32,000 bases of DNA, from assembly GCF_000010065.1 (NCBI RefSeq), contig NC_006576.1, positions 840,001 to 872,000 on the forward strand, read 5' to 3'. Shown piece after piece: positions 1-32,000 of this stretch. The stretch's first letter is position 1; the number at the start of each line of letters is the position of its first letter. A program made the position numbers and the translations under genes. The notes below the pieces were generated by a model. That model was not told where the DNA came from and did not search any database. It worked only from the letters and a program-made list of their open reading frames with translations. Source of the stretch: Synechococcus elongatus PCC 6301 (GTDB lineage Bacteria > Cyanobacteriota > Cyanobacteriia > Synechococcales > Synechococcaceae).

Positions 1-1338
1 AAATTGATCGCGGCATCCAAGTAGACCTGGGAGGGCGACATTCCTGAAGCGATCGCCGCCGCATAGACAAACATCTTGAAAGTGGAACCCGGCTGACGAT
101 AGGCCTGGGTCGCGCGGTTGAACTGGCTGCGATTGAAATCCACCCCGCCCACCATCGCCCGAATTGCCCCATCGCGAGGATCGATACTGACGAGAGCCCC
201 CTGCAAACTGCCGTAGGTCGAGTTTTGGATAGCCTGGTCCGCCGCTTGTTGCCAGCGATAGTTCAAGGTCGTCTTGAGCGTCAGGCCGCCGTACTCCAAG
301 ACATCCGGCGCAACAAAGCGTGGCAGTTCCTGGCGAACGTAGTCGGTAAAGTAGGGCGCCAGACTTTGAGCATATTTCGGTGCTGCAGGCTTGAGCGCAA
401 GGGGTTCGCGGCGAGCAGCTTCTGCCTCAGATGGGGTGATGAAGCCCACCTCTTGCATGCGGCTCAGCACACTATTACGCCGCTCTTGAGCCACTTCCAA
501 GGAGACCAAAGGCGAGTAGGCTGTGGGCGCGGGGGGTAGCCCCGCCAGCGTTGCCATTTCTCCTAGGCTGAGGTCTTGGACTGGCTTGCTGAAGTAAGTC
601 CAAGCAGCATCAGCAACCCCGTAGGCCCCTGCCCCGAGATAGACCAAATTGAGATACTGCTCAAGGATTTGGTCCTTGGTCAACTCTTGCTCTAGCTTTT
701 GCGCCATCAGCGCTTCGTTGAGCTTGCGTTGCAGACTGCGCTCTTGGCTGAGAAAAACAATGCGGGCCAGCTGCTGGGTGATGGTACTAGCACCCTCCTG
801 CACCTGACCGCTGAGCAGGTTTGTGACGCTGGCGCGGGCAATCCCGAACAGATCGATACCGCTATGTTCGTAGAAGCGCCGATCCTCAGCCGCGAGGAAA
901 GCCTGACGTAGACGCAGGGGAATCTGCTTGAAGGGCACCTTGTCGCGCGTGGCCGGCCCAATTTTCTGCAGAACGGTATTGTCGGCCGAGAGAATGGTGA
1001 TCGTGCCCGGTCGCGTGAAGCTAGACCTCTTTGGGATTAGGGAGCTGCTGAATCCATCGCCGCCGCGCGATTTCAGCCCCAGCGACACCAGCCGCCCCGA
1101 TCGCCAGAATGAGCGCTACCCCTAACCAATGCTGTCGCCCCGATCGCGGTAGACGAGCCGCTCGGGCCTCTCGGCGGGCTCGCCGTCTTTCTGCTCGCGC
1201 TTGACGGGATCGAGAGGTAGAAGCCGGTTTGGCCTTCCAAAAAGGTAGCCCCTTGGGTGTTGCAGCAGCCGGCCGATCGCTCGTTGGGTCAGCAGCAGAA
1301 GACTTGGCCACAGGTGGTTGATTGCTAGAGCCAGACAC
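1..1338 (-). CDS. Class A penicillin-binding protein (GT51 transglycosylase plus transpeptidase). The 3' end lies beyond the window. The N-terminal tail/TM segment (1021..1338) and the catalytic part (1..1019) are in different frames.
   Basis: My minus-strand translation of 1..1019 gives EDRRFYEHSGID, GASTITQQL and RKLNEALMAQKLE (GT51 motifs) and PGSTFKMFVY (SxxK). Track ORF 1021..1338 encodes a basic tail plus a TM helix (WLGVALILAIGAAGVAG) and ends at a TAG at 1021-1023. Confidence 0.8.
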
Positions 1339-1623
1339 CGCTCGATTGAAACTCCCGGAGATAGTGATGCCCTATGAGAGAGCGATCGTGCAGGGATCTT
1401 AGCCGCTATCCAAGCATTGAGCAGCAATGATCGTGTAGTTGTTTAGAGGCAAGTCCAGCAGTTGTTCCCACTATTGCGGCGATCGCAACCTGCCTGATCT
1501 TGATTATCTGGCAGCGCTGAGAACCACCCTCAAACACCCAGACGGTCATTAGAACCGCTTAGGGACAGACGGGGCTGAACAAGGCACTTTGATACGATCG
1601 AAGGACTTTTGCTGCCTGCCACC

Positions 1624-2280
1624 ATGCTGACGATCGCCCTGCCCAAAGGTGCCCTACTCAAAGACAGCATTCGCTTGCTGCAATCCGCAGGGCTCGACTT
1701 CAGCGCCTTTTTGGAACCTGGAAATCGCCAGCTACAGATTCTCGATCGCCAGGAACGGGCCAAGGCTTTACTGGTACGCAACTCGGACGTACCGGTCTAT
1801 GTGGAATACGGGCAGGCTCAACTTGGTGTGGTTGGCTATGACGTCCTGCGGGAGAAAACCGCGAGAGTGGCGCAGCTGATCGACCTCAGGTTTGGCGGGT
1901 GCCGTATGTCGATCGCAGTCAAAGCCAGCAGTCCCTATCGTTCAGTACTTGACCTGCCAGCCCACTGTCGCATTGCCTCCAAATTTGTGCACTGTGCTCG
2001 CGACTATTTCCACAATCTCGATTTGCCTGTAGAGATTGTGCCGCTCTCCGGCTCTGTGGAACTAGGGCCGATTACCGGTATGTCAGAAGCGATCGTCGAT
2101 TTAGTTGCCACGGGTCAAACCCTACGCGAGAACGGCTTAGTTGAGATCGAGACGCTGTTTGACAGTACGGCTCGCCTGATCGCCAACCCCTTGGCCTATC
2201 GGATCAATGCAGATGGCATTAGTGAACTAATCGAGGAGCTGCGGCAGAGTGTCACTCAGGCGATCGCAGCAACTTGCTAG
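1624..2280 (+). CDS. hisG: ATP phosphoribosyltransferase, short form
   Basis: [12 protein letters not shown]..., [25 protein letters not shown] and [14 protein letters not shown] are typical of HisG. I prefer the ATG at 1624 to the TTG at 1609 used by the track. Confidence 0.88.
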
Positions 2281-2312
2281 GGTGAAGCATGACCTGGTCC
2301 ACGCTTTAATTC

Positions 2313-4109
2313 ATGCTTGCTCTGTTACGTCGTTGGGATGATTGGTCACTACTGAGTCGGCTTTTGCCTTACCTCGGTCGCCACAAGCGGTTACTGATCG
2401 GATCGTTGATTTTGCTCGTGCCCTTGGCTTTGGCCGGCGCCGTGCAACCCATGCTGGTGGGGCAAGCGATCTCGGTTCTACAGAACAAGCCGACCTGGGA
2501 AATGCTGCAGGGCATGAGCCGCAGTCAAGGCTTGAACCTACTCTCCTTGGCACTGTTGGCCACGATCGTTGTGCGGCTGGCCTTCCGAGGCGTCCAAGGC
2601 TACTACGTGCAGGAAGTCGGTCAGCGCGTGACCGCCGACATTCGCCAAGATTTGTTCCAGCACGTCACGGCTCTGGCCGTGCGCTTTTTCGATCGCACGC
2701 CTGTGGGCAAGCTGGTGACACGACTCACCAACGATGTCGAAGCCCTCGGCGAAGTCTTTTCGACCGGCGCGATCGGTATTCTCAGCGATATTGTTTCATT
2801 GCTGGCGATCGCGATCGCCATGTTTTGGTTGCAGTGGCAATTGGCGCTGTTGCTGACCGTTTTATTGCCGCCCACCACGGCTGTCATCCTCTATTTCCAG
2901 CGACGCTACCGCAAAGCCAATTACCGAGCCCGCGAGGAGCTGTCGAACCTCAACGCCAGCTTGCAGGAAAACATGGTCGGGATTGGCATTGTCCAAAGCT
3001 TCCGCCGCGAAGCCTACAATGCCCAGCAGTTTCGAGTGGCGAATCAACGCTATCTCGAAGCCGTCGATCGCACGATCTTTCACGACTCGGCCATTTCCGC
3101 CACGCTGGAATGGATCTCGCTGGCTGCGATCGCGGCTGTCCTCTGGTTAGGCAGCTTTCTGGTATTGCAAGACCAAATGAATTTTGGTCTGTTAGCAGCA
3201 TTTATTCTTTACTCGCAGCGGTTGTTTGACCCGTTGCGCCAACTCGCTGAAAAATTCACCTCGATTCAAGCTGGATTTACAGCGATCGAGCGAATTGTCG
3301 ACATCTTCAATGAACCAATTGAAATTCGCGATGCCGCCCAGACCCAACAACTGAGCCTTGAAACCTCACAGTCTGGAGAAATTCACTTTGAAAATGTTTG
3401 GTTTGGCTACAAGCCCGATGAGCCGGTCATTCAAAACCTCAACATCACCATTCAACCCGGTCAAAAGGTTGCACTAGTGGGGCCGACTGGAGCCGGAAAG
3501 AGTACGATTATTCGCCTGCTCTGTCGCCTCTATGAGCCAACTCAAGGACGGATTTTAATTGACGGCATTGATATCCGAAATCTACCTCAGGTCGAGCTGC
3601 GGCGTCACCTAGGCGTCATTCTCCAAGACGGCTTTCTGTTTGCCGGGGATGTCAGCAGCAACATCACGCTGGGAGAGCCCTACGACCAGGAGGCGGTGCA
3701 GGCAGCAGCGCGTCGCACCAATGTTGCCACGCTGATTGAATCGCTGCCGCAAGGCTATGCCACTCCTTTACGGGAACGCGGGACAAATTTGTCGGGCGGA
3801 CAAAGGCAGCTATTGGCGTTTGCGCGGGTGGCCATTCGCGATCCAAAGGTGTTGATTTTGGATGAGGCGACAGCGAATTTAGATGTCGGCACTGAAGCTC
3901 TTGTTCAAGAGGCTTTAGATGATCTCCTGAGCGATCGCACCGCAATTATTATTGCTCACCGGCTCTCGACAATTCGCAATGCCGATCGCATCTTAGTCCT
4001 CCGCCAAGGACAGCTAATCGAAGATGGATCACATGATGTTTTGATGGCTCGCAACGGACTATATACCAGTCTCTATCGACTGCAATCACTGGGAGCAGAA
4101 GTAGCCTAG
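2313..4109 (+). CDS. ABC exporter, fused permease/ATPase (MsbA/multidrug type)
   Basis: N-terminal 6-TM region, Walker A GPTGAGKST, signature LSGGQRQ, Walker B ILILDEAT. Confidence 0.88.
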   Translation: MLALLRRWDDWSLLSRLLPYLGRHKRLLIGSLILLVPLALAGAVQPMLVGQAISVLQNKPTWEMLQGMSRSQGLNLLSLALLATIVVRLAFRGVQGYYVQEVGQRVTADIRQDLFQHVTALAVRFFDRTPVGKLVTRLTNDVEALGEVFSTGAIGILSDIVSLLAIAIAMFWLQWQLALLLTVLLPPTTAVILYFQRRYRKANYRAREELSNLNASLQENMVGIGIVQSFRREAYNAQQFRVANQRYLEAVDRTIFHDSAISATLEWISLAAIAAVLWLGSFLVLQDQMNFGLLAAFILYSQRLFDPLRQLAEKFTSIQAGFTAIERIVDIFNEPIEIRDAAQTQQLSLETSQSGEIHFENVWFGYKPDEPVIQNLNITIQPGQKVALVGPTGAGKSTIIRLLCRLYEPTQGRILIDGIDIRNLPQVELRRHLGVILQDGFLFAGDVSSNITLGEPYDQEAVQAAARRTNVATLIESLPQGYATPLRERGTNLSGGQRQLLAFARVAIRDPKVLILDEATANLDVGTEALVQEALDDLLSDRTAIIIAHRLSTIRNADRILVLRQGQLIEDGSHDVLMARNGLYTSLYRLQSLGAEVA

Positions 4110-4348
4110 CGACCGCGCCACCGACGGTTACTCACCCTAGAGCCAGACTCTCGCGTCTCTAGACCCGAACACTGGCAGGTTTAGCAACAACAAGTGCTAG
4201 TCAATCCTGAAGCGTTAAAAGCGTTTCCTAAGTGCTTCAGCCATCTTTGTCGTTTTCTTACAAATCCTGAGCCTTTTCAACAAACCGTTGTTTTTACTGC
4301 GATCTAGGTGCCTCCTAAAGATAGGACGTGCGATCGCGAGGCTCAGCT

Positions 4349-6909
<2,561 letters not shown>

Positions 6910-6913
<4 letters not shown>

Positions 6914-8283
6914 GCAGGTTGCCCGTCGGCACGGTTCTCAACGATCGCTACGAATTGGATAGCCCCCTTGGGCAGGGTGGAACAGGCACGACCTATCGCG
7001 CCCACGATCGCCAGAGCCAACAGACTGTCGCGATCAAAATCCTGACGCTCAGCGGCACCACCGACTGGAAGATTCTGGACTTGTTTGAGCGGGAAGCTCG
7101 GATCCTCGCAACCCTGCAGCATCTGGGTATTCCTCACTATCGCGATTACTTTCAGACCGAGACCAGCAGCGACTGTTACTTCTGTCTGGTACGCGACCTC
7201 GTCGAAGGCCAGCCCCTCGATCAACTGGTGGAGCAGGGTGCCCGCTTGAGCGAGGAGGAAGTTGTCGTGATCGCAGCACAAGTACTGGAGATTCTGGTCT
7301 ACCTGCAAAGCCTCTATCCGCCCCTCATCCACCGCGACATCAAGCCGCAGAATCTGATTCGGCAAACCGACGGTCAGCTCCAGCTCATCGATTTTGGCTC
7401 TGTGCAGGCGATCGCCCGCGAAACCCTGCTGGGCAGCAACACTTTCGTTGGCACGCTGGGTTACATGCCACCCGAGCAACTCCAGGGGCAGAGCAGTCCG
7501 CAATCGGATCTCTATGCTGTGGGCGCGACCCTCGTCTTTCTGCTAACGGGGCGATCGCCCGATCAACTGCAGCGACAGCGGTTGCGGATCGACTTTCGAC
7601 CCTACGCCAAAATTTCCGATCGTCTAGCAACATGGCTGGATCAACTTCTGGCTCCCCTGCCGGAAGAACGGTTTGGCTCCGCCGCGATCGCCCTTCAAGC
7701 GCTCAAAGTCCTGAATCGCCCCAGCTTCAGTCCATCTGCGATCGCCAGTTCCTCCAGCGACACCGTGCTGAGCCTCCGGAAACCCGCCGGTAGCAAGGTG
7801 GAATTAACCCGCAGTCCCCAGCGTTTACGCCTGCGAATCCCGCCGCAAGGCCTGCGGCTTTCTCTCTTGGGACTGGCAGGATTCGCGCTGTTTTGGAATG
7901 TTTTGCTGGTCTTTTTTACAGCGACCTTTGCTGTCAGTGCCCCCCTATTTCTGCTTTTCTTGCTGCCTTTTTGGTACGTCGGCATCATGCTAATGGCGCC
8001 CTTGTGTTTGGCACTGTTTGGCCAATCCATTTTGGAGATCGGACGCGATCGATTCCAGCTGCACATGACTGCTTTGGGAATCAGCAAAACCCTACGTGGT
8101 CAAACTGATGACATTAATGCAGTAGAAGTTGCCCACAGTGGGATTCGCATCAACGATGTGCCGCTCTACACCTGTGTTCTACAAGTTGGCATCAATCGCC
8201 ATCAGTTCGGTTTTATGCTAACTACGATTGAACAAGATTGGATTGCAGCTGAGCTGCAACAATTCCTGCAGCAGCTAGTTTGA
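6910..8283 (+). CDS. Hanks-type Ser/Thr protein kinase with a C-terminal membrane-spanning extension
   Basis: GQGGTGTTY, AIK, HRDIKPQNLI, DFG and GTLGYMPPEQ motifs. Hydrophobic helices lie around residues 320-375. Its ATG overlaps the ppsA stop (ATGA at 6910-6913). Confidence 0.88.
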
Positions 8284-10737
8284 AGCGGTGCTGGGGTAAG
8301 CAATCCGTTTGTGATGGAACTGCTGCCAAATTTGGACAAAGACTTCCGCGATCGTGGCGAGATCTCGACGGCTTAACCCCGAGGCAGCCAGTTGGTTATC
8401 TTGCCAGCGCGCCCGAATAATCCGCTTGACCATACGCAGCGCATCTTCCATCGTGGCATTCTCGAGCGATCGCAGAGCCGCCTCACAGGAATCAGCCAGC
8501 ATCACAATGCCGGTTTCACGACTTTGGGGAATCGGTCCCGGATAGCGAAAATCCTGTTCATTGACTGTGTAGCGATCGGGATCTTTTTGGGCGAGTTCTT
8601 TCGCTTGGTGATAGAAATAGGCGATCAGCATCGTGCCCTGATGCTCAGGGATGAAGTCCCGCACGGCCTTGGGTAACCCTGCCCGCCGCGCCAGCTGTAC
8701 CCCTTCCGAGACATGGCGTTGAATAATCGCAGCGCTTTGCCAAGGGTCATTGATTTGGTCGTGTTGGTTTTTGCCGCTCTGCTGATTTTCGACAAAACAG
8801 CACGGCTCACAGAGCTTGCCCACATCGTGATAGAGCGTGCCAGTACGCACCAACTCCATGTTGCAGCCCAGGGCTCGAGCCGCTGCCTCTGCCAAGGAGG
8901 AGACGAATAGCGTGTGCTGAAAAGTACCTGGAGCCTCAGCTGCCAGACGACGCAGCAGGGGGCGGTTGGGGTTCGCCAACTCCGCCAGTCGAATCGGCGT
9001 CACGAGATCAAAAATGCGCTCAAGGTAGGGACTGATCCCCAAGGCCACCACACTCCAGGCCATCCCCCGCAGGGCGTGAATTCCCACAGTGGTCAGCAGT
9101 GAGATCCAAGAGGCAAAAAAGAGGCCAGCAGGCGGATTGATCAAGCTGCAGAGCAGAAAGGTTACCCCTTCAGCCATGCCAACACCGAGGCCCAGTAACG
9201 CCACTTCTTCGCGCGAGCGCAGGGAACCCACACGCACGGCGCCGACCAAGCCAGCCACGGAGCTAGCCATCAGGGAGTTGAGGTCAACCACGGGCACCAA
9301 GTTTAGTCCCAGGGGCGCGATCGCAGTCAGCAAGACAACGAGGGTGCTCCCCAGCCGAGCGCCGTAGAAGCTGCCCGCTAGCAAACCCACTGCCGGCAAG
9401 GTCGAAACATGCAGCGGCGTGCTGTAGCCCAGGGGGACTGAGAGCGCTAAGACCAAGGGCAAGAGGCGATCGCCCACCCGCAGGTTGGGTTGCCAGCGGC
9501 GTTGCATTAACCAGAAGACCGCCAAGCCCAACGTCACAATGCCGCCAAAGCCAATCAAACCGGGCCAGTTAGGGCTGCGGCGCGTCAAACCGAAGTAGTC
9601 CAGCAGGGCAAATTCCCGCTCTCGAATCACCTCACCCGAGGCAACGATCACCTGACCTTTGCGAACAGGCACCACCACGTCATCGACAGCACTAGCTCGT
9701 AATTCGGCTAAAAAGCGCGTCTTTTCCTGATCGATCTCCAGGGTGCTTTGGTTGTTGATTACCTGTCCCAGCAGGGTTTGTCCCACCAGCACTGCAGAGT
9801 TGGAAAGCTGGTTGCCCAAGTGGGAGCGAATCGTGTTTTGAATCACCGGCTCGGGCAGCCCCTGGGGTAGCCCTTGGGCCAGAATGCGATCAAGCGCCTC
9901 GCGGAGAGTGAGCTGGAGTTGCTGCCATTGGCGATTGCTGAGGTCCAGGAGTTCAGGCTGGAAAGGTGAGGGGCGAGCTGAAGACTGGAGCGTGTCGAGG
10001 CTGTCACGGGCACGGGTGTAGCGCTGCTGAGCCTGACGAATGCTGGAGAGGACATTCGGCCAAGTTTGGGGCGATCGCCGTCGTACTTGCTCCAAGCTAT
10101 CGAGCAGCTGTTGGAGTTCTGGATCGGTCAGGGGCTGATTGGGTTGGGTCAGCGCTTGTTGGAGTTGACGCCAGCGCTGGGGCGACAACTGGCGCAACGT
10201 CAGTTGGGTTTGCTCGCTGAGCTGAGCGACAGGCAGGTAGGGAAACGCACCCAGTTGCTCCCGCACTTCCTCGCCTTGGGCAAGGAAGGCATTTAGGGTT
10301 TGGCGTAGTTGCTGATTGGTCGTCGCATTGATGCGCAGCACGGCCGTGGTCCCCGATCGCGCTTCGCTACGGCGGCGATCGGTACTGAGGCGATCGACCA
10401 CTTGGGCCGAGTCAGGCGCTGTGATAGTGACCGCCGCACGCATCCCTACGTCGAGGCGGGGCTGATTATAAAACCGTTGGCCTGCCAGCGCAGTCATAGC
10501 CACGATGCCAAGAATCCCTAAGGCCAGGCAACGGCGATAGGAACGGCGGCGCTTGGGGGTGATTACCAGGCAGGCAGGCCCCAAGGCAAAGCGATCGGGC
10601 TCGCGATCGCTCCAGTTAGGTTGCTGACGCACAAAGGGTCGAACGATCCAGCCGGGCAAGGAAATCATGGAAGGGGACGCCAGATCACAAGAGCCAACAT
10701 GCGATGAGGGGGTCGTGAACAGGCGCTCGGCAAGCAT
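8275..10737 (-). CDS. 7TM receptor with intracellular HD/HDIG phosphohydrolase domain (PgpH/YqfF-like)
   Basis: Multi-TM block followed by FQHTLFVSSLAEAAA...LYHDVGK (HD motif) and the HDIG-type C-terminus. Start is uncertain: the ATG at 10737 is chosen so it does not overlap the upstream ORF; the track starts at 10929. Confidence 0.8.
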   Translation of the reverse strand: MLAERLFTTPSSHVGSCDLASPSMISLPGWIVRPFVRQQPNWSDREPDRFALGPACLVITPKRRRSYRRCLALGILGIVAMTALAGQRFYNQPRLDVGMRAAVTITAPDSAQVVDRLSTDRRRSEARSGTTAVLRINATTNQQLRQTLNAFLAQGEEVREQLGAFPYLPVAQLSEQTQLTLRQLSPQRWRQLQQALTQPNQPLTDPELQQLLDSLEQVRRRSPQTWPNVLSSIRQAQQRYTRARDSLDTLQSSARPSPFQPELLDLSNRQWQQLQLTLREALDRILAQGLPQGLPEPVIQNTIRSHLGNQLSNSAVLVGQTLLGQVINNQSTLEIDQEKTRFLAELRASAVDDVVVPVRKGQVIVASGEVIREREFALLDYFGLTRRSPNWPGLIGFGGIVTLGLAVFWLMQRRWQPNLRVGDRLLPLVLALSVPLGYSTPLHVSTLPAVGLLAGSFYGARLGSTLVVLLTAIAPLGLNLVPVVDLNSLMASSVAGLVGAVRVGSLRSREEVALLGLGVGMAEGVTFLLCSLINPPAGLFFASWISLLTTVGIHALRGMAWSVVALGISPYLERIFDLVTPIRLAELANPNRPLLRRLAAEAPGTFQHTLFVSSLAEAAARALGCNMELVRTGTLYHDVGKLCEPCCFVENQQSGKNQHDQINDPWQSAAIIQRHVSEGVQLARRAGLPKAVRDFIPEHQGTMLIAYFYHQAKELAQKDPDRYTVNEQDFRYPGPIPQSRETGIVMLADSCEAALRSLENATMEDALRMVKRIIRARWQDNQLAASGLSRRDLATIAEVFVQIWQQFHHKRIAYPSTASN

Positions 10738-10829
10738 TAGGCCGATTATAGCGAGTTGAGTTTGTCTGCTCAGGCACGCTGGGTATTGAGGCAACTGGCG
10801 CCTAGTCGGATGAGCATCCCTCACCAGGG

Positions 10830-11342
10830 TCAGGTCTTTGTCCCAGGTGGCCAGCGGTAGCCTGTCTGCCAAGCCGCTAACTGTTCGCCCAGGGCTCGCA
10901 GACGGACTTGGGGTAGCGATTGCCACCAAGTCAGCGGCAGGATCACCGTGCCGTAGTGACGACCCAAATCAGCTAGCTCCAGAGCGATCGCCTCAGATTC
11001 ACGGGTTTGCTGCTGCGCGATCGCCCAGAGAAGGGGCAGCTCGGGTAGCCGCCTCGGCTCCGACCAGGACGGTTGCAACCCACGATCAGGCTGTAGATAC
11101 CGACAGGGTAAAGTCTCAATGCCTGTGTACGTCGGTACCGATCGACGCTGCCAAAGTTCGGCCGCGATCGCCTCCCAAGCTGGTAACAGTGACTCTGGCG
11201 GGCGTTCTGAGGATTGCCCCAAAAACAGCGCGATCGCCAACGGGGCTAGCCAGCGATCGGTCCGAGGAGAAAAGCTAAAGACAGAATGCGAAATCGGCAA
11301 ACCAGCGGAGCACTCAAAGGATAGACGGGATGGCGGCAGCAA
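10830..11342 (-). CDS. Hypothetical protein; start uncertain
   Basis: Open frame with no internal ATG; the track uses a TTG start that overlaps the folD start. No recognisable motif. Confidence 0.3.
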
Positions 11343-12199
11343 TACTGGATGGTCGAGCCTTGGCAGCCCAACGGCGCCAACAACTGCGGGAACAAGTAGA
11401 AGCGATCGCCCCGGCTGTCGGTCGTCGTCCGGGCCTTGCTGTGATTATGGTCGGTGACAATCCCGCCAGTGCCGTCTATGTCCGCAACAAAGAGAGAGCC
11501 TGCGAGCAAACCGGCATTGTCTCCTTTGGCAAGCATCTGCCTGGCGACAGCAGCGAAGCTGAAATTCGGGCGCTGATCGAAGAGCTCAACCAAGATGACC
11601 GGGTTGATGGCATTTTGGTGCAATTGCCATTGCCTAGCCATTTAGATGCCGTGCCGCTCCTGCTGGCGATCGATCCTGAAAAAGATGCTGATGGCCTGCA
11701 CCCGCTCAATCTAGGGCGGCTACTGCGCGGTGAGGAAGGACTCCGCAGCTGTACCCCTGCTGGAGTGATGGAGCTGCTGGCTGCCAATCAAATCGACCCC
11801 GCTGGCAAAAAAGCCGTGGTGATCGGTCGCAGCATTCTCGTCGGTAAGCCGCTGGCGATGATGCTGCTGGAAGCTAACGCCACCGTCACGATCGCCCATT
11901 CCCGCACTCCCAATCTGCCGGAGGTCTGCCGCCAAGCCGACATTGTCGTGGCCGCAGTCGGACGACCAGAGCTGGTCGGAGCTGACTGGATCAAGCCCGG
12001 TGCCGTCGTCGTGGATGTGGGCATTAACCGCTTGGAAGATGGCCGTCTCGTCGGAGACGTGGACTACGAAGCGGCTTCGGCTATCACCAGCTGGATCACG
12101 CCGGTTCCCGGCGGCGTTGGACCAATGACCGTGGCAATGCTGTTGCATAATACGGTCTTGAGCTATTGCCGCCGCTCGGGACAGCCCTTTCTGAGCTAA
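11330..12199 (+). CDS. folD: Bifunctional methylenetetrahydrofolate dehydrogenase/cyclohydrolase
   Basis: ILDGRALA..., [39 protein letters not shown] and [14 protein letters not shown] are classic FolD motifs. Confidence 0.93.
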
Positions 12200-12241
12200 A
12201 CCGCTGAGTGGTGTGGCCTGTTTCCCATTGCGCTAAGCCCT

Positions 12242-13147
12242 ATGGTCGCCTCTTCATCGCTTCGCTTCGATCTCAAAAGCTACTTAAAGGAGCGGCAGCG
12301 CCAAGTTGAGGCAGCTCTAAATGCGATCTTGCCACCCCAAGATCCACCGTTGATCTACGAGTCGATGCGCTATTCCCTGCTGGCAGAAGGCAAGCGGCTA
12401 CGGCCCATTCTTTGCCTCGCCAGTTGCGAACTAGCGGGTGGAACGGCTGCGATCGCCCTACCGACAGCCTGTGCCTTGGAGATGGTGCACACCATGTCCC
12501 TGATCCACGACGACCTGCCGTCGATGGACAACGATGATTTTCGGCGCGGTCGACCCACCAATCACAAGGTTTACGGCGAAGACATCGCCATTCTGGCCGG
12601 TGATGCACTGCTGACTTACGCCTTTGAAGCGATCGCCCGTCACACGCCCGAAGTGCCTGCCGATCGCGTCCTCAAGGTGATTGCCGCCTTAGCACGAGCC
12701 GTTGGAGCCGAAGGGCTTGTTGGCGGGCAAGTGGTGGATCTGCAATCCGAGGGACGGGATGACGTCAACCTCGAAACCCTGCACTACATCCACACCCACA
12801 AAACGGGTGCGCTCTTGGAAGTCTCTGTGGTTTCTGGTGCCATTCTGGCCGGCGCAAGCGAAGAGCTCCAAGAGCAGCTGCGCACCTATGCTCAAAAAAT
12901 TGGTCTGGCTTTCCAAGTGATCGACGACATCTTGGACATCACAGCAACGGCCGAAGAACTGGGTAAAACGGCGGGCAAGGATCTGGCTGCGAAAAAAGCA
13001 ACCTACCCCAGCCTGCTCGGTCTGGACGCATCTCGCGAGTATGCCGATCAGCTGATTACCGAAGCGAAAGCAGCGATCGCAGCCTTTGGTGCCGAAGCCG
13101 ATCCACTGCGGGCGATCGCTGACTACATTACGGCACGGAAACACTGA
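12242..13147 (+). CDS. crtE: Geranylgeranyl/farnesyl diphosphate synthase (polyprenyl synthetase)
   Basis: First and second Asp-rich motifs are [20 protein letters not shown] and FQVIDDILD. Length is about 300 aa. Confidence 0.88.
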
Positions 13148-13626
13148 TGTTATCCGTCCTCCGTCAATTGCTGGCCAATGACGTCCTCGTTGCTGCCCTG
13201 CTTGCCTGCGGCCTCGCTCAGTTCTCAAAACTGATTGTTGAGGGGGTGCGCGATCGCCGTCTGAACTGGCATGTGCTGATTGAAACCGGCGGTATGCCCA
13301 GCTCGCACTCGGCGTTGGTCGCTGCATTGGCCACGGCTGTTGGCCGACAGCAGGGTTGGGGCAGCCTTGAATTTGCGGTTGTCACCGTCTTCGCGATCAT
13401 CGTCATGTACGACGCAGCAGGGGTGCGCTGGGCGGCAGGTCGCCAAGCTCGTATTTTGAACCTGATCAGCGAGCAGGTGCTGACCACCTCAGAGGAAGAA
13501 GATGCGATCGAGCGTCTGAAGGAAGCCCTGGGACATACCCGACTGGAAGTTCTGGTCGGCGCGATCATGGGCGTTGCGATCGCCCTGCTACTAGAGCCTG
13601 CTCTGTTACTCTCCGAGTGGCTGTAA
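13147..13626 (+). CDS. Divergent PAP2 / DUF212 family membrane protein
   Basis: GGMPSSHSALVAAL and YDAAGVRWAAGRQA are typical of the acid phosphatase/vanadium-haloperoxidase-related DUF212 family. Its start overlaps the crtE stop (TGATG). Confidence 0.75.
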   Translation: MLSVLRQLLANDVLVAALLACGLAQFSKLIVEGVRDRRLNWHVLIETGGMPSSHSALVAALATAVGRQQGWGSLEFAVVTVFAIIVMYDAAGVRWAAGRQARILNLISEQVLTTSEEEDAIERLKEALGHTRLEVLVGAIMGVAIALLLEPALLLSEWL

Positions 13627-13648
13627 GACCAATCTGCACTCGAAGGTC

Positions 13649-13692
13649 AGTCCCACACTATTGCTTTGAGCAAAAAGATTGGGACTTTGTTC
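13649..13692 (+). terminator. Possible intrinsic terminator between convergent genes
   Basis: AGTCCCA ... TGGGACT stem (13649-55 / 13680-86) with an inner TTGCT/AGCAA hairpin, followed by TTTGTT. Confidence 0.35.
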
Positions 13693-13764
13693 CTGAGCTG
13701 ATGAACCTTCAACCTGTGGTCAAAATCGACGCGTTTTACCCGTAGCGACGCAGGCGAACCCAGT

Positions 13765-14652
13765 TCAAATCGAGGGCTGAACCGAGGCATCACAGTTCAG
13801 CTGAGGGCGGGTTGACTGGCTAACCCAGGTTTGAATTGCTTCGGCCACCGCATCGGTTTGCTCCAGCATGGCTAAATGCCCACAGTGCCGAAGCTGTCGC
13901 AGATTGCGGCCTTCCAGACCAAAGCTGGGATGGAAACTGGCAAGATGCTGCACGTAAGCAGGCGGCATGATCGAATCGCGATCGCCCGCTAAAAAGTAGA
14001 CCGGCTGCGTCAGTCGAGCGACCAAACTCGGCAGACAGTGAACCTGTTCTGCGGTGGTGGAATCCAGCAGAATCCCAATTGCTGCCCTAGCATCAGCCCC
14101 CAAGAAATCCTGCAGGCGCTGTCGCGCCCACTTGCGGGGCAAAGGTCGATGCACACTATCCCAACAGAAAGGCAGCTCAGCGCCCGGAATCTGCCGTAGC
14201 CACTGCGGTCGCCAGCGAATCAGCTGCTGACCAAAGCCCCGAAATCGTTCAAACTCTCGCTCGATATAGATGCCGCCGCCCGCATTTACCCCGATGACGC
14301 CTGCCACGCGATCGGGACAGAGCCGTGCTGCCCACAGCGCAACAGTGCCACCCAAGGAGTGACCTACCAGCCAAACCCGCCGCAGATCCAAAGCCGTCAG
14401 CAGAGCAATCAAGTCTTCGGCATAATCCGCAGGACTATGGCCCAGATCAGGATTGGCTGCGGATTCCCCAAAACCCCGCAGGTCATAGCTGAGGCAAGGC
14501 CACTGCGATCGCAGTCGAGTGATCAGCGGTTGCCAATAGGTACGACTCAGCAACCAGCCGTGAAGAAATACCAGTGTCAGTTCAGGGTCGCCGTCCGTTT
14601 GATCAGTTTGATCGTAGGCGTGCAACGATCCCCGTAAATTCAGATGGGGCAT
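13765..14652 (-). CDS. Alpha/beta-fold hydrolase
   Basis: LVFLHGW oxyanion region, nucleophile elbow GHSLGG, C-terminal HCGH. Confidence 0.85.
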
Positions 14653-14727
14653 GCCTTTAGGATAAAGGCTTTGAGCCTGCAGGATTTACTAACGACTGGC
14701 ACAGCGCCCAAGCGAGTGGCAGCAGGA

Positions 14728-15276
14728 ATGGGGTTTTGGAAGAGTTTATTCTCTGCGCTAGATACACCTGTTGCAGCTCCCAGCTCAGTTCCTGCAGATG
14801 ATCCCTTGGCAGGCTATGGCCCCCAAGCTGTGGAGATCACCCCCGCGATCGCGGCCAATCAGCGTCTCATTCTCAGCACCCGTCGCGACATCGATCTGCA
14901 AGAATTAGAAGCCCTCTGTGACGCTGTCGGTTGGTCACGTCGTCCCGTCCGCAGAGTGCGCCGTGCCCTCGACAACAGCTTTTTAGTTGTTTCCCTTTGG
15001 GAACAGTTGGCTCAACAGCGGCGGCTGATCGGCTTTGCCCGTGCCACTTCTGACCACGCGTTCAATGCCACGATTTGGGATGTGGTGATCAACCCCAGCT
15101 TCCAAGGACAGGGTTTAGGGCGCGTTTTGATGGAATACGTGATTGCTCAGCTGCAACAAGCTGAGATTCCCAACATCACCCTCTTTGCCGATCCCCATGT
15201 GGTTGATTTCTATCGGCGTCTTGGCTTTGTGCTCGACCCCGAGGGCATCAAGGGCATGTTTTGGTATCCCAGTTAG
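14728..15276 (+). CDS. GNAT family N-acetyltransferase
   Basis: [18 protein letters not shown] (acetyl-CoA binding Q/RxxGxG/A motif). The ATG at 14728 avoids overlap with the divergent hydrolase start. Confidence 0.8.
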
Positions 15277-15290
15277 GGGGATCGCAGCGC

Positions 15291-15884
15291 ATGGATGACC
15301 TCCAATATCTCTGGACACTGCTGAGCGGTGAATTCAGTAACCAACCCCAAGCAATCGCAGAGCCCGTTCACTTTGTGCAACTGCGACTGTGGCAGCGGCC
15401 GCTCCTGTTGTTTGGGCACGATCGCCCTTGCCTCTTCCTAGAGCAGGCCAATGCCTTGCAACTCGATCGCCCCTATCGTCAGCGATTGCTCTGCTTAGAA
15501 GCCGATTTCTCAGGTCAACTGAGCGCTCAGTTCTATCAATTCAAAAATGCAGCCGCAGTGCTCGGTGCCGGCCAAGATCCCGATCGCCTGCGATCACTGA
15601 CCCCCGAAGATGTCCAGCTTCTAGAAAGCTGTCGCTTGGCTGTGGAACAAACCAGCCGCGGCGGTTACAACGCGCAATTACCGGCAGGTTGCCGCTGTCG
15701 ATTTTGGACCGATGGCATTGAGCGCCAAGTCAGCTTGGGCTTTGAAGTCTGGAGTGAGAGCGATCGGGTTAACTTCCACAGCTTCGATCGCGGCATTGAT
15801 CCCGAAACAGGTCGCAGCCTGTGGGGCGCGTTGATGGGACCCTACGAGTTCACGAAAGTTGCGGACTATGCCGTTACCGGTTGA
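15291..15884 (+). CDS. cpcT: Phycobiliprotein chromophore lyase, CpcT/CpeT family
   Basis: N-terminal LSGEFSNQPQA motif and a length of about 197 aa fit CpcT/CpeT (DUF1001). Confidence 0.78.
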   Translation: MDDLQYLWTLLSGEFSNQPQAIAEPVHFVQLRLWQRPLLLFGHDRPCLFLEQANALQLDRPYRQRLLCLEADFSGQLSAQFYQFKNAAAVLGAGQDPDRLRSLTPEDVQLLESCRLAVEQTSRGGYNAQLPAGCRCRFWTDGIERQVSLGFEVWSESDRVNFHSFDRGIDPETGRSLWGALMGPYEFTKVADYAVTG

Positions 15885-16013
15885 GTTTTAAGTCGTCTTC
15901 AGTCTGCGATCGGAACAGCTTCAGCACGATCAGTACTTTTGCGATCGCCTACGCAATGAGCAAGGGACAGCAGACTTCGCAAGAATGGGAACTATTCTGG
16001 TTTCCCTCTCGCT

Positions 16014-17228
16014 ATGAGTTCTTTTGCCCTCAGTTGGTCTGAGCTGGCTACTTTGACCGATTTCAACCCCGATCGCGTCAATGGCCCCACCAATGCCCAG
16101 AGCACCCTACGACTGTTTGGGCAGCCGGAGTCGGCAGTGCGCGTTACCCTCTATCGCGATCACCATGCTTGGTGTCCCTATTGCCAAAAGGTCTGGCTTT
16201 GGCTGGAGGAGAAACAAATTCCCTACCGCATCGCCAAGGTGACGATGTTCTGCTACGGCGAGAAAGAGACCTGGTACAAGCGCAAAGTCCCCTCGGGGAT
16301 GCTGCCAGCATTAGAACTCGATGGCCGAATCATTACGGAAAGCGATGACATTCTGCTGGCGCTGGAGTCTACTTTTGGACCACTGATGCATAGCCTGCTG
16401 GATCGGACCGTTTTACCCCTGCGCCGACTGGAGCGGGAACTCTTTCGGGCTTGGTGTGGCTGGCTTTGCTATCCCTCGCGATCGCCCCAACAGGATCAGC
16501 AAGGGCGCACTGCCTTTCAAGCGGTAGTTGATCGTGTTGAAGCAGCTCTGGCGAGTACCCCCGGCCCTTACTTCCTTGAGTGCTTTGGGGTGACGGATGT
16601 GATTTTCACGCCCTACGTCGAGCGGATGAACGCCAGCCTTTTCTACTACAAGGGCTATTCCCTGCGCGAGATCAACCCACGCCTCAGCGACTGGTTTGAG
16701 GCGATGGAAAGCCGCGAAACCTATCGGGGCACCCAGAGCGACTTCCATACCCACGCCCACGATTTGCCGCCGCAAATGGGCGGGTGCTACGCCAACACCG
16801 ATCCACAAACGGCGGTATGCCAAGCCCGTGTGGATCAAGGCCCTTGGTTTGGGTTGCCCGATGTGACTTATCCTGAGCCGCCCACGGCTCGCCAAGAAGC
16901 CCTACAACGGGTGTTGCGCCACAAAGACACGCTAATCCGCCTGAACCCACTAGAGGCTGAGGTCTTCGATCCGGCTCTCCGCGCTGCGCTCACCACGCTA
17001 ATAACCGGCCAAGTTTGTCCGCCACCGGCTGGCTCTGATCGAGGACTGCGCTATCTGCGCGATCGCATCAGCGTGCCTCGTGATATGTCGATCTATGCGG
17101 CCAAACACTTGCGGGAAGCCTTGGAGGCAACAGCACAACTAGCGGGCGATCGCCAAGGACCAGCGATTTCCATGCGCGATCGCCGTGACCAAGATCCTGC
17201 CCGCTTTGCCAGTGCAACCGCTTGTTAA
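16014..17228 (+). CDS. Glutathione S-transferase-like protein with a thioredoxin-fold N-terminus
   Basis: [22 protein letters not shown] (glutaredoxin/GST N-domain), followed by a helical C-domain and a long C-terminal extension. Confidence 0.65.
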
Positions 17229-18739
17229 CGCTGAGCCTGGAGCTGCGCAATCACGGCAAACCGCACATCCTGTCCCCGTTGCAGCGACCGTAGGCCCGGA
17301 TTCTGCTCGGTCAGGAACCCGAGTCCTTTCTCCTGTCCTGTCAGCAGATAGTCGGCGATCGCGACGCGATACCAGCGATCGGGCCGCAGGGGCTGACCTT
17401 GGATTTGCCAGCCCCGATCGCTCCGCTGCACGCCATCGGTTTGCAGGAAGCCGCCACTGCCCCGATTTTTGAGTCCCTGTTCTAAAACCCGTTGCAGCAG
17501 CTCACCTCGCATTTCTACCGAGGCGATCGCCCCCCCAAAGGGCAGCATTCGAATCACGTCGTACTGACTAATCGGCCCCGATGGCAATACATCATCAATC
17601 CGAATTGCGCCGCTGTTATAAATCGCTAGCTCAGCTGTCGGTACTGCCCGCAGATAACTTTTAGCAATCAAGCGTGTCAGTGCTGTTGATTCGTTACGGA
17701 CAGAACTTTCTAGCCCATCCAGCGGTTCGGTGGTACGCCCCACGATCGCACTGGGGTCAAAGCCTTGGGCACGGAAGCCGGTGAATCCTTTTTCCAGCCA
17801 AGTCTGCACAACAGCAGCTGTTGTCGGATCTTCAGGAATCACTGGCGTGATCGGCACGAGTTGCGAACTGATCTGTAGATCGCGACGATCGCTGTCGTAG
17901 GTCAGCCGATGCACGTAGACGGTGCGGGCGTTGGCATCAGCCTTGAAGATTGGCGTGAAGTCATCGCCCACCCACTGCTGGATATTTTCATGCTCGTGCC
18001 CACCCAAAATCAGGTCCAAAGCCGGTAGCGATCGCGCCAGTCGTTGGTCCTGTGAGAGATTCAAATGAGTCAGCCCAATAAACAAATCAGTGTTGGACTG
18101 ACGCTGCTGGATCTGTTGTTGCAGGGTCTTCAGCGGATCGCCGTAGCGGACGTAGGGAGCTTGGTTGCTATCGATCGTTACCCCTAAAACCGAGACTTTC
18201 AGCGGCGGGCAAACGGGCTTTTGGCAATCGGTCGCCTGCACCTGAAATTGGTAGTCCGTTTGGGTGTTGGGGAACAAGCGACCCTGAGCATCGAGCACGT
18301 TACCCGTTACCAACGCGAACTTCTGCTCCTGCAATCGCTGGCGCAACTGGGCTTCAGAAATATCAAATTCATGGTTGCCAAAGGTCGCTAAGTCCAGGCC
18401 CATTGCATTCAGAACAGCAACCATTTGTTGCCCAGCCAAGCGATCGCCGTTGACCTTCGCTGTTCCCAAGGCAGAAGGACTGAGGTAGTCGCCTGCCAAC
18501 ATCGACCAAGTCTGCGGATTCTCTGCCTTCAGTTGCTTCAGCAAGGTCGCAACCCGCGCTAAACCGCCGCTCCGTCCACCCTGTACTGGCGTAATTTCGT
18601 AGACGTCATTCAGCTGCAGAATCTGAAAGCGGTAGATCTCTGCTGCCGCCGGCCCCATCCAGCCCAGCCCCAGTGCTACCCCGATCGCCAGCGATCGCCC
18701 CAGTCGCATCCCCATTTCCTTTGTTCTGCTCCCACTCAT
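17225..18739 (-). CDS. Bifunctional metallophosphatase / 5'-nucleotidase (UshA-like), exported
   Basis: Signal-like N-terminus, metallophosphoesterase motifs GNHEFD and GGHEHE, C-terminal 5'-nucleotidase domain. Confidence 0.85.
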
Positions 18740-19651
18740 TCACGGACTCGAGGCTAGATAGCCGTTACGCTCCAGAAAAGCACGCAGGGCTTCTGGGAAG
18801 TTGCGGTAGCGCACTTCTTTCCCCTTACAGCGACCTTGATCGTCGTAAGTCCCTAGGCATTCTTCCAGCCCCCACTCGGAGGGTTCATAGCGAGATTCCA
18901 CCAAGGCCCAAGCCTGAGGGAATTTGCCCAAGATGGCTTGAGTCGCGGCATAGCCCGCGAGAAGACCGTTGCTATCTGGCGATCGCGGCGGGGTCTCCTG
19001 AATTGCCTTGAGCATCCGCTCAGCAGCTTCTTCATGTAGACGACGGAACTGAGGCTGCTGCGAGACATTGATGAACTTGCCGTTCTGCAATTGCCAGACC
19101 TGCACGGGTGGGGAGCTACCGGCATAGGAGCTGAATTGATAAAGAAAGCGATTGTCGACATCCACAAATTCCGATTGCCCATCGCCATCAACATCAACGA
19201 GGGGATGAGGCCCCCCGTCAAAGCTGCCCAAAGCCAGCGATCGCCACTGTTTACCGCTGGGATCGCTACTGATCACTTCCACCTGATTGCAGCAGTGTGC
19301 TCCACCGGTGTAGTGCGAGATGATCACTTCTGGATAGGGATTGCTGGCGTCCATCTCAGCAATTTCCACCAGCGTGTCCATGCCTGGCAGATCAGGACGG
19401 AGAGCACGAAAAACAGTTTTGCCACTAACTTGCACTGTCACAACAGGCGGTGGGGGATCACCATCCGGCGTGGTGCTGCGTGGAACATTGATGCTGACAC
19501 TGACAGGATTCACCGTGAGCAGCTGTTCGCCGGGACCGCTACTTGAATTGAAGTTCAGCGTAGTGGCGGCTTGAGCGATCGCTGCACCATTACCACCCAA
19601 AAAGCTCAGGGCAAGCAGCCAAGCGCTGAGGTTTATTCGCATCTCCCACAC
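18740..19651 (-). CDS. Exported hypothetical protein with an FG-GAP/VCBS-like Asp-rich segment
   Basis: Signal peptide (LLALSFLGGNGAAIAQA); DVDGDGQSEFVDVDN. Its stop is immediately followed by the downstream ATG (TGAATG). Confidence 0.6.
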   Translation of the reverse strand: MWEMRINLSAWLLALSFLGGNGAAIAQAATTLNFNSSSGPGEQLLTVNPVSVSINVPRSTTPDGDPPPPVVTVQVSGKTVFRALRPDLPGMDTLVEIAEMDASNPYPEVIISHYTGGAHCCNQVEVISSDPSGKQWRSLALGSFDGGPHPLVDVDGDGQSEFVDVDNRFLYQFSSYAGSSPPVQVWQLQNGKFINVSQQPQFRRLHEEAAERMLKAIQETPPRSPDSNGLLAGYAATQAILGKFPQAWALVESRYEPSEWGLEECLGTYDDQGRCKGKEVRYRNFPEALRAFLERNGYLASSP

Positions 19652-19689
19652 CCCAATGAGCCTACCGATTCTGCCGCGATCGCCCTGCC

Positions 19690-20346
19690 CTAATCCGCAA
19701 TTTGCAACTGCTGACGAACCTCAGCTACAGGCAGCGCCCAGAAATGATCCCAGCGCTGCGCCAGCAACAGTTGTGGCGAATGGCGCCCCCGCCGAAAAGC
19801 ATCGGAAATCGCATCAACCAAGGCTGGGATGCGATCGGGCTGAGCCACCGAGGTGCGCAACAACCCCATACTGACCACAACCACGCTGAAGGGAATCGGC
19901 AGTTGTCCCATCAGAAAGGCTTGCAGGGCTACTTCACCCCGAGGATCAGTCCCCAACCCCGTCGCGATGTGGTGAAAATCGTGGGTGGTTCGCCAGAGTC
20001 GCTTGAAATAGCTCAGGTCATCATCGCCTTCAACCGGCGCAATTTGGATGACGTAGTCGGGGTCAAAGCCATTGCCGACCAGCATCTCCGCATAGACTCG
20101 ACCAAAACTACCCTCGGGGAGTTGCAGCAAGCTCGACAAGTTGAGTTCGGGCAGCACCCAGCGCTCCTCGAACAACTGGCCGGCAGCAGGATCATTGCGC
20201 AGCGCCTCAACCGTCAAGCGACCATATTCACCGGCCTCTAAGGCATCCTCAGCCGTGAAGAGACGACGGACGTCAAAGTCAGCCTCAAACAGACTTTGCA
20301 AGGCCGAAAATCCTTGTAATTGCTGTTCAAGCTGGGTGTCGATCAT
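19690..20346 (-). CDS. Coq4-family protein
   Basis: HDFHHIATGLGTDPRGEVALQAF matches the Coq4 HDxxH-x11-E zinc motif. The ATG at 20346 has AGGAG 8 nt upstream. Alternative starts are 20382 and 20478. Confidence 0.7.
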   Translation of the reverse strand: MIDTQLEQQLQGFSALQSLFEADFDVRRLFTAEDALEAGEYGRLTVEALRNDPAAGQLFEERWVLPELNLSSLLQLPEGSFGRVYAEMLVGNGFDPDYVIQIAPVEGDDDLSYFKRLWRTTHDFHHIATGLGTDPRGEVALQAFLMGQLPIPFSVVVVSMGLLRTSVAQPDRIPALVDAISDAFRRGRHSPQLLLAQRWDHFWALPVAEVRQQLQIAD

Positions 20347-20420
20347 CACAAAAACTCCTGCAGTATTCGAGGCTCGCTGCATCAGAGGCTGCAGCCCGAT
20401 CGCTTCAGATGAATCGAGGC

Positions 20421-20711
20421 TTAGCTGTCTTCGGCATTCGGCGGCTGGTGAGGCGACAGTGCGGGCAGGCGATAGCACTGTTCAAGGTAACGCTGCCGAT
20501 AGCAACGCCAGTAGTGAACAGGATTGAGAATAGCTCTGCGATCGCGCTGAAAAAGTGGCTGAGAAAGATAGTCCTTCCACGGAAATGCCAAGCTCCAGCC
20601 GGTAGTAGGCGAGAACATCAGACCGGCCCCCAGAAGAATGCAATAGAAATACTCTTGGCTCCAGTGTGCCCCGCGATTTTGGCCCCTACGACATATGCAA
20701 CAGTGCTTCAT
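20421..20711 (-). CDS. Small hypothetical membrane protein (Cys/Trp/Tyr-rich)
   Basis: 96-aa ORF with one hydrophobic stretch. No family recognised. Confidence 0.3.
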   Translation of the reverse strand: MKHCCICRRGQNRGAHWSQEYFYCILLGAGLMFSPTTGWSLAFPWKDYLSQPLFQRDRRAILNPVHYWRCYRQRYLEQCYRLPALSPHQPPNAEDS

Positions 20712-20835
20712 TTAAGCCAGCAAGTACCCTAAACGCTAGCCATCCCAGGGCGCGATCGCGACGCCAGTACAATCCACTGAGGTGAAGCGGCGATCTGACA
20801 CAAACCCATGAAGGGCGATCGCGTCGGTAGACAGC

Positions 20836-20870
20836 AAAAAGCCGCTCTAGGGCTGACCCAAAGCGGCTTT
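20836..20870 (-). terminator. Intrinsic terminator downstream of the tRNA-Leu sequence
   Basis: On the minus strand: AAAGCCGCU - 15-nt loop - AGCGGCUUU, followed by UUG. Confidence 0.7.
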
Positions 20871-20880
20871 CGTTTTGTGA

Positions 20881-20963
20881 TGGGCAAGGTGGGACTCGAA
20901 CCCACACACTATCGCTAGCGGCAGATTTTGAGTCTGGATAGTCCGCACCTTAAACCCTTGCTC
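20881..20963 (-). tRNA. tRNA-Leu(CAA)-derived sequence. The 3' two-thirds are canonical and the 5' D-arm region is non-canonical, so it is probably an att-site remnant or pseudo-tRNA.
   Basis: Minus strand: ...CAGA CTCAAAA TCTGC (anticodon CAA), long variable arm CGCTAGCG..., T-arm GTGGG TTCGAGT CCCAC, acceptor 3' strand CTTGCCC plus A73. The putative 5' acceptor strand GAGCAAG pairs at 6 of 7 positions. I can fold no convincing D-stem or GG D-loop. Confidence 0.6.
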
Positions 20964-21020
20964 AGCAATTATTCTTGGGCGATGTTCAGGTCAGTGGACT
21001 AAAAAGGGGCGGATAGTGGA

Positions 21021-21455
21021 CTAGCTCAGCGCTGCCAGAAGGTCAGCTTTCCGCATGCGGCTCCAGTTCGGAATCTGGCGCTGCTGAGCGATCGCCTTCA
21101 GCTCGCGGATGGTCATCGAAGCGCAGACAGTCGGGATGTTTGCATCGACAGCAGCGGTGTGCGTCTGAACCATGTAGACCGTCAGTGCCCAAGGCTCGAT
21201 CGCAGCGCGTAGTGCGGGGGCCTCTTCGCCCAGTTGCTCAGCCACGAATCGGCGGAAGCCGTACTCAGCGATCGCGACGCGGTGTGCCAGGTGAGTGTTG
21301 TACCAGCGGCGAGCGATGCGACCGGCCACGATGGTGCGCCCTGCCCAGCGTCCGAGGTGACGGCCAGCGACGGGAGCGTACTCAGCGATGACTGCGCAGG
21401 CCAGCATCAGCATCAGCTGGGCGAGGCCTGCGGTATGGGTGAATGTATTTTTCAT
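21021..21455 (-). CDS. Phage hypothetical protein with a C-terminal Rho_N/HeH-like motif
   Basis: C-terminus MTIRELKAIAQQRQIPNWSRMRKADLLAAL resembles the Rho N-terminal / SAP-HeH helix-extension-helix motif. The internal ATG at 21455 is preferred over the track start. Confidence 0.55.
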   Translation of the reverse strand: MKNTFTHTAGLAQLMLMLACAVIAEYAPVAGRHLGRWAGRTIVAGRIARRWYNTHLAHRVAIAEYGFRRFVAEQLGEEAPALRAAIEPWALTVYMVQTHTAAVDANIPTVCASMTIRELKAIAQQRQIPNWSRMRKADLLAALS

Positions 21456-21613
21456 GGTGTGAATCTCGGGAATGTGTAGAGCGGCGATCGCGGAATGTGT
21501 AGAGCGTCGCGACCGACTTCCATATAATAACAACAGGTTTTGTCTACCGTCAACAAGATTCCTTGGATCTCGTCGGCAAGGACAGACAAGCCCCGCCGAG
21601 GCAGGGCTAGTGA

Positions 21614-21820
21614 TCACTGCTGCTGGCGCTTCTTGGCTCGCCAGCGCCGCTGTCGCTCGGTAGCAGTGAGTGGGCGATCGCCGAGGGTCGGCCTGCCAGC
21701 ACTGCCTCCGGTGAAGGATCGCCTGCAGGATTTGCAGCGCCAGCGCTGGCGACCATCCTCGCTGTGGCCGTAGCGAATCACGTCGCAGCTACTGCAGTTC
21801 GGGCAGGGTGGGCAGGTCAT
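21614..21820 (-). CDS. Small zinc-ribbon protein (IS1 InsA-like CxxC...CxxC finger) with a basic ERQRRWR tail
   Basis: CPNCSSCDVIRYGHSEDGRQRWRCKSCRRSF, then TATERQRRWRAKKR. Confidence 0.55.
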   Translation of the reverse strand: MTCPPCPNCSSCDVIRYGHSEDGRQRWRCKSCRRSFTGGSAGRPTLGDRPLTATERQRRWRAKKRQQQ

Positions 21821-21830
21821 GGTGCAGTCC

Positions 21831-22478
21831 TCAGGGTTTCAGGCAGCGATCGAGGAGCAGCTCTTTGGTGCTGAGCAGCCAGTTGCAGAGTGTGTCTGCC
21901 TGTTTGGCGAGACTGCGATCGCGGCTGAGTCGGTTGATCTGCGACAGCGCATAGATCGCCTGCACCATCCCAAACTGGAAGTCGCTCAGGAGTTCAGCAT
22001 CGGTCTTTGCTGCCGGATTGGACTGCGTGAAGCGGCCACTTTCGTCGCGGTTCCGATGCCAGTCAGCGGGCGCTGTCGTCTTGCGCCGGAGTGGCACAGG
22101 CTGCGAGGTGGGCAGCGCTGCAGTGGGCAGGGCTTTTTGATCGCGCTCCTCGGACTCGCGAATCCTCAGGTAGAAATACTCTTGGGCAGCAGCCACTGAG
22201 CGCTTTCTTGGGTCGGAGTTCATCGCCACGAGGTATGCCGCCAAGCGCGATAGCCTGTAGTCCTCTCTCGGGCGTCCGCCTGTTTTGAACTTTGTTATCG
22301 TGCGGCTGAAGTGATCTGCTACATGCTTCCCACGGCGCTGGCATGAGATGATCGCGCGATCAATGGCGTTGGTGAAATGCTGCCAGTGCGGGTAATCCAG
22401 AAAACCCATCAGCTCGCGCCCATTCCAGAACTCTTGGCCGTTCTCGACGTGGCGAATGCTGTCAAACGGTGAAGTCAT
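21831..22478 (-). CDS. DNA damage-inducible protein D-like (DinD / BRO-N domain)
   Basis: PFDSIRHVENGQEFWNGRELMGFLDY..W..F..AIDRA...C and YRLSRLAAYLVAMNSDPRKRSVAAAQEYF closely follow the DinD pattern as I recall it. Confidence 0.7.
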   Translation of the reverse strand: MTSPFDSIRHVENGQEFWNGRELMGFLDYPHWQHFTNAIDRAIISCQRRGKHVADHFSRTITKFKTGGRPREDYRLSRLAAYLVAMNSDPRKRSVAAAQEYFYLRIRESEERDQKALPTAALPTSQPVPLRRKTTAPADWHRNRDESGRFTQSNPAAKTDAELLSDFQFGMVQAIYALSQINRLSRDRSLAKQADTLCNWLLSTKELLLDRCLKP

Positions 22479-22540
22479 TGTTCAGTTATCCAGAAAATTG
22501 GTGATTGGGCTGTGTCGCTAGATCCGAACGGTTCGGGAAA

Positions 22541-22819
22541 TTAGCCGATGCAGACGTAGACGCCGCGTGAGCGAACTAATGCGTAAGTGGTGCCGTGTCG
22601 GTCTTCGTAGGTCTTCGGCGCTTCGTCGATCGGATAAGCGCGGCCTTGGCAATAGACGACACGGCAGTACAGCTCACTGGCTGGCAAGGGCTGATGGCAA
22701 TGCGGGCAGGTCTCCCAGCGATGAAGCGCTGGCAACAGCGGGCCAGCTTCCGGAAATTCGTGCGCGGTTCGGTAAGCCGCCTGATGGGCAGCCTTGTCGA
22801 TGTCGAATGAAGGATTCAT
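22541..22819 (-). CDS. Phage hypothetical protein (CxxC-containing)
   Basis: Internal ATG at 22819 (MNPSFDID...); CPHCHQ and YCRVVYC. The longer track ORF would run through the divergent HTH gene. Confidence 0.45.
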   Translation of the reverse strand: MNPSFDIDKAAHQAAYRTAHEFPEAGPLLPALHRWETCPHCHQPLPASELYCRVVYCQGRAYPIDEAPKTYEDRHGTTYALVRSRGVYVCIG

Positions 22820-22841
22820 GATTGTTGTGTTCGAAAGGACA

Positions 22842-22879
22842 AGAAAGGCGGCTTGCTTACCAGGCGGGGTCGCCTTTCT
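22842..22879. repeat. R0: hairpin element in the divergent intergenic region, a degenerate relative of R1-R4
   Basis: AGAAAGGCG - 20 nt (contains CCAGGC) - CGCCTTTCT, then TCTATG. It resembles GAAAAC..CCCAGCC..GTTTTCC..CTTGCTATG of R1. Confidence 0.35.
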
Positions 22880-22962
22880 TCTATGCCTAGAGTTACAGCA
22901 CCATATGCTGCTGTCAATATGCAGGGCTGATAAAATTTGAGGTACCAAGAGAGGAGAGGTCG

Positions 22963-23181
22963 ATGAAAGTGCGTTGTAAGCTACCGGAGCTAATCCGAGA
23001 TGCAGGCTTAACACAAGGAAGAGTGGCAACAGAAGCAGGGCTGAGCCCCGTGACTGTGAGTAAGCTGTGTCGTCAACACTTCAGCCAGATAGACGTTGAA
23101 ACGGTTTACAAGCTATGCCGCTTCTTCCAGCTCAAATCAATTGATGACCTGTTAGAAATTGAGCGTAGCGAGCCTTCTTGA
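22963..23181 (+). CDS. XRE/Cro-type helix-turn-helix regulator (paralog 1)
   Basis: MKVRCKLPELIRDAGLTQGRVATEAGLSPVTVSKL...LCRFFQLKSIDDLLEIE is the short XRE HTH pattern. Confidence 0.8.
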   Translation: MKVRCKLPELIRDAGLTQGRVATEAGLSPVTVSKLCRQHFSQIDVETVYKLCRFFQLKSIDDLLEIERSEPS

Positions 23182-23195
23182 GTTTCCTCGCTTGA

Positions 23196-23240
23196 CCGCG
23201 AAAACTCCTCCCAGCCTGCGTTTTCCGTTTCTCTTCTTGC
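23196..23240 (+). repeat. R1: conserved ~40-bp inter-cassette element
   Basis: ccgcGAAAACtcCTCCCAGCCTGCGTTTTCCGTTTCTcttcttgc, about 15 nt after the HTH1 stop. Confidence 0.8.
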
Positions 23241-23272
23241 TATGAAACCGCTTTTAGCGTTATCAAAAGCCG

Positions 23273-23512
23273 ATGAAAGTGCGTTGCTACCTAAGAGAAC
23301 TGATGGAAGAGCGAGGGCTTGATCAGAAGTCCTTGGCGATCGCAGCTGGCTTAGGCGTAACGACCGTGAGCCGCCTTTACAAGAACCGGTTTGACCGCGT
23401 GGACGTGACGACACTGACAAAGCTGTGCAAGTTCTTCCAGCTCAAGTCAGTTAACGAACTTTTAGATATCGAAGTAGAAGATGAAGATCCGAGGTCTCAA
23501 GACCCTTGGTAG
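23273..23512 (+). CDS. XRE/Cro-type helix-turn-helix regulator (paralog 2)
   Basis: MKVRCYLRELMEERGLDQKSLAIAAGLGVTTVSRL...LCKFFQLKSVNELLDIE. The first 14 nt of the CDS are identical to paralog 1. Confidence 0.8.
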   Translation: MKVRCYLRELMEERGLDQKSLAIAAGLGVTTVSRLYKNRFDRVDVTTLTKLCKFFQLKSVNELLDIEVEDEDPRSQDPW

Positions 23513-23557
23513 AGTTTTTATTGACGCCAATAAAAAGCCTCTGACCTTTTTGGCGAC

Positions 23558-23605
23558 CCCGCCGAAAAACCCTCCCAGCCTGCGTTTTCCGTTTCTATTT
23601 CTGTT
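23558..23605 (+). repeat. R2: conserved ~40-bp inter-cassette element
   Basis: cccGCCGAAAAAcCCTCCCAGCCTGCGTTTTCCGTTTCTATTTCtg. Confidence 0.8.
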
Positions 23606-23618
23606 AGTAAATACCCTT

Positions 23619-23879
23619 ATGAAAAATTACGCTGTGCCAAACATTGCGGCGCTTAGGAAGCGCACTGGGCTGAGCCAAACGCAGCTGGCTAACATCGTTG
23701 GCGTTGACCCTGTGACAATCCGCAACTGGGAAAGAGGGCGATCGGGCCTTGACTGGTTTGTGAAGCTCGCCAAGTTGTGCGAAGCACTTGACTGCTCTCC
23801 TCGTGACTTAGTCAAGGATCCGGACAGTGAATCAAAAAAGGTGCCACGGACAGTTAATGAGCTTTTTGCAAGCTTCTAA
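23619..23879 (+). CDS. XRE-type helix-turn-helix regulator (divergent third copy)
   Basis: LRKRTGLSQTQLANIVGVDPVTIRNWERG...LAKLCEALDCSPRDL. The internal ATG at 23619 is preferred, because the upstream part of the track ORF reads through R2. Confidence 0.78.
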   Translation: MKNYAVPNIAALRKRTGLSQTQLANIVGVDPVTIRNWERGRSGLDWFVKLAKLCEALDCSPRDLVKDPDSESKKVPRTVNELFASF

Positions 23880-23896
23880 AACTTTTTACGGGACGT

Positions 23897-23940
23897 GCCT
23901 GAAAAGCTCTCCCAGCCTACGTTTTCCGTTTCACTTCTCA
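23897..23940 (+). repeat. R3: conserved ~40-bp inter-cassette element
   Basis: gcctGAAAAGctCTCCCAGCCTaCGTTTTCCGTTTCacttctc, about 18 nt after the HTH3 stop. Confidence 0.8.
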
Positions 23941-23950
23941 TCACAAAAGC

Positions 23951-23984
23951 AAAGCCCCAAGTGTAGACCGAGGGGCTTTTTTGT
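23951..23984 (+). terminator. Rho-independent terminator
   Basis: AAAGCCCC - 13-nt loop - GGGGCTTT, followed by TTTTG. The composition switches to AT-rich immediately after it. Confidence 0.7.
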
Positions 23985-24306
23985 TAGATGAGGTGCTTTC
24001 AAATCGCTTTCTAGTGTTTTTATGACTACTAAAGCACTACATATAGTGTCTATTGTGTGATGTAATTCGCCTTGCTAACGAAAAGTGGAAAGCTTCGATA
24101 GTATGAAGTCGGAGCTTGTTAAGTCTCGCTTGGGGCGAAGGTATGCCGTATCTACCTGGAACAGGTCAAAACATAGAACGAATGGACGCCTGTTGAGTTA
24201 TCAAATTCGTGCGCTGAAATCAGTATAAGTCAAGAAAAATAGAACTTCTATAACAAGCTAATCCTATGTTAGGTCTGCGGGAGTAGGACGTCTGAGGGAA
24301 TTTCAC

Positions 24307-24858
24307 ATGGCTCTGGAATCAAGGGACAAATTAAAATCATTGGTTCACTACATTTGTAGTAAACGATCAGGTTCTCCGAGCCTGGGCTCAACCAAGCTGA
24401 ATAAGATTCTTTGGTTTCTCGATAGTATTGTTTACCGACAAACAGGAAAACCAATTACAGGTGCAAAATACAAAAAACTTCAACATGGTCCAGTACCAGT
24501 AGATATTCTTGCGATCCAAAAGGAATTGGAATCAGAAGGTAAGATATCTGTTAGTTATGACAGGTCTTACGGATTTGGATTCCGCACAACAATATATACT
24601 TCTTTGCAAGAGCCCGACAAAAGCTTGCTTGAAGAAGACGAACTCAAATTTGTAGATATTGTCATTTCACGGATCTGCGACGGCCACACAGCCAGATCCA
24701 TCAGCGAGCATTCGCATGACGTTATCTGGGAGGCTGCCGCCATGGGTGAGGAGATACCTCTTGAGGCAGTTTTAGCGTCAGAGGAAGCTCCACTAGAGCC
24801 TGAAGATATAGATTGGGCTCGTGGCGTCATCCGAAAACGGAAAGAAGGAATTGCTTAA
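24307..24858 (+). CDS. Panacea/SocA-like (DUF4065) antitoxin-domain protein
   Basis: GSTKLNKILWFLDSIVYRQTGKPITGAKYKKLQHGPVP matches the DUF4065 core pattern (KLxKLLYf.D ... G.P.tg..y....GPv). Confidence 0.72.
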   Translation: MALESRDKLKSLVHYICSKRSGSPSLGSTKLNKILWFLDSIVYRQTGKPITGAKYKKLQHGPVPVDILAIQKELESEGKISVSYDRSYGFGFRTTIYTSLQEPDKSLLEEDELKFVDIVISRICDGHTARSISEHSHDVIWEAAAMGEEIPLEAVLASEEAPLEPEDIDWARGVIRKRKEGIA

Positions 24859-25172
24859 TGCAAGGCGGGTCATGGTTTGCCAAGTCAATCATAGAGTCCG
24901 AAGAAACGATAAGAGTAAAGGATTATGCGTCTAGTGAATTTTGGCGCTTTGATTCAGCCTGGAACGGTATTACTTGGCGACTTGCAAGACAAGCTCATTT
25001 GATGGGGACGGAGATTGGCGGATACAGGGTATATAAATTCCCTGGAATTGACGCAGGCGGTGAATCTGTCCCATCCATGGTCTTGGTCTTTGAAGTCCGG
25101 GAGGATGAAGTAGAGATAATTGATTTGCGGATAGGCCCCCCTGTCGCTGACACCTACGAGCTGGATTGGTAG
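24858..25172 (+). CDS. Small unassigned protein translationally coupled to the DUF4065 gene (candidate toxin partner)
   Basis: Its ATG overlaps the upstream stop (TAATG at 24856-24860). 104 aa. The C-terminal YRVYKF...MVLVFEVREDEVEIIDLRI is only loosely reminiscent of RelE/ParE-fold strands. Confidence 0.55.
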   Translation: MQGGSWFAKSIIESEETIRVKDYASSEFWRFDSAWNGITWRLARQAHLMGTEIGGYRVYKFPGIDAGGESVPSMVLVFEVREDEVEIIDLRIGPPVADTYELDW

Positions 25173-25231
25173 TAGCAATCTACTGATAATTCAAGAGATC
25201 ACCTAGCCTTTTGATAGTTTAGGATAACCCA

Positions 25232-25272
25232 GCCGAAAAGCCTGCCCCATCATCGTTTTCCATTTCTATTCA
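25232..25272 (+). repeat. R4: diverged copy of the inter-cassette element
   Basis: GCCGAAAAgcCtgCCCcatcatCGTTTTCCaTTTCTATTc shares GCCGAAAA, CGTTTTCC and TTTCTATT with R2. Confidence 0.65.
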
Positions 25273-25360
25273 GGCTGCCAATTCACTTGTTAGAAGTTAA
25301 ATGTTGTGCTTCTGACAAACCTCAATACGTGGTTTACACACACAATTTTAGGTTCTGATC

Positions 25361-26089
25361 ATGCTGACAGATAATCATGAGGCTTTTTTCTCACCATCTA
25401 ATAACCAAACAATTTGGCGCTATATGGACTTCACAAAGTTCATTAGTTTACTTGAAACCCAAAAGCTTTTCTTTGCTAGGTTAGACCAGTTTGAGGATCC
25501 CTACGAAGGCACTTGGTCAAATGCAGGCATTCAAGTTCTTCGAAACCAAGTACAAATTGGTGCTTTCTCAAATAATGCTGCTGAACAATTAATCAATTTT
25601 CAGGATATTCAGAGGAAAATAATGTTTATCAGTTGTTGGCATGCCAATGAGTTTGAATCAGCAGCAATGTGGAAACTCTATCTAAATAGCAATGAAGGTG
25701 TTGCTATTAAAACTGATTACAATACACTCGCAATCAGCCTAGAAAGTGCACCACTAAAAGCGGGGATATCAATGGTGAGATATATTGATTATGACAATGA
25801 AGTAATTCCATTCAATAACATTTTTTATCCCATTACTCACAAAAGACGTAGTTTTGCCCATGAAAAAGAGCTTAGGGCAATTATGTGGACGCCAGAAGCC
25901 ATTCAAGATCCAGACAAGATACTAAATTCAGTTACTGTTGATATCTTGCCGTCTCAACTTATACAGTCTGTATATGTATCACCAACCGCACCTAGGTGGT
26001 TTGGTGAGTTAGTCGACAATGTGGCTCGCCGTTATAGTCTAGAAGTTCCTGTTATTCACTCAGATCTCTATAACCGACCTGTTTTCTAA
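25361..26089 (+). CDS. DUF2971 family protein
   Basis: IWRYMDFTKFISLLETQKLFFARLDQFEDPYEG matches the N-terminal DUF2971 pattern (l.rY......l..l....l.fs....f.DP.E). Confidence 0.6.
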   Translation: MLTDNHEAFFSPSNNQTIWRYMDFTKFISLLETQKLFFARLDQFEDPYEGTWSNAGIQVLRNQVQIGAFSNNAAEQLINFQDIQRKIMFISCWHANEFESAAMWKLYLNSNEGVAIKTDYNTLAISLESAPLKAGISMVRYIDYDNEVIPFNNIFYPITHKRRSFAHEKELRAIMWTPEAIQDPDKILNSVTVDILPSQLIQSVYVSPTAPRWFGELVDNVARRYSLEVPVIHSDLYNRPVF

Positions 26090-26314
26090 ACTGCTAAGTC
26101 TTTCAACCTATCAGAAGAGATATTAATTTTGTTCTTTTTGAAGATACTCTTCCCGACTAGGTAATAATGACATTGGGAGTTGAACTTCTTACTAGTTGCT
26201 GTAATTACTAGATATCTTAGCTACTTAACTAAAAAGTTTTAGTAACGATAGAATTCTAAGGTTTTACTTGTAATTTTGCATAAAATAAAGTTTGGATCTT
26301 CCAGAACAAAAAAC

Positions 26315-26907
26315 TTACCAAACACTAGATGCTGTTCTGACAGACAGATATTTCTGATTAAGTATTTCGTAAAAATTACCTCTTTTATTAATAATTTTAT
26401 CTAGTTCTTTAGCATCAAAGGTTATCACAACTATTTTATCCTTAACCTAGGCATTACGAATGATTTGTTTTGCATCTTTCGTGATGCCATTTGTAGCAAA
26501 AAAAATTCCAATATTAGCGTCAACATCCCGCATTTTGGAGCAGAAAGTTCTTAACTCACATGCACCTACTGTTTTTTGCCAATTTTTACATTCAACGATT
26601 AGTAAATAAGAAAATTCAAAGAAAAGAGTAGCTTCAATTCGTTTTACGGTAAAGTCTAAATCTATTTCTCCTGTTTCACACCTCCTTCTTTTACTATTAA
26701 GCTTTAGAATAAGGAGATTCTAGAAAATTATGAGCTAGCTCCTCAAGAACTAAACCAAGGTCATCATCTTCTCTTGGTTTATTTACTCTTGACAGTAAAT
26801 CAGTAAGCAAATCTCTAGACTTATTAATTTTCTCATCTAATACTATCTCAGGGGTACAGCTTCAACTTATCAAAGAGAGTTAAATCTTGGTGTGAGTTAT
26901 CTCCCAC
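26315..26907 (-). pseudogene. Mrr-type (Mrr_cat / PD-(D/E)xK) restriction endonuclease-like gene with multiple frameshifts and an in-frame TAG
   Basis: AGGAGG plus a GTG at 26907 opens a 19-codon frame. After a frame change comes ...DLLTDLLSRVNKPREDDDLGLVLEELAHNFLE. After another frame change comes GEIDLDFTVKR...LLIVECKNWQKTVGACELRTFCSKMRDVDANIGIFFATNGITKDAKQ (D..ExK core). Then a TAG at 26447-49, then VKDKIVVITFDAKELDKII. Confidence 0.7.
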
Positions 26908-26916
26908 TCTAGCCTC

Positions 26917-27654
26917 CTAAATCCGAGTTAAGACAATCTGATTATCTTGCAATTCTCGTGATTTAGAATCTTGATCTAACTCAAAAGTTTCATTAAATGA
27001 GTAGGTTAAAAATATATTTTTCTCGGAAACTTCAAACTCGTGAGAACAATGACTGCATTTATTCTCTTCATTCAAAGGTATATCTCTATAACTAGAGTAA
27101 ACTTCTATGGTTTCCTGACAATTTGGGCAGACAAGTTCAAATTGTTCTGTGAGGTACCCTAATCTCACTAACCTTGAAATAGTCTCTATCCATTTTCCTT
27201 CATCTAAGCTAAAGCCAAGTGTTTGATAGATTCGTGGGTTAAATCTTTTTCCATATCCATGGCTGCGAATAGCATGAATAAGTGATTGAATAACATTTTC
27301 ATCTGACGTGGTTACATCTGACTTTAAGCCTAATTTTTTCAATGATGGTAAAAACTTTATTTTGTGCACAATTGAAAAGACATACTCAATAAGCTCTTCA
27401 GGAACATCACTCATAAACCATATATTCCCTTGGCTACTAATATGCAAAGAAGACTCGATTATTTTTCTCGAATAAGAAGTATAGAGAAACTCTAGACGGG
27501 TTTCTCTTAAGTCCCCTTGAGCAAAATAATTTGTATATTCTTCAGATGCATCTAAGTCATCTAAATCAGGAGAGGCAGAGACATAGATTGTATCAATATC
27601 TCCACCAAATCTCTTATATTTTGTAGCTTTTGATTTCCCATTGAGTTCGTTGTT
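26917..27654 (-). CDS. Unassigned protein with a C-terminal zinc ribbon. The frame is open upstream of the TTG start and overlaps the end of the preceding ORF, so it is possibly the 3' half of a split gene.
   Basis: The track ORF 26917..27447 starts at TTG. The same frame stays open to 27654 and encodes a plausible peptide (KRFGGDIDTIYVSASPDLDD...). Zinc ribbon: CPNCQ-x18-CSHCSH. Confidence 0.5.
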   Translation of the reverse strand, partial: NNELNGKSKATKYKRFGGDIDTIYVSASPDLDDLDASEEYTNYFAQGDLRETRLEFLYTSYSRKIIESSLHISSQGNIWFMSDVPEELIEYVFSIVHKIKFLPSLKKLGLKSDVTTSDENVIQSLIHAIRSHGYGKRFNPRIYQTLGFSLDEGKWIETISRLVRLGYLTEQFELVCPNCQETIEVYSSYRDIPLNEENKCSHCSHEFEVSEKNIFLTYSFNETFELDQDSKSRELQDNQIVLTRI

Positions 27655-28297
27655 TTAAAAGCAAAATATCTTGATTAGTAAAAGTCATAGGTTCTATTTC
27701 TATGCCGAGCAACAATGACATCGAGTTGTACAGCATTTCACTTTCGCGAATACTAGCTCTTGTCTCGACAACAAAAGTTGTATCTAGAAGCCTAATGTAA
27801 GAATTTAAGCGCTTAGTAGGAATAACTATGCGTCTTTCATAATTATCTTCGATTTCATATTTTTTCCCAGCACAAACAAATTCAAGACGCAATAAATTTC
27901 CACTGATCCATTCAGCACTGTTAAAGGCAGGCTTTTGAGTAAGTTGAGGCCTTATTTCGTTCTTGAATGGATCAGCTGAGTTTCTATCTTGAATGATCTT
28001 GCTGAGCTCATTTCTAGATAGTATTCTCCTCTCTAGGGGTATACCCCAGCAAACTGAAACTCTACCTGCAAATTTATAAGATTGAATCAGTTTAATAATG
28101 CTATTGATGTCAATAGCATTTTGGTCAAGAAGTATTTGTACTTCATTGATAAGAGCATCTTTTGTAGTATGTTTTGGCAGATCTTGCCCACCATCGGCAT
28201 CACCCAATAATTCTTGAAGGGCTTTAACAGGAACATACTTATCTAGCTCCTGAAGAAGGGGAAAGAATCCTAAGTTATTGGAAGACTGCTCTTTCAT
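27614..28297 (-). CDS. Unassigned protein (227 aa), possibly the 5' half of a frameshift-split gene
   Basis: ATG-initiated ORF in AT-rich cargo. No motif I can assign. Its last 41 nt overlap the open upstream extension of the next ORF in the +1 frame. Confidence 0.55.
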   Translation of the reverse strand: MKEQSSNNLGFFPLLQELDKYVPVKALQELLGDADGGQDLPKHTTKDALINEVQILLDQNAIDINSIIKLIQSYKFAGRVSVCWGIPLERRILSRNELSKIIQDRNSADPFKNEIRPQLTQKPAFNSAEWISGNLLRLEFVCAGKKYEIEDNYERRIVIPTKRLNSYIRLLDTTFVVETRASIRESEMLYNSMSLLLGIEIEPMTFTNQDILLLKQRTQWEIKSYKI

Positions 28298-28489
28298 GCC
28301 GAGGCAATTAATTCAAAAGGTAATATCATTAATCCTGTTGGCCTTATTTTAGCCTAAACATACCCAAAGTGAGCTGCTCAGAATTAAAGTAAAGTAATAC
28401 TTATAGATTTATTGAGATTTAAGACAACTTAGGCAAAATAAGTAATAGTCAGTAGTCTAGAAGAATAAAAAATTATCTCAAGAACAATC

Positions 28490-28912
28490 TTACTTGAGAT
28501 GCTTAACTGAAGCACTAGTCAACTCTTGTAACTTAGATGCCACTTCCACTCTATGACATCTTGAGAAATCCATCTCTGCACAGAGCAATAAAATGTTTCC
28601 AGTCTCAAGCATCTCAGCAACTTCGCATAAGGTTTGCTTAGCTGCTTCAGGTTCAGGTGGAATCCAATGACTACTACCTGACAAATTACCTAGCGATGAC
28701 TTAGAAACATATTGAATATTTTCAGAGGTGCAAAGCTTTTGAAGAGCATCTCCGTACCACATTCTAGACCAGGCACGTGGCTTCAATCTTACATCGACTA
28801 CACAGGTGACACTAAATTCTCTAAGACAAGAAAGAAAAGCATCATAATTTTTTCGGTTTCCGTAACCGAAGGTCAGCACTGTCTTGCTTTCAGAAGTTGC
28901 TAAATCAGGCAT
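28490..28912 (-). CDS. DUF488 family protein
   Basis: LTFGYGNR, FSVTCVVDVRLKPR and ILLLCAEMDFSRCHR follow the DUF488 pattern (T.GHs.r..e.F...L......lvDVR..P ... LlC.E.....CHR). Confidence 0.75.
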   Translation of the reverse strand: MPDLATSESKTVLTFGYGNRKNYDAFLSCLREFSVTCVVDVRLKPRAWSRMWYGDALQKLCTSENIQYVSKSSLGNLSGSSHWIPPEPEAAKQTLCEVAEMLETGNILLLCAEMDFSRCHRVEVASKLQELTSASVKHLK

Positions 28913-28913
28913 T

Positions 28914-29729
28914 TTACAAGTCCAGTAAGCTCAGAGTTTGTACATCAGTTTCTCGGGAGTTTTTTGGAGGGTAAAATATTCCTATAATCATAAAAACTTT
29001 GCAATGCTGTTTGAGATTACCTACTATAAAATAAATATCTTTTTTAGACAAGAACTCATTTTCTAGCTTCTCTCTAACCTTGGATAAGGATTCTAATTCT
29101 CTTCCCTCTAGACTGGAAGCATTAGATTTATCTCGACACTTTCTATAAAGTTCGCAGATCTCCCAGTCGCTTATTGAGTACGAACGTTTTTTGTTATCTA
29201 CTTCAGTAAATTGGTAGCCAAACTGGTAAGGTATTTTCTCTAGATTCAACGAAGGCTCGAACAAATCACCCTGATCTTGAATAGCTCTTTGCTTTGGGCT
29301 CCACTCACGTTCAGTTTCTCTGCAAAAATATTTTTCTATACTTCTGGGCTTAATTATGCCTAAAGATTTTCCTTGTGCTTGTATTTCAGCGATAGATCTG
29401 AATTGCAAAGGTAATACAAAAGACTTACGCTCTTCCCAGTTATTTTTGGTTCCTATGTGCCTGACTACATCTATTGAAGTATCATTAATCCGATAACTTT
29501 CTTCTCGATAGTCTTTCTCATTTCTTTCGACTTCTGCACTAATAATCGACCATCTCTTATAACGCTTGTCGAAGTCTAGATTTCGAAATCTCACTGGATA
29601 AATTCGAATCCACTGGACGGGTTTTTCATTGGCATCCAGAAGAATTCCTGCAGTACAAACAGTTTCCTTATACTTGGTACTAATAGATGGATAGGTTTTA
29701 GTTGCAATTAGGATCTTTCGTCTTTCCAT
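28914..29729 (-). CDS. Unassigned 271-aa protein, first gene of a two-gene operon with DUF488
   Basis: Clean ATG ORF. Its stop TAA (28914-16) is separated by 1 nt from the DUF488 ATG (28912). I recognise no catalytic or family motif. Confidence 0.65.
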   Translation of the reverse strand: MERRKILIATKTYPSISTKYKETVCTAGILLDANEKPVQWIRIYPVRFRNLDFDKRYKRWSIISAEVERNEKDYREESYRINDTSIDVVRHIGTKNNWEERKSFVLPLQFRSIAEIQAQGKSLGIIKPRSIEKYFCRETEREWSPKQRAIQDQGDLFEPSLNLEKIPYQFGYQFTEVDNKKRSYSISDWEICELYRKCRDKSNASSLEGRELESLSKVREKLENEFLSKKDIYFIVGNLKQHCKVFMIIGIFYPPKNSRETDVQTLSLLDL

Positions 29730-29766
29730 CTACGTCATGAATCACATATTTTTAGCTAAGCCACCA

Positions 29767-29794
29767 TAATACTTTCTCTTGAGTCTTTGTTAAA
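29767..29794 (-). promoter_or_regulatory. Candidate sigma70-type promoter for the 271-aa/DUF488 operon
   Basis: Minus strand: TTAACA (29794-29789), a 16-nt spacer, then TATTAT (29772-29767), about 35-40 nt upstream of the ATG at 29729. Confidence 0.35.
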
Positions 29795-29946
29795 AAGCAA
29801 AATATGACCTTTTCATCTCAGATCAATGAATACATGAGAGTTAAACACTATCTGTAGTGGCCAAGTAGTTTTGATAGCCACTATCTTGTGTTTCTTATCG
29901 AGAGAATTAATCTCACTTCTCAGCTAACTGTTGCCTCGGCTCCTCT

Positions 29947-29972
29947 CAAAACACCCCCAGCCGCTGTCTGCA
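29947..29972 (+). repeat. R5: possible half-copy of the inter-cassette element at the right GC boundary
   Basis: caAAACacCCCCAGCCgctg shares AAAA-n-C..CCCAGCC with the left half of R1-R3. The right half is not conserved. Confidence 0.3.
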
Positions 29973-30000
29973 CCTATTGAGCGATCGCACCAATCAAGCC

Positions 30001-30465
30001 CTAGGCAAACGGGTCTTGATTACTGCCCATCATGCGGCTGAGACGTCGGGCACGCTCACCCACCTGGTCAGCCCAGAGGCTGTTCAGCATCTCATCAGCT
30101 GCCTCGGCGTAGCGTCCGGCCTCAATGTGGCCTAGGGTCTTACGGAAGCGAAGCAGGCCGTCGATACCCAGATTAATTGCCATGTCGATCAGCACTCGCT
30201 GACGCACCCACGAAAGCTGTCTAACCCAAGGCAGGCGCGACTCAAGCTGTCGCATTGCGTGGTCGATGTCGCTCACCAGCAGCAACCGCGCTTCAGCCTC
30301 ACTGATGCCGCGGTCGTCCAGATTGCGACCGATGCCAATCGTCAGCCTGCCCGCCGTGCAGCGGTACGGCTTCAGCCGCAAGCCCTCATGCAAGGTCAAC
30401 TGCCGAATCAGGTCGACACGCTCGCCGGTAAGTTGGTCTGCAATCGTGCGGATGCGGTCACTCAT
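30001..30465 (-). CDS. Phage lysozyme (glycoside hydrolase family 24, T4-lysozyme type)
   Basis: LTLHEGLRLKPYRCTAGRLTIGIGRNL (catalytic E, then the D/T region), typical of GH24 endolysins. Confidence 0.85.
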   Translation of the reverse strand: MSDRIRTIADQLTGERVDLIRQLTLHEGLRLKPYRCTAGRLTIGIGRNLDDRGISEAEARLLLVSDIDHAMRQLESRLPWVRQLSWVRQRVLIDMAINLGIDGLLRFRKTLGHIEAGRYAEAADEMLNSLWADQVGERARRLSRMMGSNQDPFA

Positions 30466-30638
30466 TTCTTCGCTCTTGCGCCAAGGAACCCTGCCGCAAA
30501 CTCAACCGCTCGATAGACCCCACCCAGCACCTGATTATCCTTAGGCGTTGGGGTCAAATTCACAATCACCAGCGCGGCCGCATGGACGTACAGAAATACC
30601 GTGAAAATCTCATCCTTGTGCTGGAGGATTTGAGACAT
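30462..30638 (-). CDS. Small hydrophobic phage protein (58 aa), coupled to the lysozyme gene
   Basis: My own translation: MSQILQHKDEIFTVFLYVHAAALVIVNLTPTPKDNQVLGGVYRAVEFAAGFLGARAKK. Its stop overlaps the lysozyme ATG (ATGA at 30462-65). It is below the track length cutoff. Confidence 0.45.
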   Translation of the reverse strand: MSQILQHKDEIFTVFLYVHAAALVIVNLTPTPKDNQVLGGVYRAVEFAAGFLGARAKK

Positions 30639-30667
30639 GGAGTTTGTGAAAAATCAACACCCCAATT

Positions 30668-30862
30668 CTAATTACCCCCATCATCCTTGTCTTGGCTTCG
30701 AGGGGTCATCAGAGCAAACAGCGACGAGACGTAGATCATCGTCAGCTCAGCGAAGCGCGGCCGAAGCTCCTTGTCCTGGTAGGCCATGACGCTGAAGGCG
30801 ATGAACAGCAGCGTTGCCAGCCCAGCCAGCACATTGAACCGCTGCCGATCATCGCTGCTCAT
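30668..30862 (-). CDS. Holin-like small membrane protein (64 aa, two hydrophobic segments)
   Basis: The internal ATG at 30862 overlaps the M15 stop (ATGA). FNVLAGLATLLFIAFSVMAY and MIYVSSLFALM are hydrophobic; the C-terminus is charged. Confidence 0.5.
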   Translation of the reverse strand: MSSDDRQRFNVLAGLATLLFIAFSVMAYQDKELRPRFAELTMIYVSSLFALMTPRSQDKDDGGN

Positions 30863-31440
30863 CAGTAGTCCCAAACCCCTTTCGGCCCGTCGTCGAGGTG
30901 CACGAACCGGCGACCAGCTTTGATGCCGCGACCCACGCCGCCGTTCCAGTTCTGCTCGCACCACTGTTCGAACTCAAGCGGATTGAACTGGAGTGGGGAC
31001 ACATCAGCCGCGCCGCCAGTCAGGTGATAGCTGTCGTCAACACCACCAACCCGAGCGTTAGTCACCGGGTCGCGGAACCAAGACGTGACACCCAGCGGGC
31101 CGAACTGCTTACGGAGTACGTCGAGCCGTGCAGCCAGCTTCACGATCCGCCGCTTGTTCTCAGCAGTCACCCGCTGCCTACGGAAGTCATCGAACTGGAA
31201 CACCTCGCCCACCGTGAAGTGCTCAGAAACGCGAGCATCCCACTCACTCCACTGAACCGTCTCAGCCGTGAGTGGTTGCGCGTTCGCCGTGCGGTAGGTC
31301 TTGACCCACTCGGCACTGTCCCGCATGGCAGCGTCGGGAATCACACCCGCCAACATATAGGCAGCCCGGCGATGGTTAGGGTTGTTGGGGTCGAAGTGGA
31401 TGAAGAAATCGAGGAACTTATCAGCCGTAATGGTGCTCAT
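30862..31440 (-). CDS. Peptidase M15-family (D-Ala-D-Ala carboxypeptidase-like) cell-wall hydrolase
   Basis: SWFRDPVTNARVGGVDDSYHLTGGAADV plus a downstream HLDD match the zinc-binding H..D...H arrangement of M15A phage peptidases. Confidence 0.8.
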   Translation of the reverse strand: MSTITADKFLDFFIHFDPNNPNHRRAAYMLAGVIPDAAMRDSAEWVKTYRTANAQPLTAETVQWSEWDARVSEHFTVGEVFQFDDFRRQRVTAENKRRIVKLAARLDVLRKQFGPLGVTSWFRDPVTNARVGGVDDSYHLTGGAADVSPLQFNPLEFEQWCEQNWNGGVGRGIKAGRRFVHLDDGPKGVWDY

Positions 31441-31670
31441 TGGGCAGTCTTCAACTCCAAGTCCCTAACGCGCCGTTCCAGCTCCACAAGCTGCGCACTG
31501 GTGTTCTTGGCGATTTCAAGGATCCGCGTTTGGCTGGCCTTGATTTCGATGATGCTGGCCTACATCGCCCACAGCAGACCAACGATCGCCAGAAAAGAAC
31601 TAGCCAAGATGGTTGGTGCCGCGCCAGCGAATACACGGTCAAGCGTGGAATGCTCTTTGCTTTCACCCAT
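31437..31670 (-). pseudogene. Small TM plus coiled-coil phage gene interrupted by an in-frame amber codon
   Basis: My own translation: MGESKEHSTLDRVFAGAAPTILASSFLAIVGLLWAM, then TAG (31560-62), then ASIIEIKASQTRILEIAKNTSAQLVELERRVRDLELKTAQ. Its stop overlaps the M15 ATG (ATGA). Confidence 0.5.
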
Positions 31671-31709
31671 CTCTTTAGATTCCAGTGAAGTTCTGTTGCG
31701 CTGACAACC

Positions 31710-32000
31710 TCATTTTAAGCGGTAGTAGCGAATTGGCCCACTGTAGAAACCTTGGTACTCAGACGGTGAGGCGAGCCTCGTTCTCGTGGGTCGCGAGCTG
31801 CTGTTGCTGATAACCCTTCCCCCATCACAGGTCACGATCCCAATGTGCGCCTGGGGTGGGTTGCCGCCATCAGTGAAGATTGCGATAGCGCCCGGCTCAG
31901 GACCGCTGACTTGTTGAGCACCAGAGCGCCGCAGCGCCGCCTCCGCATCAGGGACGTAGTTCGACCCGCCCCACGGTGTCGTGAGCCCTGCCTTTTGAAA
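31710..32000 (-). CDS. Partial CDS (N-terminus beyond the window); CHAP/NlpC-P60-like or TIGR02594-like cell-wall hydrolase C-terminus
   Basis: My own translation: ...GPEPGAIAIFTDGGNPPQAHIGIVTCDGGRVISNSSS...RYYRLK, stop at 31710-12. This is the 'G.iv.f....H.GIV' pattern of CHAP-like amidases. Confidence 0.35.
   Translation of the reverse strand, partial: FQKAGLTTPWGGSNYVPDAEAALRRSGAQQVSGPEPGAIAIFTDGGNPPQAHIGIVTCDGGRVISNSSSRPTRTRLASPSEYQGFYSGPIRYYRLK

Follow-up and report, generated by a model that had tools for sequence, protein, structure and literature searches.

A conserved element after the stacked repressor genes of a Synechococcus elongatus prophage as a possible 3'-UTR RNA module

What does a short sequence do when it recurs after successive repressor-type genes of a prophage? 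The question is raised by Synechococcus elongatus PCC 7942/6301, a main cyanobacterial model, whose prophage switch has been examined only recently. The window analyzed here, a stretch of 32,000 nucleotides from PCC 6301, corresponds to the right end of the 49-kb S. elongatus prophage known from the literature, and its + strand genes form a constitutively transcribed lysogeny operon. An initial annotation of this DNA described a repeat, R, after three helix-turn-helix (HTH) genes and considered it a recombination site for gene cassettes or an operator. Based on the current evidence, R may well be a transcribed, sense-strand non-coding module that acts on mRNA, the native 3'-UTR of immunity-repressor genes of temperate cyanobacterial phages belonging to one small group. 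This is the best explanation at present, although a tentative one.

Four copies at one locus

A repeat search recovered the copies R1 to R4 much as they had first been described, as 49-nt sequences at 23199, 23563, 23900 and 25234, with the last three sharing 84, 76, and 65% identity with R1. The 22-mer core of the element has three matches at up to three mismatches, and no match of any kind was obtained in 100 shuffles. In the 2.70-Mb genome, a degenerate 32-mer detects exactly R1 to R4, all on the + strand and within 2.1 kb. The whole-genome profile search that the initial annotation had suggested gave E-values of at most 1e-11 for the four copies (nhmmer), and the next best match in the genome had an E-value of 4.4. 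Thus, R is found at one locus only and is not the genome-wide dispersed repeat that had been named as the outcome speaking against the proposal. The copies begin 18, 51, 21, and 62 nt past a stop codon, so they do lie shortly after genes, and R marks the 3' ends of successive stacked HTH gene units, as had been thought (Table 1). The most diverged copy, R4 (65% identity with R1), lies inside the 24111-26112 transcript, and its hairpin is not significant.

Outside this genome, a degenerate pattern scan of 40 relatives found no copies, exact and degenerate scans of viral contig collections returned 0 matches, and a blastn search of INPHARED gave no match. Rfam covariance models run over window 22000-31000 had no match at E <= 1. 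Two pattern matches in a genome contig collection, both in unrelated MAGs, were judged to be chance. In a metagenome contig collection, one pattern scan gave 0 matches and another a single match inside a TA gene, which was likewise judged to be chance. R is a new element, but of an ordinary kind.

Table 1. Features in and around the lysogeny operon (positions in the window)
Feature	Position	Strand	Remarks
R0 hairpin and T-rich tail	22842..22894	+	Divergent switch region; conserved, separate from R
HTH1, XRE/Cro-C1 protein, 72 aa	22963..23181	+	No annotation in PCC 7942; mapped TSS at 22944
R1 module: H1 23180-23207, core 23200-23231, pyrimidine-rich tail	23180..23247	+	Between HTH1 and HTH2; nhmmer E 2.9e-13 in genome
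HTH2 (Synpcc7942_0764)	23273..23512	+	
R2 module: H1 23547-23568, core 23564-23595	23547..23611	+	Between HTH2 and HTH3
HTH3, 86 aa (true extent of Synpcc7942_0763)	23619..23879	+	
R3 module: H1 23882-23906, core 23901-23932	23882..23948	+	HTH3 3'-UTR, directly 5' of terminator; homologous to L041 and L042 3'-UTRs
Intrinsic terminator of HTH operon	23950..23994	+	Apparently bidirectional (minus-strand terminator prediction); nearly identical in L041, L042, L043 (alignment, alifold)
Panacea (SocA-like) gene and overlapping 104-aa partner	24307..25172	+	Own promoter, TSS at 24111
R4: H1 degenerate, core 25235-25266	25206..25282	+	Between Panacea partner gene and PDC-S31/DUF2971 gene; nhmmer E 1.1e-11

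Two further sequences had been assigned to the same family. The supposed half-copy R5 (29947-29972) is undetected by the nhmmer profile even at E <= 100 and is without structure; its resemblance is a chance match. The supposed degenerate relative R0 is also undetected at E <= 100 and is unrelated in sequence. Its hairpin is strong (z = -3.2), with four compensatory pairs across five phage loci, and a very abundant RNA of the + strand (22308-22894), which runs antisense to 0765/0766, ends at it. R0 is a separate, conserved terminator hairpin. In base-pairing tests between R and this RNA, z was about 0. With R5 discounted, the suggested bracketing of the foreign block by R3 and R5 fails; moreover, homology to the relatives stops at the terminator (about 23984) and not at R3.

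The gene map of the operon also bears on what R might encode. HTH1 is a paralogue of HTH2 (the latter called the immunity repressor in the literature), in a 310-bp register, as seen by repeat comparison in the window. The PDC-S31 gene has no homologue among 300 genomes. In PCC 7942, R2 is annotated as the N-terminus of Synpcc7942_0763. This annotation raises the possibility that R encodes a short peptide, K-x-PPSLRFPFLFLL, either in frame +1 with respect to the preceding gene or as that N-terminus. The frame is open in R1 to R3, and several differences among R1, R2, and R4 are synonymous in it. However, the homologues of HTH3, which are 72-87 aa long, lack the extension, the stops that precede R4 are not followed by a start codon, and indels and substitutions destroy the peptide in the related loci L010, L041, and L042. 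A coding function is thus highly improbable. For prophage engineering or curing, the map is refined to an operon of three repressor-type genes with a conserved RNA module between them, in which HTH1 is an unannotated first gene and 0763 a mis-annotated third gene.

A hairpin and a pyrimidine-rich tract

R had been drawn as a hairpin with GAAAAC/GTTTTC arms and CCTCCCAGCC as the loop. These arms form no stable hairpin (z = -0.7 to +0.2), and folds of the whole element are no better than those of shuffles over the same range. CCTCCCAGCC is therefore not a loop, and of the earlier proposal that R is under sequence constraint with its best-conserved part in a hairpin loop, the constraint stands and the loop does not. 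The actual hairpin, H1, joins the invariant GAAAA to a U-tract that lies at the upstream stop codon or just past it. The module consists of H1, with the U-tract as 5' arm and GAAAA as 3' arm, then about 25 nt of pyrimidine-rich RNA that is conserved and unstructured (CCUCCCAGCC..GUUUUCCGUUUC) and, in the last copy of the operon, an intrinsic terminator.

H1 is the minimum free energy (MFE) fold in all seven local sequences, with p <= 0.004 in three of them; it is not significant for R4, L042, and L010. In R1, where the 5' arm overlaps the HTH1 stop codon, the MFE fold has a free energy of -9.7 kcal/mol (p 0.004). The R2 hairpin comprises 9 bp, including one U·G pair (-10.9 kcal/mol, p < 0.001). 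The inner stem varies by copy (UCGC/GCGA, GGCG/CGCC, GCGG/CCGC, and AGG/CCU), and matched arms are more stable than swapped ones (-8.3 vs. -5.9 kcal/mol), although the statistics are modest (permutation p 0.03). The U·G pairs in H1 of R2 and R3 are possible only in RNA of the + strand. Together with the compensatory changes, they point to a structure in sense-strand RNA. This covariation rests on few events because only three or four independent homologues exist.

The behavior of the arms also bears on the proposal that R is a DNA operator or roadblock, bound by one of the three HTH proteins and damping read-through of their own operon in the manner of a stoperator. Such a role would fit the asymmetric, intergenic sites, all oriented with transcription, the three HTH proteins encoded next to them, and RNA levels that step down across each copy. 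In contrast, the conserved sequence has no dyad, and the inverted-repeat arms covary instead of staying conserved, which argues for nucleic-acid structure rather than protein recognition. In addition, nhmmer finds only four sites; all fall in one 2.1-kb stretch of the 49-kb prophage, and the lytic genes have none. In sequence, R is unlike the operator-like repeats that the S. elongatus prophage and its relatives carry in their switch regions. It also follows repressors of two different families, whose specificities should differ. An operator is accordingly improbable.

R is not a simple terminator either, as had been recognized from the start: there is no terminator-like site at R1 to R4, the U-run lies 14 nt past H1, and the real terminator is separate. 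No promoter-like site was found at the four copies, and the RNA polymerase ChIP peaks listed for the region (window 22857, 24129, 24742, and 24933) are all elsewhere.

Transcripts, relatives, and the fate of the repeat

In the published transcript maps, every R copy lies within a sense transcript (22944 to 23512, 23517 to 23994, and 24111 to 26112). The 0763 transcript has its mapped 3' end at window 23994, and Logan contigs of about 1 kb span 22952-23996. RNA levels, taken from published mean coverage, drop across each R copy, from about 21.7 (derived) to 9.1 and 2.75 reads/nt, and also from 43.3 to 8.9; this step-down could be ordinary operon polarity or low-coverage noise.

Related loci in metagenomic contigs place R in the same position. 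L041 and L042 carry an R-like element (nhmmer E 3e-4 and 9e-4) and a near-identical terminator after HTH3-type repressor genes. L043 has only the right half of R, with gene and terminator kept, and L010 has a weak R copy and a terminator after an HTH1/2-type gene. Between phages, identity is 70-92% in the 3'-UTR vs. 60-74% in the adjacent CDS. Judged from these alignments, the R-bearing 3'-UTR is at least as conserved as coding sequence. Homologues of HTH1/2 in 400 cyanobacterial genomes have no R downstream. When the L042 3'-UTR was used as a BLAST query against 400 cyanobacterial genomes, only short matches were obtained beyond the window's own genome, and these were chance-like in the five loci inspected.

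The same comparisons could be read more simply. It is possible, if somewhat unlikely, that R is a 3'-UTR carried along whenever a repressor gene was tandemly duplicated or a cassette stacked, homogenized by short-tract gene conversion and without any function beyond that of the last-copy terminator. Passive carriage would agree with the paralogy and 310-bp register of HTH1 and HTH2, with the decayed hairpin of R4, and with the fact that L043 lost the left half of R but not its gene or terminator. Moreover, the block promoter-HTH1-R1-HTH2-R2, which ends just past R2, is an addition compared to the L041-type relative. However, the R1 to R3 cores are identical at 30-31 of 32 positions, while the best-matching HTH1/HTH2 coding segments are only ~76-77% identical, even though this near-identity could reflect gene conversion instead of selection. 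It is also difficult to reconcile passive carriage with a 3'-UTR that equals or exceeds the CDS in conservation, in phages whose repressors share only 62-74% identity, or with H1 pairing maintained through differing sequences.

Alternatively, gene cassettes could be exchanged or stacked by homologous or site-specific recombination at R, which would then be a conserved boundary in the DNA, comparable to attC or to the PeSL of phage T4. R stands behind all three stacked HTH genes and also behind a gene pair unrelated to them, and the extra L010-type block stops 23 nt past R2. In addition, the upstream hairpin region is 88% identical between L010 and L042, which carry different repressor families, and this indicates mosaic exchange around the immunity gene. 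The recombination or insertion site proposed by the initial annotation finds no counterpart in the element itself, which has no attC-like fold. The only GTT-containing core in R is GTTTTCC, with pyrimidines at the RRR positions of GTTRRRY, and the nearest tyrosine recombinase (PF00589) is encoded at genome position 908378, 45 kb away. R also has neither a promoter nor a listed RNA polymerase peak, homologues of the Panacea partner elsewhere are without R, and no contig in which the element flanks different cargo was found in the viral, genome, and metagenome collections. A recombination linker is therefore unlikely, and R does not represent a novel type of mobile-cassette system. Overall, the integron attC site, operator, and coding peptide readings of R are all poorly supported.

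With R read as an RNA module acting on mRNA, three repressor-type genes would have been stacked in one lysogeny operon, each retaining its R tail and thereby multiplying R, so that R1 and R2 now sit as intercistronic spacers and R3 as a 3'-UTR; the diverged fourth copy lies in the next transcript. Some factor would read the single-stranded C/U tract, and cleavage in this tract may leave H1 to shield the 3' end of the upstream cistron. Such cleavage and protection would give a stepwise fall in RNA across the R copies and would thereby set the ratio of the repressors. Through processing and stability, then, R probably shapes mRNA 3' ends and polarity. As such, it would be a compact means of adjusting the ratios of cistrons within cyanobacterial operons, and the locus illustrates how immunity genes can be stacked in a cyanophage.

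A more elaborate version is doubtful. Here, R would be an undescribed regulatory RNA module specific to cyanophage immunity operons. Either a factor from the host or the phage would recognize its tract, or R would itself work as an sRNA derived from the 3'-UTR or as a Shine-Dalgarno sponge. It would tune the ratio of stacked repressors and hence immunity against heteroimmune relatives, and HTH3 might be a captured 'orphan' repressor because the genome has no cognate operator cluster. The CCUCCC/GUUUUCC tract, invariant and single-stranded, has the same sequence as the anti-Shine-Dalgarno core. Within the prophage, complementarity of R to possible targets is no more than chance, with one 12-mer, outside the core, vs. 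about 0.65 expected.

Comparison with known systems

Several known systems share features with R. As in integron attC/CALIN arrays, a conserved element is present at the 3' end of several genes in the same orientation. Unlike attC, R has no R''-L''/L'-R' hairpin, GTTRRRY core, or IntI, does not flank cargo elsewhere, and possesses the short 5' H1 as its sole hairpin. In T4-type phages, the promoter-early stem-loop (PeSL) is a repeated ~50-nt element between small ORFs of a plastic region, for which a role in shuffling has been proposed. R likewise is repeated, is about 50 nt long with a stem-loop, and lies among small ORFs where a phage genome is plastic; however, it lacks a sigma-70 promoter and goes with repressor genes instead of hyperplastic early regions.

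The stoperators of mycobacteriophage L5 are 13 bp long and number 20-30 per genome, spread over the lytic arms. Both they and R are asymmetric repeats in short intergenic spaces, with one orientation, in a temperate phage with an HTH repressor. In contrast, R is about 50 nt long, all four copies are in the lysogeny operon, and its arms covary like RNA structure.

Other resemblances are to RNA elements. One known class of sRNA is derived from 3'-UTRs and has a C-rich seed next to the terminator. R3 and its terminator are laid out in this way, with a single-stranded CCUCCC tract and, behind it, a strong terminator hairpin, but the published map lists no separate small transcript for them. In the Rhodobacter puf operon and the REP elements of E. 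coli malEFG, intercistronic or 3'-UTR hairpins set differential mRNA levels within an operon. R differs from these stabilizers in its additional 25-nt, sequence-conserved C/U-rich tract and its restriction to a phage immunity operon, and its processing role is a proposed one. As in these stabilizers, a sense-strand hairpin, here with compensatory changes, stands right after a cistron and inside a polycistronic transcript, and the upstream RNA segment is more abundant than the downstream one.

Prophage locus and gene annotation

One contig of 2,696,255 bp (C1) makes up the genome, with the window at C1:840001-872000, and coordinates in the PCC 7942 transcriptome tables were converted as coord7942 = 780868 - window position. 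Under this rule, Synpcc7942_0762 (756010-756561 in PCC 7942) falls at 24307-24858. Because PCC 7942 coordinates map onto the window, its 21-32 kb interval corresponds to the right-hand end of the 49-kb "legacy" prophage published for S. elongatus (Synpcc7942_0716-0767), whose Cro/C1-type switch separates a lytic operon that is silent from a lysogeny operon that is expressed constitutively. The + strand carries three XRE-type HTH genes, a Panacea/SocA gene with an overlapping partner and a PDC-S31/DUF2971 gene, and the - strand carries low-GC cargo, including a PDC-M19 pair, and then lysis genes.

Features of the locus (window coordinates)
Feature	Position	Strand	Remarks
Antirepressor 0766	21831-22478	-	Member of silent lytic operon
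Non-coding RNA	22308-22894	+	4836 reads/nt (published PCC 7942 map)
Synpcc7942_0765	22541-23029	-	As annotated; 162 aa, TTG start
R0	22842-22894		Hairpin
Transcript 1	22944->23512	+	16.4 reads/nt (published PCC 7942 tables); R1 inside
HTH1	22963-23181	+
R1	23180-23247	+
HTH2 (Synpcc7942_0764)	23273-23512
Transcript 2	23517->23994	+	3.8 reads/nt; ends at hairpin 23950-23985; R2 in leader, R3 in 3'-UTR ahead of terminator
R2	23547-23611	+
Synpcc7942_0763	23550-23879		As annotated; TTG start, frame runs through R2
HTH3	23619-23879
R3	23882-23948	+
Transcript 3	24111->26112	+	Published tables; R4 between its cistrons
Antisense transcript	25211->24048	-	Published; opposite Panacea pair
R4	25206-25282	+
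0760/0759 region	within 26315-28297	-
R5	29947-29972		Proposed half-copy

HTH1, which lacks annotation in PCC 7942, makes a good XRE gene: its SD is strong and a TSS has been mapped 19 nt upstream. The 0765 gene that overlaps it is annotated too long; relatives have a 90-aa gene at this place, which fits a start at 22819. No HTH3 homologue (on the related phage contigs L041, L042 and L043) falls outside 72-87 aa, so the 132-aa ORF and the PCC 7942 0763 annotation are artefacts, and the true start is the ATG at 23619. The L041 repressor, to which HTH3 is 74% identical, has CTTTACG/CGTAAAG repeats in its switch region. The present genome contains no cluster of this motif at any place, so HTH3 may act as an orphan repressor that confers immunity to heteroimmune phages.

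The assembly shows the 0760 nuclease region disrupted in several frames and 0759 divided between ORFs of 176 and 227 aa. Both are intact in the PCC 7942 annotation (591 and 1380 nt), and their deletion gives a pigmentation phenotype. Because many errors have been reported in the published PCC 6301 sequence, this apparent decay may be a sequencing artefact. Over the HTH operon, the assembly differs from six independent Logan contigs at three single bases (23345, 23556 and 23848), none in an R core; errors in the reference or SNPs between strains could account for them.

Number, distribution and fold of the R repeat

The four full copies proposed initially were borne out by a repeat search as a 49-nt family, R1-R4. 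The 22-mer core has three matches at <=3 mismatches and none in all 100 shuffles. Across the whole genome, a degenerate 32-mer and an nhmmer profile both recover exactly these four, at one locus and all on the + strand (E <= 1e-11 each; next best match E = 4.4). A degenerate pattern search of 40 relatives and a pattern scan of viral contigs gave no copies, and two genome-contig matches were judged to be chance. R is thus not a generic dispersed repeat. Loosening the patterns, or running BLAST on 400 cyanobacterial genomes, yielded no additional R. The proposed outliers did not hold up: relaxing the profile to E <= 100 still recovers neither R5 nor R0. R5 is an unstructured chance match, and R0 is a separate element.

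The initial annotation had paired GAAAAC with GTTTTC, but no such hairpin is predicted (z = -0.7 to +0.2). Instead, GAAAA of every copy is predicted to pair with a U-tract that lies at the upstream stop codon or just beyond it, rather than with the downstream GUUUUC, forming a short 5' hairpin, H1. This is the minimum-energy fold in 7/7 local sequences. In R1, R2 and L041 it differs significantly from shuffles (p <= 0.004), and in R4 it is weak. Its inner stem varies with pairing kept (UCGC/GCGA, GGCG/CGCC, A-GG/CCU, GCGG/CCGC, AGG/CCU), and matched 5' and 3' arms bind more strongly than those exchanged among copies (-8.3 versus -5.9 kcal/mol, permutation p 0.03). H1 of R2 and R3 contains U·G pairs, which on the opposite strand become C·A mismatches; this favours a sense-RNA structure rather than a DNA palindrome read by a protein. 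The 25 nt 3' of H1 are conserved, pyrimidine-rich and unstructured. An encoded peptide was excluded by indels in relatives and the short HTH3 homologues.

Transcription across the repeats

From the published transcript positions, R1-R4 all lie inside sense transcripts. Logan contigs of ~1 kb span 22952-23996 in one piece, consistent with a single operon RNA. Mean coverage declines at each copy, from ~21.7 (derived from transcript and ORF means) to 9.1 and then 2.75 reads/nt, and from 43.3 to 8.9 reads/nt. None of the four RNA polymerase ChIP peaks listed for the region (22857, 24129, 24742 and 24933) falls on a copy. A TAAACT -10-like hexamer lies in the H1 region of R4 (within 25211-25222, - strand), and the antisense transcript opposite the Panacea pair begins 6 nt downstream of it.

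The best-supported reading is that R is a 3'-UTR/intercistronic RNA module that belongs natively to repressor genes. In it, H1 would protect the cistron upstream, the single-stranded C/U tract after it would serve as a cleavage or factor-binding site, and together they would account for the step-down in RNA level and fix repressor stoichiometry. The module's anatomy, orientation, conservation and placement within transcripts are established, and its part in RNA processing is inferred. The main rival is that R hitch-hikes passively, with gene conversion. An operator or roadblock for an HTH protein is unlikely, as the sites are confined to 2.1 kb, differ from the operator-like repeats of switch regions and follow repressors from two different families. 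Searches of the antisense RNA and the prophage found no complementary RNA partner.

Relatives, R0 and cassette stacking

R0 is a strong hairpin (z = -3.2) with a T-rich tail, terminator-like in a consensus scan. Four contigs of related phages conserve it, and in four of its pairs both sides have changed without loss of pairing. The abundant non-coding RNA, against ~3-43 reads/nt for neighbouring genes, is antisense to lytic-side genes 0765/0766 and has its 3' end at R0. Given the hairpin's strength, this RNA and the conserved pairing, R0 is a functional element in its own right, the 3' end of an antisense RNA, and unrelated to R. The RNA has no Rfam match and may maintain lysogeny.

The HTH2 family has one close relative, a 72-aa homologue on contig L010, with an R0-like hairpin upstream and a weak R-like stretch then a terminator downstream. 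On L010 (1-94), a perfect 24-bp inverted repeat (TGTTGACACAAACATCGGAAGCGG) stands on both sides of the R0-like hairpin that precedes the HTH gene, and is probably that phage's operator arrangement. Closer relatives exist for HTH3, on L041, L042 and L043. Clear R copies follow HTH3-type relatives (nhmmer E 3e-4 and 9e-4), joined to a near-identical terminator (CAAAGCCCC...CGAGGGGCTTTTT), and L043 retains only the right half of R. Among these phages, 3'-UTRs are 70-92% identical versus 60-74% for coding DNA. R is absent downstream of more distant homologues of either HTH family and at homologues of the Panacea partner.

Two stretches of the window, 22625-22875 and 23617-23984, are shared with L041. 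The 741 nt between them (promoter, HTH1, R1, HTH2, R2) are extra and L010-like; in this prophage, therefore, a duplicated immunity cassette of L010 type has been stacked ahead of a repressor gene of L041 type, with every gene retaining its tail. The cassette picture proposed at the outset thus stands as description, with repeats marking stacked repressor units, and finds no support as mechanism: R has neither an attC-like fold nor a GTTRRRY core and fails the attC tests for a recombination site, the nearest integrase is 45 kb off, and R5 supplies no second boundary. R itself is a genuine cis element, ordinary in kind, restricted to its lineage and not previously reported.

Follow-up and report, generated by a model that had tools for sequence, protein, structure and literature searches.

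How did some 6 kb of AT-rich DNA, devoid of the HIP1 octamer, come to lie among the genes of a cyanobacterial prophage, and what might its genes do there? The segment is part of the window analysed here, a 32,000-nt stretch of Synechococcus elongatus PCC 6301 (NC_006576.1, positions 840,001 to 872,000) that is 99.9% identical to S. elongatus PCC 7942 at 740-760 kb of CP000100.1. It belongs to the 49-kb "legacy" prophage, with the lysis genes on one side of it and the immunity operon on the other; the prophage spans 711,254-759,991 and sits in tRNA-Leu (Adomako et al., 2022, PMC9239245). The odd composition of this DNA has already been published as an island: positions 751,277-758,324 of PCC 7942 were flagged through codon usage by SIGI-HMM, in a study that also used HIP1 scarcity and G+C as foreign-gene markers (Delaye et al., 2011, PMC3025956). 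The same DNA forms "section 7" of the legacy prophage, in which the genes Synpcc7942_0759 and Synpcc7942_0760 were tied to pigmentation (PMC9239245), and Synpcc7942_0757 is annotated as starting at 751,277, where the island begins. Judged by term searches of these two papers, the two compositional tiers and the cassette structure described below are not resolved, the recurrence of AT-rich cassettes in other cyanobacteria is not noted, and the cassettes are not read as toxin-antitoxin or defence candidates. In kind the feature is ordinary, prophage morons or a defence locus, and we consider it likely that the segment is an accessory ("moron"/defence-like) region of this temperate prophage that was accreted piecemeal from small cassettes.

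Composition of the segment and its place in the prophage

The initial annotation had placed an AT-rich, HIP1-free segment at 23985-29945, with an abrupt change of composition after the terminator and a return at about 29945, and calculation of GC, HIP1 density and codon usage confirms that the anomaly is real. In 500-nt windows GC is 0.32-0.45 within 24001-30000 and 0.49-0.63 in the remaining window, and a two-change-point maximum-likelihood fit returns a block at 23830-29920 (GC 0.374 vs 0.572 outside; log-likelihood gain 391) whose limits deviate by at most 155 and 25 nt from those first proposed. The right edge is sharp, at ~29920-29950 and 50-80 nt past the lysozyme stop codon (30001), but the left edge is stepped: recursive segmentation yields one tier at 22806-25255 (GC 0.463), in which three XRE regulator genes are joined by a PanA toxin-antitoxin pair, and a second at 25256-29920 (GC 0.353), holding a DUF2971 gene, 0759 with 0760 (Mrr-type nuclease), and a tandem-OB protein with DUF488. 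Atypical composition thus sets in as early as the three HTH genes.

The octamer GCGATCGC (HIP1) occurs 62 times in the window against a chance expectation of 1.06, and the absence of any site between 23344 and 29980 is upheld, leaving a gap of 6645 nt where the next largest in the window is 1430 nt. A gap of this length should hold 15.7 sites at the density seen in the host (2.59 per kb; P ~1.5e-7) and 10 at a prophage-backbone density of ~1.7 per kb (P ~4.5e-5). The backbone of the prophage carries HIP1 at ~1.9 per kb, about 60-fold the chance level. Low GC is not by itself a sufficient explanation, because a Pseudanabaena flank at 41% GC still has 2.1 HIP1 per kb. As a caveat to the contrast, the right flank (29946-32000) has just one HIP1 site inside the window.

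GC3 is 0.23-0.33 in the core island genes, 0.60-0.68 in host genes and 0.72-0.79 in phage structural genes, and the GC1/2/3 values of the island are consistent with a background of roughly 35% GC. With this background, its low GC3 and its lack of HIP1, the segment is well described as foreign, un-ameliorated accessory cargo within a prophage, and its gene content (a toxin-antitoxin pair, DUF2971, a nuclease and DUF488) had been read correctly. The proposal that the prophage itself is old and ameliorated fares worse, since it is missing from strain UTEX 3055 and is still able to excise (PMC9239245), and its GC3 exceeds that of the host and is not matched to it.

Related phages lack the block. 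In their contigs the genes for sheath, tube, tape measure, gpU, gpX, gpD and lysozyme follow one another as they do here, with synteny from sheath to lysozyme at ~60% amino-acid identity and GC of 0.56-0.70 throughout; no island genes were found in these contigs, and the distance from lysozyme to a Rho_N-domain gene is 1.9 kb in the closest relative (L029) vs 8.5 kb here. Close relatives of the prophage were not found in the collections searched. The phage lysozyme gene (30001..30465, - strand; Pfam Phage_lysozyme 7e-12) closes the backbone on this side of the island and belongs to the flank, not to the cargo.

Regulatory and cargo genes

The left tier begins with the rightward (lysogenic) operon, opened by a 72-aa XRE-type HTH gene (22963..23181, + strand, GC 0.48; HTH_26/HTH_3) whose tandem paralogue is Synpcc7942_0764 (23273..23512, + strand, 79 aa; also XRE-type), the two being joined by a 310-nt tandem duplication (direct repeats D2 and D4). 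All three HTH genes match PHROG transcriptional-repressor families, and 0764 has been reported as the immunity repressor and start of the lysogenic operon (PMC9239245; PMC10653904). The third, Synpcc7942_0763 (23619..23879, + strand; HTH_3 1.9e-10), is annotated as 132 aa from 23481, with HTH_3 covering residues 55-110 of that ORF; its product is likely of 86 aa, since the HTH domain begins past Met47, and the 5' extension of the ORF contains a copy of a 49-nt direct repeat, D1. Repeat search and alignment place D1 3' of each HTH gene (23199..23247, + strand; 23563-23611; 23900-23948) and, in a weaker copy, after the PanA pair (25234-25282), a span that takes in the GC change point at 25256. 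Its 22-nt core occurs 3 times vs 0 expected, and among 262 loci the repeat is confined to those of S. elongatus. The HTH operon ends at an intrinsic terminator (23951..23984, + strand; a GC-rich stem followed by UUUUUU) with a minimum free energy of -32.8 kcal/mol vs -25.6 for shuffled sequence (z = -2.2), and a separate terminator-like match was obtained at the same position.

Beyond the terminator lies Synpcc7942_0762 (24307..24858, + strand, 183 aa, GC 0.43), a PanA antitoxin candidate with a SocA/Panacea domain (Pfam SocA_Panacea 1.5e-14, 55 bits vs a cut-off of 25.7) and a match to phrog_1281. Its stop codon is overlapped by one base by the start codon of a PanT toxin candidate of 104 aa (24858..25172, + strand), which has no match in Pfam, NCBIfam or PADLOC. 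The family to which it belongs is small, with 27 representatives; its nearest relative (103 aa, 44% identical) lies directly 3' of a Panacea gene in two loci (L181, L182). This ORF is uncalled on the PCC 7942 record and is called in locus L002, not in L001. PanA may neutralise the 104-aa protein. The following gene, Synpcc7942_0761 (25361..26089, + strand, 242 aa, GC 0.38), is DUF2971-like, scoring 18 bits against Pfam DUF2971, under the 22-bit cut-off; it matches the single-gene defence candidate PDC-S31 of PADLOC over its full length (4.8e-25) and phrog_34615 at 4.4e-61, and a 34%-identical homologue is carried by an Acinetobacter phage. The cargo transcription directions then meet in a convergent spacer (26090..26314), the AT-richest part of the segment (GC 0.25-0.30).

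On the opposite strand, Synpcc7942_0760 (26315..26907, - strand) encodes a PD-(D/E)xK nuclease (Pfam Mrr_cat 1.8e-08, 34.9 bits vs a cut-off of 21, for the intact protein) and had been taken for a remnant. It is, however, intact, at 196 aa, in PCC 7942 as well as two further assemblies, with its D...ECK motif kept in three orthologues; the breakage in this window comes from +1 insertions at 26854 and 26709, and a third, at 27649, disrupts the partner gene, all three being unique to the window. That partner, Synpcc7942_0759 (26917..28297, - strand, 459 aa in PCC 7942), has a C-terminal CxxC...CxxC zinc ribbon, matched no known family and gave a weak structural model (pTM 0.54). It has 34 homologues, every named one cyanobacterial, and in four loci (L171, L172, L179, L180) the 0759 homologue is always followed by an Mrr_cat gene, one of these loci adjoining a tyrosine integrase; 0759 might regulate or target the 0760 nuclease. 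In the lysogen the two genes are cotranscribed and highly expressed from their own, experimentally used promoter, and 0760 by itself could not be cloned in E. coli (PMC9239245).

The last pair comprises Synpcc7942_0758 (28490..28912, - strand, 140 aa; Pfam DUF488 2e-16), with partial PADLOC matches to PDC-M19A and PDC-M45B, and its partner Synpcc7942_0757 (28914..29729, - strand, 271 aa, annotated as 226 aa), a predicted tandem-OB-fold protein that matches PDC-M19B over its full length (1.1e-72) and phrog_25907 (1.3e-52). The AlphaFold2 model of 0757 (pLDDT 82) retrieves RPA, LEF-3, HIN and Teb1 in Foldseek at probability 0.91-0.99, and the protein could serve as nucleic-acid-binding partner of DUF488. 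Among 537 homologues of 0757, those in six loci (L173-L178; from Leptolyngbya, Microcystis and a pair of MAG or run assemblies) are followed by DUF488. Loss of 0757 reduces fitness under RSF1010 selection (PMC10653904), which a simple sensor role would not predict. Upstream, GC switches and HIP1 reappears (first site at 29981-29988) within the right junction (29730..30000, - strand), which also has a 7-bp inverted repeat (29857-29883) and, ahead of 0757, a promoter-like site (29793-29766); promoter-like matches are not commoner in the sequence than in shuffled sequence.

Origin and role of the cassettes

In the explanation that we favor, the region lies at the meeting point of two transcription directions: on the + strand side the immunity operon, with the three XRE genes, the terminator, PanA, the toxin candidate and DUF2971, and on the - strand side the end of the late/lysis operon, with lysozyme, 0757-0758 and 0759-0760. 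The source would be a pool of AT-rich mobile genes circulating among cyanobacteria and their phages, each cassette keeping its own composition in every host (the PanA pair at ~45% GC, the rest at 33-40%). The cassettes may be lysogen-expressed toxin-antitoxin or anti-phage (superinfection-exclusion) modules, as candidates only; PDC-M19 and PDC-S31 are themselves no more than defence candidates. PHROG families were assigned to three of the cargo genes, and the neighbors of the cassettes elsewhere include toxin-antitoxin, NLR-like and integrase genes.

A role for 0759/0760 in the phage lytic program, in which they would dismantle light-harvesting complexes in an nblA-like manner instead of acting in defence or addiction, is the published suggestion, which we judge unlikely. 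Chlorosis is lost when 0759 or 0760 is deleted and returns when the operon is supplied at a neutral site, this being the sole phenotype tested and read by the authors as phage manipulation of light harvesting (PMC9239245). However, the pair is expressed in the lysogen and not solely upon induction (PMC9239245), and 0760 is a small nuclease with an intact catalytic motif and no link to phycobilisome proteolysis. Elsewhere the pair is flanked by core genes or adjoins an integrase, and the sequence covered around it, up to 10 kb on each side, had no called phage genes. Low-level nuclease activity might bring on chlorosis, a general stress response, as a side-effect.

The initial annotation had instead proposed a single recent insertion of ~6 kb from one low-GC organism lacking HIP1 (e.g. 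a non-cyanobacterium) into an old, ameliorated prophage, to which we give still less credence. The sharp right boundary, the zero HIP1 count and GC1/2/3 values near equilibrium for a ~35% GC genome are in keeping with it, and so is the lack of a GC3 rise in the S. elongatus copies relative to homologues in lower-GC hosts. Yet there are two tiers and at least four separate cassettes, which are found separately in other genomes and never together, and the named closest homologues, 55-76% identical, are all cyanobacterial (Leptolyngbya, Microcystis, Planktothrix, Nostoc, Pseudanabaena and filamentous cyanobacterium CCP1; unnamed metagenomic proteins reach 81%). In all paired loci compared, cassette GC is 0.33-0.45 vs 0.41-0.58 in the flanks, cassette GC3 is 0.24-0.36 vs 0.34-0.59 in neighboring genes, and HIP1 is missing from every cassette except that of L179 (two sites), although the genomes bear HIP1. 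Because the cassettes are as AT-rich in HIP1-rich genomes, composition is uninformative about the donor genome, and a single low-GC donor lacking HIP1 is unsupported.

That low GC is native to the phage region (regulatory, packaging or selection for AT-rich DNA) and no mark of horizontal transfer is very improbable: although their proteins have diverged by 20-50%, the cassettes remain AT-rich in each of their cyanobacterial hosts, and such persistence could mean selection on composition and not rapid transfer, but related phages lack such a region, the same genes occur in unrelated chromosomal contexts, and in a Gordonia phage the 0757/DUF488 pair has a GC3 of 0.71, so that AT-rich coding is not required by these proteins.

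Comparison with known systems

The morons of temperate phages, reportedly described by Hendrix and colleagues, are extra transcription units among backbone genes whose composition differs from that of the flanks. The island resembles this picture: its genes are extra relative to related phages, strikingly different in composition and placed at operon ends, and for one unit or more a separate promoter and expression in the lysogen are on record (PMC9239245). In contrast, several units are stacked here into a ~6 kb block, and the promoters and terminators of the island are consensus matches only, except for the 0759-0760 promoter.

The region also resembles the prophage hotspots for defence genes in P2-like phages and P4 satellites (Rousset et al., 2022, PMC9122126) in that the tail module is of P2 type (gpU, gpX, gpD) and nuclease, toxin-antitoxin and unknown-function genes form a compact locus between conserved phage genes by the repressor; a hotspot between cI and integrase has been described in Vibrio P2-related phages in the same study. 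It differs in that those hotspots are defined by turnover among many related phages, whereas here there is one prophage with candidate systems, and in that the island lies between lysis and immunity and not, as in P2, between gpA and gpQ. The PanA pair resembles the PanA-PanT systems (Kurata et al., 2022, PMC8832971): the gene of its Panacea-domain protein precedes and overlaps a small partner gene, and a second cyanobacterium keeps this pairing, the two proteins being 57% and 44% identical, but the 104-aa partner matched no known toxin family and is a candidate toxin only.

The 0757-0758 pair has a counterpart across phyla, in the temperate Gordonia phage Nymphadora, where gp43, a homologue of 0757, directly follows the immunity repressor gp44 and adjoins gp42, a DUF488 protein (Pfam 1.2e-29). 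The record of gp42 carries the annotation "HipA toxin?". Identity to the S. elongatus pair is only 26-30% (30% for gp43 vs 0757), gp43 and gp42 converge whereas the S. elongatus genes are co-oriented, and their GC3 matches that of the phage. The position after the repressor in Nymphadora is a known site of prophage-mediated defence genes in actinophages.

Composition and anatomy of the island

The unusual composition of the AT-rich, HIP1-free island of the S. elongatus prophage has been published before. In this study, we add its two-tier, multi-cassette structure, the observation that its cassettes remain AT-rich and for the most part free of HIP1 when they occur in unrelated cyanobacteria, and candidate assignments for the cassettes, with a parallel in a Gordonia phage and a PanA partner that had gone unannotated. 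The window matches the S. elongatus PCC 7942 chromosome (CP000100.1, ~740-772 kb, reverse strand) at 99.9% identity. The "legacy" strains carry a 49-kb prophage, which has been placed at 711,254-759,991 (Synpcc7942_0716-0767), integrated in tRNA-Leu; strain UTEX 3055 is described as lacking the whole prophage, and overexpression of the antirepressor 0766 as leading to its excision (PMC9239245). The prophage ends at about window position 20877, so that window 1-20877 is host DNA. A tRNA search found none and Rfam over the window gave nothing at gathering thresholds, which fits an attR consisting only of a 60-nt partial tRNA copy. In run assembly SRR29904085, window position 21074 is joined directly to 15337 (junction at 19362-19389 of its locus), and the 5.7 kb between them (window 15338-21073), prophage end included, is missing. 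Every assembly that has the prophage also has the island. Foreign genes in the S. elongatus genome have been sought by HIP1 scarcity, codon usage and G+C, and an island has been called by SIGI-HMM at 751,277-758,324 (PMC3025956); the start of that call, 751,277, is the exact annotated start of Synpcc7942_0757.

GC in 500-nt windows drops from 0.55-0.62 to 0.32-0.45 over ~24000-30000, and a maximum-likelihood fit with two change points delimits a block at 23830-29920 with GC 0.374 vs 0.572 outside (log-likelihood gain 391). The HIP1 octamer GCGATCGC occurs at 62 sites in the window vs 1.06 expected by chance, with no site between 23344 and 29980, where the host's 2.59 sites per kb would predict 15.7 (P ~1.5e-7) and the density of the prophage backbone 10 (P ~4.5e-5). 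The core island genes have a third-codon-position GC (GC3) of 0.23-0.33, compared with 0.60-0.68 for host genes and 0.72-0.79 for the structural genes of the phage. The initial annotation of an AT-rich segment free of HIP1 is thus borne out by sliding-window GC, HIP1 density and codon usage alike, and in these measures the island deviates from its host as a horizontally acquired genomic island does by compositional definition. The right edge is sharp (~29920-29950, just past the lysozyme stop codon), but the left edge, where an abrupt change in composition had been described, is stepped, with GC 0.463 over 22806-25255 and 0.353 over 25256-29920. This makes the three helix-turn-helix (HTH) genes and the toxin-antitoxin pair an intermediate tier. 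A HIP1 site present in PCC 7942 (locus L001, 8577-8584) is destroyed in the window (31882-31889) by T for G at 31887, which partly accounts for the HIP1-poor look of the right flank.

On the plus strand, the immunity operon contains three XRE-type HTH genes: a 72-aa gene (22963-23181), which is a tandem duplicate of the next one, the published repressor 0764 (23273-23512), and 0763 (23619-23879). They are followed by a predicted intrinsic terminator (23951-23984), the Panacea-domain antitoxin gene 0762 (24307-24858), the gene of its 104-aa partner (24858-25172), which is uncalled on the PCC 7942 record, and the DUF2971-like gene 0761 (25361-26089). On the minus strand lie 0760 (26315-26907), 0759 (26917-28297), 0758 (28490-28912) and 0757 (28914-29729), carrying on from the lysis genes, which comprise the lysozyme (30001-30465), an M15 peptidase and two small ORFs. 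Transcription from the two sides converges on 26090-26314, where AT content peaks (GC 0.25-0.30), so that the cargo extends the 3' ends of both the immunity operon and the late operon. A -35/-10 match for 0757 is present at 29793-29766, and another promoter is predicted within 28298-28489; promoter-like matches overall are no commoner than in shuffles. The 72-aa XRE gene, possibly unannotated, overlaps 0765 in its long form, and Synpcc7942_0757 is annotated with 226 aa, where homologues favour 271 aa.

A 49-nt direct repeat, CCCAGCCTGCGTTTTCCGTTTC being its core, is present after every XRE gene (23199-23247, 23563-23611 and 23900-23948), and a weaker fourth copy after the PanA pair (25234-25282) lies exactly at the GC change point at 25256. 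Among the 262 loci compared, only those of S. elongatus have the repeat, which might serve as an operator, mark the limit of a cassette or be the scar of a duplication. A structured RNA was rejected, as folding energies are no better than those of shuffles unless the terminator is included. Neither a transposase nor an integrase was found in 22400-30700, and transposon terminal repeats were dismissed because the sole 17-nt inverted pair around the region sits in coding sequence. Its arms (22775-22791 and 30023-30039, 16/17 complementary) enclose the whole atypical region, the first within the 5' part of 0765 and the second within the 3' end of the lysozyme gene, and ~2% of block shuffles produce a comparable pair. 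A second inverted pair is located inside the island (26272-26293 and 27352-27373).

Origin of the backbone and of the cassettes

Related phage contigs from IMG/VR and metagenomes share the gene order sheath, tube, tape measure, gpU, gpX, gpD and lysozyme at ~60% amino-acid identity. Their GC is 0.56-0.70 throughout, HIP1 is rare or absent, and neither the island genes nor the XRE genes are represented. In the closest of them, L029, which likewise has neither set of genes, a distance of 1.9 kb separates the lysozyme from the Rho_N-domain gene vs 8.5 kb in the window, though relatives only ~60% identical are too distant for a clean empty-site comparison. In searches for relatives of the prophage, lysozyme identity reached at most 65% in IMG/VR (where gpD was also used), in GTDB genomes, for which the lysozyme scan did not return S. 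elongatus itself, and in JGI metagenomes. Single-protein scans of IMG/VR with 0757 and 0759 found nothing, a weak negative since matching in IMG/VR protein scans requires shared 8-residue words.

The S. elongatus prophage backbone has ~1.6-1.9 HIP1 per kb, the value of ~1.9 being ~60 times chance, indicating that the phage lineage has long been associated with HIP1-making hosts. At the same time, GC3 of its structural and lysis genes (0.72-0.79) is above that of the host (0.60-0.68). The backbone (L001 1-10000; window 29946-32000) has thus adapted to HIP1 without coming to match the GC of the host, and the earlier description of an older, already ameliorated prophage is not supported.

The island had also been taken for one recent insertion from a low-GC donor that lacks HIP1, and neither part of this claim is supported. 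Each cassette is found separately in other genomes, and the island itself has two GC tiers (0.463/0.353), which argues against a single insert. The 0757-DUF488 pairing occurs in 6 cyanobacterial loci and one actinophage; it is present in Leptolyngbya boryana (76% and 68% identity), Microcystis aeruginosa, and MAGs or run assemblies, and is situated there between core genes or adjoining toxin-antitoxin and NLR-like genes. The 0759 gene and its Mrr_cat companion recur in Pseudanabaena, in one further assembly and, with a tyrosine integrase alongside, in the filamentous cyanobacterium CCP1 (71% and 72% identity), and the PanA gene with its small partner in a HIP1-rich cyanobacterium of 56-58% GC (57% and 44% identity). 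The named closest homologues are all cyanobacterial, and the cassettes are AT-rich in HIP1-rich hosts too, which speaks against the proposed donor. Their GC elsewhere is 0.33-0.45 vs 0.41-0.58 in the flanks, their GC3 0.24-0.36 vs 0.34-0.59 in neighbouring genes, and HIP1, which reaches 2.1 per kb in the flanks, is absent from all cassettes but one. The exception, the 0759-Mrr_cat cassette L179 (10001-11967, run ERR9580665), has gained two HIP1 sites, has a slightly raised GC of 0.40 and is the sole copy with signs of amelioration.

Because the cassettes look alike inside HIP1-rich hosts, their donor is not inferable from composition; low GC and missing HIP1 mark them as mobile without naming where they came from. 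The S. elongatus copies are not more GC-rich than those elsewhere, and this lack of measurable amelioration fits a short residence in the lineage. The cassettes have ~35% GC and are almost always HIP1-free in hosts of 41%-61% GC. This would mean either that they shuttle between cyanobacteria faster than amelioration proceeds or that selection keeps them AT-rich; the proteins themselves do not need AT-rich coding, since the Gordonia phage copies have a GC3 of 0.71.

Candidate functions of the cassettes

The nuclease gene of the island had been described as a remnant. This applies to the window only, as PCC 7942 and two independent run assemblies have both 0759 (459 aa) and 0760 (196 aa) intact. 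Single-base insertions unique to the window (26709, 26854 and 27649) frameshift the two genes, and eight substitutions over 12 kb (26448, 27533, 27739, 27818, 23345, 23848, 30998 and 31887) are likewise unique to it; 7 of the 11 differences from CP000100 are within 26448-27818, and the two run assemblies side with CP000100 at the window-unique differences. More than 1000 apparent SNPs and indels have been noted in the first published PCC 6301 genome, most of them judged sequencing errors (PMC9239245), and the window-unique differences, the frameshifts in 0759 and 0760 included, are probably errors of the source assembly.

The 0760 protein has the PD-(D/E)xK domain of Mrr-type endonucleases (Pfam Mrr_cat, 34.9 bits vs a cut-off of 21), and the D...E-C-K catalytic motif is kept in three orthologues. 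No second, N-terminal domain for recognition of modified DNA was detected in its 196 aa, and 0760, which may act in the manner of a nuclease effector, is not classed here among the type IV enzymes. In the loci examined, it is always paired with the 459-aa zinc-ribbon protein 0759, for which a structure model (pTM 0.54) gave only weak matches, to CENP-N and Iml3, and no functional conclusion. The two genes are reported to be cotranscribed, to be highly expressed in the lysogen from their native promoter and to be required for chlorosis, and cloning of 0760 by itself in E. coli did not succeed (PMC9239245). These observations fit a nuclease whose toxicity is held in check by its partner. Rather than reflecting a dedicated pigment function, chlorosis may be a side-effect of stress; on one possible reading, it would be the physiological cost of a leaky 0759/0760 nuclease defence rather than the work of a dedicated pigment regulator. 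Taking 0759/0760 for a nuclease module would alter the interpretation of the published pigmentation result.

The 0762 protein is a candidate PanA (DUF4065) antitoxin by its SocA_Panacea match (Pfam, 55.3 bits vs a cut-off of 25.7; 1.5e-14). Its gene forms a conserved bicistron with the 104-aa partner gene, the stop and start codons overlapping by one base, and a 44%-identical homologue of the partner directly follows a Panacea gene in two other loci (L181 and L182). No known toxin domain or family was recognized in the partner, and its family gave no PDB profile matches. A relationship with RelE/ParE is not supported, as only 1 of 27 family members matches ParE_toxin (E = 0.094). The pair has the same architecture as the Panacea toxin-antitoxin systems (PMC8832971), with the difference that the S. 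elongatus toxin candidate is of no known family. The adjacent 0761 matches the PADLOC family PDC-S31 over residues 13-240 (4.8e-25), while its match to Pfam DUF2971 (18 bits) is below the 22-bit cut-off.

The 0757 protein, which has 537 homologues, matches PDC-M19B over its full length (1.1e-72), whereas 0758, a DUF488 protein (2e-16), matches only the last ~50 of the 294 profile positions of PDC-M19A (1.2e-12). The AlphaFold2 model of 0757 (pLDDT 82) matched tandem OB-fold DNA binders (RPA, LEF-3, HIN and Teb1) with probabilities of 0.91-0.99; a literature search for the Pfam name DuOB gave nothing relevant. In Gordonia phage Nymphadora (NC_031061.1), gp43 is 30% identical to 0757 and lies directly after the immunity repressor gp44 and beside gene 42 (4822-5274), a DUF488 protein (Pfam, 1.2e-29) whose record is labelled "HipA toxin, toxin-antitoxin system?". 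That the pair is conserved between phyla, and in the part of temperate phage genomes expressed in lysogens, would be expected if it were a superinfection-exclusion or addiction module. Loss of 0757 strongly reduces fitness under RSF1010 selection (PMC10653904).

The island as prophage cargo

On our analysis, the island is best read as several phage morons stacked together or as a defence-type locus of a prophage, and the defence and toxin-antitoxin functions of its cassettes are putative. Its candidate anti-phage content consists of PADLOC candidate families only (PDC-S31, PDC-M19B and a partial M19A) and a weak mREase_IV match (8.7e-4), none of them a validated system. We consider it possible, at somewhat less than an even chance, that as many as three anti-phage or addiction systems of cyanobacteria, so far uncharacterised, lie in the island: the tandem-OB and DUF488 pair, 0759 with 0760, and a new toxin family partnered with PanA. 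Conservation of the first pair extends from cyanobacteria to phages of Gordonia, in which it stands right behind the immunity repressor.

PCC 7942 is a main cyanobacterial genetic model, and little is known of its anti-phage and anti-plasmid repertoire. Existing genetics would suffice to test the three or four compact candidate systems of the locus, one with a visible phenotype (chlorosis) and another with an unexplained fitness effect under RSF1010 selection, and the importance of the locus would be higher if any cassette proved to be a new defence system. The island may be compared with the hotspots described for P2-like phages (PMC9122126), which are defined by high turnover of gene content at one position among many related phages.

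Follow-up and report, generated by a model that had tools for sequence, protein, structure and literature searches.

Does the Synechococcus elongatus prophage carry, as a tightly coupled pair of genes for a 271-aa protein and a DUF488 protein, a self-contained and hitherto undescribed defence system, and what might these two genes do? The question was raised by a stretch of 32,000 nucleotides of S. elongatus PCC 6301 (NC_006576.1, positions 840,001 to 872,000), referred to here as the window. The elements that matter for the argument are as follows, in window coordinates.

28914..29729, minus strand: gene A (Synpcc7942_0757), an open reading frame encoding a 271-aa protein predicted to have a tandem OB fold
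28490..28912, minus strand: gene B (Synpcc7942_0758), encoding a 140-aa stand-alone DUF488 protein (PF04343; COG5483)
28910..28916, minus strand: junction TAA-A-ATG as read from the sequence, with a 1-nt spacer between the stop codon of gene A and the start codon of gene B
29766..29793, minus strand: promoter-like sequence TTAACA-16 nt-TATTAT upstream of gene A, a 10/12 sigma-70-type match
29023..29051, minus strand: weak internal promoter-like sequence TTGTCT-17-TATAGT (9/12), lying upstream of gene B within the 3' portion of gene A
28298..28489, minus strand: spacer of 192 nt separating gene B from 0759, the next gene, from the ORF coordinates
23344..29980, no strand: AT-rich, HIP1-free prophage cargo island bearing the pair, which is context and lies outside the module

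The ORF coordinates and the junction confirm that both genes are intact, reside on the minus strand and are separated by one nucleotide, and close or overlapping A-B junctions also occur at homologous loci. The start codon that yields 271 residues is backed by a conserved N-terminus and by the re-annotated coordinates 751142-751957. The original prediction had further given the pair a promoter of its own. TTAACA-16-TATTAT is indeed the best sigma-70-like match within positions 28100-30100 and, judged by its sequence, plausibly serves as the promoter of the pair; the number of such sites in the region, however, is not above that in shuffled sequence (7 observed versus 4.6 +/- 2.5 expected). The gap of 192 nt to the next minus-strand ORF is present as described, and no terminator-like site was predicted on the minus strand of this spacer.

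The proposed cargo setting is equally well borne out. GC content is 33-43% over about 23.4-30.0 kb compared to 55-60% in the flanks, and the HIP1 sequence (GCGATCGC), found in 62 copies in the window where about one would be expected, is absent between positions 23343 and 29981. Searches against Pfam and PADLOC identified a Panacea-domain gene, an XRE HTH gene, DUF2971, phage lysozyme, Peptidase_M15 and Bro-N among the genes of the island and its surroundings, in agreement with the predicted Panacea-type and DUF2971 neighbours. What does not hold is the picture of an intact pair amid decayed neighbours, among them an Mrr nuclease, from which continued selection on the pair had been deduced. 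Compared to the PCC 7942 reference, the window contains three single-base insertions (window positions 26708, 26851 and 27649); the reference has uninterrupted versions of 0759 (459 aa) and 0760 (196 aa, Mrr_cat), both published as transcribed and phenotypically active. As the frameshifts are specific to this sequence version, the argument for selection fails.

The 271-aa protein, previously assigned to no family, clearly belongs to one. It matches the PADLOC profile PDC-M19B (PDLC04508) at 1.1e-72 and 242.7 bits, with residues 1-259 aligned to profile positions 1-265 of 269, as well as phrog_25907 in PHROG (1.3e-52), and it is labelled arCOG04954. Clustered at 50% identity, the family numbers at least 1,798 clusters; it is without a Pfam entry and has invariant residues C25, R49 and W189. 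Homologs of gene A occupy no fewer than 436 loci in GTDB representatives; no catalytic or toxic domain was recognisable in gene A. Its AF2 model (pLDDT 84, pTM 0.82) retrieved RPA, Teb1, CST, HIN and LEF-3 in Foldseek (best E about 1e-4, probability 0.9-1.0, TM 0.2-0.3). Multi-OB-fold DNA binders were the sole significant matches in the PDB and a viral library (E 1e-4 to 5e-3), and a phage structural or metabolic protein was not among them. The model has its OB domain type in common with RPA, Teb1/POT1/TEBP/CST, LEF-3 and the HIN-200 proteins p202/p204, but TM values of just 0.2-0.3 to RPA, Teb1, LEF-3 and HIN-200 indicate a likeness of domain type and not of overall architecture, and profile searches detected no sequence similarity to multi-OB-fold DNA binders. 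Thus, the gene A product probably resembles tandem OB-fold DNA binders at the level of the fold only. In many members of the family the second domain bears a Cys/His knuckle, reminiscent of the zinc ribbon of RPA70 DBD-C, a feature absent from all 118 members of the cyanobacterial clade.

For gene B, the assignment to DUF488 was readily confirmed (PF04343, 2e-16, 61.1 bits against a gathering threshold of 22.2, profile positions 3-119 of 121). Residues T14, G16-R20, D40, R42, C111-A-E113 and C119-H-R121 are invariant among the homologs, and so are the motifs T-x-G-Y-G-N-R, D-V-R, C-A-E and C-H-R. Against DUF488-N3a (PF22751), a subfamily name that may trace back to comparative genomics of the rhodanese-phosphatase superfamily, gene B scored 18.4 bits and thus below the gathering threshold of 27; DUF488 partners of gene A homologs in other lineages pass (29.5, 32.4 and 34.1 bits). 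The PADLOC profiles for PDC-M19A were matched in their DUF488 core (PDLC04505 at 1.2e-12, the best stretch covering just profile positions 243-292 of 294; PDLC04504 at 1.5e-05), whereas gene B has no counterpart to the N-terminal portion of the profile. The AF2 model (pLDDT 86) adopts a Rossmann-like alpha/beta fold, for which the nearest solved folds, the N-domain of tetrapyrrole methylases and Cys-PTP phosphatases, are weak matches (probability 0.95-1.0, TM 0.45-0.65), none of them reaching E<=1e-3 in the fold search. The best PTP match (E = 1.1e-2, probability 0.95, TM 0.45) is itself weak and scores slightly below the non-PTP Rossmann-like domain 3hh1. The end of the strand at Cys111, the following loop and the helix from Arg121 share the P-loop topology of Cys-PTPs such as PFA-DSP1, SsoPTP and PRL-1; the PTP signature C-x5-R(S/T), in contrast, is absent, since C111-A-E-M-D-F-S-R-C-H-R121 corresponds to C-x9-R with an internal C-H. 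Profile searches revealed no sequence relationship to PTP phosphatases or to tetrapyrrole-type methylases. Neither of the two products falls into any known toxin or antitoxin family in family searches, and no biochemical function for either protein was found in the published literature, as had been stated earlier for DUF488.

The pair is not undescribed, as had been supposed. In PADLOC-DB v2 it is already modelled as the phage-defence candidate PDC-M19, in which M19A is the DUF488 protein and M19B a protein of about 270 aa; DUF488 is also a component of the candidates PDC-M45B/C, and the view that it stands outside any named defence system has to be revised as well. The genes of PDC-M19 are adjacent, as are A and B with their spacer of a single nucleotide. 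The two PDC-M19A profiles (234 and 294 positions) are longer than the DUF488 part that gene B represents and evidently have an HTH at the N-terminus, as the Streptomyces and prophage versions do; the gene order here is A followed by B, and PDC-M19 is a computational candidate only. No publication naming PDC-M19 was found, the PADLOC candidates have been described as mostly unvalidated, and the Gordonia phages that bear the pair appear in published work solely as challenge phages. Taken together, the pair is a real, conserved and catalogued candidate family with this locus as a further member, and its anti-phage role is a database prediction only (PDC-M19). A classic defence-island context, as originally proposed, is no general rule. 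In the flanks of about 42 non-redundant cyanobacterial loci, some 10 of 150 ORFs match PADLOC families at E<=1e-10, a raw count that has no genome-wide background and includes generic matches (DndA-like, kinase), so that a modest enrichment of defence genes is possible. The Pfam families in the flanks are mostly of the housekeeping type, for example metH next to the pair in Nostocales, and three of four distant chromosomal loci likewise have housekeeping flanks.

Much stronger is the association of the two genes with each other. A DUF488 gene lies within 600 nt of the gene A homolog at 104 of 106 loci, and it adjoins the homolog at all 80 cyanobacterial loci. Away from this window, no other gene of the island reappears near the pair, and homologs of 0759 are never found with it, supporting the notion of a self-contained and strongly conserved module. 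The expected co-oriented arrangement holds for 82 paired loci in the order A to B and for 14 in the order B to A, but not for the remaining 8, which are convergent; a divergent arrangement was not observed among the 104. Examples in the order B to A come from Pseudomonas, Burkholderia and Massilia plasmids. The paired loci span Actinobacteria, Proteobacteria, Planctomycetota, Firmicutes-like prophages, Crenarchaeota and Euryarchaeota, and pSOG2 carries an intact gene A without a detectable DUF488 neighbour. Outside the cyanobacteria, the usual form is an HTH-bearing gene B (HTH_59, XRE or ParB-HTH) that immediately precedes gene A and overlaps it. In the plasmid collection all three full-length ParB-HTH-DUF488 genes adjoin a gene A homolog, and fusions of ParB-CTPase-HTH to DUF488 are neighbours of gene A homologs on Saccharolobus, Sulfolobus and Haloquadratum plasmids. 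The DUF488 domain of these archaeal fusions is the same as that of gene B, which, unlike them, has neither a ParB nor an HTH part. A protein of this fusion class has been reported to bind CTP; the report was not concerned with the adjacent OB-fold gene or with any function of DUF488. Across 59 non-redundant neighbourhoods the pair recurs as a dispersed cassette of two genes whose flanks are unrelated. Prophages and plasmids, conjugative ones among the latter, often carry it; four unrelated temperate phages have it at a lysogeny or cargo position, and in two of these it adjoins other toxin-antitoxin genes (Panacea in this window, HicAB at locus L093). In the Gordonia phages, where the pair corresponds to genes 42/43, the immunity repressor gene ends in a stop codon that overlaps gene A, and at locus L091 the pair is flanked by repressor/ImmA genes on one side and the integrase on the other. 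A set of 2.9 million viral contigs yielded few copies.

Published genetic data on S. elongatus set the two genes apart. The RB-TnSeq gene table lists 0758 (gene B) as 'Essential' and 0757 (gene A) as 'Non-essential'. Only four genes of the 49-kb prophage are labelled 'Essential', including 0758 and the Panacea antitoxin 0762. There is no fitness entry for 0758, implying that no usable insertion mutants were obtained. Targeted deletions have been reported for 0757, 0759, 0760, 0761, 0762 and the whole section, and none for 0758. The label is soft, because 0759 and 0762 carry it as well, although a Km cassette was put in the place of either gene; Tn5 insertion may be biased by the AT-rich island, and a deletion of 0758 may simply never have been attempted. 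Under selection for an RSF1010 replicon, 0757 mutants had a fitness of -3.69 (t = -5.6, standard error 0.66), the second lowest value genome-wide. All prophage genes were negative in this experiment, the others at about -1.2, with 0757 and the prophage repressor 0764 (-3.26) as clear outliers. In another conjugation data set 0757 scored +0.65, which is not significant. These data fit the behaviour of a toxin-antitoxin system without proving it.

The explanation we favour, at a probability of roughly 40%, is that the pair represents a mobile, toxin-antitoxin-like and DNA-centred module in which the DUF488 protein restrains the OB-fold protein. Gene A would encode a double OB-fold nucleic-acid binder of the RPA/LEF-3 type, a candidate effector or sensor that is harmful if unrestrained. 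Gene B, a small Rossmann-like DUF488 protein with the Cys-Ala-Glu...Cys-His-Arg loop and several conserved arginines, would be its indispensable neutraliser or regulator, acting either through binding or enzymatically and, in other lineages, tethered to DNA by the HTH or ParB-HTH fusions. A phage or plasmid might then perturb the balance between A and B and lead to abortive infection or exclusion. This reading draws on the obligate linkage despite shuffled gene order, on the HTH-bearing gene B upstream of and overlapping gene A, reminiscent of antitoxin-toxin pairs, on the opposite labels of 0758 and 0757 together with the lack of a reported 0758 deletion, on the scattered carriage by plasmids and temperate phages, and on the independent listing by PADLOC. 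Similarly, type II toxin-antitoxin systems consist of two small adjacent, often overlapping genes that are scattered on chromosomes, plasmids and prophages, with one partner apparently indispensable and the other dispensable. DarTG provides a precedent for a DNA-directed toxin with an enzymatic antidote. Several observations argue against it. The 'Essential' label is soft, gene A is devoid of a catalytic or toxic domain, and to our knowledge OB-fold toxins are not an established class. The gene B of the window consists of DUF488 only and is without the HTH typical of autoregulating antitoxins, which is present in the partners of other lineages. Gene A occurs on pSOG2 without a DUF488 neighbour, and the eight convergent loci are unusual for toxin-antitoxin systems. 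Also, loss of 0757 is deleterious under plasmid selection, unlike the loss of a toxin, arguing against a plain toxin role. In the set of 80 cyanobacterial loci, a broken A with an intact B (about 6 loci, versus 1 for the reverse) fits the expected direction but is not significant given gene length.

If the toxin-antitoxin-like reading is taken further, it might be speculated, although we consider this rather doubtful, that the pair forms a new toxin-antitoxin or abortive-infection class, ranging from Sulfolobales and haloarchaea to cyanobacteria and actinophages, with an RPA-like effector or sensor A and a DNA-tethered, cysteine-dependent DUF488 antidote. This would give the DUF488 family its first biochemical role and tie the module to the single-stranded DNA of invading replicons such as RSF1010 and phages. 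Irrespective of this, a large and widespread family without known function is now linked, by near-obligate pairing across both prokaryotic domains, phages and plasmids, to a partner family for which the models support a probable tandem OB assignment at fold level. Existing data in a tractable model hold two strong unexplained signals, the seemingly undisruptable DUF488 gene and the harm done by loss of the OB gene under RSF1010. PDC-M19 thereby moves from a bare database candidate to a testable system in S. elongatus PCC 7942. As RSF1010 vectors are standard in cyanobacterial engineering, a prophage gene that affects their tolerance is also of practical relevance.

Some of the same observations could be accommodated by a non-toxic accessory module serving mobile elements in the maintenance or regulation of DNA, a possible but unlikely alternative. 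Here, the OB protein would coat or protect single-stranded DNA intermediates while a DNA-tethered DUF488 protein regulates or processes DNA, stabilising lysogeny or plasmid carriage or buffering DNA stress with no killing or phage block. RSF1010 replicates by strand displacement and thereby generates single-stranded DNA. The strong defect of 0757 mutants with this replicon, similar to that of the 0764 repressor mutants and not seen in the other conjugation data set, would fit, as would the overlap with the repressor gene in Gordonia phages, the position between repressor/ImmA genes and integrase at L091, the fusion of the archaeal plasmid gene B to ParB-CTPase-HTH, of which a class member is reported to bind CTP, the probable fold-level match of gene A to SSB-type proteins, and the many chromosomal copies with housekeeping flanks, including the stable metH-adjacent position in Nostocales. 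Such a module would, however, leave unexplained why B alone should be indispensable in a dispensable prophage. Moreover, canonical SSBs are already encoded by hosts and elements, patchy spread as a cassette whose flanks are unrelated is what selfish or conflict modules more typically show, and the embedding-based nomination by PADLOC favours a conflict role. Least probable, in our view, is a conserved pair with a housekeeping-type function, for example in DNA or RNA repair or modification, that only occasionally hitch-hikes on mobile elements, the genetic signals being artefacts of Tn5 bias, few insertion strains or prophage excision affecting the barcodes. Ordinary genes in most flanks, the scarcity in viral contigs, the deletability of two other 'Essential' island genes, and the large standard error of the 0757 fitness value in an experiment where all prophage genes were negative point in this direction. 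Such a role is difficult to reconcile with extremely variable neighbourhoods, with a patchy phyletic distribution that includes plasmids and temperate phages of unrelated phyla, with adjacency kept despite shuffled gene order, and with 0757 and 0764 standing out so clearly from the other prophage genes.

Finally, the polarity of the pair might be reversed, DUF488 being the harmful enzyme, for instance a Cys-dependent phosphoesterase-like one that acts on DNA or nucleotides, and the OB protein its inhibitor or a nucleic-acid-sensing switch, similar to defence systems of the sensor-effector type. We regard this as improbable. Disruption of a toxin gene should be tolerated, while B is labelled 'Essential' and is the sole island gene with no reported deletion; an HTH-bearing upstream gene normally is the antidote or regulator. 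DUF488 also exists widely as a stand-alone protein encoded by a lone gene, E. coli YeaO being one example, and a strain deleted for yeaO is available, which argues against an intrinsic toxicity of the domain. On the other hand, gene B has the enzyme-like invariant polar residues and the weak Cys-phosphatase fold similarity, while A looks like a binder, and an OB protein would be a natural sensor of phage or plasmid single-stranded DNA; the listing of the pair as a defence candidate by PADLOC suits this polarity as well. Insertions in A that are partly polar on B could explain viability under standard conditions and severe unfitness under stress. More speculatively, the internal site TTGTCT-17-TATAGT would allow expression of gene B even when gene A carries an insertion.

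The pair formed by Synpcc7942_0757 (gene A) and the DUF488 gene Synpcc7942_0758 (gene B) is a genuine, widely conserved two-gene module of a catalogued, uncharacterised candidate family. The original prediction had regarded it as an undescribed system, but it is already listed in PADLOC as the phage-defence candidate PDC-M19. In the window, the pair comprises the following features:

28914-29729, minus strand: gene A, intact open reading frame of 271 aa
28490-28912, minus strand: gene B, intact open reading frame of 140 aa
29793..29766: promoter-like TTAACA-16-TATTAT, 10/12, the best sigma-70-like match nearby

The A/B junction reads TAA-A-ATG, with a spacer of one base, and a 192-nt gap separates B from the next open reading frame. 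The pair-bearing segment of about 6.6 kb has a GC content of 33-43%, compared to 55-60% in its flanks, and the neighbouring genes encode an XRE HTH protein, a Panacea-domain protein, DUF2971, a phage lysozyme, Peptidase_M15 and Bro-N. The HIP1 octamer GCGATCGC, present in 62 copies in the whole window against about one expected, is found in 1-23343 and 29981-32000 only (as it is palindromic, every listed copy is reported on the plus strand); there are zero copies in 23344-29980, which marks a very sharp boundary of a foreign island. The earlier description of the pair and its surroundings is correct; the proposed promoter is indeed the best local match, but such sites are no commoner in the region than in shuffled sequence (7 versus 4.6 +/- 2.5). 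The DUF2971 gene 0761 (25361-26089, plus strand) matches the PADLOC single-gene candidate PDC-S31 (4.8e-25) and phrog_34615 (4.4e-61), so that the island combines at least two PADLOC candidates with a Panacea pair and an Mrr-type nuclease.

Among the homologs of A, Synpcc7942_0757 of Synechococcus elongatus PCC 7942 is the closest. The window corresponds, in reverse complement, to the PCC 7942 chromosome near 751 kb; over 7.1 kb it shares 99.87% identity with CP000100.1, and none of the nine differences resides in A or B. The original GenBank product of 0757, 226 aa from an internal Met start, is N-terminally truncated and lacks 45 residues, including the most conserved ones of the family (K11, Y13, P14, S17, E22, C25, G28, R42 and P45); the 271-aa length is supported by the conserved N-terminus of the homologs and by the later annotation of this form at 751142-751957. 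Searches of A against Pfam, NCBIfam and PDB sequences gave no match, and the protein had at first been assigned to no family; it is, however, matched end to end by the PADLOC profile PDC-M19B (1.1e-72), also matches phrog_25907 and carries the label arCOG04954. The family is large and uniform, comprising 1,798 clusters at 50% identity (E<=1e-3; 917 of these at E<=1e-10) with nearly all members between 255 and 290 aa, in which C25, R49 and W189 are invariant and about 20 more positions nearly so. With the AlphaFold model of A (pLDDT 84, pTM 0.82), Foldseek searches of the PDB and a viral structure library returned significant matches to multi-OB-fold nucleic-acid binders only, namely P. abyssi RPA, Teb1, CST, TEBP, HIN-200 p202/p204 and baculovirus LEF-3; the TM-scores are low (0.2-0.3), and thus the matches indicate the type of domain and not homology to any single protein. 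A C-x4-C-x(1-2)-H motif precedes the invariant D-W-E in 56 of 135 family representatives, most non-cyanobacterial members having Cys at E176, His at R182 and an inserted Cys (residues 176-182 of the window protein), which suggests a putative zinc knuckle. The motif occurs in none of 118 close cyanobacterial homologs, a clade that has lost it but has kept C25.

The assignment of B to DUF488 stands, at 61 bits against a cut-off of 22, and the PDC-M19A profile matches it in part. Its model (pLDDT 86) is a Rossmann-like alpha/beta domain to which no solved structure corresponds at E<=1e-3; the nearest folds are the tetrapyrrole-methylase N-domain and cysteine-dependent PTP-fold phosphatases. The invariant C111-A-E...C119-H-R121 is placed on a strand-loop-helix element which is topologically similar to the PTP P-loop, but B does not have the C-x5-R signature. 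A phosphoesterase-like chemistry of B is therefore only putative.

The original view of a self-contained, conserved module is borne out across distant lineages, in which A and B remain adjacent while their arrangement is shuffled. In all 80 cyanobacterial loci, the gene immediately after the A homolog is a DUF488 open reading frame on the same strand, and 104 of the total of 106 fetched loci have a DUF488 neighbour (A->B in 82, B->A in 14, convergent in 8 and divergent in none); one of the two others is a contig end and the second is plasmid pSOG2, where an integrase gene occupies the spot held by a fusion gene in the sister plasmid pSOG1. Convergent genes with overlapping 3' ends are found in Gordonia phages and in plasmids of Streptomyces, Rhizobium, Massilia and Arthrobacter, and B->A with overlapping stop and start in Planctomycetota, other uncultured lineages and two Firmicutes-like prophages. 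In archaeal plasmids, A adjoins a ParB_N-HTH_ParB-DUF488 fusion, and all three full-length archaeal-type fusions in the plasmid collection have an A homolog as neighbour; CTP binding has been reported for a protein of this class. The B partners occur as DUF488 alone, HTH_59-DUF488, XRE-DUF488, ParB-HTH-DUF488 or DUF488 with an unassigned N-terminal extension, and every identifiable extension is predicted to be DNA-binding. None of the other island genes of the window recurs near the pair elsewhere, and thus the module consists of exactly two genes. Copies broken by stops or frameshifts are present in eight cyanobacterial loci, mostly from metagenome-assembled genomes (L014, L026, L040, L045, L052 and L078-L080). 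A is broken and B intact in about six loci, the reverse is seen in one, and both are broken in one; this direction fits a toxin being lost first, but falls short of significance once gene lengths and possible assembly errors are considered.

The pair occupies cargo or lysogeny positions in at least four unrelated temperate phages:

Window prophage: after the lysis genes, near the Panacea pair
L093: after the lysis genes, adjoining HicAB
L091: flanked by repressor/ImmA genes on one side and by the integrase on the other
Gordonia Nymphadora-type phages: A overlaps the stop codon of the immunity repressor gene

In Gordonia phage Eviarto (L081, 4027-6274) the first base of the A homolog gp43 coincides with the last base of the repressor gene gp44, so that A is probably expressed in lysogens, and the DUF488 gene gp42 converges on gp43 with a 10-nt overlap. 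This arrangement is common to Eviarto, Nymphadora, BatStarr, TimTam and Herod, phages which in published defence studies have been used solely as challenge phages. The pair also resides on conjugative plasmids, at times wedged between metal-resistance genes. Neighbourhoods are highly variable (59 non-redundant flank sets among 93 loci), and this scattered, cassette-like spread resembles that of toxin-antitoxin genes. The proposed classic defence-island setting is not general: at E<=1e-10 only about 10 of 150 open reading frames flanking some 42 non-redundant cyanobacterial loci match PADLOC, the Pfam families of these 150 are mostly metabolic, housekeeping genes surround the pair in three of four distant chromosomal loci, and in Nostocales the pair adjoins metH, the B12-dependent methionine synthase gene. 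In the Nostoc-type loci L009, L010, L016, L024 and L036 (about 2300-5830) it is fixed in a position divergent from metH, suggesting vertical inheritance in that clade, unlike the mobile contexts elsewhere. In Haloquadratum walsbyi PL100 (L095, 1946-6164) an A homolog and a ParB-HTH-DUF488 gene adjoin two DNA methyltransferase genes and a PadR-type winged-helix gene, which looks like one of the few restriction-modification- or defence-like contexts of the pair.

The contrast drawn originally between an intact pair and decayed neighbours does not hold for PCC 7942, in which 0759 (459 aa) and 0760 (196 aa, Mrr_cat) are intact and are co-transcribed, highly expressed and the cause of a prophage-dependent chlorosis/pigmentation phenotype (PMC9239245). 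In the window, 0759/0760 (26318-28297) hold seven of the nine differences over 7.1 kb, including three single-base insertions (26708 and 26851 in 0760; 27649 in 0759), which represent either strain-specific inactivation or sequencing errors; errors of this kind have been reported for the old PCC 6301 sequence. The Panacea gene 0762 (SocA-like, DUF4065; 24307-24858, plus strand) overlaps a 119-aa open reading frame (24813-25172, plus strand) without a family match, and the two form a TA-like pair.

Published genetics bear directly on the roles of A and B. In the RB-TnSeq gene table of Taton et al., 0757 is Non-essential and 0758 Essential, the latter listed in this table only, without a fitness value; within the 49-kb prophage the Essential label is given to just four genes (0723, 0758, 0759 and 0762, the Panacea antitoxin gene). 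In their RSF1010-based plasmid maintenance screen, only one gene in the genome scored lower than 0757, whose mutants reached -3.69 (t = -5.6), compared to -3.26 for the prophage repressor gene 0764 and near -1.2 for other prophage genes, a result remarked upon but not followed up; in the other data set 0757 showed no significant effect (+0.65). The entire section that holds these genes has been deleted by Adomako et al. (mBio 2022, PMC9239245), whose tables of strains and plasmids include single deletions of 0757, 0759, 0760, 0761 and 0762 and a Tn5 insertion in 0756; for 0758 they contain no strain and no vector. These data fit B being needed solely because A is present. The evidence is soft, because 0759 and 0762 are also Essential and have nevertheless been replaced by a Km cassette. 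Both replacements might be viable through polarity on a downstream toxic gene: the listed 0762::Km strain fits an antitoxin replacement of this kind, and for 0759 the reading agrees with complementation of its deletion by 0759-0760 but not by 0759 alone, and with the failure to clone 0760 alone (PMC9239245). As 0758 lies downstream of 0757, on this reading no such rescue would be possible for it.

We tentatively favour, at a probability of roughly 40%, a mobile, DNA-centred, toxin-antitoxin-like module in which the OB protein is harmful and DUF488 neutralises or regulates it. The double-OB protein A would act as effector or sensor, harmful when unrestrained, and B as the indispensable partner that neutralises or regulates it, with HTH or ParB modules anchoring B to DNA in many lineages; a phage or plasmid upsetting the A:B balance might then provoke abortive infection or exclusion, a candidate role that could agree with the PADLOC nomination. 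This reading is at odds above all with the strong loss of fitness in A mutants under RSF1010 selection, which favours a protective A that, for example, handles the single-stranded DNA made when IncQ plasmids replicate by strand displacement, or stabilises lysogeny. If the polarity were reversed and DUF488 were the harmful enzyme, polar effects of A loss would account for this phenotype, but such a model is hard to square with B as the gene that cannot be disrupted. No simple model covers both genetic signals, which makes the system worth testing. The analysis newly assigns a fold to A, documents a linkage that spans both prokaryotic domains with a shuffled order of the genes, identifies fusions of B to DNA-binding modules and ties the pair to genetic data already in the literature; interest in the module would rise sharply with demonstration of a toxin-antidote relationship or of DUF488 enzymatic activity.

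In Sulfolobales conjugative plasmids, three genes are found together, encoding ParB-HTH-DUF488, the A homolog and a conserved protein of 163-168 aa:

L094: 2945-5361
L082: 3998-5358
NC_010597.1: 23257-25113

The small open reading frame is 60% identical between plasmids, has no Pfam match and is kept together with A in pSOG2, which is devoid of the fusion gene; by eye, it displays an E-I-D...E-x-K motif reminiscent of PD-(D/E)xK nucleases.
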